This document shows positions 1 to 64,000 of a stretch of 64,000 nucleotides of DNA, one piece after another (the stretch's first letter is position 1; every line of letters begins with the position of its first letter). Source of the DNA: Gemmatimonas sp. (GTDB lineage: Bacteria > Gemmatimonadota > Gemmatimonadetes > Gemmatimonadales > Gemmatimonadaceae); the NCBI GenBank assembly GCA_031414535.1, contig JANNVQ010000017.1, forward strand, positions 1-64,000, given 5' to 3'. A program made the translations under genes and the position numbers. The notes under the pieces were generated by a model. That model worked only from the letters and a program-made list of their open reading frames with translations. It was not told the origin of the DNA and made no database searches.

Positions 1-159
1 CGCGGTGGTCGTGTGAAGGACCTTCCGGGCGTTCGTTACCACATCGTGCGCGGCAAGCTCGACGCATCCGGCGTTGCAGGGCGTAACAAGAGCCGCTCCA
101 AGTACGGGACCAAGAAGCCGAAGGCTGGTGCCCCGGCTGCTGGAGGTAAGAAGAAGTGA
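1..159 (+). CDS. rpsL: 30S ribosomal protein S12, 3' part (partial)
   Basis: Frame 1 reads [18 protein letters not shown]...SKYGTKKPK, stop TGA 157-159, overlapping the rpsG start. Confidence 0.97.
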
Positions 160-626
160 GCCGCCGCAAATCAGCCGTAAAGCGCACCATCCTCCCGGAT
201 GCCCGCTATGACAGCCAGACTGTCTCCAAGTTCATCAACGTCCTGATGTATCAGGGCAAGAAGTCCACCGCCGAGCGCATTTTCTACGGCGCGATGGACA
301 TCGTCGAAGCCAAGGCGCAGCAGCCGGGCGTGACGGTCTTCAAGCAGGCGCTGACCAACCTCAAGCCGGTCGTCGAGGTGAAGTCCCGCCGCGTCGGCGG
401 TGCCACCTACCAGGTGCCCGTCGAAGTGCGTCCCGAGCGCCGCACGGCGCTGGCGATGCGTTGGTTGATCAGCTACTCGCGCGATCGCAACGAAAAGTCG
501 ATGGCGGAGAAGCTCTCGGCCGAAGTGCTCGCCGCCGCCAAGGGCGAAGGCAATGCGATCAAGAAGAAGGAAGACACGCACCGTATGGCTGAAGCGAATA
601 AGGCGTTCGCGCATTATCGCTGGTAG
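156..626 (+). CDS. rpsG: 30S ribosomal protein S7
   Basis: [12 protein letters not shown] and [15 protein letters not shown] motifs. Confidence 0.99.
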
Positions 627-629
627 TAC

Positions 630-710
630 GACGGAAGACGGATGACGGAAGAGGGGCGGACCGATATCTCGGCCCGCCCCTCTTTTTTCATCCATCATCC
701 GTCATCCGTC
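630..710. repeat. 7-mer tandem inverted-repeat element (GACGGAW x3 ... complementary arm) enclosing a terminator
   Basis: gacggaa gacggat gacggaa at 630-650; tcatcca tcatccg tcatccg tc at 688-710. Confidence 0.85.
649..688 (+). terminator. Intrinsic terminator after rpsG
   Basis: aagaggggcgg-a-ccga tatc tcgg-c-ccgcccctctt followed by a T tract. Confidence 0.85.
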
Positions 711-723
711 CATGTGCTATCGC

Positions 724-1290
724 TCAGTTACTCCACGGCGGCTTCACGTTATTCGAGCGCGCATACGCAATCAGCTGCCCAAGATGCTCGTGCAGATGCC
801 CTACCGTCCCCGTCATCCCCTGAAGTCGCGTCGTCTGGGTGCCAAACCAATTGATGTTCTCGGTGAGGTTGGCATCCGTGTTCACGCCGATTGCGCGATG
901 CAGGTGTCCGAACGAGGCTTCGAGATCCGCGATGATTTGCGCCTTGGTGAGCCCGCGCCGGTTCTCAAAGGCTACAGCCGTGCCATAGTCGGCCGTGATA
1001 CCCGTGCCGCCTGGCGCCGGCGTGCCCATGTAGACCGGAAGGATGTAGTTATCCGCCGCGATGTGCTGCAGCACCTCGCCGACTGAGCGCACACCAGCCC
1101 CCGGGCGCCAGGCGTAAGCAGATTCCGGCATGGCGCCGGCCAAATCCATGATCTTCTTCTGCAGGTCATTCAAATCGCGGTGCATCACGCTCATAAAGCC
1201 CGCCTGCGCCTCAAGCTGGTTCGCCAGCGGTGCAGCCAGCGAGAGGACAAGGGTCAGCGAAAGTGCGGCAACAACACTGCGGCGACGCAT
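724..1290 (-). CDS. Exported DinB/DinB_2-family protein
   Basis: Signal peptide (RRR, hydrophobic core, AQA); WRP..G.RSVGEVLQHI and HLHEHLGQLIAYAR metal-binding His pattern; PPW C-terminus. Confidence 0.85.
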   Translation of the reverse strand: MRRRSVVAALSLTLVLSLAAPLANQLEAQAGFMSVMHRDLNDLQKKIMDLAGAMPESAYAWRPGAGVRSVGEVLQHIAADNYILPVYMGTPAPGGTGITADYGTAVAFENRRGLTKAQIIADLEASFGHLHRAIGVNTDANLTENINWFGTQTTRLQGMTGTVGHLHEHLGQLIAYARSNNVKPPWSN

Positions 1291-1476
1291 CGGAGCTCCA
1301 AGGGATGGTTGAGTTGGTCGAGCTACCCCCAGACGCTACGCCTTCGTCACGCCCTCAGCAACAGGGAAAATCGGTGCCATCGCCGCCAAGGAAGGGGACC
1401 CGAGCGCGGTATTCCAAAAGAAAATACAGCTTAAGCCATTGCCAGTAAAGCACTTATGTGATTGCAACGCTGGGAG

Positions 1477-1511
1477 CCCTTCGTGCCTCCGTGGTGCTAG
1501 CAGTTGCCGCT
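1477..1511. repeat. Lone right arm of the 8-mer palindromic element
   Basis: cccttcgtgcctccgtggtg ctagcagttgccgct matches the right arms at 21828-21856 and 27265-27306. Confidence 0.7.
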
Positions 1512-1566
1512 CCAAAGCGTCCACCCCCAACCGACCGGCCACGCACAGCTAGGTGCTTGCCCTGCC

Positions 1567-1594
1567 TTGACTTCCGCCTAAAACCGGATACTTT
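1567..1594 (+). promoter_or_regulatory. Putative sigma70 promoter for fusA-tuf-S10-spc
   Basis: TTGACT-N16-TACTTT; a promoter is needed because rpsG is terminated and an antisense gene intervenes. Confidence 0.6.
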
Positions 1595-1596
1595 CC

Positions 1597-1945
1597 TCGG
1601 GCTACGGTGAAACGCCCCCAAAAGGCGCATCTCTGTAGTTGTGTTCGGAAGGATTGAACACACCGGAGTACTGCGTTCCGGAAAGATGGGCCCGCCTACG
1701 TCGGCACCAATGACGCGCGGGGGGAGTGGACAGCCCGATCTATCCCGCTTTGGATACTCAAAGCGCCAAGATTCCCGAAAAGCACGCAGGACAATTGAAC
1801 GTCAGGGGATCGTTCCTGTTTGCCCCTGATGCGCCTTCGGTCCCCAGTCGCGCTGCAGCGGCGACTGTACCTGGCGATTGCGGATGGAAACCGGTCCCCC
1901 GGATGCTGTTTTGGGGGGGATGCCTGGTCCAGCCGCGTTTTTGTT
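1597..1945 (+). ncRNA. Candidate structured 5' leader / cis-regulatory RNA upstream of fusA
   Basis: At least eight consecutive hairpins visible by eye, the last followed by TTTTT; no known family recognised. Confidence 0.45.
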
Positions 1946-1978
1946 CCCCATACGTCTTCTCTAAGCCTTACTGATTCG

Positions 1979-4096
<2,118 letters not shown>

Positions 4097-4103
4097 GTAG
4101 AAG

Positions 4104-4117
4104 GACGGAAGACGGAA
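4104..4117 (+). repeat. Lone left arm of the 7-mer element between fusA and tuf
   Basis: gacggaa gacggaa. Confidence 0.5.
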
Positions 4118-4166
4118 GCGACACACAGACTGCACGACAAACACCAACACCTCTCAGGACGAAATA

Positions 4167-5369
<1,203 letters not shown>

Positions 5370-5429
5370 CAACAATCGGGCGCATTCGGGGGGCGGGACC
5401 GCCTCCTGAGTGCGACCAGTGGAGAATCA

Positions 5430-5738
5430 ATGGCTGGACGTATTCGCATCCGACTGAAGGCATTCGATCACGCCGTGATCGACCAGGCATCAGCGGACAT
5501 CGTGAGAACCGCAGAAAAGACGGGGGCGCAGGTCTCCGGTCCGATCCCGCTTCCCACGAAGACGCAGCGCTGGACGGTCCTCCGTTCGCCGCACGTTGAC
5601 AAGAAGTCGCGTGAGCAGTTCGAGCTCAAGACGCACAAGCGCGTGATTGACATCCTGGATAGCAAGGCAGTTACTGTCGATGCGCTGACCAAGTTGGACC
5701 TTCCCGCCGGTGTGGACGTCGAAATCAAGGTTGAGTAG
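5430..5738 (+). CDS. rpsJ: 30S ribosomal protein S10
   Basis: [29 protein letters not shown]. Confidence 0.99.
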
Positions 5739-5750
5739 CAACCAGATAGT

Positions 5751-5828
5751 GGACGGAAGACGGATGACGGATGCAAACAGCACCGTCGGAAACGATCGCA
5801 GTGAGCATCCGTCCTCCGTCATCCGTCC
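5751..5828. repeat. 7-mer tandem inverted-repeat element between rpsJ and rplC
   Basis: g-gacggaa gacggat gacggat-gc ... gc-atccgtc ctccgtc atccgtc-c. Confidence 0.9.
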
Positions 5829-5910
5829 CTTATCTGAAAGTCCTCCGGCATCAGCGGATTGAGCAAGTGGCTCCACCGCGCCGCGACTAACTGAACGAGT
5901 GAGCTCAAGA

Positions 5911-6594
5911 ATGATTGGCATTATCGGGAAGAAGCTGGGCATGACCCAGATCTTCAATGAGAAGGGGGAGCAGATCCCCTGCACGGTGGTAGAGGCCACT
6001 CCGAATCCGGTGACGAAGATTGTCACGACGGAAGCGGCTGGCTTTGCCTCGGTGGAGTTGGGCTATGGCGCGCAGCGCTTGGCTCGCGAATCGAAGAAGG
6101 GAGAGCGTACGCCGAAGGGTCGTCGCGCGAACAAGGCAGAGATCGGTCACGCCAAGAAGGCTGGCCTCGAGGCTCCGCCAGCCGTGTTGCGTTCCTTCCG
6201 GCTTGACGATGCGCCTGGGAAGAACCCCGAAGTGCCGACGTACAACCTCGGCGACGTGATCAAGGTTGACATCTTCACGCCTGGCGAGATGGTGAAGGTC
6301 ACTGGCACGTCGAAGGGTCGTGGTTTCCAGGGCGTGGTGAAGCGTTATGGCTTTGGTGGCGGTCCCAACACGCACGGCAACACGAAGCACCGCCGTCCGG
6401 GTTCCATCGGACCGGGCACCGACCCGTCGCGCGTCATTAAGGGCAAGAAGATGCCGGGCCACTACGGCGCCGAGCGTCATACCCAGATCAATCTCCGCGT
6501 CGAGAAGATCGATGCAGAGCGCAATCTGATCTATATCCGCGGTAGCGTGGCCGGCCCGACCAACGGGATCGTGCTCGTCCGCAAGCAGGGATAA
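5911..6594 (+). CDS. rplC: 50S ribosomal protein L3
   Basis: GKKLGMTQIF, SKGRGFQGVVKR, RRPGSIG, GKKMPGH; ATG 5911. Confidence 0.99.
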   Translation: MIGIIGKKLGMTQIFNEKGEQIPCTVVEATPNPVTKIVTTEAAGFASVELGYGAQRLARESKKGERTPKGRRANKAEIGHAKKAGLEAPPAVLRSFRLDDAPGKNPEVPTYNLGDVIKVDIFTPGEMVKVTGTSKGRGFQGVVKRYGFGGGPNTHGNTKHRRPGSIGPGTDPSRVIKGKKMPGHYGAERHTQINLRVEKIDAERNLIYIRGSVAGPTNGIVLVRKQG

Positions 6595-6597
6595 CCG

Positions 6598-7473
6598 ATG
6601 CCAGAGACTATGAACTACGAAGCCGCGACGTTTACGGCGCTTGGGACCCCGCGTACCGCGGTGGCCCTGCCGGCGGCGACGTTCGATGGCACGATCAACA
6701 TGCCGGTGATGCACCAGGCCGTGAAGGCGATTCTCGCCAACCAGCGCCAGGGCACTCACTCCACCAAGACCCGCGGTTTGGTCGTCGGTGGCAATCAGAA
6801 GCCGTGGAAGCAGAAGGGCACCGGCCGCGCCCGTCAGGGCTCGACCCGCGCCCCGCACTTCGTCGGCGGTGGTACGGTCTTCGGTCCGCGTCCGCGTGGC
6901 TACGAGCAGAAGGTCCCGCGTCAGATCAAGGCGCTTGCTCGCAAGTCGGCGTTCAACGCGAGGGCTCGTGAGAACTCGGTGATGGTGATCGACCGCTTCA
7001 CGTATGATGCGCCGAAGACGGCGCAACTCGTGCAGCTGTTGGCGCGTCTCGACGCCACGCACAAGAAGACGCTCATCCTTACGGATGGCGTGAAGACCAA
7101 CGTTTACCTCTCGGGCCGCAACATCCCGAACGTCATCGTGCTGCCGTACAGCGACGCCTCGACCTACGACATCCTCTGGTCGGACATCGTGCTCGTCGAA
7201 GCTGGCGCGATTGGCCACGAGCTGTCGCCCGTGACGGAGAAGGCAGTGGAGAAGGTGAAGGTGTCGAAGGCTCCGGCCAAGAAGGCGTCGAAGGCCAAGG
7301 CCGAGAAGGCTGAAGCCAAGGCGACGAAGTCCGTCGCCAAGAAGGCCGCGGCGAAGAAGGCTGCTCCTAAGGCGGCTACTAAGAAGGCTGTGCCAGCCAA
7401 GAAGGCCGCTGCGAAGCCTACCGCCAAGAAGGCGGCAGCTAAGAAGGCGGCCCCCAAGAAGAAGGGGAAGTAA
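6598..7473 (+). CDS. rplD: 50S ribosomal protein L4 with Lys/Ala-rich C-terminal tail
   Basis: RQGTHSTKTR, KPWKQKGTGRARQGS; ~75-aa AKK-rich extension. Confidence 0.98.
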   Translation: MPETMNYEAATFTALGTPRTAVALPAATFDGTINMPVMHQAVKAILANQRQGTHSTKTRGLVVGGNQKPWKQKGTGRARQGSTRAPHFVGGGTVFGPRPRGYEQKVPRQIKALARKSAFNARARENSVMVIDRFTYDAPKTAQLVQLLARLDATHKKTLILTDGVKTNVYLSGRNIPNVIVLPYSDASTYDILWSDIVLVEAGAIGHELSPVTEKAVEKVKVSKAPAKKASKAKAEKAEAKATKSVAKKAAAKKAAPKAATKKAVPAKKAAAKPTAKKAAAKKAAPKKKGK

Positions 7474-7476
7474 CCG

Positions 7477-7764
7477 ATGGCCACTCTGCATCGCACCATC
7501 GTGCGCCCGATCGTCACCGAGAAGTCGTCGGCAGCGTATCAGGAGCGCGGCGAATACACGTTCGAGGTTCATCCGACCGCCAACAAGACGGCCATCAAGC
7601 AGGCGATTGAACGCCTGTTCGGTGTGAGCGTCACGGGCGTCTGGACTTCACAGCAGCGCGGGAAGCCGCGGCGCGTCGGCACATCTGCCGGCCTGCGTCC
7701 CCGCTGGAAGAAGGCAATCGTAACGCTGAAGGCTGGCGATTCGATTGAGATCTTCGAGGGTTAA
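7477..7764 (+). CDS. rplW: 50S ribosomal protein L23
   Basis: [15 protein letters not shown]; operon position. Confidence 0.98.
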
Positions 7765-7769
7765 GGGAA

Positions 7770-8603
7770 ATGGGAATCCGTAATTTCAAGCCGGTAACGG
7801 CTGCCACGCGGTTCCGCTCCGTCTCGGATAACGCCGAGATCACGCGGACCACGCCGGAGAAGTCGCTCACCGAGCCGCTCAAGAAGAGCGGGGGTCGCGA
7901 CAACCACGGCCACATCTCGATGCGTCGCCTCGGCGGCGGTCATAAGCGCAAGTATCGCGTGATTGACTTCAAGCGGAACAAGCACGGTATGACGGCTACG
8001 GTCGAGCATATCGAGTACGATCCGAACCGCTCCGCTCGTATCGCCCTCGTGGTGTACGAGGACGGCGAGAAGCGCTACGTCCTGCATCCGAAGGGACTCG
8101 CAGTTGGCGATAAGATTGTCAGCGGCAAGGGTGCCGACGTGCGTTTGGGCAATGCGCTGCCGTTGCGCGAAGTGCCGCTCGGTACCGACGTGCACAACGT
8201 CGAGATGAAGCCCGGCAAGGGCGGCCAGCTGGCTCGCTCAGCTGGTACCAGTGTGCAGGTCGTGGCGAAGGAAGGCGAGTACGTGACCCTGCGTATGGCC
8301 TCCACGGAAATGCGCATGATTCACGGCGACTGCCTCGGTACGATTGGCGAGGTTGGCAACGCCGAGCACGAACTGATTTCGTGGGGCAAGGCTGGCAAGA
8401 CCCGTTGGCTGGGGCGCCGTCCGAAGGTCCGCGGTGAAGTCATGAACCCGGTGGATCACCCGCACGGTGGCCGTACACGCGGCGGTCGTAACGTGGTGAG
8501 CCCCTGGGGCAAGAAGGAAGGCGTCAAGACGCGCAACAAGAAGAAGGCGTCGACGCGCCTGATTGTCCGTGGCCGGAAGCGCGGCAAGGCCACCCAGAGC
8601 TGA
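7770..8603 (+). CDS. rplB: 50S ribosomal protein L2
   Basis: [32 protein letters not shown]. Confidence 0.99.
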
Positions 8604-8619
8604 TCCAGGAAACCAATAA

Positions 8620-8940
8620 ATGTCACGCTCAATCAAGAAGGGCCCGTTCATTCAGGATGCGTTGTTGAAGCGCGTCGTCGCGATGAACGCCAAGAACGAG
8701 AAGAAGGTCGTCAAGACCTGGTCGCGCGCGAGCACGGTGATCCCAGAGTTCGTGGGTCACACGTTCGCCGTGCACAACGGGAACAAGTTCATCCCGGTGT
8801 ACGTCACCGAGAACATGGTCGGGCACAAGCTCGGCGAGTTCTCGCCGACGCGCCTCTTCCGTGGCCACACTGGCAACAACAAGACGGACAAGAAGGCGGC
8901 GCCGGCTCAGTCGTCCGCTCCGGCCAAGGGAGGCAAGTAA
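8620..8940 (+). CDS. rpsS: 30S ribosomal protein S19
   Basis: [26 protein letters not shown]. Confidence 0.99.
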
Positions 8941-8943
8941 GCC

Positions 8944-9303
8944 ATGACCGAAGCACGGGCTATCCAGCGGTCGACGCGTCAGTCGCCGTACAAGATGCGC
9001 CTGGTCATTGACCAGATCCGCGGTCTCGGGGTGAACGATGCGTTGGCGCTGCTGAAGTTCAGCAAGAAGCACGCGTCGCACGAAATCTCAAAGGTGCTCA
9101 ACAGCGCCGTCGCGAACGCCGAACAGGCCGCTCGCAACGCGAATGCGTCACTCGATGTGGACTCGCTCTACATCAAGCTTGCAATTGTTAATGAAGGTGT
9201 GAAGCTCAAGCGGTGGACGCCTGCGGCGATGGGCCGGGCGACGCCAATGCACAAGCGAACCAGCCACGTGGAAATCATCGTGGCCGAGAAGGAAGGTCGA
9301 TAA
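8944..9303 (+). CDS. rplV: 50S ribosomal protein L22
   Basis: [29 protein letters not shown]. Confidence 0.98.
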
Positions 9304-9968
9304 TGGGACAGAAGACGCATCCGATCGGCTTCCGCCTTGGCGTGAGCACGACGCATCGCTCCAAGTGGTACGCCAACGCCAAGGACTTCCCTGGTCTTAT
9401 CAAGGAAGACGCCTTGCTTCGTAAGTATCTGAAGGCGCGCCTTGCTGGCGCCGCCATCAGCGACATCACCATCGAGCGGAAGCCGGGGAAGGTCGTCGTG
9501 ACCATCCACACGGGCCGCCCGGGCGTGGTGATCGGCAAGAAGGGCCAGGCGGTTGAGGAGCTCAAGACCGAGCTTCAGCAGCTGACCGGCAAGGAAGTCG
9601 GTGTGAACGTCGAAGAGATCAAGCGCCCGGAGATCGAGGCGCAGCTCGTCGCCGACAACATCTCGGCGCAGCTCGCACAGCGTATCTCGTTCCGTCGCGC
9701 GATGAAGCGTGCGGTGCAGAGCGCCATGCGTATGGGCGCCGAAGGCATCAAGGTGAAGTGCTCGGGCCGTCTCGGCGGTGCCGAAATCGCGCGCGTGGAA
9801 GGCTATCACGAGGGTCGTGTGCCGCTCCATACGCTGCGCGCCGATATCAACTATGCGACGTCAACTGCGAAGACCACCTTTGGCACCATCGGTGTGAAGG
9901 TCTGGATCTTCAAGGGTGAGGTCGTCGAGGGGCGTCGTGGTGCATCCACGTACTCCTCTGACGCGTAA
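9303..9968 (+). CDS. rpsC: 30S ribosomal protein S3
   Basis: [36 protein letters not shown] 9303 overlaps the rplV stop. Confidence 0.99.
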
Positions 9969-9981
9969 GGGGAACTGAACA

Positions 9982-10399
<418 letters not shown>

Positions 10400-10410
<11 letters not shown>

Positions 10411-10606
10411 TCAAATCAGGGAACTGAGCGGGGATGAGATCCGCGCTCGCCTGGCCGAGCTGGAGGAGGAGCGCTTCCGTCTCCGCTTCCGGGGTGCAAC
10501 CGAAGCGCTGAGCAATCCGCTCCGCATGCGGACGATCCGCCGCGACATCGCGCGGCTTCAGACCGTGCTCGCCGAGAAAGGCGAGCGCATGGAGGCCGCG
10601 CGCTAA
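10400..10606 (+). CDS. rpmC: 50S ribosomal protein L29
   Basis: [14 protein letters not shown]; operon position. Confidence 0.97.
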
Positions 10607-10626
10607 CGCGCGCGAGTAAATAACAG

Positions 10627-10908
10627 ATGGCTGAGACCGTAAAGACCGCCGCTCCCGCCCGCACTGCACGCAAGGTGCGTCAGGGCCTGGTTGTGAGTGA
10701 TAAGATGGACAAGACAATCGTGGTCGCGATCGAGCGTCGCGTGCCGCATCCCGTCTATGGGAAGATGGTGACCAAGACCAAGCGCCTGAAGGCGCACGAC
10801 GAGTCTAACTCGGCGAAGGTCGGCGACACTGTCCGCATCGTCGAGACCCGCCCGCTGTCGAAGGACAAGCGGTTCCGGTTGCTCGAGATCGTCGACCGCG
10901 CGCGCTAA
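10627..10908 (+). CDS. rpsQ: 30S ribosomal protein S17
   Basis: [27 protein letters not shown]. Confidence 0.99.
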
Positions 10909-10921
10909 GAGGAACTGACTA

Positions 10922-11290
10922 ATGATCCAGCAAGAATCAGTCGTGAAGGTTGCGGACAACTCGGGCGCCAAAAAGGCCCTCGTGATCCGCGTCCTCGGTG
11001 GAACGCGCAAGCGCTACGCCAGCCTTGGTGACAAGGTTGTGGTGGCCGTGAAGGACGCGCTACCGAATGGCACCGTCAAGAAGTCCGACGTAGCCAAGGG
11101 CGTCGTCGTGCGCACCGTGAAGGAAGTGCGTCGCAAGGACGGCAGCTACATCAAGTTCGACGAGAACGCCATCGTCATCATTGATGACAAGGGCGAGCCG
11201 CGCGCCACGCGCATCTTCGGGCCGGTGGCCCGCGAGCTCCGCGAGAAGCGCTATATGAAGATCGTGTCGTTGGCCCCTGAGGTGTTGTAA
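10922..11290 (+). CDS. rplN: 50S ribosomal protein L14
   Basis: [30 protein letters not shown]. Confidence 0.99.
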
Positions 11291-11293
11291 GCC

Positions 11294-11692
11294 ATGCGTA
11301 TTCTTACTCATCGCAAGACCCGCGGACAGAAGAACGTCACGCGTCACCAGCGCAACGCCGAGCGCGTCGTCACCAAGATCACCAAGGGTGACACGGTGCG
11401 TGTGCTGCGCGGCGACGACAAGGGCAAGGAAGGGAAGGTCATCACGGTGCACCTGAAGAAGGGCCGCGTGACGATTGATGGGATCAACATTGTGAAGAAG
11501 CATCGCCGCGCGCGTACGGCCGAGGAGCAGTCGGGCATCATCGAGATGCCGGCCCCGGTCGATTTGTCGAACGTGATGTTGTTGGATCCGAAGTCGGGTG
11601 AGCCGACGCGCGTCCGCGCGCGGATTGACGCCGACGGTACGAAGGAGCGCATCAGCGCAAAGAGCGGGCAAGCTATCCCGCGCGTACGCTGA
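11294..11692 (+). CDS. rplX: 50S ribosomal protein L24
   Basis: KGDTVRVLRGDDKGKEGKV KOW motif; SNVML. Confidence 0.97.
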   Translation: MRILTHRKTRGQKNVTRHQRNAERVVTKITKGDTVRVLRGDDKGKEGKVITVHLKKGRVTIDGINIVKKHRRARTAEEQSGIIEMPAPVDLSNVMLLDPKSGEPTRVRARIDADGTKERISAKSGQAIPRVR

Positions 11693-11706
11693 GCGAGGAC
11701 TGACCA

Positions 11707-12378
11707 ATGGCGACGACTAAGACGCAGGAAAAGAAGAAGAGCGGTGGACAGGGCGAGAAGCGCCAGTCCATGCTGCCGAAGGACCACGCGGGCAAGGACC
11801 TTGCGGTTCAGCCCCCGCGCCTGAAGGCACACTATGTGAAGGTCGTGCGTGCGAAGCTCATGAGCCAGTTTGGGCTCAAGAACCCGCACCAGGTCCCGAA
11901 TCTCACCAAGATCACGTTGAACGTGGGCATGGGTGAGGCCATCAAGCAGCCGAAGATTCTCGATGCGATTGTTGATGAGCTTGCGGTGATTGCCGGCCAG
12001 AAGCCGCTGCGCACCAAGGCCAAGAAGAGCATCGCAAACTATGGCCAGCGCGAAGGCCAGGACATCGGCGTGTCGGTGACGCTGCGTGGCGCCCGGATGT
12101 GGGAATTCCTCGACCGATTCATTTCGGCCGCGATCCCGCGTATCCGCGACTTCCGCGGTCTCTCCACGCGTTCGTTTGACGGCCGCGGCAACTACAGCCT
12201 CGGCGTCAAGGAACAGATGATTTTCCCCGAGATCAATTACGATCTCGTTGAGCAGATCCACGGAATGGACATCACGTTCGTGACAACCACGAACCGCGAC
12301 GACCTCGCGTTTGCGCTCCTGCGCGAACTCGGGATGCCGTTCCGCGGCGATGACAAGCCCATCGTCGTCCAAGGCTGA
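11707..12378 (+). CDS. rplE: 50S ribosomal protein L5
   Basis: KITLNVGMG, PRIRDFRG, FDGRGNYSLG, IFPEI. Confidence 0.99.
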   Translation: MATTKTQEKKKSGGQGEKRQSMLPKDHAGKDLAVQPPRLKAHYVKVVRAKLMSQFGLKNPHQVPNLTKITLNVGMGEAIKQPKILDAIVDELAVIAGQKPLRTKAKKSIANYGQREGQDIGVSVTLRGARMWEFLDRFISAAIPRIRDFRGLSTRSFDGRGNYSLGVKEQMIFPEINYDLVEQIHGMDITFVTTTNRDDLAFALLRELGMPFRGDDKPIVVQG

Positions 12379-12385
12379 GGAAACC

Positions 12386-12691
12386 ATGGCAAAGAAGAGC
12401 ACCGTCAATAAGAACGAGCGTCGCAAGCAGATGGCGGCGAAGCAGGCTCCGAAGCGCAAGGCGCTCGGTGCCATCGTGAAGTCCGTCACTGCCTCGGACG
12501 AGGAGAAGCGCGCAGCGCAGGTTGCGTTGCAGAAGCTTCCGCGCAATGGGGCGAAGGTCCGCGTTCGCCACCGTTGCCAGATGACCGGCCGTAGCCGCGG
12601 AAATCTCAGGGCGTTTGGGCTGAGCCGTATGGCGTTCCGAGAGATGGCTCTTCAGGGCCTGATTCCCGGCGTCAAGAAGGCGAGCTGGTAA
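12386..12691 (+). CDS. rpsN: 30S ribosomal protein S14 (101-aa non-zinc-ribbon type)
   Basis: MAKKS, LPRN, RCQMTGRSRG, PGVKKASW; ATG 12386. Confidence 0.97.
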   Translation: MAKKSTVNKNERRKQMAAKQAPKRKALGAIVKSVTASDEEKRAAQVALQKLPRNGAKVRVRHRCQMTGRSRGNLRAFGLSRMAFREMALQGLIPGVKKASW

Positions 12692-12693
12692 CG

Positions 12694-12746
12694 GGACGGA
12701 TGACGGATGACGGACGCTTTTAGCATCCGTCTTCCGTCGTCCGTCC
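12694..12746. repeat. 7-mer tandem inverted-repeat element after rpsN
   Basis: g-gacggat gacggat gacggac-gct ttt agc-atccgtc ttccgtc gtccgtc-c. Confidence 0.9.
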
Positions 12747-12856
12747 AGTAGTACCCCCTGAGTGCAGGCCGGACCGCACGCCGCGACCGGAACCACACTC
12801 ACCCCTTCCTACAGGTCCGGCAGATGCCGGAAACCAGAGGAGCTTAGGTACCTAGT

Positions 12857-13255
12857 ATGTCGATGACTGATCCCATCGCCGATATGCTCACGCGAATCCG
12901 CAATGCTGTTGGTTCAAAGCATCGCCGCGTGGACATTCCGGCGTCCAAGATGAAAGTGGAGATTGCTCGCTTGCTGAAGGAGAGCAACTTCATCACCGAT
13001 TATAAGACCATCGAGACGCCAGAGGGCAAGAAGGTCCTCCGCGTGGCGCTGAAGTATGCCGGCAACACGCCGGTCATTCGTCAGCTCCGTCGCGTGTCGT
13101 CCCCGGGACTTCGCCAGTACGTGGGCGCTGCGGAGATTCCGCGCGTCCGTAACGGACTTGGCGTGGCCATCCTTTCCACCTCTAAGGGCCTGATGACGGA
13201 CCGCGAGGCGCGCGCGCAGCGCACCGGCGGCGAGCTCCTAGCCCTCGTCTGGTAA
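12857..13255 (+). CDS. rpsH: 30S ribosomal protein S8
   Basis: DPIADMLTRIRN, GLGVAILSTSKG, GGELL. Confidence 0.99.
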   Translation: MSMTDPIADMLTRIRNAVGSKHRRVDIPASKMKVEIARLLKESNFITDYKTIETPEGKKVLRVALKYAGNTPVIRQLRRVSSPGLRQYVGAAEIPRVRNGLGVAILSTSKGLMTDREARAQRTGGELLALVW

Positions 13256-13265
13256 GGAGCCCCTC

Positions 13266-13805
13266 ATGTCGCGTATTGGAAAGCTTCCGATCGAAGTGCC
13301 TGCGGGCGTGACGGTCAAGATTGATGGAAACACGGTGCACGCAAAGGGCCCGAAGGGCGAACTGAAGCGGACGCTGAATTCTGAGATCAAGGTATCAATG
13401 ACTGGCAGCACCATCACGGTGGAGCGCCCGTCGGACGAGCCGCTGCATAAGTCGCTGCACGGTCTGTCGCGTACGCTCGTGGCCAACATGGTCGAGGGTG
13501 TGGCGAACGGTTACAAGAAGACGCTGGAAATCACGGGCGTTGGTTTCAAGGCCGAGCCGAAGCCGTTTGGCTTGCAGCTCTCCCTTGGCTACTCGCACCA
13601 AATCCAGTACAAGGCGCCGGAAGGCATCAAGCTGAGCGCGCCGACGCCGACGGTTGTGTTGATTGAGGGCGCAAATAAGGAAATCGTTGGCCAGGTTGCA
13701 GCGGAAATCCGCGGCCTGCGTAAGCCGGAGCCATACAAGGGCAAGGGCATCAAGTATCAGGGCGAAGTCGTACGCCGCAAGGCCGGTAAGGCGGGAGGTA
13801 AGTAA
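13266..13805 (+). CDS. rplF: 50S ribosomal protein L6
   Basis: [23 protein letters not shown]. Confidence 0.99.
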
Positions 13806-14161
13806 TGCCAGGAAAGCGTGTACCCAAGACGCGGGCCGGCCTTCGTGCCCGTCGTCACACCCGCGTGCGTGCGAAGGTAGCGGGCACGGCCGAACGGCCG
13901 CGTCTCGTGGTCTTCCGCTCGCTCAAGCACATGACCGCCCAATTGGTGGACGATGTGCTGCATAGGACCCTGATGACCGTGACGGACAACGGTCTCGCAG
14001 GTAAGAAGACGGAGAAGTCGGTCGAAGTCGGCAAGCTCGTCGCTGAGAAGGCGAAGGCAGCCGGCATCACGAAGGTCGTGTTCGATCGTGGCGGATACCA
14101 GTATCACGGCCGCGTGAAAGCGGTGGCCGACGGAGCCCGCGAAGGCGGGTTGGAGTTTTAA
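13805..14161 (+). CDS. rplR: 50S ribosomal protein L18
   Basis: [31 protein letters not shown]. Confidence 0.99.
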
Positions 14162-14935
14162 ATGGCTGAACAAACTGGTGGTTTCGGTGGCGGCGGCTCC
14201 GCTCGTAGCGGCGGTGGCTCTGCTCGTAGCGGTGGCGGTCGCGGTGGCCCAGGTGGCGGTCGCGGTGGCGCAGGTGGCGGTCGTGGCGGCCCTGGTGGCG
14301 GTCGCGGTGGCCCCGGCGGCCCCGGCGGCGGTCGTGGTCCCGGCGGTCCGGGCGGACGTGGCGGCGAAGGTGGCCGCGGCGGACGTGACGGTGGCCGTGG
14401 CGGTGCCCCCGCGCAGGAGCGCGAAGGCAGCGACCTACTCGAGAACGTGATCGCGATTAATCGCGTCGCGAAGGTTGTGAAGGGTGGCCGTCGGTTCAGC
14501 TTCAACGCGCTCGTCGCCGTCGGCGATGGGCAGGGGAAGGTGGGCATTGCGACGGGCAAGGCGAACGAAGTGTCCGAAGCGGTCCGCAAGGCCGTCGAGG
14601 GCGCCCGCCGCCACATGATCAGCATCCCGATGACGGGTGCGACCATCCCGCACGAAATCGTTGGCAAGCACGGCGCTGGGAAGGTCCTCATGAAGCCCGC
14701 AGCTCCCGGCGCCGGCGTGATTGCCGGTGGCGCAGTGCGCGCGATCATGGAGTGCGTGGGCATCCACGACATCCTGACCAAGTCACTGGGCTCCACGAAC
14801 CCGCACAACATGGTGCTCGCTGCTCTTGATGGCCTCACGGCCCTCACGACGGTGGAGCAGATTGCCCGCGAGCGCGGCGTCGAAGTCTCGTCGCTGCCGT
14901 ACAAGTCGCGTGCGAAGTCAAAGGAGGTTTTGTAA
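14162..14935 (+). CDS. rpsE: 30S ribosomal protein S5 with RGG-rich N-terminal extension
   Basis: [33 protein letters not shown]; ~85-aa Gly/Arg extension. Confidence 0.98.
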
Positions 14936-15187
14936 ATGCCGCGTACATTTGTTTGGCACCGCACTCGCGGCCCGCAGCACACTGAACCGAATACCCTGAC
15001 CACCGGGAAGGTCCGCATCACACAGGTGCGTTCCGGCATTGGTCATAACAAGGTCATGAACGCCACGCTCGAGGCCCTCGGCCTCAAGCACCACCAGGCG
15101 TCGGTTGTCCACCAGGACTCCCCGGCTCTTCGTGGCATGATCAAGCGCGTGCGCCACTTGGTCGAAGTGACGCCGGTGACGGAGTAA
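14936..15187 (+). CDS. rpmD: 50S ribosomal protein L30
   Basis: VRITQVRSGIG, TLEALGL, RGMIKRVRHLV. Confidence 0.95.
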   Translation: MPRTFVWHRTRGPQHTEPNTLTTGKVRITQVRSGIGHNKVMNATLEALGLKHHQASVVHQDSPALRGMIKRVRHLVEVTPVTE

Positions 15188-15190
15188 CTC

Positions 15191-15652
15191 ATGAGCGACG
15201 AAAAGATCACACTGGGCACCTTGGCTCGTACGCCGGGCTCGCACCGCAACCGGAAGCGCCTCGGGCGCGGACCGGGTTCGGGCACGGGTAAGACGTCAGG
15301 CAAGGGCCATAAGGGCATCAAGGCTCGTTCCGGCCACCACGGCCCGGGCGGCAACAAGCCGCACTTCGAAGGCGGCCAGATGCCGCTCACGCGTCGCGTG
15401 CCGAAGCGTGGCTTCCACAACCCGTTCCGTGTGGAATATCAGGTTGTCGGGCTTGCCGAACTCGCGCTCGTCGCGGGCTCGGAAGTCACCATGGAGACGC
15501 TCGAGGCCGCTGGTCTCGCCAAGATCTCCAAGGGTCCGGCCAAGCTGCTCGCCAATGGTGAAGTCACCAAGGCGTTCACGGTGAAGGGAGTGAAGGTCAG
15601 CGCTACTGCCAAGGACAAGATCGTCGCCGCTGGCGGCACGGTCGAGGCGTAA
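15191..15652 (+). CDS. rplO: 50S ribosomal protein L15
   Basis: RLGRGPGSGTGKTSGKGHKG, FEGGQMPL.RR.PKRGF. Confidence 0.99.
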   Translation: MSDEKITLGTLARTPGSHRNRKRLGRGPGSGTGKTSGKGHKGIKARSGHHGPGGNKPHFEGGQMPLTRRVPKRGFHNPFRVEYQVVGLAELALVAGSEVTMETLEAAGLAKISKGPAKLLANGEVTKAFTVKGVKVSATAKDKIVAAGGTVEA

Positions 15653-15656
15653 GCGA

Positions 15657-16988
15657 ATGGCTCAGGCGAATCCGCTGGCTGCGGCAGGCAACATCTACCG
15701 CACGCCGGAGCTTTGGCAGAAGATCACGTTCACGTTCCTCTGCCTGGTGATTTACCGGGTGGGCTCTCACGTCACCGCCCCAGGCGTGGATGTGACGGCA
15801 ATGCTGGACTTCTTCGCGAGCCAGGGCGGCGGGCTGCTCGGCCTGTACGACCTCTTCGTGGGCGGCAACCTCTCGCGCTCCACGATTTTCGCGCTGGGCA
15901 TCATGCCGTACATCTCGGCCTCGATCTTCATGCAGATCGCGGCCGCGGTGGTGCCATCGATGGACAAGATGAACAAGGACGAGGAGGGTCGGAAGCGCAT
16001 CACGCAGTGGACGCGCTACGGCACTGTTGTCCTCGCGGCCGTGCAGGGTTACGGCTACGCCTTGTTCACCTCGGGCGTGCAGGGCGCGGTGGTGAATCCG
16101 GGTCCGGCATTCATTTGGTCGATGGTGCTCTTCCTCACGACGGGCGCGCTGTTCGTCATGTGGCTCGGTGAGCAGATCACCGAGCGCGGCCTTGGCAACG
16201 GCGCCTCGCTCCTGATCTTCTTCTCGATCGTTGAGCGCTTCTGGCCGAGCATCTTCCAGATGTTCAACTTCCTGAGCACTGGAGCGGTCTCGCTCCTCGC
16301 GCTCATCGGCATGACGGGAGTAATGCTTCTCGTGGTGGCTGGCGTCGTTGCGATGACACTCGCCGCGCGTCGCATTGCGATCCAGATCCCGCAGCGCACG
16401 ATGGCCCGTGGCCGTCAGCGCGAAGCCGCGAAGAACTTCATCCCGTTGCGCATCAACACCGCAGGCGTGATGCCGATCATTTTTGCGCAGAGCATCATCG
16501 TGGTCCCGGGCGCCATCGCACAGTTCTCCGGCAATCAGCGCGTTGCGCAGTTTGCCGAGTACTTTGCGCCGGGCACTTGGGTGTACTTCCTGCTGTCTGG
16601 CGTGCTGATCATGTTCTTCAGCTACTTCTACACGAGCATCATCTTCAATCCGGTGGAGCTCGCTGAGAACCTGAAGAAGCAGGGTGGTTTCATCCCGGGC
16701 ATCAAGCCTGGCGCGAAGACCGCCGAGTACATCGATCACGTGGTCACCCGCATCACGTTGCCAGGCGCGGCGTTCCTGACCGCGATTGCGCTGCTGCCGA
16801 TTCTCTTGGCTGACATGTTTGCTGTGCCCTTCCAGTTTGGTGGCACCTCGCTGCTCATCGTCGTGGGCGTGGCATTGGACACGATTGCCCAGATGCAGCA
16901 GCACCTGCTGCTGCGTAAGTACGACGGCTTCATGAAGAAGGGTGCACGTATTCGCTTCCGCGGACGCAATGTCCAGCAGGGCTTCTAG
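15657..16988 (+). CDS. secY: Preprotein translocase SecY
   Basis: IFALGIMPYISASI, WLGEQITERGLGNG, FIPGIKPG, GGTSLLIVVGV. Confidence 0.99.
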   Translation: MAQANPLAAAGNIYRTPELWQKITFTFLCLVIYRVGSHVTAPGVDVTAMLDFFASQGGGLLGLYDLFVGGNLSRSTIFALGIMPYISASIFMQIAAAVVPSMDKMNKDEEGRKRITQWTRYGTVVLAAVQGYGYALFTSGVQGAVVNPGPAFIWSMVLFLTTGALFVMWLGEQITERGLGNGASLLIFFSIVERFWPSIFQMFNFLSTGAVSLLALIGMTGVMLLVVAGVVAMTLAARRIAIQIPQRTMARGRQREAAKNFIPLRINTAGVMPIIFAQSIIVVPGAIAQFSGNQRVAQFAEYFAPGTWVYFLLSGVLIMFFSYFYTSIIFNPVELAENLKKQGGFIPGIKPGAKTAEYIDHVVTRITLPGAAFLTAIALLPILLADMFAVPFQFGGTSLLIVVGVALDTIAQMQQHLLLRKYDGFMKKGARIRFRGRNVQQGF

Positions 16989-17627
16989 GTGATTGTCGTT
17001 CTGCTCGGACCTCCGGGCGCAGGCAAGGGAACACAAGGGGAGCGCATTGCCGCTTCCCTTGGCGTTTCTAAGCTTGCCACGGGCGATGTGCTCCGTGCAG
17101 CAGTCAAGGAAGGCACGAAGCTCGGTCTTGAGGCCAAGGGCTTTATGGATCGCGGCGATCTCGTGCCTGATGCCGTAATCCTTGGCATCATCAAGGAAGC
17201 GCTGCTTTCGCCGACGTATGCGAAGGGTGCCATCCTCGACGGCGTAGTGCGCACCGTGCCGCAGGCTGAAGGTCTGAAGGTGATGACCGCAGAGATTGGC
17301 AAGGGTGTGGACGTTGTGCTCGATTTCGAGATTGACGACGAGTTACTGGTTACGCGTCTGTCGGGCCGCACCACCTGCGATAAGGAACAGAAGCCCTTCA
17401 CTGGCCTTGAGCCGGGGCGTCCCTGCCCGGACCAGTGCGGTGGCACACTCATGCGCCGCAAGGACGACGAGCCTGAGGCCATCCGCAATCGCCTCAGGGT
17501 CTACCACGCGCAGACCAAGCCCGTGATTGATTGGTATGTGACCCAAGGTGCCAACGTGCAGCACATCAACGCCGTCGGTTCGTTTGACGACGTGTTTGCG
17601 CGCGCCCTCAAGGCGGTTGGCCGCTAA
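16989..17627 (+). CDS. adk: Adenylate kinase
   Basis: GPPGAGKGTQ, GDLVPD, R.DD; follows secY. Confidence 0.96.
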   Translation: MIVVLLGPPGAGKGTQGERIAASLGVSKLATGDVLRAAVKEGTKLGLEAKGFMDRGDLVPDAVILGIIKEALLSPTYAKGAILDGVVRTVPQAEGLKVMTAEIGKGVDVVLDFEIDDELLVTRLSGRTTCDKEQKPFTGLEPGRPCPDQCGGTLMRRKDDEPEAIRNRLRVYHAQTKPVIDWYVTQGANVQHINAVGSFDDVFARALKAVGR

Positions 17628-17675
17628 GGCCGCCGGCCTTGGTGCCTAGCCCCCATTCCGCTGCGTGACGCCGCG

Positions 17676-18431
17676 ATGATCCAGCTCAAGAGCCCACGCG
17701 AACTCGAGACGATGGCGGCCGGTGGCCGCATTCTCGCTGCGACGCACAATCACATTGAGCCTGCGCTCCAGCCTGGCATCTCCACGATGGAGATTGACCG
17801 GATGGTGGAGAGCTTCATTCGTTCGCACCCTGGCGCCACGCCTTCGTTCAAGGGCCTCTACGGCTTCCCGGGTTCAGCCTGCATCTCGCTGAACGAGGAG
17901 ATCGTGCACGGCATCCCGAGCACGAAGCGCATCTTGAAGGCCGGCGACATCATCACCGTGGACATTGGCGTGCACTACGGTGGCTTCCATACGGATTCCG
18001 CTTGGACCTACGCCGTGGGGGAGATCTCGCCTGAGGCCAAACGCTTGATGCAGGTGACGGAGCAGTCGCTCTGGGCGGCCATCAAGGAGTGCAAGCTCGG
18101 GAACCACATCGGGGATTTGGGCGCGGCCTGCGAGTCCGTCGTGACTAAGGCTGGCTTCAGCGTGGTGAAGGATCTCGTGGGACACGGCGTGGGTGCCGTG
18201 ATGCACGAAGAGCCGCAGGTGCCCAACTATGGCAAGCCCAAGCGGGGGCCGCGGCTGCAAGTTGGGATGACGCTGGCGATTGAGCCGATGGTGAACGTCG
18301 GTGGGCCCGCGACGCGCACGCTGGCGGACAAGTGGACCATCGTGACGCTGGATGGTGAGCTCAGCGCGCACTTTGAGCACACGGTGGCGATTACGGCGGA
18401 TGGGCCGCGGGTGTTGACGACGCTGGGGTGA
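17676..18431 (+). CDS. map: Methionine aminopeptidase type I
   Basis: CISLNEEIVHGIP, GHGVG..MHEEP, AIEPM, SAHFEHT. Confidence 0.98.
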   Translation: MIQLKSPRELETMAAGGRILAATHNHIEPALQPGISTMEIDRMVESFIRSHPGATPSFKGLYGFPGSACISLNEEIVHGIPSTKRILKAGDIITVDIGVHYGGFHTDSAWTYAVGEISPEAKRLMQVTEQSLWAAIKECKLGNHIGDLGAACESVVTKAGFSVVKDLVGHGVGAVMHEEPQVPNYGKPKRGPRLQVGMTLAIEPMVNVGGPATRTLADKWTIVTLDGELSAHFEHTVAITADGPRVLTTLG

Positions 18432-18475
18432 ACCGCGGTTCACCTCAGCGTCACAGAGAACACAGGCAACGGCCG

Positions 18476-18520
18476 CACCACGAAGGCACGAAAGGCACGA
18501 AGGCACGAAGGCACGAAGGG
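18476..18520 (+). repeat. Tandem array of five CACGAAGG units (left arm of the 8-mer element)
   Basis: cac cacgaagg cacgaaagg cacgaagg cacgaagg cacgaagg g, preceded by aacggc. Confidence 0.85.
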
Positions 18521-18543
18521 CTGGGCAACGGGTACGTATTCCG

Positions 18544-18843
18544 ATGCGCGGCCCTTATCTCGTTCAATGGCACCTACTGCGGCGCGGCCTTTTCAGCTGG
18601 GTGATCGCGCGCGCGACCCTCGCGATGGCGTTGCTGCTGACGGGGAATCCGCCGTGGGGCGACGGTGGTCCTGTAGGACTCGGTGTCGTGGTGCTCACGA
18701 CTGCCCTCGGATTGATTGAGGTGGAGCGAGCGCGAGAGCGCGTACTGCTTGCCAATCTCGGTGTGGCCTTGCCGAACCTGATCTTGATGCTCGCTGCGCC
18801 GGCGCTGCTTGGCGAGATTGCCCTGATGGTGCTCCTCCCGTGA
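18544..18843 (+). CDS. Small membrane protein (about 3 TM), possible ABC partner
   Basis: Three hydrophobic segments, E..LLANLG motif, GTGA overlap with the ATPase gene. Confidence 0.65.
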   Translation: MRGPYLVQWHLLRRGLFSWVIARATLAMALLLTGNPPWGDGGPVGLGVVVLTTALGLIEVERARERVLLANLGVALPNLILMLAAPALLGEIALMVLLP

Positions 18844-19553
18844 GCGTGGAGCCAGCACTGGTGGCGGACTGTGTGTCGCGCTCGTTTGGCGAGCGTCGCG
18901 TGCTCAGTGCTGCGTCTTTGCGTGCTGTGCCGGGTGAGTTGCGCGCACTCTTGGGCCGAAGCGGAGCGGGGAAGTCCACGCTCCTGAAGATTGCCGCCGG
19001 TTGGATGACGCCGGATAGCGGGATCGTGCGATTGAACGGAAATGCGCGATTGATTTGGTCGCCGGCCACGCTGGCGAGGCTCGGCGTGTTTTACTTGCCG
19101 GATACCGGTGCATTGAGCACCGCGCTCTCGGTGGGCGCACAACTCGCGATGCTTGCCGAGCGATATCCCGCAGGCATGGCGCCGGCGCAGGCGATGGAGC
19201 GGCTTGGCGTAGAGCGCTTTGCGACCACGCGGCCAGATGTACTGAGTGGCGGTGAGAAACGGCGCGCCGAGGTCGCGGCCATCTTTGTTCGACGCCCCAC
19301 GGTGCTGCTCGCGGACGAGCCGCTGCGCGGCATCGCGCCAATCGAACAGGAGCGCATCTTGCAAGCCTTCCGCGCCTTGGCGGCGGAGGGCTGCGCTGTG
19401 GTCGTGACCGGGCACGATGTCTCAGCGCTCTTAGATGCTGCTGATCGCGTGACGTGGTGCACAAGCGGCACGACCTACGAACTCGGCGCGCCACACCTAG
19501 CCAAGCAGCACGAGGCGTTCCGCCGCGACTATCTCGGCGCGACGCGTGTGTAG
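18840..19553 (+). CDS. ABC transporter ATP-binding protein (LptB-like)
   Basis: GRSGAGKST, LSGGEKRR, LLADEP, H-loop GHD, YLG end. Confidence 0.9.
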   Translation: MSVEPALVADCVSRSFGERRVLSAASLRAVPGELRALLGRSGAGKSTLLKIAAGWMTPDSGIVRLNGNARLIWSPATLARLGVFYLPDTGALSTALSVGAQLAMLAERYPAGMAPAQAMERLGVERFATTRPDVLSGGEKRRAEVAAIFVRRPTVLLADEPLRGIAPIEQERILQAFRALAAEGCAVVVTGHDVSALLDAADRVTWCTSGTTYELGAPHLAKQHEAFRRDYLGATRV

Positions 19554-20134
19554 TTGAGCTCGAGGCGCATCGGCGAGGGCAATCGCGGAGAGGTGATGGT
19601 CACTTCCAAACGCGCCTGACCGGTTGCGGCGTCGAGGAACCAACGGTTCTCGCGTGTGCCGTCCTCAGCGATGTAGCGCTCGTAGAGCAGCGGCTCTGCG
19701 TCCTCTGCCGCCGCCGGCGCCTGCACGGCTACCGAGAGTGACTCGCCGGCTGTGTTCTTCCACGGCCGCGATGCCCCGCGTCGCTGGGCGCGAAGTTCGG
19801 GTTGATTAGCATAGCGAATGATGACAGAGTCGCCGCGCACAAATATCTCGACGCGCGCGGAGGGCTGATTGACGGTGAGGAGTCGGCGCCGTGCCACGGA
19901 GCGCACGACGAAATTGAGTGGTTCCACGGCCCGCTCCACGGACTCGCGAAGACGGACCTGCGCGTCGGACTGCAGGGAGTAGTCGCCGGAGAGGGCTAGC
20001 GCCCGGTCGCGCGGCGCGGCCGCTACTACGCTAGCCGCCTGCGCCTGCGCGATGCTGGTCGTGAGAATGACCGCGGCGCCCGCGACAGCGATTAGGCATG
20101 CCGTTGCGATTGCGGTTGCTAGAACAGATCGCAT
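19529..20134 (-). CDS. Hypothetical exported protein
   Basis: ATG 20134 four nt after the FTCD stop; hydrophobic signal peptide with AQA site. Confidence 0.65.
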   Translation of the reverse strand: MRSVLATAIATACLIAVAGAAVILTTSIAQAQAASVVAAAPRDRALALSGDYSLQSDAQVRLRESVERAVEPLNFVVRSVARRRLLTVNQPSARVEIFVRGDSVIIRYANQPELRAQRRGASRPWKNTAGESLSVAVQAPAAAEDAEPLLYERYIAEDGTRENRWFLDAATGQARLEVTITSPRLPSPMRLELNYTRVAPR

Positions 20135-20138
20135 CGGC

Positions 20139-21659
20139 TCAGGTGAGCTGCGCTTCGACAGCCGCCGCCGCGCGCTTGGCCGCGTCTGTAGCTGTGGCGA
20201 CGAGACGCTGTGCTTCCTCAGCCAGTGGGGCACCGGCGCGCTTGTCTGGCATCGCCACAACGTTGATGCGTACGTTGTAGGCCGCACCCTTGGCCGACGC
20301 TTCGGCGAGCAGGGCCGCCACGCCCGCATCCGACGCCGCGTTGGTATTGCCTTTCACGGCGCAGATGGCCGCGAGCTCCGCGACTTCGGCGCAGAAGCGT
20401 GCGGTTTCGAGCGGCACTTCTGCGGCCTTCATCAAGGCGGCTTGGATAGCCGCTGTGCGCGCTGTGTCCTGCTCGGGCGTGTCCTTGGGCAGCTTGTACG
20501 CGCTACTCACCAGCGTGTACGCCGCGGCATCCTCATCCTTGAGAGCCTTCAACCGGCGCACCAGTGCGGCGGCGCGAAGGCCGAGTTCCTTCATCTCCTC
20601 GTCCACGGCGGCGTATTTCTTGCGGCCCACGGTGAGGCCCGCAACCATCTGCGCGAGCGCCGCCCCGAGCGAACCAACCAGCGCGACCACGGAACCGCCG
20701 CCAGGCACAGGTGCGGAGCTTGCGACCTCGGCCACGAAGCCGGCGAGCGACTCACCACCGCTCGCCGCCGCGCGAACTTTCCGTTCGAGCACGAAGTCCG
20801 GCTTGTAGTCACGCCAGCGCAGATGCCGCGCCGCGGCCTCGAACAAGGCTCGCTCCGGGACGAGGCCGACAATCTCGCTCCACGTCGGCGTCACACCTTG
20901 GGCTTCGGCTTCCATCTTCACCATCTCGTAGGCGCGGTGCAGGGGCGTGGCATCGAGGTCCACAAGGTTCATCGAGACCTGCGCTTGGCCGTCCACTTCC
21001 ATGCCCAAGCCTTTCACGCCCTTCAAGCCGCCGCTAGAGCCGCGTACAGCCTTCGCGACGTTCTTGGCGACTTGGATATTTTCTCTGCCGCCGAGGTACA
21101 CGTTGTACGCGACCAAAAAGGGCCGTGCCCCGATGACCGTGGCGCCCGCGGTGGCGTGAATCTTGTTAGGCCCAAAGTCGGGCACGCGATTGGGATTCTT
21201 GCCGATCTCGTCGCGCGCGAGTTCAAATTCGCCGCGGCGGATATCGGCGAGGTTCACCCGGTCTGGCCGCGATGCTGCGCGCTCGTAGAGGAATACGGGG
21301 ATCCCAAGTTCCTGGCCGACGCGAAGCCCAAGCGTGCGCGCGAGGACGATGCAGTCCTCCATGGACGCGCCTTCGAGCGGAATGAAGGGGCAGACGTCCG
21401 TGGCGCCGATGCGGGGATGCTCGCCCGCGTGCTTGGTAAGGTCAATCAGCTCGCTGGCACGCTTGATGCCGCGAAACGCCGCCTCGCCGGCCTTGTCCAC
21501 CGATGCCACGAAGGTGACGACGGTGCGATTGTGCGACGGGTCGCTGGAAACATCGAGGACAACAACACCCTCGACGCTCGCGATGGCGTCGCGAATGGAA
21601 TCAATGGTGGATTGGTCGCGGCCTTCGGAGAAATTCGGGACGCACTCGACGAGTGACAT
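20139..21659 (-). CDS. ftcD: Bifunctional glutamate formiminotransferase / formiminotetrahydrofolate cyclodeaminase
   Basis: VECVPNFSEGRD, HNRTV, HPRIGATDVCPF, plus cyclodeaminase PGGGS and GN.NAASDA. Confidence 0.95.
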   Translation of the reverse strand: MSLVECVPNFSEGRDQSTIDSIRDAIASVEGVVVLDVSSDPSHNRTVVTFVASVDKAGEAAFRGIKRASELIDLTKHAGEHPRIGATDVCPFIPLEGASMEDCIVLARTLGLRVGQELGIPVFLYERAASRPDRVNLADIRRGEFELARDEIGKNPNRVPDFGPNKIHATAGATVIGARPFLVAYNVYLGGRENIQVAKNVAKAVRGSSGGLKGVKGLGMEVDGQAQVSMNLVDLDATPLHRAYEMVKMEAEAQGVTPTWSEIVGLVPERALFEAAARHLRWRDYKPDFVLERKVRAAASGGESLAGFVAEVASSAPVPGGGSVVALVGSLGAALAQMVAGLTVGRKKYAAVDEEMKELGLRAAALVRRLKALKDEDAAAYTLVSSAYKLPKDTPEQDTARTAAIQAALMKAAEVPLETARFCAEVAELAAICAVKGNTNAASDAGVAALLAEASAKGAAYNVRINVVAMPDKRAGAPLAEEAQRLVATATDAAKRAAAAVEAQLT

Positions 21660-21717
21660 TACGCGCGGCTCACGGGTTCAATAGGTAATCGAAATCTAGT
21701 CCCGTCCGAACGGCTTG

Positions 21718-21856
21718 AACGGCCTTTCACCACGAAGGCACGAAGGGAATCGCGATGGACTCTGGGTCCCGCGACGCCAAAAAGTTGATCTCTTTTGGAG
21801 TGGCGAGACTAGGAGATTGTTGTGGAACCCTTCGTGCCTTCGTGGTGATTGCCGTT
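21718..21856. repeat. Complete 8-mer palindromic element
   Basis: aacggc cttt caccacgaaggcacgaaggg ...80 nt... cccttcgtgccttcgtggtg att gccgtt. Confidence 0.9.
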
Positions 21857-21859
21857 AGA

Positions 21860-22669
21860 CTAGGCGCGCGCCAAAGCCTCAGCGAGCCACTTATGCATGA
21901 CGGGGTTCCCAACCAGCACTGAACACGGCCCAAAGGCCTGCAAGTGCGCGCCGTTCATATCCGTGGCCACACCGCCGGCTTCGCGCACGAGCAGCATACC
22001 TGCCGCGAAGTCCCAAGGCGCGAGCTGCATCTCCCAGAATCCCTCAAAACGGCCGCTGGCCACGGAGGCCAGGTCAATGCTTGCCGCACCCGGACGCCGC
22101 ACGCCACTCACGTGGGCCATCACGGCGGCCATCTGGCGGTGATACGGCGTGATGTCGTTCACGTCCTTGAACGGGAAGCCGGTCCCAATCAAGGCACGGC
22201 TCGGGTCGCTGATGGTTGAGACCTGTACCGGCTTGCCGTTCAGTTGGCAGCCGCCGCCCGCCGTCGCCGTGAAGACTTCGGCGCCGGGCACGTCGTGCAC
22301 CACGCCCGCCACCGGTTCGCCGTCAAAAAGCACCGCGATGGACACGGCATATTCCGGATAGCCGTGCAGAAAGTTGGTGGTGCCGTCGAGGGGGTCTACC
22401 ACTATGGCCACACCCTTGGAGATGACATCCCGTGCCACCGTGGCCGATCCTTCCTCGGCCAGTACGGTCGCGTGCGGGATCTCCTGAACCATCACCGCGA
22501 GAATGGCGGCCTCTGCCGCGAGGTCTACCTCGGAGACGAAATCTGCGGGGCCTTTGGAGCGCCAATCGAGGCGCCGCACCTCTGGCGCGGCGTCACGAAT
22601 CACCGCCGCACCGGCCTCCGCCGCGCGCACCGCAATCGCCAACCACTCCTTTGCCTGTTGATGCCCCAT
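21860..22669 (-). CDS. suhB: Inositol monophosphatase family protein (SuhB-like)
   Basis: DPLDGTTNF, RRPGAASIDL, WDFAAG..LVREAGG; alternative ATG at 22681. Confidence 0.88.
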   Translation of the reverse strand: MGHQQAKEWLAIAVRAAEAGAAVIRDAAPEVRRLDWRSKGPADFVSEVDLAAEAAILAVMVQEIPHATVLAEEGSATVARDVISKGVAIVVDPLDGTTNFLHGYPEYAVSIAVLFDGEPVAGVVHDVPGAEVFTATAGGGCQLNGKPVQVSTISDPSRALIGTGFPFKDVNDITPYHRQMAAVMAHVSGVRRPGAASIDLASVASGRFEGFWEMQLAPWDFAAGMLLVREAGGVATDMNGAHLQAFGPCSVLVGNPVMHKWLAEALARA

Positions 22670-22692
22670 CCTTCGCTCCATAACTTCGGGGG

Positions 22693-23685
22693 ATGACGCG
22701 TGTCTTCAGCGGGATCCAGCCCTCGGGCGAGCTGCACATTGGCAACTACCTCGGGGCCGTAAAAAATTGGGTCGTGCTGCAACACCAGCACGAGTCTTTC
22801 TTCTGCATCGTAAACTACCACGCCATCACGGTTGCGTATCAGCCGGAGGACTTACGGCGTCGCACGCGCGATATGGCGATCTCGCTTCTGGCCTCCGGTT
22901 TGGACCCGGCCAAGTGCGTGCTCTTCGTCCAAAGTGATGTGCCGGAGCATACGGAACTTGCTTGGGTCTTCAACACCGTGACGCCGCTCGGCGAACTCGA
23001 ACGCCAGGTGCAGTTCAAGGACAAGTCGAGCAAGCAGGAGCAGGTGATGGCCGGCCTGCTCAATTATCCCGTGTTGCAGGCTGCCGACATCCTCTTGTAC
23101 CGCGCCGACACGGTGCCGGTGGGCGAGGACCAAATTCAGCATCTGGAGTTATCCCGCGTGGTGGCGCGTAATTGGAACGCCCGCTACGCCACGGATGCGC
23201 CATACTTCCCTGAGCCGCAGCCCAAGCTCACGCCCACGCGCCGCATAATGGGCCTCGACGGGCAGAGCAAGATGTCGAAGTCGCTAGGAAACACGATTGG
23301 CTTGCTCGAAACACCCGATGAGATGTGGAACAAGCTCCGTCCCGCGATTACCGATCCGGCGCGTCAGCGTAAGACCGATCCGGGCAATCCGGACCACTGC
23401 AAGACGGTATTCGAACTGCACAAGGCTTTTTCCCCGGCGGCGATCGTTGCCGAAGTGGACGCGAACTGCCGCGGTGCCAAGTGGGGCTGCATTGATTGCA
23501 AGAAGGTGCTCCACCAGCACATGGTGGAAGAACTCACGCCGATTCGCACGCGCGCGCAGGAACTGCAGGCGAATCCCACTCAGGTGGACGCCCTACTCGC
23601 CGATGGTGGCGCCAAGGCGCGCACCGTCGCAAAGGAAACCATGCGTGTAGTAAAGGATCGAATGGGGCTCGATGCCCGCGGCTGA
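22693..23685 (+). CDS. trpS: Tryptophan--tRNA ligase
   Basis: SGIQPSG.LHIGNY, YPVLQAADIL, VPVGEDQ, KMSKS. Confidence 0.98.
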   Translation: MTRVFSGIQPSGELHIGNYLGAVKNWVVLQHQHESFFCIVNYHAITVAYQPEDLRRRTRDMAISLLASGLDPAKCVLFVQSDVPEHTELAWVFNTVTPLGELERQVQFKDKSSKQEQVMAGLLNYPVLQAADILLYRADTVPVGEDQIQHLELSRVVARNWNARYATDAPYFPEPQPKLTPTRRIMGLDGQSKMSKSLGNTIGLLETPDEMWNKLRPAITDPARQRKTDPGNPDHCKTVFELHKAFSPAAIVAEVDANCRGAKWGCIDCKKVLHQHMVEELTPIRTRAQELQANPTQVDALLADGGAKARTVAKETMRVVKDRMGLDARG

Positions 23686-24220
23686 GTTTCGCGAGTGGGT
23701 TGAAGTACTTCGTCTCGACCTGGGGGCGAAGTTACTGACGGCCGTTCTCGCCGGCGGCGCCGTGGGATTGGAGCGGGAACTGCTCCACAAGCCGGCGGGC
23801 CTGCGGACCAACATCCTGATTTGCCTCGGCTCGGCGCTCCTGATGGACCTCTCCATCCGCATCGCTACACCAGTCGGTGGCGATCCCGGGCGCATCGCGG
23901 CGCAGGTGGTCACGGGCATCGGCTTTCTTGGCGCGGGCACCATTCTGCACACGCGCGGCACCATCACTGGACTCACGAGCGCCGCGACCATTTGGGTCGT
24001 CGCCGCGATTGGTCTGACTGTAGGTGCAGGCTTCTTTTTTGAGGCGTTGGCCGCCACAGTCACGGTCATGACTGTGCTGAGGGGACTCGGGTGGCTGGAA
24101 CGTCGGTACATCGGGCGCCCGCCCACGGACGGCCAAGACGGGGTGCCACCGGCGGATTGGGACACCCGCGAACGAGGGCGCCGGGCTGCTGACAGGCCGC
24201 ATCGCAGCGACGACACGTGA
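23672..24220 (+). CDS. MgtC/SapB family membrane protein
   Basis: GLERE...KPAGLRT, DPGRIAAQVVTGIGFLGAG, GLTSAATIW. Confidence 0.93.
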   Translation: MPAAEFREWVEVLRLDLGAKLLTAVLAGGAVGLERELLHKPAGLRTNILICLGSALLMDLSIRIATPVGGDPGRIAAQVVTGIGFLGAGTILHTRGTITGLTSAATIWVVAAIGLTVGAGFFFEALAATVTVMTVLRGLGWLERRYIGRPPTDGQDGVPPADWDTRERGRRAADRPHRSDDT

Positions 24221-25257
24221 GCCGTGACCGATTGATGGTCGTAGACCTGCGCTCCACGGCGCAGGCCTTCAACCTGCCGGACCGCGTGGCGAAGGCACTG
24301 ACTGACGCGACCCCCGTGGGTTGGCGCACGCACATCGTGTCTACCGTCACGGACTCGTTTGGCGATGGTGCTCAGGCGCCGAGCGCCGAAGCTTTGCAAG
24401 CAATTGTTGAGGCCGAGGTGTACGTGGGGTTCGGAATGCCGCGCGCGTTGTTGGTCGCCGGCTCGCATCTCAAGTGGGTGCAGACCGGCACAGCCGGCGT
24501 GGCGACGCTCCTGTTTGACGAGATGCGCACGGGCGATGTGCAACTGACTAACGCGGCGGGGCTTTATGGTCCGACCATCGCGGAGCACGTGCTGGCCGGC
24601 GTGTTGCACTTCTTGCGTGCGTTCGATCTGGCCGATGAGATGCGCCGCGAGAAGCTGTGGGATCAGAGCGCCTTCGCCACGCACCGCGCTCTGGTGCGCG
24701 AGGTGGATGAGCTGCAGGTGCTGGTGATTGGCGCCGGTGGCATCGGCTCGGAGATTGCCAAGCGCTTCTCGGCGCTCGGCGCGACGGTCGCCGGTGTGCG
24801 CCGTCGCCCGGAACTGGGCATCCCCGCAGGCTTCAGTGAGATTCACGGCCCGAGCGAGCTCGACGTTCTTCTCCCGTTGGCTGATGTGGTGGTGCTGGCC
24901 ACTCCGCTGACGGACGAGACGCGCTCGGTGCTCGACGCGCAGCGCATGAAGGGACTCAAGCCAGGCGTGATTGTGGCCAATGTGGCTCGCGGGGCGCTGC
25001 TGGACGAGCCCGCGCTCGTCGAGGGACTCATTGGCGGGCGTATCCGCGGAGCCGTCTTGGACGTCTTTGCTAAGGAGCCGCTAGCGGGGGATAGCCCCCT
25101 GTGGCACCTTCCACGCGTGGTGTGGACGCCGCACGTGAGCGGGGTGTCGCCGCGGCGCTTTTGGGATCGTCTGCAGGATCTGATACTCGACAACTGGGCG
25201 CGCTACCGGGCGGGAGACGCTCTCCGAAACCTCGTAGATAAGCGCGCGGGATACTGA
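24217..25257 (+). CDS. D-2-hydroxyacid dehydrogenase family protein
   Basis: GAGGIG, PLT.ET, NVARG, LDVF..EPL, TPHVSG. Confidence 0.93.
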   Translation: MSRDRLMVVDLRSTAQAFNLPDRVAKALTDATPVGWRTHIVSTVTDSFGDGAQAPSAEALQAIVEAEVYVGFGMPRALLVAGSHLKWVQTGTAGVATLLFDEMRTGDVQLTNAAGLYGPTIAEHVLAGVLHFLRAFDLADEMRREKLWDQSAFATHRALVREVDELQVLVIGAGGIGSEIAKRFSALGATVAGVRRRPELGIPAGFSEIHGPSELDVLLPLADVVVLATPLTDETRSVLDAQRMKGLKPGVIVANVARGALLDEPALVEGLIGGRIRGAVLDVFAKEPLAGDSPLWHLPRVVWTPHVSGVSPRRFWDRLQDLILDNWARYRAGDALRNLVDKRAGY

Positions 25258-26331
25258 ATGGACCCGATGGAAAAAATCATCAAGGCAGCAGTTGAGCGTG
25301 GCGCCAGCGACCTGCACATCAAGGCAGGCGATGTGTTTCGGGCGCGCATTGACGGCAAGCTGGTGGCGCTCACCAAGCAAGCGCTCACACCGGATCAGAC
25401 CAAGAGCATCGCGTTGCGCTTGATCGCCAACGAGGACGATCGCGCGCGCATCGATAAGATCAACGACTACGATTGCTCGTGGGGCGCACCGGGCATCGGC
25501 CGCTTTCGCGTGAACATCCTGCGGCAGCGATCGAGCTTCATGATTGTCATGCGCGTCATTCCCTTCGAGGTGCCGAACTTCGAGCGGCTCGCCGTGCCAG
25601 GCGTCCTCAAGCAGATTGCCGAAGCCGAGCGCGGCATGATTCTCGTCACCGGCGTGACGGGCTCTGGCAAGAGCACCACGATGGCGGCGCTGGTCAATCA
25701 CATCAACCAGCATCACAACAAGCACATCGTGACGCTGGAGAACCCAATTGAGTTTCTGCATCGCGACCTGCAGAGCTCGGTGACCCAGCGTGAAATTGGT
25801 GTGGACACCGAAAGTTTCCGCATGGGCCTGCGGGCGGCACTGCGTCAAGATCCCGACGTTGTGCTGATCGGCGAGATGCGAGACGCCGAGACCATTGATA
25901 CCGCGATGAAGGCCGCGGAGACGGGGCACCTGCTCATTTCCACGGTGCATACGCCAGACGCGCAGAGCACCGTGTTGCGCATCCTCGCGATGTTCCCACC
26001 GGAGGAGCAGGACGTCGTACGCGTGCGTCTCGCCGAGTCTCTGCACGCCGTGATCTCGCAGCGCTTGCTGCCGCGCAAAGATGGCAATGGTCGCATCGCG
26101 GCGCTGGAAATCATGATCGTCACGCCCACCATCCGCGACCTGATGCTCGACCGCGATAAGGTGGGTGAGATTCGCGATTACATCGCGGCGGGCCGTGAAC
26201 AGTATGGCATGCAGACGTTTGACCAACACCTTGAGCAGTTGGTGCAGGATGGCTCGATTGATCTGAAGGTGGCGCTTGCAGCCTCTACTCGGCCGTCGGA
26301 TTTGGCACTCAAGTTCTCGATGAACAGCTGA
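25258..26331 (+). CDS. PilT/PilU-family type IV pilus ATPase
   Basis: ASDLHI, RFRVN, GVTGSGKSTT, LRQDPDVVLIGEMRD, AAETGHL, GMQTFD. Confidence 0.93.
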   Translation: MDPMEKIIKAAVERGASDLHIKAGDVFRARIDGKLVALTKQALTPDQTKSIALRLIANEDDRARIDKINDYDCSWGAPGIGRFRVNILRQRSSFMIVMRVIPFEVPNFERLAVPGVLKQIAEAERGMILVTGVTGSGKSTTMAALVNHINQHHNKHIVTLENPIEFLHRDLQSSVTQREIGVDTESFRMGLRAALRQDPDVVLIGEMRDAETIDTAMKAAETGHLLISTVHTPDAQSTVLRILAMFPPEEQDVVRVRLAESLHAVISQRLLPRKDGNGRIAALEIMIVTPTIRDLMLDRDKVGEIRDYIAAGREQYGMQTFDQHLEQLVQDGSIDLKVALAASTRPSDLALKFSMNS

Positions 26332-27209
26332 TGATTAAGCTTGAAGGCATCTTCGCGCCCGTCGTCACGACCTTCCACGCCGGTAGCGAGGATCTCGATC
26401 TCGCCGGCTTCTCCAAGAACGTGCAGTCGCACATCGCGGAGGGATTGGATGGTGTGGTGGTGGCTGGCAGCACCGGCGAGGCCGCGCTGCTCAGCGAGGA
26501 CGAACGCAACGCATTGGTGGCCGCCGCGCGCGCCCAGACGCCCAAGGGACGCCTCGTGATTGCCGGATGCGGCGGTGAGAGCACACGGCAAACCATCGCG
26601 CGCTCAAAGTCCGCGAAGGCGAACGGCGCCGATGCCGCACTCGTGGTCGCGCCGCACTACTACGCCAACGCGATGACCGAGGAGATTCTCCGCGCGCACT
26701 ACAGGCGCGTGGCCGATGAATCACCAGTGCCGGTCATCCTCTACAACATTCCCAAGTACATGCACTTCGCGCTCTCGGCTGAGTTGGTGGCGGAGTTGGC
26801 GCAGCACCAAAACGTGATTGGAATCAAGGACAGCTCGGGCCAACTCGATATGCTGAAGGGCTTCCTGCGCGCCCAGAGCAGTGCGTTCAGCGTACTGACG
26901 GGCAGCGGCAGCGGCTTGCAGGCGGGCATCGAGGCCGGCGCTCGCGGTGGCATTCTCGCGGTGTCGCTCTTCGCGCCGGGCTTCGCGCTCGAGGTACGCT
27001 CGGCACTCGCCGCGGGTGATGCAGCGACCGCGGCCAAGGCCCAGGCTCGTCTGAAGCCGATGGCGGATGTGATTGTGGCCAAGCTCGGCGTGCCTGGCGT
27101 GAAGGCTGCCCTGGATGCCGTAGGCAAAGTGGGCGGCCCGCCGCGCATGCCGCTGTTGCCGCTCGGCGCCGAGGGACGCGTCGAGGTTGCCGCAGCGTTG
27201 GCTGGCTAA
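26331..27209 (+). CDS. Dihydrodipicolinate synthase (DapA) family aldolase
   Basis: GSTGE, LYNIP, GIKDSSG. Confidence 0.9.
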   Translation: MIKLEGIFAPVVTTFHAGSEDLDLAGFSKNVQSHIAEGLDGVVVAGSTGEAALLSEDERNALVAAARAQTPKGRLVIAGCGGESTRQTIARSKSAKANGADAALVVAPHYYANAMTEEILRAHYRRVADESPVPVILYNIPKYMHFALSAELVAELAQHQNVIGIKDSSGQLDMLKGFLRAQSSAFSVLTGSGSGLQAGIEAGARGGILAVSLFAPGFALEVRSALAAGDAATAAKAQARLKPMADVIVAKLGVPGVKAALDAVGKVGGPPRMPLLPLGAEGRVEVAAALAG

Positions 27210-27214
27210 CAGCG

Positions 27215-27306
27215 AACGGCCTTTCACCACAGAGGCACAGAGAGAGGGAGAACCGCATCGCAGTCTCCGAGCCTCCGTGCCGCCGTGGTGATCAGCAGTT
27301 GCCGTT
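27215..27306. repeat. Complete 8-mer palindromic element (CACAGAGG variant)
   Basis: aacggcctttcaccacagaggcacagag ... ctccgtgccgccgtggtg atcagcag ttgccgtt. Confidence 0.85.
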
Positions 27307-27327
27307 CATTTGGTCACGGCCTAGATT
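27299..27327 (+). promoter_or_regulatory. Putative sigma70 promoter for purA
   Basis: TTGCCG-N17-TAGATT. Confidence 0.5.
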
Positions 27328-27333
27328 CTTTCT

Positions 27334-27363
27334 ACGCCCCGCGCATCCGCGGGGCGTTTTTTT
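27334..27363 (+). terminator. Intrinsic terminator/attenuator upstream of purA
   Basis: Perfect 10-bp stem acgccccgcg/cgcggggcgt, loop catc, then T6. Confidence 0.8.
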
Positions 27364-27408
27364 GTGCCCTGCCGGGCCACTCGGCTACGTCCCAAGCCTG
27401 ACCGCAAA

Positions 27409-28689
27409 ATGTTCGACTCCAAGACCCGCACCATCGTCATCGTCGGCGCCCAATGGGGCGACGAAGGGAAGGGAAAACTCGTTGACGTCCTCGCCGAGCG
27501 CGCCGACTGGGTGGTGCGGTATCAGGGGGGCGCGAACGCGGGCCATACGGTGCATGTGGGAGATGAGTCCACGGTGTTGCATCAGGTGCCGAGCGGCATC
27601 CTGCACCCAGGAGTGCGCTGCGCGATTGGCAACGGCGTCGTGCTCGATCCCGAGGGAATGTTTGAAGAAGTGGACGCGCTGGTGGCGAACGGCGTGGACG
27701 TCGCGGGCCGCCTGTACCTGAGCGACCGCGCACATCTCGTGATGCCGTATCACAAGCTCGTGGATAAGGAGAGCGCCGCGAGCAAGGTGATTGGCACCAC
27801 GGGTCGCGGCATTGGTCCGGCCTACGAGGATAAGGTCGCGCGCCGTGGCATCCGCGTGCTCGACTTGCGTCACCCGGCGCGTTTGAAGGCGCTTGTGGAG
27901 CGCGGCACGGACCACGCGAATCACATTCTCGCGGGCTTCGGCTCTGCGAAGCGCGCCGATGCGGCGTTCACGCTCTCGGAATTGGAGCGCATCGCGCCGC
28001 GTCTCTTGGCGATTGCTGAGGACGTGGGCCTGGCGGTACATCGCGCGCAGAAGCAGGGCGCAGCGGTACTCCTCGAGGGCGCGCAGGGCTCGCTGCTCGA
28101 CGTGGATCACGGTACCTACCCCTTCGTGACCTCGTCCAGCACCACGGCCGGTGGCGCGGCGATTGGCATTGGCATCGCGCCGCGGTCGTTGGATGCGGTG
28201 CTCGGTGTGGTGAAGGCGTACACAACGCGAGTCGGTGGCGGCCCGATGCCCACCGAATTGCTCGACGCCACCGGCGAGGAATTGCGAAAGGTCGGCAATG
28301 AGTTTGGCGCCACCACTGGGCGCCCGCGCCGTTGCGGTTGGTTTGACGCCGTTGTTGTGCGCTATGCCGTGCGTGTGAACGGGCTCACCGGCCTCGCCGT
28401 AACCAAGCTCGACGTGCTCGACCAGTTCGAGAAGATCGCGCTGTGCACGGGCTACAAGATTGGGAATGAGGTGATGACGGAGTTCCCCGGCGACTTGGCG
28501 GACCTCGAAGGCATTGAGCCCGTGTACGAGTGGTACGATGGGTGGAAGTCTTCGACCCAGGGTGCACGCAAGCTCAGCGACCTGCCGAAGCAGGCCCGGA
28601 CGTATCTCGACCGGCTCGTGGAAGTCGCGGAATGCCCGGCCCAGTATGTCAGCGTGGGCACACGCCGGGACCAAATTATCGGGCTGTAG
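27409..28689 (+). CDS. purA: Adenylosuccinate synthase
   Basis: QWGDEGKGK, GGANAGHT, EGAQG..LD.DHGTYPFVTSS, TTGRPRRCGW; ATG 27409. Confidence 0.99.
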   Translation: MFDSKTRTIVIVGAQWGDEGKGKLVDVLAERADWVVRYQGGANAGHTVHVGDESTVLHQVPSGILHPGVRCAIGNGVVLDPEGMFEEVDALVANGVDVAGRLYLSDRAHLVMPYHKLVDKESAASKVIGTTGRGIGPAYEDKVARRGIRVLDLRHPARLKALVERGTDHANHILAGFGSAKRADAAFTLSELERIAPRLLAIAEDVGLAVHRAQKQGAAVLLEGAQGSLLDVDHGTYPFVTSSSTTAGGAAIGIGIAPRSLDAVLGVVKAYTTRVGGGPMPTELLDATGEELRKVGNEFGATTGRPRRCGWFDAVVVRYAVRVNGLTGLAVTKLDVLDQFEKIALCTGYKIGNEVMTEFPGDLADLEGIEPVYEWYDGWKSSTQGARKLSDLPKQARTYLDRLVEVAECPAQYVSVGTRRDQIIGL

Positions 28690-28778
28690 TTGGCGCTGGC
28701 CTGCGCGGCACAAACATGGGAGTTTCTCCTCTCCGCATGCCATTTCTCGTAGGAATCGACCCACTCGCGTTCAACTCA

Positions 28779-28794
28779 TGTGAGCCCGGTCACG
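28779..28794. promoter_or_regulatory. CRP/FNR-family-like binding site
   Basis: TGTGA-gcccgg-TCACG, 9/10 match to TGTGA-N6-TCACA. Confidence 0.4.
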
Positions 28795-28940
28795 CAATTC
28801 TCGTTCAGGTGTAAGGGTTTACACCTTGCGAACCTTCTCTCGATACCCAAAATTGTGGGCGGTAGGGAACTAGCTGAGATGGCTCCTTGTCATCCTTTCG
28901 GACTAGTCCTGACTCACAAGTCCTGGGAGGGACTGTAAAA

Positions 28941-29522
28941 ATGAAGCATGTCGTTCTTGTTGCCTCACTTGCGACCCTCGCTGCGGCTTGTGCCTCGGCC
29001 CCGGCCACGACCACGGTCACCAACCAGGGTGCAGTTGTCTCCGACATCCCCACTTGGTTCACCACGGTTCCGACGGATTTGAACATGCTGTACCAGCCGT
29101 CCACCTCGGAGTCGCGCGACCTTCAGCTGGCCATCAACAAGGCCACGGCGGACGGCCGCAATGGCATCGCGCAGCAGATGGAGACGCGCTTCCAGGGTCT
29201 CACCGAGCGCTTCCAGGAAGAGACGGGCCTTGGCGCTGACGCTGAGCTCCTCGACCAGTTCCGTCAGGCGTACCGTGGCGTTGTGAGCCAGACCCTCAAT
29301 GGCTCGCGCGTCGGCCGTCAGGAAATCCGCAACAACGGTGTTACCTACCGCGCCTATGTTTTGGTTGAGATGCCAATTGGTGCCGCGAACCAGGCGCTCA
29401 TGCAGCGCATCCGTGCGAACGAGCGGATGTTCACCCGCTTCCGCGCGGCGCAGGCATTCGAAGATCTTGACCGCCAGGTTAAGGCCTACGAAGAGTCGCA
29501 GCGCCCGCCTGCCAATCCGTAA
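28941..29522 (+). CDS. LPP20-like lipoprotein
   Basis: GGAGG RBS, lipobox LAAAC, P.WF...P, S.DLQLAINKA...R..IAQ, YRAYVLVE pattern. Confidence 0.75.
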   Translation: MKHVVLVASLATLAAACASAPATTTVTNQGAVVSDIPTWFTTVPTDLNMLYQPSTSESRDLQLAINKATADGRNGIAQQMETRFQGLTERFQEETGLGADAELLDQFRQAYRGVVSQTLNGSRVGRQEIRNNGVTYRAYVLVEMPIGAANQALMQRIRANERMFTRFRAAQAFEDLDRQVKAYEESQRPPANP

Positions 29523-29531
29523 GCGCGGCCG

Positions 29532-30326
29532 GTGTTTCGCGGGTCCCTGGGGTGGCAGCCCCTGCTTGCGGGTGTGCTGGTTCTGACGGGATCCGCGTGT
29601 GCACCGAGCGCTTCTGCGCCGGTGCGCTCGCCGGTTTCGACGGCAGTGCGGACGAGTTCAGAAAGGTTTGAATACCCGGCATGGTTCGTGCAAGGACGTT
29701 CGGACGGGGTCGTGGTCGGATACGCGCCTGATTTTGCCACCACTGCGACCGCCGAGAGCTTGGCGGTATTAGATGCTGCCGCGAGGGCACGCTTGTCGGT
29801 TCGGATGCGAATTCGTGTGGACGCAGGGTTCGAGGCTCGTCCTGGCGAGCGGTTGGACAGCCAAGGCGAGATCAGCGAGGAGGAGCCGCTCACTGACAGC
29901 TTCCCTGTGTTTGTACGGGGAGCGGCGTCGGCGCGTGGCATGTACTTAGTGGCCGCTGGAGCGGATTCCACTGCACCGCGGATACCGTCAGCGATGGTCA
30001 CCTTGGGTGCTGAGATTCCGCCCTGGATTGAGCACCCGCCGGCGACTGATGGGGAGTGGTGGTACGGCGTTGGAGTGTCCACGGCGTATGCCCGGGAATA
30101 CTTCTCATGGGACGAGGCTGAGCGTCACGGCAGGCAGACCTTGGCTCTGAATGCGGGTGCGAGACTACGCTCGGTGATGCGTGGGACGGACGAGGATGAC
30201 TCGGCGGTGATGCAGGTCAGCACCGCGGTTGAGATGGAATCGGTGTCGGTGGTGTTGCGCTGGCGCGACACCGGGAATTGTTATGTGTTGGTTCGAGGCC
30301 GCATTCTGGCGGTCCGAGGCCGGTAA
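29532..30326 (+). CDS. Lipoprotein with LPP20-like domain(s)
   Basis: Lipobox-like GSAC; PPWIEHPP....WYGVGVS and AE..GR..LA pattern; start uncertain. Confidence 0.6.
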   Translation: MFRGSLGWQPLLAGVLVLTGSACAPSASAPVRSPVSTAVRTSSERFEYPAWFVQGRSDGVVVGYAPDFATTATAESLAVLDAAARARLSVRMRIRVDAGFEARPGERLDSQGEISEEEPLTDSFPVFVRGAASARGMYLVAAGADSTAPRIPSAMVTLGAEIPPWIEHPPATDGEWWYGVGVSTAYAREYFSWDEAERHGRQTLALNAGARLRSVMRGTDEDDSAVMQVSTAVEMESVSVVLRWRDTGNCYVLVRGRILAVRGR

Positions 30327-30358
30327 GCTTCTTCTGCTGTTGCATGAGGTTGATCGAA

Positions 30359-32890
30359 ATGGCTCACAGTCTCTTTGATACCCGCGCTTTGCGCGTGGCC
30401 CTCCTGCTCCTTGCGATGCCGTTGACGTTGGCGGCACAGGGAAACCAACTCGCAGAAATCGAAATTGCTGCCGACAGCTCCGGCCAGCCGATTTCCGTAA
30501 ACGGGCGTCAGATGGGCGTGACTCCCGCGACGGTGAGAATCGCGCCGGCAGCAGGTGTTCGCATCGAAGTCGGCCGCGGCGCTCGCATGCGCGGGCTCAC
30601 GCTGGACGTGCCAGCCTCCGCCCGCATCAAGGTGGAGATGACGATGCCGCGTGACACGCAGCCGCTGCCGCGCGTGCGCACGCAGGAAGAGATTCAGCGC
30701 GCGCTCTCCGGGTCCAGTAATTACCCGACGCCCAGCGCCCCTGTCGCACCGATTGCGCCGCGGCGTCCGGGCTTCTTCGGGAGCTTGGTGATGGGTGGCG
30801 CACTGATTGGCGGCGGGGCCTTTGTGGCCTCCTCGGGAGCCTGCGACCAGAGCTTCACGTCACCGGCGCCGTCCGGTGGCTATGTGGGTGGTACGTACTA
30901 TGCGCCTGGCGAGCATTCGCTGGGCGTCGCGGCCAGCTGCCAGGCCAGCGCGGCGGCCGTTGGCGCTCTTGTTGGCGCTGGTGCCTTGCATCTCATTCGC
31001 CGCGGGAGATACAAGTCGCGTCAGGCGAGCTTTGCCTCCGCACAGGCGCAGCATCGGACGGCGCAGGTCGCCTATGAGCGGTCCGTCACGGATCGTGAAC
31101 GGCGCTTCCGCGAAGATGTGCAGAAGGCACTCGACGGCGACCAAGCTCAGCGTGTGGCCGTTGCCTCGAACAACGACCGCGCCATCCGTGCCAATCAGGA
31201 ACTGCCGCTCGTGACCTTCTTGAACACGACGCGGAGCCAAGTCGTCGGCGGTCGCACGAACATGGTCCCGCCCGCGCTGCGCATTCAGTCTGTCTCGTTT
31301 GAAGATGCCGATGGTGATTCCGTCATCTCGGCCGGTGAACGCGCCACAGTGAAGGTGCGCTTGCAGAACACCGGTCGCGGCGCAGGCGTGAACGTGCGTG
31401 TTGATGCGAAGTCCACCTCACGTCTCCGCTTTCAGCCGGCGCTGGTCGGTACTGTCGCCGCCGGTGACATTCGTGAGGCCGTACTCGAGGTCATCGCCAC
31501 GCAGGACGTTACGGATGAGCAGGCCGCGCTCGACATCACGCTGGTTGAGGCAAACGGCTTCGACTCCGAGCCACTGCGTCTCTTGGTGCCGGTGATGGCG
31601 TACCGTCCACCCAACCTGAGCATCCTCGGTGCGCAAGCCGTTGACGCCGAGGGTCGCACCGTCATCCGGCCCGGTTCGCAGGCCACCGTGACCGTGCGCG
31701 TGCAGAACCGCGGCCAAGGTCTGGCGGAGAACGTGCGCTTGGTCATCGCCCTTGGCGACAGCACAATGTTCTTTGCGGACAATCCCACCATGAACGTCGT
31801 CACGCGTGATCTCGGGCGTATGCGCGCGGGAGCGTTCCAGGATGTGAAGTTCGAAGTGATCGTGAACAACCGCGCGACGCGCTTCGCGCTGAACGCATCG
31901 ATTACGGAACAGTCGGGTCGCTATTCCTTGGCACCGCGCGACCTTGGCCTCCAGTTGAACCGCCCGCAGCAGAGCATCGCGCAGGTGGTGGCAGTGGAAG
32001 CGCCACGGCCAGGGGTTGGTGCTGGTGCCGTGCCCGGCACGTTTGGATCTGACCTTTTGCAGGGTATTCCGCGGGTGGCGGAGAATCCGAATTCTGTCGC
32101 GATCATCATTGGCAACTCGCAGTATTTGGGCGGCATTCCGCCGGTGCAGTTCGCGGCCAATGACGCGGTGGTGATGCGTCAGTATGCCGAGCAGTCGCTC
32201 GGCGTGCGGCCGGGCAACATCGTGATGCTCAACAACGCGACCATGTCGCAACTGCGCACGACGTTCGGAGAACGCGGCAATCCGAATGGCCGTTTGCGCA
32301 ACATGATTCGCCCCGGTGTGAGTGAGGTCTTCGTGTTCTACTCCGGCCACGGTGCGCCGGACGCCGCTGAGCGCAAGGCGTACATCATGCCGGTGGATGC
32401 GGATGCCAGCTTGCTCTCGCTCACGGGATACAGTGTGGATGTGCTCTACGAGAATCTCGCGGCGATTGGCGCCAAGCACGTGACGGTGGTGATTGACGCC
32501 TGCTTCTCCGGCGCCACCGGTGGCGGCGAAATGCTCATCAAGTCGGCCTCGCCGATTGGCATTCAGGTCAATGATCCGGCGCAACGCTTCCAAGGTGGTA
32601 ACGCCACAATCATTGCTGCGGCCGAAGGGCAGCAATTGGCCAATTGGTATGACGAAAAGAACCACGGCTTGCTGACGTACTTCTTTTTGAAGGGTTTGCA
32701 AGGGCAGGCGGACAAGGACCAGAACGGCGAAGTGTCGGTGGCGGAGATGCGCGGGTTCCTGACCGATCCGGCCTATGGCATCCCGTATGAAGCGCGGCGT
32801 TTGCACAGCCGCGATCAGACGCCTCAGGTGTTTGGTTCTGGGGAGCGCACCCTACGTGCGAAGCCTGTTGAAGCCGCGGGGCAGCCGTAA
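30359..32890 (+). CDS. Exported caspase-family (peptidase C14) protein with PEGA-like and Ig-like domains
   Basis: Signal peptide; ISVNG..MGVTP; AIIIGNSQY, A.NDA, FYSGHG, IDACFSG, HGLLTYFFLKGL.G.AD, Q.PQ. Confidence 0.9.
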   Translation: MAHSLFDTRALRVALLLLAMPLTLAAQGNQLAEIEIAADSSGQPISVNGRQMGVTPATVRIAPAAGVRIEVGRGARMRGLTLDVPASARIKVEMTMPRDTQPLPRVRTQEEIQRALSGSSNYPTPSAPVAPIAPRRPGFFGSLVMGGALIGGGAFVASSGACDQSFTSPAPSGGYVGGTYYAPGEHSLGVAASCQASAAAVGALVGAGALHLIRRGRYKSRQASFASAQAQHRTAQVAYERSVTDRERRFREDVQKALDGDQAQRVAVASNNDRAIRANQELPLVTFLNTTRSQVVGGRTNMVPPALRIQSVSFEDADGDSVISAGERATVKVRLQNTGRGAGVNVRVDAKSTSRLRFQPALVGTVAAGDIREAVLEVIATQDVTDEQAALDITLVEANGFDSEPLRLLVPVMAYRPPNLSILGAQAVDAEGRTVIRPGSQATVTVRVQNRGQGLAENVRLVIALGDSTMFFADNPTMNVVTRDLGRMRAGAFQDVKFEVIVNNRATRFALNASITEQSGRYSLAPRDLGLQLNRPQQSIAQVVAVEAPRPGVGAGAVPGTFGSDLLQGIPRVAENPNSVAIIIGNSQYLGGIPPVQFAANDAVVMRQYAEQSLGVRPGNIVMLNNATMSQLRTTFGERGNPNGRLRNMIRPGVSEVFVFYSGHGAPDAAERKAYIMPVDADASLLSLTGYSVDVLYENLAAIGAKHVTVVIDACFSGATGGGEMLIKSASPIGIQVNDPAQRFQGGNATIIAAAEGQQLANWYDEKNHGLLTYFFLKGLQGQADKDQNGEVSVAEMRGFLTDPAYGIPYEARRLHSRDQTPQVFGSGERTLRAKPVEAAGQP

Positions 32891-35800
32891 TGCGTCCTGT
32901 ACTTCGCTTGGTATTGTGCGGCGTTGCTCTGCTTTCCTGCGCGCCTGAAGTTATCGTTGCGCCTCCGGAACCAGGGACGGTGACGGTCACGATCGCTGCG
33001 AGCACCATTCTGCAGGGTTCGACGACTCAGGCCACGGCCACTGCAACGGATTCACGTGGGCTTGTGCTGTCGAGCGAGCCGCGGGTGTGGACCTCGTCGG
33101 CGCCACTGGTGGCGTCTGTGAGCGCAACCGGCTTGGTGACTGCATTGGCCCCGGGCTCGGCTCAGATCAGCGCCTCCGTGCTTGGGCGCACGTCTGGGGT
33201 GGCGGTGACGGTGTTGCCGCGCGCGGTGCGCGTGACGGTCACACCGGACTCGGCAACGCGTACGTACGCAGACACCGTCCGTTTTACTGGCGCGGCCTTC
33301 GCTGTCGGTAATGCGGCGATGCCGGGCGCGCCCATGGCGTACTCGATCACGACGGGCAGTAGCTTCGCGTCCGTCAGCACCACGGGCTTGGTCACGCCGG
33401 TGCTGCAGTTCGATACGGTCACGCGGCTGGTCACTGTGCGCGCGACCTCTGATACGGCGTCGGGCACGGCCCAGTTGCGCTTGCGGAAGCTGCCAATCGA
33501 TACCGTCATCGTCTCACCGGCCAGCGCGAGCCGCACGGCGGGTCTGACGGCTCAGTTCACGGCCGAGGCTCGGCGCACGAACGGGTCGGTGCTGACGGAT
33601 CGTGTGGTCACTTGGACGAGCAGCAACACCGGCGTAGCCACTGTCAACGCGAGTGGCTTGGTGACTGCGGTCGCCGCGGGCACTGCGACCATCTCGGCCA
33701 CGTCCGAGACCCGCGTCACGACGGCGGTTGTGACGGTTACCAACACGCCCGTGCAGACGGTGGATATTGTGTTGCCGTCGCTTACGACGCCGTTGACGGC
33801 GCTCAACCTTGCGAACGGCCGCACGCAGCAATTGAACACCATCCTCAAGGACGCAGGGAACAATGTTCTGACGGGGCGCACGGTCACGTGGAGTTCGGGC
33901 ACCCCCGGCGTGGCGACGGTGTCGGCGACGGGAGTCGTTTCTGCGGTTGCTGCCGCAGGCACGACCATTATCACCGCCACCTCTGAAGGGCAGACGGCGT
34001 CGTTCACACTCACCATCGGAAATCCGGTCGCGAGCGTGACGCTGCCCGCGAGCATCGCGGTGTCGAACGTGCAAACAACGAGCCAGACCGTGACGGTACG
34101 GGACGTCAGCCTCGTGGGCCTCGCTAACCGCGTGGTGACGGTCACGTCTACCAACCCTTCGATTGTCACTGCCACCCCTGCCGTTTCGCAGACCAACATC
34201 TCAGGCGTTGTCACTCTCGCGGTGCGAGGCGTCGCGGTAGGCTCCGCGTCAATCATTGCGAGTTCCGAGGGCTTTGCCGACACCGTGCTGGTCACGGTGT
34301 CTACGGCCGTGCCTGCTTCCATCACTTTTGATGGCTACCTCGCCCTCACCACGACTCCAAGCATCAGCACAGGTAGGACGTACCAAGCGGTAGCCACGGT
34401 GCGCGACAACCTTGGCAACGCCATTCCTGGCCAGGCTGTCACTTGGACGTCATCCCTACCGACAGCGGCGACGGTCAGCACGTCTGGCCTCGTCACCGGC
34501 GTTGGCGCTGGCTCTACGCTCATCACTGCCGCGGTGACTTCGAATCCTGCGATTTCCCTCGGCCGCACGTTTACAACCCAGAACCCGGTCGCGACAGTTC
34601 TGTTGTCCAGCAGCACCATCTCTGGCGTGGTGAGCTTGGTGAGCAACGTGACCGTGACGCCGCGCGATGCAGCGAACGCGACTCTCACTGGCCGTCCGTT
34701 CACGGCCACGTCGTCGGACACGACAATTGCCAGGGTGATATTGGTGTCCGCGAATCAGATTCAGGTCACCAACGTGCGAATCGGCACGGCCGTGATTACG
34801 GTCGCGTCTGAGGCTGTCACTTCTACGATCAACGTGACGGTGACACCGCCGCCGGTGGCCTCGGTGATCATCACGGGCGGCACGACGCTGAATCGCAGTA
34901 GCACACTGCAGTTGACAGCGACGACGCGTGACGCGGGCAACAATGTGCTCACGGGCCGCACGGTCACGTGGTCCTCGTCAAATCCGGCCGCCGCGACAAT
35001 CAACGCGTCGACTGGCTTGGTCACGGGCGTTGGCGTTGGCTCCACCCTGATTACGGCCACGAGTGAAGGCATCAACGGCACGGTGACAATTTCTGTCACC
35101 ACCGATGTGACGCAGGTGATTGTCGCACCGAGCACGTTCTCCCTCGCAGTGGGGGCGACGCAGACCCTCACAGCCACGCCGCAGAATGCCGGTGGCACGG
35201 CACTGACCGGACGGACGGTCACTTGGACGAGCCTCAGCCCGACCATCGCAAGCGTGAACGCCTCCACCGGCGTTGTGACGGGCGTGGCAATCGGCTCCGC
35301 GACCATCCGTGCTACCGTGGATGGCGTGATTGGTAACGCCACGGCAACCGTCACCGCAGCGGTCAACGTTTGCGATCCGGTCGCACACACACCGCCCTCG
35401 ACGGTTAGCGGTTCCGTAACCACGACGGACTGCATCGTGACCGCCGGCACGACGTTCGAAGACATCTTCACGCTCACCTCTGGTGCCAGCCGCGTGATGT
35501 CATGGAACGTCACGCCGACCGGAGGCTCGCTGCTGTTGGCGCGGCAGCTGCAGCAGAATACGAGCAGCGGGCCCTTCATCAGCACGACCTTCGCCGCCAA
35601 CGGTATGGCGTACGGGCTCTACGGAGCTGGCACGCATCGCTTCTCTGTGCGGAACACAACGGCAGCTCCTGTGAACTATTCGTTCACGACGAATGCGGCC
35701 GCGACAATCCCTAACGAATGCGTGGTCGTGTCCACCCATATCGGATCCGGCGTGTCGGCCAACTTGAGTCTCGGGACCGCCTCCTGCTACGCCAATTCCA

Positions 35801-36135
35801 AGCGCTACGGTCGGTTCTGGATGCATATGGCGGCGGGGCAGCAGGTCACCATCACGATGACGGCCGCCTACGACGCATTCCTCGAACTGTATCCTCTCAA
35901 TGGCGACGGGACGGTGGGCACGCGGGTCGCCTCCGACGACGACGGCGCGGGTGGTACGAATTCGCGCATCATCTTCACGGCGACCACGGCGGGATTCTTC
36001 GAACTCCGATCCACGACGTTCGCGAACGACATCACCGGCGCATACACGCTCTCGTTGAGCAGTACGCCGTCGAACCTGATGGCGCCTGATGCGAGCGCTC
36101 CCCTCGCGATTCGCACCCCGGATTCCCGTCCGTGA
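32890..36135 (+). CDS. Lipoprotein with about 9 Big_2 Ig-like repeats and a C-terminal PPC-like domain (adhesin-like)
   Basis: Lipobox LLSC; repeated VTWxSS...ATV...GLVT.V..G...I.A; C-terminal DAFLEL...ASDDDG.GGTNSRI...GAYTL. Confidence 0.88.
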   Translation: MRPVLRLVLCGVALLSCAPEVIVAPPEPGTVTVTIAASTILQGSTTQATATATDSRGLVLSSEPRVWTSSAPLVASVSATGLVTALAPGSAQISASVLGRTSGVAVTVLPRAVRVTVTPDSATRTYADTVRFTGAAFAVGNAAMPGAPMAYSITTGSSFASVSTTGLVTPVLQFDTVTRLVTVRATSDTASGTAQLRLRKLPIDTVIVSPASASRTAGLTAQFTAEARRTNGSVLTDRVVTWTSSNTGVATVNASGLVTAVAAGTATISATSETRVTTAVVTVTNTPVQTVDIVLPSLTTPLTALNLANGRTQQLNTILKDAGNNVLTGRTVTWSSGTPGVATVSATGVVSAVAAAGTTIITATSEGQTASFTLTIGNPVASVTLPASIAVSNVQTTSQTVTVRDVSLVGLANRVVTVTSTNPSIVTATPAVSQTNISGVVTLAVRGVAVGSASIIASSEGFADTVLVTVSTAVPASITFDGYLALTTTPSISTGRTYQAVATVRDNLGNAIPGQAVTWTSSLPTAATVSTSGLVTGVGAGSTLITAAVTSNPAISLGRTFTTQNPVATVLLSSSTISGVVSLVSNVTVTPRDAANATLTGRPFTATSSDTTIARVILVSANQIQVTNVRIGTAVITVASEAVTSTINVTVTPPPVASVIITGGTTLNRSSTLQLTATTRDAGNNVLTGRTVTWSSSNPAAATINASTGLVTGVGVGSTLITATSEGINGTVTISVTTDVTQVIVAPSTFSLAVGATQTLTATPQNAGGTALTGRTVTWTSLSPTIASVNASTGVVTGVAIGSATIRATVDGVIGNATATVTAAVNVCDPVAHTPPSTVSGSVTTTDCIVTAGTTFEDIFTLTSGASRVMSWNVTPTGGSLLLARQLQQNTSSGPFISTTFAANGMAYGLYGAGTHRFSVRNTTAAPVNYSFTTNAAATIPNECVVVSTHIGSGVSANLSLGTASCYANSKRYGRFWMHMAAGQQVTITMTAAYDAFLELYPLNGDGTVGTRVASDDDGAGGTNSRIIFTATTAGFFELRSTTFANDITGAYTLSLSSTPSNLMAPDASAPLAIRTPDSRP

Positions 36136-36992
36136 TGCTGATCCGACGGCTCGCGTCGGCGGTCACGCTGCTGCTGCCCGCCGTTGCCCACGGGCAGGGT
36201 GGCAGCAGTTGTGCGCCCGGCCTCGACGCCGAGTGGCAGCGGGTGCGCCTCATCCGCTACGTCTCGCCCGATCGGTCGCGCGCCCAAGTCGAACAACTCC
36301 TCTTGGGCGAGGCGCGACGCCTCGCCGTGCAGCAGGCCGTCGGTATCGCCATCGCGAGCACAACCACGCGCACGCAATACGAAGCGATGGCGAACGGCGA
36401 ATCGAAGGAGTATCGCGACAACTTCTTCGAGCTCTACTCGCAGGAGGCGGCCGGTCTCATCGTTGAAGAGAAGCACACCACCGCCCGGCGCGGCGATGAC
36501 TCGCTCTCGGTGGTCTACGAGGCTCGCGTCAGCTGTGACACGGGGCCGGTCGCGGCGGGCTTCACGGCTAAGGTGGAGACCAACCAAGAGACGTACCGGG
36601 AGCGGGACCAAGTCACCATTGACGTGGAAGCGAGCGACTCCTCCCGCGTCTACCTCTTCTCGATGGCGCAAGACGGATCTGCGGTGATGATCTTCCCGAA
36701 CCACATCGACGCTGCCAACACGCTGCGGCCCGGTGTGAAGCGCGTCGTTCCTGGGCCTGGAGCGCTCTACAGTTTGCCCGTCAGTCTCGATCAGCGCTTC
36801 GGGCCGTCGCAGAACGAAATGCTGCTCGCCATTTTCTATCGGGGCTCCGGGCCGCCGCCCTTCCGTGCGGCGGATGCGTTCTCAAAGGTCTTCACGCTGC
36901 AGGAAATCAATCGCGTCTTGCTGTTAATCCCGCGCGCAGAGAGAACTCGCGTCGCGACCGGCTACGAGATCCGCGCCCGCGCGGAGCGCTAG
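36132..36992 (+). CDS. Exported DUF4384-like protein (paralog 1)
   Basis: Signal peptide; Y...D.V.I.V.....VYLF....DG....IFPN pattern. Confidence 0.75.
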   Translation: MMLIRRLASAVTLLLPAVAHGQGGSSCAPGLDAEWQRVRLIRYVSPDRSRAQVEQLLLGEARRLAVQQAVGIAIASTTTRTQYEAMANGESKEYRDNFFELYSQEAAGLIVEEKHTTARRGDDSLSVVYEARVSCDTGPVAAGFTAKVETNQETYRERDQVTIDVEASDSSRVYLFSMAQDGSAVMIFPNHIDAANTLRPGVKRVVPGPGALYSLPVSLDQRFGPSQNEMLLAIFYRGSGPPPFRAADAFSKVFTLQEINRVLLLIPRAERTRVATGYEIRARAER

Positions 36993-37017
36993 CATCGCGC
37001 GCGCCGCCGCCGCGCCA

Positions 37018-37947
37018 TTGTTGCGCCCGCGAGTGACCATCATACTCGCGCTGGCGCTCGGCGTTGGGCTTGCCTGCGCCTCGTCCCCACGGCCCACCGC
37101 GGCGACACCCTCAGCTTCCCCCGCCAATTCCGGACCCTGGCAGCAGCGCGAGTCGCCAACCCCGAGCCTGGGCTGCGTGCCTGGGCTCGAGCGCGAGTGG
37201 CAGCGCCTTCGCCTCTCCCGCTATGTACCACCGGACCGTTCGCGCGCGCAGGTGGAGCAGGTGCTGCTCAGCGAGGCGCGCGTGCTCGCCGTCCAGCAGG
37301 CCGTTGGCATCAGCATTGCCACGACCACCTCGCGGGCGCAGTACGAGGCGATGTCGAACGGATCATCGCGGGAGTATCGCGATCACTTCATTGAGCTCTA
37401 TAGCCAAGAGGCGGCGGGCCTGATTGTGGAGGAGCGCCATCGCACGGCGCGTCCGTACGCCGATTCCTTGGCCCTCACGTACGAGGCACGCGTCGCCTGC
37501 GATGCGGGGAGTGAGGCGGCGGGATTCACCGCATCCCTCAGCACGGACCAGCTGGTCTACCGCGCAGGCGATTCCATCAGAATTGCGGTGCGCGCGTCCG
37601 ATGCGGCAAGGCTCTATCTCTTTTCCGTGTTACAGGATGGATCCGCTCGGCTCATTTTCCCCAATTCGATTGAGCCGCGCAACGAGCTTGTTGGCGGCGG
37701 AGCCCGCACGATTCCCAGTCCCGGTGGTGTCTACCGCCTGACCGCGGAGCTAGATTCGCGCTTCGGTGCAACGCAGGCCGAGTTGTTGCTGGGCATCTTC
37801 CTCACTGGAGACGTTCCTTCGCCGTTTCGTGCCCAAGACGCCAAGGTGGTGGAGTTCTCTCTCGAGGAGATCAACCGCATCCTGCTGCGAATCCCCCGTG
37901 CCCAGCGGACGCGGGTCGCGGTCGGTTACGAGATTCGTGCGCGCTAA
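37018..37947 (+). CDS. DUF4384-like lipoprotein (paralog 2)
   Basis: Lipobox GLAC; colinear similarity to 36132-36992; YRAGD.I.I.V...LYLF...DG...LIFPN. Confidence 0.75.
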   Translation: MLRPRVTIILALALGVGLACASSPRPTAATPSASPANSGPWQQRESPTPSLGCVPGLEREWQRLRLSRYVPPDRSRAQVEQVLLSEARVLAVQQAVGISIATTTSRAQYEAMSNGSSREYRDHFIELYSQEAAGLIVEERHRTARPYADSLALTYEARVACDAGSEAAGFTASLSTDQLVYRAGDSIRIAVRASDAARLYLFSVLQDGSARLIFPNSIEPRNELVGGGARTIPSPGGVYRLTAELDSRFGATQAELLLGIFLTGDVPSPFRAQDAKVVEFSLEEINRILLRIPRAQRTRVAVGYEIRAR

Positions 37948-37962
37948 TCGCGCGCCGCTTCG

Positions 37963-40900
37963 ATGACCGTACCCGCCTCACCCTCATTCCGACTCCACAC
38001 GCTCGGCACGGCGACGCTCGAGCGCCGCGACGACGCTGGCACCTGGGAGGTGGTGATGCGCGCGAGCAAGCCGCTTGCGCTGCTGGTGTATCTCGCCACG
38101 GTCGCCGGGCGCTCACTCTCGCGCGAACAGCTGGCCGACTCGCTCTGGGGCGACGAATCGCCTGAGCGCGCCCGCGCCTCGCTGCGTCAGGCCATTTACG
38201 CGCTCAAGCAGGTAATCGGAGAGGAGGTACTGCAGAGCGAGCGCGAAGTGGTGGTGCTCCGCGAAGGCGCCATCGAATGCGATCGCGATGCCTTTGTCGC
38301 CGCCATGCGGCGCAATGATTTGGACACGATGCTGTCCGTGTATCACGGGGCCTTCTGCGATTCGCTCACGGTGGGTGGTGCCACGGAGTACGATCGCTGG
38401 ATGCGGGCTGAGCGCTCACACCTGGAGCGCCTCCTGCTTGATCGCGCGCAAAGCGTGGTGGCGGCACGCATCGCGGCGGGAGAGGGCGATTCCGCGCTGG
38501 TGGCGGCTCGTGCACTTGAACGACATCTCGCCGACCGCAGCGAGGTCCAGGTGTTGCTCTTTGACGCGCTGGTGGCCTCAGGAGGGAGGCTCGAGGCGGT
38601 GCAGCGGCTTTCGGCGCACGCCTCTCAGCTCTCCTCGCAGGAACTGTCCATTCCCCCGCAGATTGCCGAACGCATCGCGCGCGTGCGGCGGGCCGCACTC
38701 GAGACGCCAGCACCGTCCAGTAATTCCCTCAGTTCCATTGGCGAGCATCTGATTGGCCGCGATTCCCTGCTCGGGGAACTCTCGCGCGAGGCAGAAGCGG
38801 CGCGCGGCGGCGGCGCCCGCCGTGTGATTCTGAACGGACCAGCTGGCGTAGGCAAGACCCGTGTGCTGGATGAACTGGAAGCGCGCCTCCGGCTTCGCGG
38901 CGCCCGTGTGGTGCGCGCCGGTTTATTGCCGAGTATGCAGGATGTCGAGAACTCGGCGCTAGTGGAAGTCGTGCGCGCGGTCTGCGATCTCCCGGGTGCG
39001 TTGGGCGTGTCGGAGCAGTCGGCACGGCGCCTGGTTCGCGTACTGCCAGAGTTGCGGACCCGCTTTCCGGGTGTGCCACGCGATTCGCAGTTGGGATCGG
39101 ATGACATTCGTGCACTGCAGGTTGCTGTGTCGGATCTGCTCGCCTCGGTATCCGAGGAACGCCTGGTCGTACTGATGCTCGACAACGTGCATCACGCTGA
39201 TGTGGCGTCTTTGCAGGTGATGATTGGCACACAGATTCATCCAAAGAGCCGCCTGCTCCAGTTGTGGACCTCGCGCAGCGGACGGGAGTACACGAGTGAT
39301 TCTGGCACGTCGGTCATTGATGTGCTCCCGCTCGCCGAGCCGGACGTGGTTGCGCTGCTCTCTGCGGTGGCTCGGGTGCCGGATGAGCCGTGGATGCATG
39401 GACTCGCGGCGGCGCTCTACCGCCGTTCGCGCGGGGTGCCGCTCTTAGTGCTGGCGGCCATCCGTTCATTAGGTGCAGCCGGACTGCTGCGCATCTCACA
39501 GGGCATGTGGACCAGCGAGCGCCCGGAGGCACTGCTGCAAATGGCGAACGCCACGGCGGGCACCGGCGCTCTGGTTGCTGGCGTGGATGCCGTGTCGCGC
39601 TTGGCACTTGAGGTGCTGGCGGCGTGGGGTCGGCCGATGGAGGAGCGCGACCTGCTCGGAACCCTGGCATTCGCGGCGCGCGCGGTAGGGATGGACGAAT
39701 GGCGCGCGTGCCTTCGCCGCCTCGAATCGCTGGGTCTCGTACAGTCCCGCGACGTGAACTGGGCCATCGCCCACGACACGGTGGCAGATGAGTTGCGCGC
39801 CACGCCTTCCACGGTACTCAACGACGCGCCGCGCGAGCTCTTGTTCGCGTACTGGAGTGCTCCCACCAGACTCACGGTGAACGCGTTCGAGCAGCTGGCC
39901 CTGCTCACCGGGCAAGAGGCCTCGCCCATGATGGCCTTACGTCTCGCACGCGTGGCCCAGAAGCTGCCGCGCTTCTCCGATGCTGGGCTCCGCGGCCGTG
40001 AGCTCACGCGACGCATTGCTCGGCAGTCTGGTCATCCGGAGTGGGAACGCGATATTTCACATGGGATTGGCTTTTTTGCGCGGCAATCGGACGGGACGCG
40101 CTTTGCGTTGGCAGTGGTGATGACCTTTGCGCTCATGGGACTCTCTGTCCTCGCGGTGCAACTGCAGCCGCGCATCGTGATTGAGAGTGTCCCGATGGCG
40201 GAGCAAAGCCGAGAAGGTGAGGCAGCGGAATTCGTAGTCCAGCCGCGCGTGCGCATTGCGGACGGTTTTGGGAGGGCGAGCGAGCTCGAGGTACCCGTGC
40301 GGGTGACCGTGGACCACGGCCGCCTTGTTGGTGAAACGCTACGCAAGACAGAGAAGGGGCGACTGCAATTCGAGAGCGTGGCCTTGATACGTGGCCCGTC
40401 GCGGTCCGATGGACGCCCTGTGCATGTGCACTTTGAAGGACCCTGGTACGTTCGTCCAGCAACCACGGAGATTCCAGGCCTCAGTACCGCGTACACCCGC
40501 GATGGATTTCGCATCGTGGCGCTCACGGCTAACGGAGTCCCCGTCGGGGATGACTTCGTTGTGAGCGTGAAGGTGCGGGATTCGATTCGCTTTGACTTGG
40601 CCTTCGAGTATACGACCGGAATGCCAACGGCCAATTACATTCTTGGGGCGATGCCTACTTGGGGGAGGCGGGAGCAGAGTGCCATTCGACTGGCTGGACT
40701 CCCACGCCCCGTCGTGAATGCCTGGCGCTGGGTGACCTTTGCTGTTCCACCACTTGGACGCCCCGGTGAGGAGTACGTGCTGATTCTGATGGACGCCGAA
40801 GACACGGTGGACCATATGTTCTCGAGCACCAGTTGGCAGGCGGGCGCTCCACGCTGGAATGATGGGAATGATCTCGTTGATCTTGGGCGGGAGTTCTTTG

Positions 40901-41085
40901 AGGACCTGCGGCGGTCCGGGACGGCAGTTGCCGAAGGCCAAGCACGCGCACTGTACTCCAAACAGCAAGGAGGGTACCGCGTGGGTGATCAGGTGGTACT
41001 CAGAGACAAACGGGATTCTGCCGCTTACACGATCCCACGCGTCATCACCGGTCGCGCCGTGCTGGTGCGCTTTACCGAGAACTGA
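37963..41085 (+). CDS. SARP-type regulator: wHTH + BTAD + P-loop ATPase + TM helix + extracytoplasmic domain
   Basis: ALLVYLA...SREQLA..LW....ARASLRQAIY; GPAGVGKT; VLMLDNVHHAD; RSRGVPL; TM FALAVVMTFALMGLSVLAV. Confidence 0.85.
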   Translation: MTVPASPSFRLHTLGTATLERRDDAGTWEVVMRASKPLALLVYLATVAGRSLSREQLADSLWGDESPERARASLRQAIYALKQVIGEEVLQSEREVVVLREGAIECDRDAFVAAMRRNDLDTMLSVYHGAFCDSLTVGGATEYDRWMRAERSHLERLLLDRAQSVVAARIAAGEGDSALVAARALERHLADRSEVQVLLFDALVASGGRLEAVQRLSAHASQLSSQELSIPPQIAERIARVRRAALETPAPSSNSLSSIGEHLIGRDSLLGELSREAEAARGGGARRVILNGPAGVGKTRVLDELEARLRLRGARVVRAGLLPSMQDVENSALVEVVRAVCDLPGALGVSEQSARRLVRVLPELRTRFPGVPRDSQLGSDDIRALQVAVSDLLASVSEERLVVLMLDNVHHADVASLQVMIGTQIHPKSRLLQLWTSRSGREYTSDSGTSVIDVLPLAEPDVVALLSAVARVPDEPWMHGLAAALYRRSRGVPLLVLAAIRSLGAAGLLRISQGMWTSERPEALLQMANATAGTGALVAGVDAVSRLALEVLAAWGRPMEERDLLGTLAFAARAVGMDEWRACLRRLESLGLVQSRDVNWAIAHDTVADELRATPSTVLNDAPRELLFAYWSAPTRLTVNAFEQLALLTGQEASPMMALRLARVAQKLPRFSDAGLRGRELTRRIARQSGHPEWERDISHGIGFFARQSDGTRFALAVVMTFALMGLSVLAVQLQPRIVIESVPMAEQSREGEAAEFVVQPRVRIADGFGRASELEVPVRVTVDHGRLVGETLRKTEKGRLQFESVALIRGPSRSDGRPVHVHFEGPWYVRPATTEIPGLSTAYTRDGFRIVALTANGVPVGDDFVVSVKVRDSIRFDLAFEYTTGMPTANYILGAMPTWGRREQSAIRLAGLPRPVVNAWRWVTFAVPPLGRPGEEYVLILMDAEDTVDHMFSSTSWQAGAPRWNDGNDLVDLGREFFEDLRRSGTAVAEGQARALYSKQQGGYRVGDQVVLRDKRDSAAYTIPRVITGRAVLVRFTEN

Positions 41086-41100
41086 GCGCGCGAGCGAAGC

Positions 41101-41859
41101 CTACCACTCCGGGGTCGCGAGTCCCTGCAGCAGGGGCCGCGCAAACCGATAACCTTGAAAGAGCCGAATGCCCATTTCGCGCAGGACCTGGACCTCTTCG
41201 TCCACTTCGACACCCTCCGCGATCACCGTGATGCCTAAATCGCGGCAAGTCTGCACTGTGCCGGCGATAATGGCGCGCCGCGTGCGATCCTGGTGAATGT
41301 TGCGGATGAGCGCCATGTCGAGCTTGATGAGATCCGGCTCAAAGTCCGCGAGCAACGAGAGGCCGGCGTAGCCGGCACCGAAATCATCGATGGCGGTTTT
41401 GAATCCCTGGCGTTTGTACTCAGCGAAAATGCCTTTTAGATGCGCGCGGTCGCCCACGGGTTCGGCTTCGTTCACTTCGAAGATGATCTGCGACGTGGGG
41501 AATCCAAGTTCCGTCGCGGCCTCGAGTGTGACCCGGATGCAGGTTTCTGGACGGTAGACGGCGTTGGGCAGAAAGTTGATGGATACCGGCACCGTCATGC
41601 CGACCCTGGACGCCTCGGTGATGGCCGTGACGCGCGCCGCTTGATCGAAGCGGTAGCGGTTCTGGTCGTTCACCTTAGCGAGCACGTCCGCGGCTCCCGA
41701 GCCATCGGCTCCACGTACCAGGGCCTCGTGCGCAAAAATCGTCCGTGTCTCCACGTCCACAATGGGCTGGAAGGCCATTGTGATCTCGAAGTCGAGCCCG
41801 GCGCCATCTCGGCAGGCTTTACAGGTGAGATGCGGGGGGAGGGCGGGGAGCGCAGGCAC
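41101..41859 (-). CDS. Stand-alone EAL domain protein (c-di-GMP phosphodiesterase)
   Basis: AFQPIV, EALVR, SINF, IFEV.E, DDFGAGY, IKLD, AEGVE, FQGY. Confidence 0.93.
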   Translation of the reverse strand: MPALPALPPHLTCKACRDGAGLDFEITMAFQPIVDVETRTIFAHEALVRGADGSGAADVLAKVNDQNRYRFDQAARVTAITEASRVGMTVPVSINFLPNAVYRPETCIRVTLEAATELGFPTSQIIFEVNEAEPVGDRAHLKGIFAEYKRQGFKTAIDDFGAGYAGLSLLADFEPDLIKLDMALIRNIHQDRTRRAIIAGTVQTCRDLGITVIAEGVEVDEEVQVLREMGIRLFQGYRFARPLLQGLATPEW

Positions 41860-41871
41860 GGTTAGAAAGGT

Positions 41872-42023
41872 GGACGGATGACGGATGATGGATGACGGAA
41901 TGAACGGCTATGTGAAAAGATATCCGCAAGGGCTCCCGACCGCTCGCCGGAGCGCGTCCGAAGCCTCAGGCCAGAGATTAGATTTGTCCTGAGCATTTCG
42001 CATCCGTCTTCCGTCATCCGTCC
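41872..42023. repeat. 7-mer inverted-repeat element with ~100-nt spacer between the EAL gene and glyQS
   Basis: gacggat gacggat gatggat gacggaa at 41873-41900; atccgtc ttccgtc atccgtc at 42002-42022. Confidence 0.85.
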
Positions 42024-42026
42024 CCC

Positions 42027-43400
42027 ATGCGCCCCGACGTCCTCGAATCCCTCGTCAGCCTAGCCAAGCGCCGCGGCTTCGTCTTCCAGTCCTCCGAGAT
42101 CTACGGTGGTACCGGATCGGTGTGGGATTACGGGCCACTGGGCGTAGAGCTCAAGAATAACGTCAAAGCGCGGTGGTGGAATGCGATGGTCCGCGAGCGC
42201 GATGACGTGGAGGGTCTCGACGCCGCCATCTTGATGCATCCGCGCGTGTGGGAAGCCTCGGGCCACGTATCCGGCTTCTCCGACCCGCTCATCGATTGCA
42301 AGGCCTGCAAGGCCCGGTTCCGCGCCGACAAAATTGCCGACGCGCAATGCGCGCGGAAGCCGAGCAAGAAGCCGGGCGAGCACACGGATTGTCAGCTCAC
42401 CGAGCCGCGCCAGTTCAACTTGATGTTCAAGACCTTTATGGGCCCCGTCGAGGAATCGGCGTCGGTGGTGTATCTGCGTCCCGAGACGGCGCAGGGCATT
42501 TTCGTGAACTTCTTGAATGTGCAGCAGGCCACGCGTCAGAAGGTGCCGTTTGGCATCGCGCAGATTGGCAAGGCGTTCCGCAACGAGATCACGCCCGGAA
42601 ACTTTACGTTTCGCACGCGTGAGTTCGAGCAGATGGAGATGCAGTTCTTCGTGGAGCCAGGCACGGACATGGAGCACTTCGAGCGCTGGAAGCAGGCGCG
42701 CCTCGATTGGCACCTATCGCTCGGCCTCGATCGCGACCGCTTGGAGTTCCATCAGCACTCGGAAAAGGAACTCGCGCACTACGCGCGCGCGGCCTTCGAC
42801 ATCAACTTCGATTTTGGTGGCACGCTCGGCTTCCAGGAAATCGAAGGCGTGCACAACCGCAGCGACTTCGATCTCAAGCAGCACCAGGAGTTCAGCACCA
42901 AGAAACTCGAGTACGTGGATCAGGCGGCGAATAAGCGCTACTTGCCGTATGTGATTGAGACTTCGGTCGGTGCCGACCGCGTCACACTGGCCATCATGGT
43001 GAATGCGCTGCGTGAGGAGGCCGTCCCGGGTGAGACGGAAGGCCGTACGGTGATGGGATTTCATCCGGTACTGGCACCCATCAAGGCGGGCGTGTTCCCG
43101 CTCACCAAGAAGGACGGACAGCCGGAGATGGCCGAGAAGCTCGGCGCGGCGCTGCGCAAGAAGTTCAACGTGTTCTACGACGAGGCCGGCGCCATTGGCC
43201 GTCGGTATCGTCGGCAGGACGAAGCGGGCACACCCTTCGGCATCACGATTGACAGCGACTCCACCGCCAACAACGACGTGACGATTCGCTTCCGCGACAA
43301 CATGGGGCAGATTCGCGTGTCGACGGATCAGGTGATTGACGTGCTGACCAAGTATCTCGAGGCCGATCATCAGACGGCTGATTCCTCACTGGTGGGCTGA
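42027..43400 (+). CDS. glyQS: Glycine--tRNA ligase, homodimeric type
   Basis: [43 protein letters not shown]. Confidence 0.97.
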
Positions 43401-43404
43401 GAGA

Positions 43405-44985
43405 GTGGCGACGACACGCACGACCGAGGCGGCTGCGGCGGGCGATTCGATTGCGCAGTTACGCATCCGTGGCGAGGCATTTCTCGAGGCCATCTCCAAG
43501 GAGTACCACGCCGCTTACGCGGGCCTCAAGCCGCAGCCGGCCATTCAACCCATCTACGCTGCGCACGCGGCGGCGTACGGCGATGAGGCTTTTTCCCAAG
43601 CGCTGGAGCTCTTTCAGAAGTCTGCGGGAGCAACGAGCGCGTCGGCATTCGGCGAGTCCAGCGCCGCCGCTACTCTGCGGTCCTCGCGCTTGCTCCTCGA
43701 TTGGCTGCTTGAGTCGCGGGTTGGACGCGAACTGGCCTCACTCGATGAGCGTGAGATTGCGTGGGAAAATTCCGCGCTCATCTCGCTCCCGGATGGCAAC
43801 AAAGAGCCCTACCAGCGCGTGCCCATTACACTCGGCAACACGCGGGACGCGAAGCAGCGACACGCGATAGACGATGCACGCGCCGCGTTGGTGCTGGCGG
43901 AGCTTGCACCGATGCGCCAGGAGAAGCTGGAGCGCGAGCACGAGGTGGTGCAGGGCTTGGGCATCGCCCCCACATACACCGCCACGTGGGAAGCCTTGAG
44001 CGGCATCTCGCTCGCAGACCTGCGAGTGGAGTGCGAGCAGTTCCTGCGGGACACGCAAGACATGTGGAATGAACTCTTCCCGGAGTTCTTAAAGCGTGGG
44101 CTCGGCATCACCCCGGCCGAGGCGACCCGCGCCGATGTGGCGGCCTTGATGCGGGCCCCAGAGTTTGACGAGTACTTCACCGCTGAGGCGATGGAGCGCG
44201 AAGTGCGCCGCCAGGTGACGGAGATGGGTATTTCGCCGGATGCGGAAGGCCGCGTGCGCTACGACACCGGAGAGCGTGAAGGCAAGCGACCGCGCGCCTT
44301 CTGTGCGCCAGTGCGCATTCCTGATGTAGTGCATCTCGTGCTGCGCCCGCACGGCGGCCAGAACGACTGGATGACCTTACTGCATGAGCTTGGCCACGCG
44401 CTACACTTCGCCAATATGCGCAGCAGCTTACCGTTTGAGTTGCGGTGGCTGGGCGACAACTCGGTGACCGAAGGCTATGCGATGCTCTTCGATCATCGCC
44501 TGAAGGATCGTGGGTGGCTCGCGCGCTACTCCGGGCTCGACAAGAAGTCGTTGCCGTCCTTCCTGCGCTATATGGGCTTCGAAGAGTTGCACTTCGTGCG
44601 CCGCTACTGCGCCAAGCTCATCTACGAAACCGAACTTCACGCGGGCTCCGTGTCTTGGCAGTCGCTGCCGGACTTGTACGTCGAGACCCTCACGGCAGCT
44701 ACGGGCTTCCGCTATCAGCGCAGCGATGCCTTCGTGGACGTGGATGCGCGCTATTACGCCGCGCGCTATCTGCGGGCGTGGCAGCTGCAGGCCGTGCTCG
44801 ATGAATCTTTGCGTGACCGCTTCAACGAAGACTGGTGGCGCAATCCCAACGCCGGGCCGTGGATGGTGGAAGAGCTCTTCGCTCACGGGCAGACGGAGCT
44901 GGCGCACGAGCAAGCCAAGCGCGTGGCAGGCAAGGGATTGTCATTTGCGCCGGTCATTGCCGGCATTGAACGCATGCTGGGCTGA
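43405..44985 (+). CDS. Zincin metallopeptidase (M3/gluzincin-like)
   Basis: GKRPRAFC, LLHELGHALH, downstream SVTEGYA. Confidence 0.75.
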   Translation: MATTRTTEAAAAGDSIAQLRIRGEAFLEAISKEYHAAYAGLKPQPAIQPIYAAHAAAYGDEAFSQALELFQKSAGATSASAFGESSAAATLRSSRLLLDWLLESRVGRELASLDEREIAWENSALISLPDGNKEPYQRVPITLGNTRDAKQRHAIDDARAALVLAELAPMRQEKLEREHEVVQGLGIAPTYTATWEALSGISLADLRVECEQFLRDTQDMWNELFPEFLKRGLGITPAEATRADVAALMRAPEFDEYFTAEAMEREVRRQVTEMGISPDAEGRVRYDTGEREGKRPRAFCAPVRIPDVVHLVLRPHGGQNDWMTLLHELGHALHFANMRSSLPFELRWLGDNSVTEGYAMLFDHRLKDRGWLARYSGLDKKSLPSFLRYMGFEELHFVRRYCAKLIYETELHAGSVSWQSLPDLYVETLTAATGFRYQRSDAFVDVDARYYAARYLRAWQLQAVLDESLRDRFNEDWWRNPNAGPWMVEELFAHGQTELAHEQAKRVAGKGLSFAPVIAGIERMLG

Positions 44986-44988
44986 ACG

Positions 44989-45834
44989 ATGAGCAGCGTC
45001 TACTTGAACGGCCGCTTCGTACCGAAGGGCGAAGCAATGATCTCGGTGGAAGACCGCGGCTTCATCTTCGGCGATGGCATCTACGAAGTGGTGCGCGCCA
45101 TCGAGGGTCAGCTCTTTGCTTGGGACGCGCACGCAGTGCGCATGGCCAACGGCCTCGCCGGGCTGCGTATTGATGCCGCTGGCACCGAAGGCTTGAAGGG
45201 CGTCTGCGAGCAATTGCTGCGCGACAACTCGCTCACGACGGGCGAAGCGACCGTGTATTTGCAGATCAGTCGCGGCACCGCGCCACGGACGCATCACTTT
45301 CCGCCCGCTGGTACGGCGACGACCATCTACGCCGCAGCCTCGCGCTTCACGCCCAACATGGTGATGCGTACCAAGGGGGCGAAGGGCATCACGCATCCGG
45401 ACCAGCGCTGGGCCCGCTGCGACTTGAAGACTGTGAACCTCCTTGGCCCCGTGATGGCGCGCCAAGCCGCGGTTGAGGCCGGTGCCTACGAAGCCATCAT
45501 GCATCGCGACGGCATGATTACCGAAGGCGCGGCCACCAATTGCTTCATCGTGCTCGATGGCGTGCTCCGCACCTATCCGCTCTCCAACTACATCCTGCCG
45601 GGCATCACGCGGGCGGTGTTGATGGAGATGATCCGCGCCGAGGGTATGCGCTGCGAGGAGCGCCCGGTGCCGCTGGTTGAGCTGCACCGCGCGGAGGAGA
45701 TCTTTGTGTGCGGCACGACGACGGACGTGCAGGCTATCGTCACGCTCGACGAGCGCCCTGTGGGCACGGGAAGCGTTGGCCCGATTACCGCAACGCTCCG
45801 TGATCTGCTGGCGCGCCGCCTCTACGGTCACTGA
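44989..45834 (+). CDS. Class IV aminotransferase (D-amino-acid transaminase-like)
   Basis: DRGFIFGDGIYEV, RW.RCDLKTVNL, TEG..TN, ILPGITR. Confidence 0.92.
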   Translation: MSSVYLNGRFVPKGEAMISVEDRGFIFGDGIYEVVRAIEGQLFAWDAHAVRMANGLAGLRIDAAGTEGLKGVCEQLLRDNSLTTGEATVYLQISRGTAPRTHHFPPAGTATTIYAAASRFTPNMVMRTKGAKGITHPDQRWARCDLKTVNLLGPVMARQAAVEAGAYEAIMHRDGMITEGAATNCFIVLDGVLRTYPLSNYILPGITRAVLMEMIRAEGMRCEERPVPLVELHRAEEIFVCGTTTDVQAIVTLDERPVGTGSVGPITATLRDLLARRLYGH

Positions 45835-45848
45835 GAGCCAGGCCGCGC

Positions 45849-46490
45849 GTGCCCCGTCGCAGGCGCTGGCAACTGCCCGATCCACCCGTGGCCGCGGTGG
45901 CTACTGACCCGGCGCCGAAGGTGGTGGCTGAGATTGTCCACGCATTGGTTCGCGCCGATAGCTCTGCCGAGGCTTACCAGTTTGCACTGGACCGCGCCTG
46001 CCCAGTCGTTGGGGCCTCACTGGGCGCGGTGTTCCTCCTCGATGGGGCTGCTGAGGTGATGCGTCCTGTAGCCGCCCACGCTTGGCCGGAGCGGATGCGT
46101 CCTTGGCTCGGGGAGATGCGGGTGCGGCTGGGTTTTGGCCCCGCCGGCGAGGCAGCCGCCGAGCGGCGACTCATTGAGACGCCGGATGTGTTTGGTGATC
46201 CCGGCCTCGAGGATTGGGCCGAGGTGGCACAGGAACTGGGTTTCCGGGGCATTGTATCGCTGCCCATCATGGGCGCCGAGGGATTGGCGGGGGCGGCGAG
46301 CTTTTACTTCGACACGCCAGGACCCCGTCCAGCCGCTGCCAAGGACCTGATGCGCACCGTGGCCGACCTCCTCGCCGCAATTCATGAGATGGACCTGCTG
46401 CGCCGTCGGCTGAGGCTCGCCGAGGCCGCACTTGAGGATGAACGATCGGCGTCGCCAAAGCGTAGAGACATCGAAGCAACCGACCAGTAG
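45849..46490 (+). CDS. Stand-alone GAF domain protein
   Basis: GAVFLLD, G.GPAG.A, DVF.DP, LGFR.IVSLPI; C-terminal coiled coil. Confidence 0.8.
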   Translation: MPRRRRWQLPDPPVAAVATDPAPKVVAEIVHALVRADSSAEAYQFALDRACPVVGASLGAVFLLDGAAEVMRPVAAHAWPERMRPWLGEMRVRLGFGPAGEAAAERRLIETPDVFGDPGLEDWAEVAQELGFRGIVSLPIMGAEGLAGAASFYFDTPGPRPAAAKDLMRTVADLLAAIHEMDLLRRRLRLAEAALEDERSASPKRRDIEATDQ

Positions 46491-46533
46491 ATTTCAGGTG
46501 TCATACCGACACCTTCTTGGAGATGCCCCGCAC

Positions 46534-46842
46534 GTGACACGCCATCAGCAGTCCGGTCGCACACTGCAGCAGCAGCGCACCGTGATGTCCGCCGCCGACG
46601 TCCTTGAGCACGCTCGCGAGTTCTTCTCGCGTCGCTCGGGCATCTACGCGGCGTTTCTCGAGAAGCAGGGTCCGAACTGGATGAGCCTCCGCGGCCAGGG
46701 CGGCGAAGAAATTGCCATCGCCGCAACCGAGGAAGCCGGCTCCACCTCCGTGAGCGCGTCGAGCTACATGTTCGATGCGCAGGTCGCGCAGTTCCTGGCG
46801 TCGTTGCCGCCCGCCGGCGAGACCGCAGGAACCGTCGCATGA
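46534..46842 (+). CDS. Hypothetical small protein
   Basis: High-GC3 codon usage, GGAG before GTG 46534, ATGA overlap with the next gene; start uncertain. Confidence 0.7.
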   Translation: MTRHQQSGRTLQQQRTVMSAADVLEHAREFFSRRSGIYAAFLEKQGPNWMSLRGQGGEEIAIAATEEAGSTSVSASSYMFDAQVAQFLASLPPAGETAGTVA

Positions 46843-47162
46843 ACGACGTCTTGAATGGGCTGCGCGCTCGCCCCGGGGTGTTGGCACTCGGCGCCACCGC
46901 GGAGAACGCCATCACCGTGCGTGTGCAGATGACGGAGCTCTGGGACACGCTCGCCGTGCGTTGCGCGCCCGACACCTCGGTGCGTGCGCTTAAGCAAGCG
47001 GCGCTCGACACCTTCATGCCAATCCATCAGCCCACGGCGGACTTCGTGATGAAGCTGCGCGGCTTTGAAGTGTTGGATGAAGCCGCCCCGCTCACCGTGG
47101 CCGGTGCGCGCGATGGCAGCACCTTCCTGCTCTCCTACCGCTTTCGCCGGCCCGTCCGCTGA
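46839..47162 (+). CDS. Ubiquitin-like (beta-grasp) protein
   Basis: By-eye alignment to ubiquitin over about 75 residues; no C-terminal GG. Confidence 0.65.
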   Translation: MNDVLNGLRARPGVLALGATAENAITVRVQMTELWDTLAVRCAPDTSVRALKQAALDTFMPIHQPTADFVMKLRGFEVLDEAAPLTVAGARDGSTFLLSYRFRRPVR

Positions 47163-48178
47163 GCGCTGCTGCCGCCACTCCGCGCCCTGATCGCGACGCT
47201 CTGCTCTCGGCGGCGCGGTCGTTGCGCGCTGAAGTGGGGAAGCGCATCGTGGGGCAGGAAGCCGTACTCGATGAAATCTTGATGGCGCTGGTGGCCGGTG
47301 GCCACGCCCTGCTCGTGGGCGTGCCTGGCCTCGCGAAGACTTTGATGATTCGCTCGGTTGCCGAGGCGATGGCCTTGGACTTCCGGCGCATCCAGTTCAC
47401 GCCGGACCTCGTGCCGAGCGATATCACCGGCACGGAGTTGCTTGAGGAAGACACGCAGACGGGGCACCGCGCGTTCCGCTTCGTGCGTGGACCGGTGTTC
47501 GCCAACATAGTGCTCGCGGACGAAATCAATCGTGCGCCGCCACGCACGCAGGCCGCGCTGCTCGAGGCCATGCAGGAACATCGCGTCACGGCCGCCGGTG
47601 AGACGATGTCGCTGCCCGAGCCCTTCTTCGTGCTCGCCACGCAAAATCCCATCGAGCAGGAAGGCACGTACCCGCTGCCGGAGGCCCAGCTCGACCGCTT
47701 TCTCTTCGACATTCGCATTGGGTATCCCGATGCCGAGGATGAAGTGGCCATTCTGCGCGCCACCACCGGAGTGAGCAACGAAGCGCTCAAGCCCATGCTC
47801 ACGGCGCATCAGGTGCGCGAGTTGCAGCAGATGACGCGCGAGATTGCTGCGGCCGATGCGGCTTTGCGCTACGCGGCGGCACTCGCGCGCGCGACGCGGC
47901 CCAAGGGCGGGGAAGCCACGCCGCTCGTTGAACAGTACGTGCGTTGGGGCGCCGGTCCACGCGCCGGTCAGGCCTTGGTGCTCGGCGCAAAGGCCGCGGC
48001 ATTGCTCGCGGGGCGGCATAACGTCTCACCAGAGGACATTCGTCGCGTCGCCCGTCCGGTGTTGCGGCATCGCGTGCTGCCCAACTTCGCCGCCGAAGCC
48101 GAGGGCGTGAGTGCCGAACGCATCGTGGACGATTTGATTGAGCGCGTGGCTGAGCCGCGCGGCCTCACCGGGATCTAG
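47159..48178 (+). CDS. MoxR-family AAA+ ATPase
   Basis: IVGQ, GVPGLAKT, RIQFTPDLVPSDITG, LADEINRAPP.TQAALLEAMQE, TQNPIEQEGTYPLPEAQLDRF; start either CTG 47159 or TTG 47222. Confidence 0.95.
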   Translation: MSAAAATPRPDRDALLSAARSLRAEVGKRIVGQEAVLDEILMALVAGGHALLVGVPGLAKTLMIRSVAEAMALDFRRIQFTPDLVPSDITGTELLEEDTQTGHRAFRFVRGPVFANIVLADEINRAPPRTQAALLEAMQEHRVTAAGETMSLPEPFFVLATQNPIEQEGTYPLPEAQLDRFLFDIRIGYPDAEDEVAILRATTGVSNEALKPMLTAHQVRELQQMTREIAAADAALRYAAALARATRPKGGEATPLVEQYVRWGAGPRAGQALVLGAKAAALLAGRHNVSPEDIRRVARPVLRHRVLPNFAAEAEGVSAERIVDDLIERVAEPRGLTGI

Positions 48179-48180
48179 CG

Positions 48181-49032
48181 ATGCCGGTCGGCCCGTACGG
48201 CGCGCTGCTCGACGCCGTGCGCGGCGTTCGTTGGCCTGCGCGCCGTCCCGTGCCGCAGGGGGCGCCGGGTGCGCATCAAGCGCGTTCGCGTGGCGCGGCG
48301 CCGGAGTTCGCGGAGTATCGCCCGTATCGCCAAGGCGATGATCCCAAGCGCCTTGATTGGAAACTGCTCGCGCGCTCTGATCGTGCGTTCATTCGCTTGG
48401 CACCTGACCACTCGGTGCTCGGCACCACGTTTCTCGTGGACGCCTCTGCCTCAATGGATTTTGCGGCTAAGTGGACGCTCGCCAAGCGTCTCGTGATTGG
48501 ACTCGCCGCGGCGGCGCACGCCGGGTCTGATCCTGTGGGACTGACGCTTGTGTCCGGTGAGGCGACGCGCCGGCTTGAGCCACGTACGAGGCAAGGAGTG
48601 GTCGGTGACATTGCCCGCTTGCTCGGCACGGCCAAGCCGAACGGCGCTGCGGCGCTGGCGGACGCGGTGGCGACCGCGGCACCGCGCTGCGCCGTCCTCA
48701 CCGACTGCCTCGGCGACGTGGACGCACTGCGCACGTCGCTCGCGCGACATTTGGTGAAGGGCGGCGAGGCGTATCTCGTACACGTGGTTGCGGCAGCGGA
48801 ACTGAATCCCGGTGATGCGCCCATGCTCGCCACCGATCCCGAGGATGCGCGCCTGCAGCGTCCGCTCTTTGCAGCCACGCACGAGGGCTACCGCGCGCGA
48901 TTCGATGAGTTTCGCGCTGCGGTTGCCCGTGGGATGCGAAGCGAGGGAGTGCACGTGTTTGAAGTGCGCGATGACGAAGCGGCCGAAACCCTCGTGCGAC
49001 GGATTGCGCGACCCGCGGAGAGCATTCGCTGA
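48181..49032 (+). CDS. DUF58 vWA-domain protein
   Basis: EFAEYRPY..GDD...LDWK..AR, MIDAS DASASM. Confidence 0.92.
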   Translation: MPVGPYGALLDAVRGVRWPARRPVPQGAPGAHQARSRGAAPEFAEYRPYRQGDDPKRLDWKLLARSDRAFIRLAPDHSVLGTTFLVDASASMDFAAKWTLAKRLVIGLAAAAHAGSDPVGLTLVSGEATRRLEPRTRQGVVGDIARLLGTAKPNGAAALADAVATAAPRCAVLTDCLGDVDALRTSLARHLVKGGEAYLVHVVAAAELNPGDAPMLATDPEDARLQRPLFAATHEGYRARFDEFRAAVARGMRSEGVHVFEVRDDEAAETLVRRIARPAESIR

Positions 49033-50285
49033 TGAGCTTCCTCGTTCCGTGGATGTTCGCGGCTGGCATCGTGGCCGCGCTCGGTGTGGTCGCGCTGCAT
49101 CTGCTCTCCACACGTCGTCCTCCCGTGAGCATGCTCCCCACGGCGCGCTTCGTGCCAGAGTCCGATGTGCGGGCGGTGGCCCGTACATCCAAGCCCACGG
49201 ATTTGCTCCTGCTCGCGCTGCGGGCGCTGGCCGTGCTGCTCATTGGACTAGGGTTCGCTCAACCGCTGCCAGATTCACCAGGTCCCAGCGTACGCACGGT
49301 GTTGGCATTGGAGTGGACCACGGCACTCACAGATGCTGAAGCGGCACGCAGCGCGGCGCGCGCTCGATTGGAGGCGGGTGATGCGTTGGTGATCTTTGAT
49401 ACCGCGGCGCGAGTTGTGGATGCGTCTGAGTTGAACGCCTTGGCAACTCCAAGCGTGCGCCGTGCCGCACTCTCACCGATGTACATCGCGGCACGCGATG
49501 CCGCTCGTAGCATCGCAAGAGGCGCGGATTCCTTGCGCTTGGTGGTCGTGAGTGCACACACGGCGGACGCGCGTGACGCGGCCACTCCCGCGTTGGCGGC
49601 CAGTTGGCCAGGTCGAATTGAACGTATCGTGTTGCCTGCCATCGCTGACACGGCTGATTCGCCAGCGGTGCAGGTGTTGCCTGCTGATGCCGACGATGCG
49701 CTCGCGCCCGCGCTCCGTGCGCTACCACGAGCGCGAGGCACTCATCTCGTACGGGTTCAGCGGCGAGACATCACCGCGGTGGATTCGGCATGGCTCAGGG
49801 CGAATGCCGGGTCCGTGCTCGTCCACTGGCCGCGTCGCTTCACGGATAGTGTCCGTGCCGACGGCGTAGCCACGGACGATGGCAATACGCTCGTCGCGCC
49901 TCTCGCGCGTTTGCCTGTGTCCGAAGGCGCTGTGATTGCTCGCTGGCGCGACGGCGCAGCGGCGGTATCTGAGCGCCCTGTTGCCAGCGCCTGCCTACGC
50001 AGCGTAGGCATCGGCTTGCCAGAGTCAGGTGATCTCACGCTGCGCTCGCCCTTTGGCCACTTCCTTGGAAGTCTCGTCTCCCCCTGTGGTGGGCGCCGCG
50101 ATCGAGCGTTGGCGGATTCGCTCTTGGCGTCATCGCGCGACACGCTGCCGCTCGCCTTGGCGTCGGTGCTCGCCGGGGAAGGGAATGAGCGCTCGCCGCT
50201 CACACCCTGGCTGCTTGCTTCGGCGTTGCTCCTGCTCATCGCTGAGCAGATTCTGCGTCGGCGTCTGCCGAAGGCAGGCTCGTGA
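49032..50285 (+). CDS. BatA-N domain membrane protein
   Basis: MSFL.P, LHLL, PT.RF, LLLALR.LA......FAQP; C-terminal TM with E..L. Confidence 0.85.
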   Translation: MSFLVPWMFAAGIVAALGVVALHLLSTRRPPVSMLPTARFVPESDVRAVARTSKPTDLLLLALRALAVLLIGLGFAQPLPDSPGPSVRTVLALEWTTALTDAEAARSAARARLEAGDALVIFDTAARVVDASELNALATPSVRRAALSPMYIAARDAARSIARGADSLRLVVVSAHTADARDAATPALAASWPGRIERIVLPAIADTADSPAVQVLPADADDALAPALRALPRARGTHLVRVQRRDITAVDSAWLRANAGSVLVHWPRRFTDSVRADGVATDDGNTLVAPLARLPVSEGAVIARWRDGAAAVSERPVASACLRSVGIGLPESGDLTLRSPFGHFLGSLVSPCGGRRDRALADSLLASSRDTLPLALASVLAGEGNERSPLTPWLLASALLLLIAEQILRRRLPKAGS

Positions 50286-52357
50286 GCGCTCTCGAGCGAC
50301 TACGTCGCGCCCGCCAGCGGCTCCTCATAGTGCTCGCGGCGCGCGCACTGCTGACAGCTGCTCTCGCAATCATCGCGACCATCCTGTTTGCCCTCGCCGG
50401 GGACGGATTGCTCGGCTGGAGCGCCGACACGCGCCGCGTCGTCGCAATCCTCCCCTGGCTCGTGGGCGCACTCGTGCTCGCCGTGCTGGGCGCGCGTGCC
50501 TACGCCTCCTCGCACGCCGCGACGCACGAGTCCGTCGCGTTATGGTTTGAGAAGCGTATCCCATCGCTGCGGTATGCCCTAGTCACGCGACTCACCGTCG
50601 AACCAGACGCGTTCACTGAGGCGGCGTTGGATCGCGTGATCGCCGAGGCGCCGCTCGAGCGCGAAGTGGCTGTCGCGACGCGTGCATCACTCCTGAAGCC
50701 GGCGCTGGGCTTGCTTGGTGCAGTGGCACTACTGGCCTCGCTACCCGACGGGGCAGTTGGGCGAGTGACCACGCCTCGCGATGGGGATGCGCTTGAGCGT
50801 CCCGGTGCGGCGGCCGCGGCGGCGAGCAATCCGCTGGCCACTATCGTCGTGCGCGTGCAGCCACCAGCGTACGCGGGATTGAGTAGTGAGATCTATGATG
50901 ACCCGGCCACCGTGCAGGCGCTCGCTGGTAGCCGTGTCGTGGTTGAGGGGCTTGGGCGCGGCGTGAGTCTGCAGCGCGAATCCGATGCGCAAATCGCGGA
51001 GTACAGCGGCGAGCGCTGGCGGCTTGCCATACAGGTGCCACCTCGCGCCGAGGCCATGCGGCTCCGGGCCGCAGGACGCGAGCGTGTGCTTGTCATTGAG
51101 CCCATCACGGATTCGGTTCCGCGCGTGCGTCTCAGCCTTCCAGCGCGTGATACCGTCATGCGTGTGGCGAGCGGGGAGCTCGCGCTCGCTGCGTCGCTTG
51201 AGGATGATCTCGGGCTTGCGGACGCCTCGTTCGAACTCATCATCAGCACGGGCGACGGTGAGCTCTATGAGTTCCGCACGCTGCGCGTGGCACTCAAGCG
51301 GTTTGCCACTCCTGAGCGTGAGGCTGTGCTCGAAGGAAGGGTCAATCTTGATTCACTGAATCTCAAGCCTGGCGATCTCATTCACCTGCGAGCGGTGGCG
51401 GCAGACCGCAATGATGTGAACGGCCCCGGGCGCGGTGCGTCCGAGACGCGCACGCTGCGCGTGGCGCGCGCCGATGAGTACGACTCCGTGTCGGTTGATC
51501 CGGCGCCGCCAAGTGAACCGGAGAAGGACGCGCTCTCGCAGCGGATGATTCTCCAGATGACACGCGAGTTGGTGGCGCGCTCGCGCCGCATTGGCGCGGC
51601 GGCCACGACCCGCGACGCGCGACGCATTGCCGTGGACCAGACCAAGCTGCGTCAGCGCGTGGGACAGATTGTGTTCCAGCGCCTCGGCGAGGATGAGGGC
51701 GAGCACCAACACTTCCCCGGCGACGGTCACGCGCACGGGCAGGAAGGCCCCCTCAACCCCGATCAGATTCTTGCTGCCGCGGAGCGCGCAGCCAATGCGG
51801 ATCCCACGCGAAGCCTCGACAACCACGGTGACGAGACGCCTATCGTGGCCATCAACCGACCGCTGCTTGAGGCCTACAACCACATGTGGCGGGCGGCGAC
51901 GGAGTTGGAGACGGGAGCGCCCGCTGCGGCCATCCCGTGGATGGAGCGTGCGATAGCCGCGTTGCAACGCGCGCGTGCCGCTGAGCGCATCTATTTGCGC
52001 GGGCGTCCTCCAAATGTTGTGGTGGACTTAGCACGTGTACGGCTGGCCGGAAAGAACGAGGGAGATCCTACATCTCGCAGTGCCCGGCCCAGTGTTGACC
52101 CGCTACGCGCTGAGCGACTCGCCCGCTTTGATGCGGCACTGACAGTGGTGACGAGCGATGCCGCGGCGGCGGCGGACTCGTTGCTGCTGCTCCGCGTGAC
52201 GCTTCCGGACGAGGAGCGCGCGGCCATCCTGGCACTAGATGCGGCAGCGAACGCGCTGCGCCAGGGCGGGGATGTGACCCTCGTGCTGTCTAACGCGCGC
52301 CGTGCCCTCGTCGCGCAACCGCCACGCCGTTCGTCGCTCGCCGGATGGGGGCTCTAG
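50282..52357 (+). CDS. Membrane-anchored DUF4175-like protein
   Basis: N-terminal TMs, PPAY.G, D..P.V....P, DD.GL, L.PGD......A.D, helical C-terminus. Confidence 0.7.
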   Translation: MSALERLRRARQRLLIVLAARALLTAALAIIATILFALAGDGLLGWSADTRRVVAILPWLVGALVLAVLGARAYASSHAATHESVALWFEKRIPSLRYALVTRLTVEPDAFTEAALDRVIAEAPLEREVAVATRASLLKPALGLLGAVALLASLPDGAVGRVTTPRDGDALERPGAAAAAASNPLATIVVRVQPPAYAGLSSEIYDDPATVQALAGSRVVVEGLGRGVSLQRESDAQIAEYSGERWRLAIQVPPRAEAMRLRAAGRERVLVIEPITDSVPRVRLSLPARDTVMRVASGELALAASLEDDLGLADASFELIISTGDGELYEFRTLRVALKRFATPEREAVLEGRVNLDSLNLKPGDLIHLRAVAADRNDVNGPGRGASETRTLRVARADEYDSVSVDPAPPSEPEKDALSQRMILQMTRELVARSRRIGAAATTRDARRIAVDQTKLRQRVGQIVFQRLGEDEGEHQHFPGDGHAHGQEGPLNPDQILAAAERAANADPTRSLDNHGDETPIVAINRPLLEAYNHMWRAATELETGAPAAAIPWMERAIAALQRARAAERIYLRGRPPNVVVDLARVRLAGKNEGDPTSRSARPSVDPLRAERLARFDAALTVVTSDAAAAADSLLLLRVTLPDEERAAILALDAAANALRQGGDVTLVLSNARRALVAQPPRRSSLAGWGL

Positions 52358-52968
52358 TGGCAGAGTTTGTGTGGGCCACCGCGCAGTATGACAGCGGCGA
52401 CTGGGACAGTGCGCCAATGGTCGCGCCAAATCTCATTGACTCCGTGGCGCGCTACACGACGATTGACGTGGCGCCCACCGGAGTCATTGTCCCGCTTGGC
52501 TCGCGCGATCTGTTTAAGTACCCGTTGGTGTTTCTTACGGGTCACTTGCCGGTGCGCTTCTCGGACGTGGAGCGCAGTACGCTCCGCGAGTACTGCCGGC
52601 GCGGCGGATTGCTGTTTGTGGACGATCACAACCACGACATCGACGGTGAGTTTCATCGGACCGCGTGGGAAGAGATTGCCAAGGCCGTCGCTCCGCTCAA
52701 GGACCTGCGCAACGATCATGAGATCTACCGGAGCTTCTTTACGTTCGCGGACGGGCCGCCCACGACCAGCCATGAGCTCAATGGTTGGGGCGACAATCTC
52801 GTGCACAAGCACCTACAGGCTGTAGAGCGCGACGGCCGCATCTGCGTGCTGTATAGCAGCAAGGACTACGCCTCGGAGTGGAATTACCATCCTGATAACA
52901 AGCGATTCCTCTCGCTCGACAACACACGCTTTGGCGTCAACGTGGTGGTGTATGCGCTCACCCGTTGA
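52357..52968 (+). CDS. DUF4159 family protein
   Basis: Y.SGDW, LF.YP..FLTGH, L.EY...GG.LFVDD, H.IY..FF, GVN.VVYALT; alternative ATG 52345. Confidence 0.85.
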   Translation: MAEFVWATAQYDSGDWDSAPMVAPNLIDSVARYTTIDVAPTGVIVPLGSRDLFKYPLVFLTGHLPVRFSDVERSTLREYCRRGGLLFVDDHNHDIDGEFHRTAWEEIAKAVAPLKDLRNDHEIYRSFFTFADGPPTTSHELNGWGDNLVHKHLQAVERDGRICVLYSSKDYASEWNYHPDNKRFLSLDNTRFGVNVVVYALTR

Positions 52969-54199
52969 GTCGCAACTGCGGCAGTCGCGCCGCGAGGGAT
53001 TGCTGCGTGGCGTGGCCCTCGCCGCACTCGCGGCGGCAACGCTCGTGGCGGCCTGGCTCGCGATGCGCCCTGAAGTCACTGGCCCGCCGGCGCTTCGGGT
53101 GCAGTTCGAGACTCCGCCATCGGCCATCGCAAGGGATTCGCTCGCTGCGCTGGTTCGCGCGGGCCGTACCGTCACGTGGGAAGGAGACCTCGCGCCCTTA
53201 GCCGTGATGGCGGAGCCCGTGCGTGAGCCCGGCACGCGTTGGCGAATCGCGGCCGTGGGCAGCGCGCCGCTCATCGTGCGTGATTCCCTAGGCGTGATTG
53301 ACTCACTCGGGGTGGCATCGGCGCTCACGCTCGAGCCCACGCGCGGACCCGTACAAATTGTGCAGGGCGGTACCCTAGCCTCCGTTGCGCCGCGAGAGAT
53401 CGCGCCCCCGCGCCGCGCCATGGTGCTCGGCCGCGTGGGCTGGGAAGCGCGCTTCATTATTACGGCGCTGGAGGAGGCCGGTTGGAATGTGGACGCGAGG
53501 CTCGCACTCGGGCGCGAGCGTGAGGTGCGTCAAGGCGAGGGCAGCCCACGATTGGAGCGGCACGATGTGGTGATCGTGACCGATTCCACGTCGGCCAATG
53601 CCAGCGCCGCATCGCTCGCGCGCTTCGCGCGTGCTGGTGGTGGGCTCCTCCTTGCTGGCGAAGCAGCGGCGGCGGGAGCTCCGGCCCTGCGCGCAATCAC
53701 GGGCGCGCGCGTGCAGCGCATCGAAGAGCCCGAGACGGAATCCTTCGAAGGCCACGAACCCACGCACGCCCTGCCGCTCTTCGCGCTCAGCGCCATCGCG
53801 AGTGATGCGAGTCTGCTGGAAGACCGCGAAGGCACGCCAGCCATCGTCGCCCGGCGAGTGGAGGCGGGGCGGGTGATGCAGGTGGGCTACGCTGAGACGT
53901 GGCGTTGGCGCATGCAGGGTGAAGGGCGGAGTGTGGAAGAGCATCGCGCGTATTGGTCTCGACTCGCTGGCCTCGTGGCACGCGGTGAAGCGCGACCCGC
54001 CGCGCTCGTGGCCGATGCTCGCGAAGCTGCTCGAGACGCCGCGCCGCTCGCCGCACTCGTACACGCAATTGGCCCGCCGAGCGAAGCTGACGCATCTGCC
54101 GTACGCAACGGACCAACGCTCCCAGCTTGGCTCGGCCCCATCATCTTATTAGCCCTGCTCGCTGAGTGGGGATCACGCCGCCGTAGAGGAGCCCCGTGA
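52952..54199 (+). CDS. Membrane protein with class I GATase-like domain
   Basis: N-terminal TM, WEARFI..AL, GGGLLLAG, GRV.....TWRW, LLAEW..RRRRG. Confidence 0.7.
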   Translation: MRSPVESQLRQSRREGLLRGVALAALAAATLVAAWLAMRPEVTGPPALRVQFETPPSAIARDSLAALVRAGRTVTWEGDLAPLAVMAEPVREPGTRWRIAAVGSAPLIVRDSLGVIDSLGVASALTLEPTRGPVQIVQGGTLASVAPREIAPPRRAMVLGRVGWEARFIITALEEAGWNVDARLALGREREVRQGEGSPRLERHDVVIVTDSTSANASAASLARFARAGGGLLLAGEAAAAGAPALRAITGARVQRIEEPETESFEGHEPTHALPLFALSAIASDASLLEDREGTPAIVARRVEAGRVMQVGYAETWRWRMQGEGRSVEEHRAYWSRLAGLVARGEARPAALVADAREAARDAAPLAALVHAIGPPSEADASAVRNGPTLPAWLGPIILLALLAEWGSRRRRGAP

Positions 54200-55125
54200 C
54201 GGACAAGCTTGCGTTCATCTCGCACTCAGATTGTGGTCGTCACGACAACGGATGGAAACATCCCGAGCACGTGGGCCGCGTGCGGGCCATCACGAGTGCC
54301 CTCAAGTACTCGCCGGATCTCTTCATGGCGATGGACTTGCTCGAAGGCCGCCATGCCACGGAGGCCGAGCTCGAGCTCTGCCACGACAAGGCGTACATCG
54401 CGGCCGTACGTGAGCTGAGCGAGCAGGGTGGCGGCCGCTTCGATGCGGACACCGTGGTGAGCGAAGGCAGCTGGGACGCCGCGCGGGCGGCTGCGGGCTG
54501 CGTCCTCGATGCCGTGGAGCGTGCAATGGACGGACGGAACCTCCGCAGCTTCTGCGCCGTGCGTCCACCGGGACATCACGCGCTTCGCGCCCAGGGCATG
54601 GGATTCTGCCTGTTTGGCAACGCGGCTATCGGGGCCAAACACGCGCTCGCCCGCGGAGCGGAGCGCGTGCTTATCGTGGACTGGGACGTACATCATGGCA
54701 ACGGTACCCAGGCATTGGTTGAGGATGACCCGCGTATCCACTTCGTCTCGATGCATCAGTGGCCATGGTATCCCGGCAGCGGGGCAGCTGAGGACCGGGG
54801 TCCGCACGGAAGCCTTTGGAACGTGCCGATGGCGGCCGGACTTGAGGCTCCCGCCTACCTCGGTGCGCTCTTTGCGGCGGTGGATGCTGCCACGGAAGGC
54901 TGGACGCCGGACCTCGTGCTCGTGTCGAGCGGCTTCGATTCCATGGCCCGGGATCCGCTTGGCGGGTTCACCCTAGAGCTTGAGGACATCGGCACGCTGA
55001 CGCGCGAGCTTGTCGCACGGGCGACGCGTTGGTGCGGGGGCCGGCTCGTCAGTGCCCTCGAGGGTGGTTACGACCCTCAGCGCGTGGGTGCGGGCGTCAT
55101 CGCGCACCTTGAGGCGCTGCGGTAG
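54196..55125 (+). CDS. Histone deacetylase family protein
   Basis: HPE...R, RPPGHHA, GFCLF, DWDVHHGNGTQ, SGFD...DPLG, LEGGY. Confidence 0.96.
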   Translation: MTDKLAFISHSDCGRHDNGWKHPEHVGRVRAITSALKYSPDLFMAMDLLEGRHATEAELELCHDKAYIAAVRELSEQGGGRFDADTVVSEGSWDAARAAAGCVLDAVERAMDGRNLRSFCAVRPPGHHALRAQGMGFCLFGNAAIGAKHALARGAERVLIVDWDVHHGNGTQALVEDDPRIHFVSMHQWPWYPGSGAAEDRGPHGSLWNVPMAAGLEAPAYLGALFAAVDAATEGWTPDLVLVSSGFDSMARDPLGGFTLELEDIGTLTRELVARATRWCGGRLVSALEGGYDPQRVGAGVIAHLEALR

Positions 55126-55135
55126 CTTCTTAGGC

Positions 55136-56182
55136 ATGGCCAAAAAACGACGTTCGCTCCGCCTCGCTAAGCATGAGATTCATAGCACACCGCAGCCTGC
55201 CGAGCGCCCGCGAAGCTGGTATCGCGATGCCGACGGTGTGCTGAAGACCGACCTGGATCCGCGCGACATGCCGGCCATTCTTGCGGCTGGGACGGGCACG
55301 CTGTGGGTCGATATCAATACCGAAAGCAAAACGCAGCACGCACTGCTCGCGGACGTCTTCAAGTTTCACCCGCTGAGCATCGAAGACACCACCTCCAGCG
55401 AGGGACGCGTAAAGTTCGAGGAGTTCCCTACGTACGCCTTCGCCGTGGTGCGCGCGGTGCGCTTCGCCGATGAGACGCCCGAACTGTATGACATCGAGAC
55501 GTTCAACCTCTGGACCTTTGTGGGACAGAATTTCGTGGTCACGGTACACGGGCCACACTCACCAGGCGTGGACACCGCAATTACCCGTCTGGGTCGAGAC
55601 GCGCAGCTGCTCGCGCACGGTCCGGGGCGCTTGATGCACCAGATTCTCGACGCCACGGTGGACGCGTACTTCCCTGTCCTCGACCAACTCGACGAGTTCG
55701 TTGATGGTCTCGAGGAGCGCGTGTTTGTGCACTTCGATCAGGAGGCCCTGCGCGACATCTTTTCTGTGAAGCGGCTCGTGCTCACGCTGCGTCGCCACTT
55801 GGCTCCGATGCGCGAAGTGTTCAACACGCTCCAGAGCCGCCCGTCTGCGCATATCTCGCCTGAAACGCAGATTTACTTCCGCGATGTGTACGATCACGTC
55901 ATCCGGCTCAACGAGTCGCTCGATACGTATCGCGACCTGCTGTCGAGCACGCTCGACTCGTATCTGACACAGATTTCGAACCGCATGGGCATGGTGACCA
56001 AGGGCCTGAGCGTGGTCGCGACGCTCAGCGTGCCCTTCGTCGTGGTGAGTGGCATGTGGGGAATGAATTTTGCCCACATCCCGCTGTCTGACGCCCCAAG
56101 CGGCTTCTGGCTAATGCTGGCCTTGCAGCTTGGGCTCGGCGCGCTGCTGCTCTGGGTACTCCGCCGCAATCGTTGGCTCTAG
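55136..56182 (+). CDS. corA: Magnesium/cobalt transporter CorA
   Basis: FHPL.IED, YFRDVYDH, GMWGMNF; ATG 55136. Confidence 0.92.
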   Translation: MAKKRRSLRLAKHEIHSTPQPAERPRSWYRDADGVLKTDLDPRDMPAILAAGTGTLWVDINTESKTQHALLADVFKFHPLSIEDTTSSEGRVKFEEFPTYAFAVVRAVRFADETPELYDIETFNLWTFVGQNFVVTVHGPHSPGVDTAITRLGRDAQLLAHGPGRLMHQILDATVDAYFPVLDQLDEFVDGLEERVFVHFDQEALRDIFSVKRLVLTLRRHLAPMREVFNTLQSRPSAHISPETQIYFRDVYDHVIRLNESLDTYRDLLSSTLDSYLTQISNRMGMVTKGLSVVATLSVPFVVVSGMWGMNFAHIPLSDAPSGFWLMLALQLGLGALLLWVLRRNRWL

Positions 56183-56192
56183 ATTACATCCT

Positions 56193-57170
56193 GTGTTCTG
56201 CCCTGACTGCGGTACCTGGAATCGCAGCGCCCTGCGCCAATGTGCGCAGTGCGCCCGCAACCTCCCCGACCTGCCCTCGGCGGTGGATGCGCCGGATCAT
56301 CTCATCACCTCGCTGCGGCACGCCACGGGGCACCGGTATCGCATCGTGCGCCGCATTGGCGCCGGCGGTATGGCCGACGTGTACGAAGCCCGCCACCATC
56401 TTCTTGACCGCCCGCTCGCCGTCAAGGTGATGCACGCGCACTTGGCCCGCGATCAAGAAATGCGTCTGCGCTTTAAGCGTGAGGCCGAGGCCGCAAGTCG
56501 CCTGCTGCATCCATTCATCTGTGCGCCGCTCGACTACGGCGAAACAGAAGACGCCGTCTACCTCGTGCTGCCATACCTCGGCGGCGGTTGTCTCGCCGAC
56601 GACTTGATGCGCACGCGCACTGTCGCCGCGCCACGAGCAGCGCGCATAGCAGCACAGGTTGCCACGGCCCTCGATTACTCAGCACGACAGGGCGTGATTC
56701 ACCGCGATGTGAAGCCGGACAATGTGCTCTTCGACACCGACGGCAACGCCATCCTCACGGACTTCGGCATCGCCACCGCGTACTTCCACGGCCGCATGAC
56801 GGCCGGAGGTCGCGCGATGGGTACGCCGCACTACATGGCGCCCGAGCAGGCGATGGGCCGCTTTGTGGACGGACGTGCCGATCTCTACGCGGTCGGCGTC
56901 ATGCTCTACGAATGTCTCTCGGGGGCCACACCATTTGACGGCCCGGATGGCTATGCCATCGGCTACAAGCATGTGCACGAGTTGCCGAAGCCCATCCTCG
57001 AGGCGGCGCCCGATACCCCAAGCGGTCTGACTGATATCGTGATGGCGCTCTTGGAGAAGGACCCGAACGCGCGCTACCAGCGCGGGCACGACGTCGCCGA
57101 GGCCATCTACCATTGGATGCACGAGACGGGCATCCGAGAGGAATCGCCGGCTCGCGCATCGCGAGGTTAG
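56193..57170 (+). CDS. Ser/Thr protein kinase with N-terminal zinc ribbon
   Basis: CPDC...CAQC; GAGGMADVY, AVKV, HRDVKPDN, DFG, GTPHYMAPEQ; GTG 56193. Confidence 0.93.
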   Translation: MFCPDCGTWNRSALRQCAQCARNLPDLPSAVDAPDHLITSLRHATGHRYRIVRRIGAGGMADVYEARHHLLDRPLAVKVMHAHLARDQEMRLRFKREAEAASRLLHPFICAPLDYGETEDAVYLVLPYLGGGCLADDLMRTRTVAAPRAARIAAQVATALDYSARQGVIHRDVKPDNVLFDTDGNAILTDFGIATAYFHGRMTAGGRAMGTPHYMAPEQAMGRFVDGRADLYAVGVMLYECLSGATPFDGPDGYAIGYKHVHELPKPILEAAPDTPSGLTDIVMALLEKDPNARYQRGHDVAEAIYHWMHETGIREESPARASRG

Positions 57171-57171
57171 C

Positions 57172-59445
57172 GTGAACACGGCGGCTCTTATCAGCACGCG
57201 CTTGGTGGAAATCGCGTTGCCGCTGCCGCTCCTCCGCACCTTCACCTATGCGGTCCCCGAAAAGGCGCGTCACCCGCTCTACCCGGGCAGCCGCGTCGTG
57301 GCCCCGGTGCGGGGCAAGCGCGTCATTGGCATCTGCGTTGGTGAGAGCGACGGCGTCTCGCTCGGCGAGAAGGAAGCCAAGTCGCTCCTCGACGTGCCCG
57401 ATGCCGCGCCCTCGCTGCCGCCAGACCTGCTGCGCGTCTGCCGATGGATCAGCGACTACTACATCGCGCCGCTCGGCCTCGTTTGCCGCGCGGTGCTACC
57501 CGCCGCACTCGGGAGCGCCGCGAAGCCAGACGCGCCAGGAAGAGAAGAGCGCCTGCTCGTCATCGCCAAGGAATTGCCAACCCTGCTCGCCCGTGATGAA
57601 GCCTTCAAGCGGGCTCCGCAGCAGCGCCAGCTCTTCGAACTGCTTGAGCAACTCGGCGGCCGCGCACCACTCTCGCTGCTCATGGAACAGCTCGGCTGCA
57701 CCCAGTCAGTCGCGCAGGGCTTGGTCAAGCGCGGTCTCGCGAACATTGCGCGTGCGAGTCGCATCCGCGATCCCTTCGCGTCGCGCACGCCTCCGAGACC
57801 CGCGGCGGTCAGGCCCACCGACGCCCAGCGCGATGCCATCAGCGCAATCACGGCATCGGCGCCGGGGGCTGTCACCCTCTTGCACGGCATCACCGGAAGC
57901 GGGAAGACGCTCGTGTATCTCGAAGTGCTCAAGCGAGTGGTGCTCGAGCAAGGCAAGTCGGCAATCGTGCTGGTGCCGGAGATTGCGCTCACGCCACAGG
58001 CCGTGGACCGCTTCCGTGCTGTATTCGGCGATCAGGTGGCGGTGCTGCATTCTGGGCTCAGCGATGGCGAACGGCTCGATGCTTGGCGTGCGCTCCAGCG
58101 CGGCGAGCGGCGTATCGCGGTGGGCGCGCGTTCGGCGGTCTTTGCGCCGCTGCCAAACCTCGGCGCCATCATCGTGGATGAAGAACACGAGTCGAGCTAC
58201 AAGCAGGCCGAGACGCCACGCTATCACGCGCGCGAGGTGGCCATCGTGCGCGCACGCGAAGCCGGCGCTGTCTGCGTGCTCGGCAGCGCCACGCCCTCGC
58301 TCGAAACCTGGGTCAACGCACGCGAGGGCCGCTACGCGCTGATTTCACTTCCCGAACGGGTCGGTGGTGGCGCGCTTCCCACGGTCCGCATCCTCGATTT
58401 GCGCAGCGAACTCCGCGCCGCTGCTCCGGAAGATCGCGCCCGACGCCAAGTGCTCAGTGGTGAGCTTGAGAAGGGTCTCAGAGACCGACTGGAGCGGAAG
58501 GAACAAAGCATTCTGCTCCTTAACCGTCGTGGTTATGCGAGTTTTGTGCAATGTGATGAAGGCCACGTTGCGGTTTGTCCCAACTGTTCTATCTCGCTCA
58601 CCTACCACCGCACGCCTGAGCGCTTGGTCTGCCACTACTGCCTGCACCAAGAAGACGCCGCGAAGGCCTGCAGTGACTGCGGTCAAGCCCTCAAGCGCCA
58701 ACGGGGACTTGGCACGCAGCAAGTGGAGCGGCTTCTGCTCGAGCGGCTCCCGGAGGCGCGTGTGGCGCGCATGGATGTGGACACGACGAGCGGGAAGTGG
58801 GCGCATACAGCCATCCTCGACCGCGTGGCGAGTGGCGAAGTGGACATCCTGCTTGGCACGCAGATGATCGCCAAAGGACTCGATTTCCCCAACGTGACGC
58901 TGGTCGGCGTGATTGATGCAGACATCGGCATTAACCTGCCCGACTTCCGCGCGAGCGAACGCAGTTTCCAGTTGTTGAGCCAAGTGGCGGGCCGTGCCGG
59001 ACGCGGGCCGAAGGGCGGGGAAGTGGTGATTCAGACACGTGTGCCTTCCCATCACGCGTTGCGCTGCGCCATGACGCACGACTATCACGGCTTCGTCGCT
59101 GAGGAACTGCCGGCGCGGGAGTCGCCACCGTATCCGCCCACGTTGCGCTTAGCCAACGTCGTGGTCAGTGGAGTGGACGAGGGCGCGGTGGCACAGTTCG
59201 CCACTGAGGTGGCGGACTGGATTATCAAGGCCGATCTCAAGTTCGGGCTGGGCGTGACGGTGCTGGGGCCAGCGCCCTGTCCCTTGGAGCGCATCAAGAA
59301 CCGCTGGCGCTGGCACGTGGTCCTCAAGAGCACGCAGCCGGGGCCGCTGACCCGCCTGCTCCGCGGCCTCGCGGAAGGCGTGGATGTTCCAGCGCATCAC
59401 GAGCTCCGCTTGATGGCGGACCGAGACCCGGTCACCCTGCTTTAG
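57172..59445 (+). CDS. priA: Primosomal protein N'
   Basis: GITGSGKT, LVPEIALTPQ, GARSA, DEEHE, LNRRGY, Cys cluster, GTQMIAKGLDFP, QVAGRAGR. Confidence 0.98.
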   Translation: MNTAALISTRLVEIALPLPLLRTFTYAVPEKARHPLYPGSRVVAPVRGKRVIGICVGESDGVSLGEKEAKSLLDVPDAAPSLPPDLLRVCRWISDYYIAPLGLVCRAVLPAALGSAAKPDAPGREERLLVIAKELPTLLARDEAFKRAPQQRQLFELLEQLGGRAPLSLLMEQLGCTQSVAQGLVKRGLANIARASRIRDPFASRTPPRPAAVRPTDAQRDAISAITASAPGAVTLLHGITGSGKTLVYLEVLKRVVLEQGKSAIVLVPEIALTPQAVDRFRAVFGDQVAVLHSGLSDGERLDAWRALQRGERRIAVGARSAVFAPLPNLGAIIVDEEHESSYKQAETPRYHAREVAIVRAREAGAVCVLGSATPSLETWVNAREGRYALISLPERVGGGALPTVRILDLRSELRAAAPEDRARRQVLSGELEKGLRDRLERKEQSILLLNRRGYASFVQCDEGHVAVCPNCSISLTYHRTPERLVCHYCLHQEDAAKACSDCGQALKRQRGLGTQQVERLLLERLPEARVARMDVDTTSGKWAHTAILDRVASGEVDILLGTQMIAKGLDFPNVTLVGVIDADIGINLPDFRASERSFQLLSQVAGRAGRGPKGGEVVIQTRVPSHHALRCAMTHDYHGFVAEELPARESPPYPPTLRLANVVVSGVDEGAVAQFATEVADWIIKADLKFGLGVTVLGPAPCPLERIKNRWRWHVVLKSTQPGPLTRLLRGLAEGVDVPAHHELRLMADRDPVTLL

Positions 59446-59489
59446 CCGCCGAGGGTACCATCTCGCCCCGCTGAGAGCGAGATTTCAGA

Positions 59490-59969
59490 ATGACGCAGAG
59501 CATTCCTCTCGGATCTGACGCGCGCGAGCGCTTTTTGCTGGAAATCGCGGCCGTGGTCCCGCCGCACCGCGTGTCGGAGGTGCACTTCTTCGCCCCCCTT
59601 CGCCAAGGGCCGATGGAGACCGGCGTGGCTGTTGTCGCGGCGATGCCAGAGGGTGCCTTGGAGCAGGAGGCCCCCGTGGACGCCGATGCCGCTCCGATTG
59701 AGGAACCGCAGTATCCCGAAGGCGCGCATTTATCCGCGCGTCACGTGGTCTACTCCGCAAGCTACCGCTGGACGCGCAAAGGACCCGAGCGCGGGAAGTG
59801 GGAGAGCGAAGTGGTGGCCGAGGCTGATGCCCCGTTGCTCACGGTGGAGACGGTCGTGAAGGGTGTGATGCAGCGTTCGTCCGATCCGCTGGCGGTGGAG
59901 AAGCTTGACGGCGATACGATTCGCGCGATGATTGAAAAGGCGCAGCAGCGGTGGCCGACCACTCCGTAA
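59490..59969 (+). CDS. Hypothetical protein
   Basis: Plausible codon usage; fills the gap in the + strand run. Confidence 0.7.
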   Translation: MTQSIPLGSDARERFLLEIAAVVPPHRVSEVHFFAPLRQGPMETGVAVVAAMPEGALEQEAPVDADAAPIEEPQYPEGAHLSARHVVYSASYRWTRKGPERGKWESEVVAEADAPLLTVETVVKGVMQRSSDPLAVEKLDGDTIRAMIEKAQQRWPTTP

Positions 59970-60430
59970 CGGCCGGCTTCGTGCAGTACCTGCGCGAGCA
60001 CAATCTGCCCGTGACGGCGCAGCGGCTCGCCATCGCTGAGGTATTGCTCGGTGCTGATCGGCATCTGTCCGCGGAGGAAATCGCTGAGGCGGTGAGCGAG
60101 AGTGGTCGCAAGGTGGGCACGGCGACGGTGTACCGCACGATTGATACGCTGCTGGAAAGCGGGCTTATTGTGGAGCGAGACTTCGGTGAGGGGTTTCGTC
60201 GCTTCGAGGCCGCACGCGACGTTCCGAATCACGAACATCTGGTCTGCACGCAGTGCGGCAAGGTCGAGGAGTTTCGCGACGAGCGTCTTGATCGCATGAC
60301 AACGATCGTGGCCGAATCGCGCGGCTTTGCGCGCCAGCGGCACCGACTCATCATCCATGGTGTGTGCCGCGAGTGCCAGCGTGGCGCCGCACCAGTCACT
60401 CCATCGCCCACCCCCTGGGGACGTCGGTAA
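59951..60430 (+). CDS. Fur-family transcriptional regulator
   Basis: T.QR, HLSAEEI, ATVYRT, HEHLVCTQCG, G.C..C. Confidence 0.93.
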   Translation: MADHSVTAGFVQYLREHNLPVTAQRLAIAEVLLGADRHLSAEEIAEAVSESGRKVGTATVYRTIDTLLESGLIVERDFGEGFRRFEAARDVPNHEHLVCTQCGKVEEFRDERLDRMTTIVAESRGFARQRHRLIIHGVCRECQRGAAPVTPSPTPWGRR

Positions 60431-60432
60431 TC

Positions 60433-61161
60433 GTGGAATCCACTGCTACGCTCGGACTCTTCATCGCATTTGGCGCCGGCCTGCTCAGCTTCTTGAGCCC
60501 CTGCGTGCTCCCGCTCGTCCCGAGTTACGTCACCTTCATCACGGGGATGAACCTCGAGGACCTGCAAACCTCGCGCCGCGACACGCTCGTGCACGCGTTG
60601 CTGTTCATCGCTGGGTTCACGCTGATTTTCATGGCGCTTGGCGCCGGCGCCACGGTGTTCGGTCAGATCATGATCCGCTACCGCGATGTCATCAGCCGGA
60701 CGGGCGGCGTGCTCATCATCATCTTCGGTCTTTACCTACTCGGCGTGTTCAATCTCTCCTTCTTGATGAAGGACACGCGCCTGCATTTGGCCAATAAGCC
60801 GTTGGGTTACTTCGGTACTGTCGTGGTCGGAATCGCCTTTGGCGCGGGCTGGTCGCCCTGCATCGGTCCAATCCTTGGCGCCATCCTCACGATGGCCGCG
60901 AACGAAGCGGATCTCGGACGGGGGATGCTGCTGCTCTTCGTGTATTCAGCGGGCTTGGCGGTGCCATTCCTTGCTGCGGCGCTGATGGTGGAGCGCTTCC
61001 TGGCGCTGTTCGCCAAGGTGCGGCGCTACATGGTGTGGGTGAACCGCACGGCGGGCGCGCTACTCATCTTCGTGGGCGTGTTGATGGTGACCAACCGCTT
61101 CACGCTGCTCGCCAACTGGCTGCAGGGGTTCACGCCCGAGTTCATTCTCAACCGCATCTAG
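60433..61161 (+). CDS. ccdA: Cytochrome c biogenesis protein CcdA
   Basis: GLLSFLSPCVLPL.P.Y and GWSPCIGPILG; GTG 60433. Confidence 0.92.
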   Translation: MESTATLGLFIAFGAGLLSFLSPCVLPLVPSYVTFITGMNLEDLQTSRRDTLVHALLFIAGFTLIFMALGAGATVFGQIMIRYRDVISRTGGVLIIIFGLYLLGVFNLSFLMKDTRLHLANKPLGYFGTVVVGIAFGAGWSPCIGPILGAILTMAANEADLGRGMLLLFVYSAGLAVPFLAAALMVERFLALFAKVRRYMVWVNRTAGALLIFVGVLMVTNRFTLLANWLQGFTPEFILNRI

Positions 61162-61170
61162 CGCGGGCAG

Positions 61171-61217
61171 AAAAGACGAAGCCCCGCGGCGCTCTGCGCC
61201 GCGGGGCTTCGTCTTTT
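61171..61217. terminator. Bidirectional intrinsic terminator
   Basis: aaaagacgaagccccgcggcg ... cgccgcggggcttcgtctttt between convergent genes. Confidence 0.92.
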
Positions 61218-61232
61218 CCTGAGGAACGAGGC

Positions 61233-61745
61233 TTAGCGCCAGAAGACGCTGAGGCCGAAGCGTGCGCCGAGCACGGTGTCACTGTACGAGTCGCCGTCGC
61301 GCAGGGTGCCTGCGAATGCCATTGAGACCTTCGGGCTGATTGCGCTCTTGTAGCCGATGTCGGCACCGAAGTCGATGCCTGCATCCACGTCAGTGACCTT
61401 GGAGATCATCACGCCTGGCGACAGGAAGAGTCCATTGTGGCCGCGGTCGCCAGCGAGATAGAAGGGGGCGAAGACGCCCAACGTGAGTCTCGAACTGCTC
61501 GAGCCAACGTCCGGTGAGAAGTAGTTCAAGCCAAGGGTCGGTTCCAGTGCGAGCTTGTCGTTGAGATAGACGCCAAGTGCGACTGTGCCCGGGATGCCGA
61601 CGCCGAGCGCCGTATTGCCGTTCGCGGTCTGAAGATTCAAGAGGTCAACGCGGATTTCCTCAATCTTCAACTGCGCCTGCGCCACAGAAGCCGAAACTGC
61701 CACAAGCGAAGCAACTGCAACCGCACGACGAAAAACTGACAGCAT
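61233..61745 (-). CDS. Small outer-membrane beta-barrel protein
   Basis: Signal peptide ending AQA, alternating amphipathic strands, C-terminal GLSVFWR. Confidence 0.75.
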   Translation of the reverse strand: MLSVFRRAVAVASLVAVSASVAQAQLKIEEIRVDLLNLQTANGNTALGVGIPGTVALGVYLNDKLALEPTLGLNYFSPDVGSSSSRLTLGVFAPFYLAGDRGHNGLFLSPGVMISKVTDVDAGIDFGADIGYKSAISPKVSMAFAGTLRDGDSYSDTVLGARFGLSVFWR

Positions 61746-61772
61746 TTGGTTTCCCCCAAGAGGAATGAAGAG

Positions 61773-63557
61773 TCAGTCGCCTCCTATTGCCCGGGCGACC
61801 GCGGGTTCCTGCTCAATCTCTTCTTCAAGCTGCTGACGACGCAGCAGCGTCCAGTATCGTCCCTTGAGTGCGAGCAGATCTTCGTGCTTACCCTGCTCAA
61901 CCACTCGGCCCTCGTCCATCACCAAGATCCAGTGCGCATCGCGGATGGCCGTGATGCGGTGCGAGGCGATGATCGCGGTGCGCCCCACCAAGGCCTCACG
62001 TAGTCCGCGTAGAATTGCCGCCTCCGTATGCGTGTCCACCGCCGACAGCGCATCGTCGAGGATCACCACGCTGGGGCGTCTTGCGAGGGCCCGAGCCAAC
62101 GCCGCGCGTTGCTTCTGGCCGCCGGAGAGATTGACACCCCGTTCACCGATCTGCGTTTCCCATCCGCCGGGAAATCCTTCAATTGTCTCCGACAGTTGCG
62201 CCACACCCGCTGCCCAACGCGCGTCGTCCACGTTCGCGGTCCCGTACGACAGGTTCGTTGTAAGGGTTTCGCTGAATAGGAGACTCTCCTGTGGGACGAA
62301 GCCAATCTCTCGGCGTAACACGTTCAGTGTGATGTTCCTCACATCAACGCCATCGAGCAGAATCCGCCCGCCCGTTACATCGGCGAGGCGGGGAATGAGC
62401 TCGAGCAAAGTGCTCTTGCCGCTGCCCGTGGCGCCCACAATGCCGAGCGTTGTACCGGCGGGAATGGTGACCGAGATGTCGTGCAATACTTCGCGCGCCG
62501 GCTCACCGTGGCGCGGTGGGTACGCAAAGCGCACGCCCTCGATTGAGAGCGCGCGGCCGCCAGTCGTCGGTGGCAACTCCGCTGGGTCGAGCGGATTCGC
62601 AATCATCGGAACGCCATCGAGGATTTCGAGCAAGCGAGTCATGGAGGCGGCGCCGCGCTGAAAGAGGCTGGTTACCCAGCCCAATGCGATCAGCGGCCAG
62701 GTGAGATTGGACAGGTAAAGTCCAAATGCCACGAAGGCTCCAATGCTGATTGTACCGGCCACAACCTGCGCCCCGCCGAAGCCGAGCACGGCCGCAGCGC
62801 CCAATCCGGCGAAAAATGTGAAGCTCGGGCCCATCATCGCATTGAGCCGTACGAGGGCCACATTTCGCTGCAAATAGTCCTCGCTAATGCCGTCAAACCG
62901 CCCCTGCTCGGCGGCCTCCTGACGGTACGCGCGGATGATGCGGAGGCCAGACAGATGCTCCTGCACCAATGTGGTAAGGTCCCCAAACCGGGACTGAACG
63001 CGCTCAAAGCGGTCGTGAATCGCCTTCCCAAGCCGCAGGGTTATGAGCGGCAAAACGACCATCGGCCCGAGCGCGATGAGTGTCAGGCGCGGTGAAATCG
63101 CGATCATAAACGACAGCGCGAAAACCCCACCAAAAATGGTGTTAGTGAGGTACATAACGGCCGGACCAACGGCCATGCGAACTGCGCCTAAGTCGTTGGT
63201 GAGCTTAGCCATAAGCTCACCGGTGCGCGTGCGGCTGTACCAGCCCGGGTCGAGAAGCGCCAGGCGGGCGAACAACTCCTCGCGCAGGTCGTGCTCGATG
63301 ACACGCGAGACCCCGTTGAGAATGTTACGCATCTGAAAACGGAACACGGCCATGGTGAGCGTGACGCCAATCATCGTGGCCCCAATCTTGACGATGTCCC
63401 GAACGGGAGCGCCGCGCTCCATAGCTTCAACGGCCTGACGAATCAGGGTCGGAATCCAGGCAAACATCGCCGTGGATATGACGACGCAGAGCAACCCGTA
63501 CGCGATGCGTCCCCTATAGGGTTTAACCCAAGGGAGCGCGCGTCTCAGCGAACTCAT
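61773..63557 (-). CDS. ABC exporter, fused permease + ATPase (MsbA/MdlA-like)
   Basis: TM domain, TGELM, GATGSGKST, GERGVNLSGGQKQR, LDDALSAVD; alternative start 63566. Confidence 0.94.
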   Translation of the reverse strand: MSSLRRALPWVKPYRGRIAYGLLCVVISTAMFAWIPTLIRQAVEAMERGAPVRDIVKIGATMIGVTLTMAVFRFQMRNILNGVSRVIEHDLREELFARLALLDPGWYSRTRTGELMAKLTNDLGAVRMAVGPAVMYLTNTIFGGVFALSFMIAISPRLTLIALGPMVVLPLITLRLGKAIHDRFERVQSRFGDLTTLVQEHLSGLRIIRAYRQEAAEQGRFDGISEDYLQRNVALVRLNAMMGPSFTFFAGLGAAAVLGFGGAQVVAGTISIGAFVAFGLYLSNLTWPLIALGWVTSLFQRGAASMTRLLEILDGVPMIANPLDPAELPPTTGGRALSIEGVRFAYPPRHGEPAREVLHDISVTIPAGTTLGIVGATGSGKSTLLELIPRLADVTGGRILLDGVDVRNITLNVLRREIGFVPQESLLFSETLTTNLSYGTANVDDARWAAGVAQLSETIEGFPGGWETQIGERGVNLSGGQKQRAALARALARRPSVVILDDALSAVDTHTEAAILRGLREALVGRTAIIASHRITAIRDAHWILVMDEGRVVEQGKHEDLLALKGRYWTLLRRQQLEEEIEQEPAVARAIGGD

Positions 63558-63640
63558 TTGCCCCACTCCATTGATACTGGCTGGATCTCGTGAGACCTTT
63601 CGATGTTATCAAATGTCCCCACATACAGGAGAGGTTCCAT

Positions 63641-64000
63641 ATGAAGACGAATATTATTCGCCGTACGGTCGCATCGCTCGCCATTCTTGGATTAGCTGCT
63701 TGTGGCGGCGACAAGGGTGAGGAAGGCCGCGAGATTGAACTCGCGCCCACCGATTCCATGTCCGCCATGAACGACGCCGCGCCGGCCGCTGCGCCGACCC
63801 CGACGCCCGCTCCCGCGACGGCGAGCCCGGTCACACCGCGCCCGGCCCCGCGTCCAACCGCCGCCGCTGGCTCACGCACCGGTGCGCTCTCCGCTGGCGC
63901 CACGATGGCCCTCGCCTCCGGCTCGCGCGTCTGCACCAACACGCACAAGGTCGGTGACCGCTTCACGGCGCTCACCACGGGCGAGCTCTTCGCCACAAAC
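63641..64000 (+). CDS. Lipoprotein with Pro/Ala-rich linker (partial, runs off the window)
   Basis: GGAGAGG RBS, MKTNIIRRTVASLAILGLAACGG lipobox, open to the window end. Confidence 0.75.
   Translation, partial: MKTNIIRRTVASLAILGLAACGGDKGEEGREIELAPTDSMSAMNDAAPAAAPTPTPAPATASPVTPRPAPRPTAAAGSRTGALSAGATMALASGSRVCTNTHKVGDRFTALTTGELFATN

Follow-up and report, generated by a model that had tools for sequence, protein, structure and literature searches.

Two small overlapping genes in a contig of Gemmatimonas sp., which encode a ubiquitin-like protein (Ubl) and the protein directly upstream of it (X), look like a separate and undescribed module and not like an adaptor of the chaperone whose genes follow them. 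Within the window, i.e. the whole stretch of 64,000 nucleotides that was analysed, X (102 residues) is encoded at 46534..46842 and Ubl (107 residues) at 46839..47162, both on the + strand. As the preliminary description of this DNA had reported for the Ubl and an upstream gene of about 100 codons, the two reading frames overlap; the overlap is of 4 bp, the stop codon of X and the start codon of Ubl sharing the sequence ATGA.

Upstream of X lie genes for glycyl-tRNA synthetase, an M3-like peptidase, a class IV aminotransferase and a GAF protein. Downstream of Ubl and on the same strand, Pfam analysis delimited a block at 47159..54199 comprising MoxR (AAA_3), DUF58/vWA, a BatA-like protein, a 691-aa protein, DUF4159 and a 422-aa protein, which is followed by a histone-deacetylase-family enzyme (54196..55125, + strand, PF00850), CorA, a Ser/Thr kinase and PriA. 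Around the X-Ubl pair, unrelated housekeeping genes form a long conserved string. When the region 41500-57500 was scanned for promoters and terminators, no promoter-like and eight terminator-like sites were returned, which is the chance level.

The 107-residue protein is a ubiquitin-type beta-grasp protein, and the resemblance to ubiquitin that had been noticed earlier goes beyond chance. Its AF2 model (pLDDT 91.2) displays the beta-grasp order of elements with an extra N-terminal strand. Upon comparison by Foldseek, this model gave 422 matches with E<=0.001, at the head of which stand ubiquitin-like chains; TM(target) was about 0.8 and identity 13-24% for ubiquitin, ISG15, BilA and Caldiarchaeum ubiquitin. 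The top 50 structural matches had Z values of 9.5-11.2, and the BilA chains 8tyx/8tyz were among the best fold matches; ThiS, MoaD and YukD chains are absent from the top 50 listed, which does not imply their exclusion. Furthermore, the profile of the Ubl family (alignment A1, 98 rows) matched di-ubiquitin (E 1.8e-5), ISG15 (1.4e-4) and BilA (0.013), as well as ubiquilin.

When submitted alone to Pfam, the window Ubl gave matches below threshold to PI3K_rbd (E 7e-4) and DUF2604 (E 6e-3). For the 98 aligned members, matches at E<=0.1 were obtained to YukD (47 members), DUF2604 (42), UBL_UBAC1 (27) and ubiquitin (PF00240, 14), and none of the 22 Pfam families matched belongs to ThiS/MoaD, in agreement with the earlier view that the protein is closer to ubiquitin or YukD than to ThiS/MoaD. 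As judged from these profile scores, membership of DUF2604 (PF10790) is borderline, the window Ubl reaching 17.5 bits and its homologue P0480 31 bits for a cut-off of 25 bits; with the YukD model (PF08817), P0480 scored 28.1 bits against a 27-bit cut-off and the window Ubl gave no match. In the ESM Atlas, the Ubl retrieved unnamed Gemmatimonadota clusters together with clusters labelled DUF2604 or YukD. Its closest named homologues are from Gemmatimonadaceae, e.g. Pseudogemmatithrix spongiicola (83% identity), and some relatives carry the NCBI label 'ubiquitin-like domain-containing protein'.

The profile alignment also provided the register of the Ubl relative to ubiquitin: K52 corresponds to K27, G75 to G47, R101 to R72 and R103 to R74, and R104-P105 occupy the position of G75-G76. 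At the position of ubiquitin Ile44 stands K72 (codon 47052..47054, + strand), which is invariant in 98/98 rows. The protein ends in a basic tail (consensus RRRRPVR-stop, 47139..47159, + strand), and its C-terminus fits the pattern R-x-[PA]-[VLIT]-[RK] in 81 of the 98 rows. The lack of a GG motif pointed out in the preliminary description was confirmed, since the reading frame ends in RRPVR and none of the 98 rows of this RRRPVR type has a terminal Gly, or GG within the last eight residues. Among relatives, the last residues are encoded by varying synonymous codons, which shows that selection acts on the peptide; for the same reason, we rejected the idea that the tail is kept only as a ribosome-binding site of the next gene. 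As the canonical E1 adenylates the C-terminal Gly of its Ubl (PMC2948915) and the window form has no such residue, these sequences support the conclusion that it is not conjugatable by Gly chemistry in the usual way, and the earlier opinion that conjugation is unlikely can be retained.

The preliminary description had stated that the window contains no E1, E2 or JAB gene, and this holds for the 16 genes at 42027-59445 to which the Pfam scan extended. Over its whole genome, one strong ThiF match was found (contig C49), the sole JAB match (contig C47) was below the cut-off, and the single PF02597 match is a separate moaD on contig C28, at which locus no X is present. The E2 families PF14461 and PF00179 were matched in 0/5 genomes, neither being matched in the control genomes either, and PADLOC gave no match at the X-Ubl pair. 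WXG100 (PF06013) was likewise found in 0/5 genomes, with a control positive in 3/14. Thus, because there is no Gly and no E1 or JAB neighbour, the Ubl falls outside Bil/Bub, and because WXG100 is missing from 5/5 genomes, it falls outside type VII secretion; it also falls outside ThiS/MoaD, as it has no GG tail and moaD exists as a separate gene.

The distribution of the two genes was followed in an even draw of 300 genomes of the phylum, at least 90% complete, in which families are labelled f1 to f12 and genera g1 onwards; f1 is the family of the window and f1-f3 form its order, Gemmatimonadales. Four genomes marked as unpublished (G085, G123, G181, G206) are counted in the tallies. The Ubl profile matched 69/71 genomes of f1, 123/125 of f2 and 3/3 of f3, i.e. 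195/199 in the same order, with a single copy in all but one, and also 23/23 of f6 and 1/1 of f5; no match was obtained in the 77 genomes of f4 and f7-f12. A search with an alignment of both Ubl subfamilies, run without positive control, found none in 29 genomes of f4/f7-f12 and in the four Ubl-less genomes of f1/f2. Outside the phylum, the named matches of the protein searches were all Gemmatimonadota; a genome-wide scan with one sister Ubl query, from which 80 of 94 loci were kept, returned titles of Gemmatimonadota, 'uncultured bacterium' and one Akkermansiaceae. As for X, a search with a single query found it in 71/71, 123/125 and 3/3 genomes of f1, f2 and f3 (197/199 in the order), and a profile search added f5, f6 and f8, with weak matches in f7 and f4.

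X lies directly 5' of Ubl in 29/29, 39/39, 10/10 and 79/80 loci of four locus sets, which overlap and contain kin that are not independent. This strengthens the earlier suggestion that the small upstream gene encodes a partner. The one exception, among the 80 sister loci, starts 86 bases away from the edge of its contig. A 4-bp overlap joins the two genes in 61 of 76 pairs, and they may well be co-translated. No Ubl without X was encountered in any family searched. X without Ubl does occur: in genus g24, X is directly followed by a deacetylase gene, and f7 and f8 contain X paralogues and no Ubl match. Among 361 Ubl homologues, obtained by searches mostly limited to proteins of near length, there was no full-length X-Ubl fusion. 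Protein P0299, a third of X joined to a tail-less Ubl, was considered as a true fusion and discarded, as it looks like a deletion or an assembly chimera.

The preliminary description had gone further and proposed that the Ubl serves as an adaptor of the MoxR AAA+/vWA chaperone, in the way UBX/UBL proteins work with p97. In favour of this, a close MoxR gene lies directly 3' of Ubl in 35/69 f1 genomes by coordinates, or 36/69 with G197, counted as adjacent from its locus map as the MoxR copy beside Ubl lies at a contig end; this adjacency spans 15 of the 28 genera of f1. Where adjacent, the MoxR start (CTG, GTG or ATG) usually overlaps the Ubl stop, by 4 bp. In the window, the overlap that had been reported requires a CTG start at 47159, and since an in-frame GTG or ATG stands there in several relatives, this start is probably right; with any other start, the overlap would disappear. 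The UBX-CDC48 structure 9v9o is among the fold matches of the Ubl (Z 10.8), tied with ubiquitin and SUMO.

However, homologues of the Ubl are largely not linked to MoxR, and the mismatch goes in both directions. In the remaining f1 genomes, the close MoxR lies elsewhere (10 genomes) or no copy of at least 68% identity was found (23 of 69, including the unpublished G181), and members of g1, g17, g18, g20 and g34 have an intact Ubl without the cassette behind it. No MoxR stands next to Ubl in the 17 f2/f3 loci examined or in the 80 sister loci, and in ten f2 genomes with a close MoxR this copy is on a different contig from Ubl. Conversely, close MoxR homologues (68-72%) are present in eight genomes of f4, f7 and f8 with no Ubl match. 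The N-terminal extension of the f1 Ubl occurs even where the cassette is missing, and G192 has the cassette 5' of X. The MoxR cassette is a variable neighbour and not part of the module, and an adaptor role of the Ubl for this chaperone is highly improbable.

The GAF gene (45849..46490, + strand), which had been proposed as a further component, has a similar status. Pfam and the comparison with other genera showed that this stand-alone GAF domain is the N-terminal half of a GAF-HisKA-HATPase kinase, which is complete in other genera. No GAF gene is found beside X in the f2/f3 loci examined, nor in loci L020, L022 and L041 of the window's own family. It is a variable truncated histidine kinase and does not belong to the module.

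A gene frequently found downstream is that of the deacetylase. In a first set of 30 loci, collected for 38 matching genomes and 29 of them from relatives, the 21 same-genus loci had MoxR next to Ubl in 17 cases, the deacetylase in three and a contig edge in one, and in all eight f2/f3 loci Ubl was followed by a two-helix membrane gene and then by the deacetylase. In a wider set of 40 loci, hand-chosen across genera, the next gene was MoxR in 12, the deacetylase in 26 and a kinase in one, and one locus had no Ubl. The deacetylase is the next recognised gene in 26/39 Ubl loci of the wider set and 11/29 of the first; it also comes after the MoxR cassette in all nine wider-set loci long enough to show it, and is the usual 3' neighbour of Ubl in the order. 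In f2/f3, the membrane gene overlaps the Ubl stop as MoxR does, and so does the deacetylase gene in a few loci.

This order raises the question of whether the Ubl, together with X, serves the histone-deacetylase-family enzyme as a subunit or as an adaptor for targeting; nearly all Gemmatimonadales loci carry the gene of this enzyme either next to Ubl or beyond the cassette. Against it, a 7-kb cassette separates the genes in half of one family, locus L057 has the pair and no deacetylase, and the g24 arrangement retains deacetylase and X without Ubl. Moreover, flanks of up to 4 kb in the 80 loci of the sister subfamily gave no match to MoxR, the deacetylase or the kinase; MoeB was matched in 27 of these loci. 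A role as deacetylase subunit is thus distinctly improbable.

That sister subfamily, in families f5 and f6, is homologous to the window Ubl (HHalign 97.6%, E 2.8e-12), with which it shares the invariant R, W, K and DE; its named records include Candidatus Palauibacter. All 80 sister proteins end in Gly, 78 of them in F-x-G, with F or Y always two residues before the end, and 59 of 60 further homologues also end in Gly. The motif YDLGH is invariant, and the consensus shows Glu at the position of K72 of the window form. The mean net charge is +1.8 for 68 Gemmatimonadales rows of the Ubl and -6.3 for eight sister rows. When the two orders are compared, an X-family gene directly 5' of Ubl is the sole feature kept; the X of the sister pairs belongs to another branch of the family, group B, which occupies this position in the 79 of 80 loci already mentioned.

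X itself matched nothing in Pfam, NCBIfam or PADLOC. When 50 members were run against Pfam, no family was matched by more than one of them; a sequence search of the PDB gave nothing under E 0.36, and the ESM Atlas only unnamed Gemmatimonadota clusters. The AF2 model (pLDDT 88.7) has the order beta-alpha-beta4-alpha of a KA1/TBP-like fold, and its RGQGGEE loop is conserved. The best structural match is the regulatory domain of CIPK14 (2zfd_B, Z 9.6, rmsd 3.1, 89 aligned residues), together with the KA1 domain of Chk1 (Z 8.9, rmsd 2.4, 82 aligned) and SOS2 (Z 8.6); Foldseek related X to KA1 domains with E 1.6e-3. Lower in the ranking come START/Aha1-like and other TBP-like folds, and residues 85-165 of Thermus 1v8c, its C-terminal domain, with a Z of 6.9 (rank 25, rmsd 2.6, 71 aligned) that falls within the common range. 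Concerning PF09189 (DUF1952), nothing exceeded the cut-off in five genomes and nothing was found at an X locus, the control being passed in 1/14.

A tree of X was built from 53 rows and 102 columns, the rows being 21 hand-chosen Gemmatimonadales copies adjacent to Ubl and the other copies in hand except L083. It is drawn open, with many forks unresolved, and the group A branch has a support of 92/98. Group A unites the window-type X with copies that directly precede moaD-moaE-moaA in f5, f6 and f8 (7 loci). Group B, assigned by shared motifs, is separate in the tree; besides its place before the Gly-ended Ubl of f5/f6, it precedes a DEAD-box-like gene in f7. In Gemmatimonadales, and also in the genome to which the window belongs, 2-oxoacid dehydrogenase genes follow it. 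Proximity of group B X to a DEAD-box-like gene is also seen in f5 and f6.

There are thus three settings in which an X-family gene directly precedes that of a beta-grasp protein: group A with the RRRPVR-type Ubl, group B with the Gly-ended Ubl, and group A with moaD-moaE-moaA. In Thermus 1v8c, this class of fold is fused to a MoaD-like domain, and TBP-like domains are also reported as fused to E1 and Ubl-E1 proteins (PMC2948915). Because of these three settings and of a TBP-like fold joined to Ubl and E1 elsewhere, X is a putative beta-grasp-binding domain. The reading that we favour, although we give it slightly less than an even chance, is that the Ubl of the window is a non-conjugated, YukD-like adaptor working with X. 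Ubl and X would form a two-protein housekeeping module of Gemmatimonadales, independent of MoxR, in which the Ubl would act as a non-covalent adaptor or structural subunit, like YukD and TmoB, and X, with its KA1/TBP-like fold, as the beta-grasp-binding domain. The basic surface of the Ubl, made of the Lys at the Ile44 position and the free RRRPVR tail, might dock on an acidic ligand, of which the EKEG/GQGGEE face of X would be the simplest, and the resulting pair could then bind a third target. We infer this binding, the role of the tail and any third partner; if acidic, such a partner could itself be the docking site.

There are precedents for such a role: YukD is a permanent non-covalent structural subunit of type VIIb secretion (PMC12637312), and TmoB is a non-conjugated beta-grasp subunit (PMC1779556, PMC1949818). 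It also speaks for the adaptor reading that the Ubl charge flips between the two subfamilies and that the matching loop of X differs correspondingly, being GQGGEE beside the window-type Ubl and DRxHGH beside the sister Ubl. Against it, the mean net charge of X is nearly equal in both pairings (-2.0 in that of Gemmatimonadales vs -1.5 in the sister one), the window-type and sister pairs use X from different branches of the tree, which means that simple orthology does not hold for the pair as a unit, and X occurs without Ubl, group B often having no beta-grasp neighbour.

Another explanation is that X and Ubl are functionally unrelated and are kept together by an inherited gene order, the partner of the Ubl being encoded elsewhere. 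In its favour, the two Ubl subfamilies have X genes from separate paralogue groups beside them and X occurs without Ubl, and since the surroundings are a long conserved string of mixed housekeeping genes, the adjacency may indeed be partly inherited. However, from one order to the other every neighbour changes except for the X-family gene directly 5' of Ubl, and landing by chance beside a paralogue of the former neighbour is unlikely. Inherited order as the whole explanation is thus quite doubtful. It should be noted that the explanations considered here are not all mutually exclusive.

The basic tail of the window-type Ubl could also be read as binding RNA, or an acidic lipid, the pair then being a small RNA-associated module. 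The free Arg-rich tail and the Lys replacing the hydrophobic patch would suit this function. The KA1-type region of METTL16 binds RNA, and it is among the structural matches of X (Z 7.2); group B X lies near a DEAD-box-like gene in three families. The ubiquitin-like domain of SF3A1 binds U1 stem-loop 4 through its tail (PMC8833184), and its RNA complex 8id2 is among the fold matches of the Ubl (Z 10.0). Nevertheless, these fold matches tie with many unrelated ones, the sister Ubl has a strongly acidic character and the net charge of X is likewise acidic, so that we hold an RNA- or lipid-binding module to be very unlikely.

The Gly-ended form leads to another explanation, in which the family originated as a modifier or sulfur carrier activated by an E1. 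The Gly form would be adenylated by the housekeeping MoeB-rhodanese, with X as its reader or chaperone, and the RRRPVR form, having lost activation, would be a derived decoy or regulator of the MoeB/MoaD relay. TtuB, SAMP and Urm1 are adenylated by such an E1-type enzyme. The Gly terminus, the one that E1 enzymes adenylate, and the invariant YDLGH are consistent with this origin, as is the group A X before moaD in other orders. Furthermore, in all nine f6 genomes with both positions known, MoeB-rhodanese lies 3.5-6.7 kb 5' of the pair on the same strand.

However, two opposite-strand genes stand between moeB and the sister pair, the nine genomes are kin of one family, and in f5 the distance is 19 kb. 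The sister tail extends seven residues past the Gly register of ubiquitin, so that it could serve as a peptide for binding. MoaE is near-universal (146/151 same-order genomes), so its co-occurrence is uninformative; JAB had no match in the one f6 genome tested, and the window Ubl has no Gly to be activated. We also considered a further, dedicated E1 in f6, and rejected it since only 9/24 genomes were found to contain another, divergent ThiF. On this evidence, the MoeB-activated origin appears improbable.

In a broader proposal, Gemmatimonadetes would possess a core, non-defence ubiquitin-type system in which a KA1/TBP-like reader accompanies a eukaryote-like Ubl; the Gly form would be MoeB-activated for conjugation without a dedicated E2 in one order, and the Gemmatimonadales form would have been rewired to a non-covalent adaptor. 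Such a rewiring would have involved the charge-reversed Ile44 patch, the Arg tail and a switch to the reader paralogue that accompanies MoaD elsewhere. We regard this proposal as unlikely on the whole; if true, it would be a natural record of a conjugated modifier becoming a non-covalent adaptor.

Returning to the adaptor reading, X as a binder of beta-grasp proteins would represent a new bacterial Ubl-binding domain, and could give a function to the TBP-like domains on MoaD and E1 proteins. If the pair reflected only inherited order, the Ubl would still be a new family, and not a MoxR adaptor. In the open literature on Gemmatimonad ubiquitin-like proteins, Palauibacter and MoxR/vWA operons, considered mostly at the level of title and abstract and supplements aside, no description of the pair was found; catalogues of bacterial Ubls in supplements could include the family. 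What sets the family apart is the near-universal, lineage-specific Ubl, its KA1/TBP-like partner and the two tail chemistries. In the literature covered, bacterial eukaryote-type ubiquitin folds belong to sparse conjugation operons (Bil, Bub) or are parts of machines (YukD, TmoB). The Ubl gene described here has the traits of a core gene in an abundant order, with a fixed partner and with opposite tail chemistries in sister orders, X and Ubl being neighbours in a large group of bacteria from soil and water. As a cultured host exists, P. spongiicola with its 83% identical homologue, these questions are directly testable.

Among known systems, YukD/EsaB is likewise a bacterial ubiquitin-fold protein that stands alone and has no GG tail. 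It differs from the present family, which has no WXG100 in the five genomes and no secretion genes among the neighbours identified, possesses a conserved tail that is basic or Gly-ended and a KA1/TBP-like partner gene, and occurs in a diderm phylum. BilA/BubA resemble the family by their eukaryote-type beta-grasp and, for the sister subfamily, by the terminal Gly. In Bil/Bub operons, E1, E2 and usually a peptidase lie beside the Ubl and the distribution is sparse (10.1101/2024.11.21.623966), and conflict systems are associated with Ubl conjugation systems (PMC7159879); in contrast, the window Ubl is near-universal and single-copy in its order, lacks the Gly and has no E1, E2 or peptidase among the neighbours identified.

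The window block downstream of Ubl is an ordinary MoxR-DUF58-BatA (vWA) chaperone cassette, but it is unlinked to Ubl outside part of one family. As for X, its best fold matches (Z 8-9.6) are the KA1 domains of AMPK/MARK/CIPK kinases, from which it differs in being free-standing and in sharing 10-14% identity; a Ser/Thr kinase does lie in the same gene string in Gemmatimonadaceae, with no counterpart matched in the sister loci. Finally, the Thermus protein 1V8C is a MoaD-like domain fused to DUF1952. Here, the genes are separate, the beta-grasp is of the ubiquitin type and not of the MoaD type, and no PF09189 sequence match was obtained, but in both cases a beta-grasp is paired with a TBP-like fold.

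The neighbourhood of the gene for the ubiquitin-like protein (Ubl) varies among relatives. The GAF protein of the window (45849-46490) is truncated, and its full-length form, a GAF-HisKA-HATPase kinase of about 450 aa, occupies the same place in other genera. In many Gemmatimonadaceae, a lone GvpL/GvpF-family gene (locus L058, 6859-7491, with equivalents in L036, L042, L043, L044, L056, L059 and L060) is found between the gene of the histone-deacetylase-family enzyme and that of a Ser/Thr kinase, and no gas vesicle cluster was seen in these loci. In the families f2 and f3, the Ubl stop codon is overlapped at many loci by the gene of a membrane protein of about 85 aa (L023, 1755-2003), which displays two predicted membrane helices and an amphipathic C-terminal stretch and gives only weak, holin-like Pfam matches. 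This protein could be a further partner in f2 and f3.

In genus g24 (L037 and L227), the deacetylase gene lies immediately 3' of that of X, the small KA1/TBP-like partner, with no Ubl between them, and a search of both g24 genomes for Ubl gave no match. This genus is a useful case for profiling genes lost together with Ubl. In one genome (G293, L083), an apparent frameshift in X brings the N-terminal three quarters of X into the reading frame of Ubl, and in the protein P0299 the start of X is joined to Ubl without its tail; each of these forms seems to stem from an error in the sequence or its assembly.

Paralogues of X are found beside other genes. In f5, f6 and f8, group A X, the type present in the window, is immediately followed by moaD-moaE-moaA (L071-L075, L099 and L100), and in L071 and L072 this series is preceded by carA and HU genes. 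X was absent from the moaD-moaE-moaA locus in the two Gemmatimonadales genomes examined. The distant paralogue, group B X, is encoded in the window's own genome on contig C19 (L226, 5216-5572, minus strand), where 2-oxoacid dehydrogenase E1 alpha/beta and E2 genes lie immediately 3' of it. The same order recurs in 6 of 7 further Gemmatimonadales loci, one without the E1 alpha gene. A putative heterodimer of group A and group B X may be envisaged.

Elsewhere in the window, a 526-aa M3/M32-like metallopeptidase with a HELGH motif (43405-44985) scores under every family cut-off; its gene is kept 3' of glycyl-tRNA synthetase in many relatives. When read by eye, a 1040-aa ORF (37963-41085) presumably has a P-loop and a membrane helix as well as an N-terminus like that of transcriptional activators, and it adjoins what we take to be an EAL-like gene (41101-41859, minus strand).

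Finally, a second ThiF/E1 gene (490 aa) occurs sporadically, as in genome G086, where genes for 126-aa and 211-aa proteins lie immediately 5' of it and a transposase is nearby (L230, 6509-8997, minus strand). Judged by eye, this gene group resembles a Bil/Bub-type operon.
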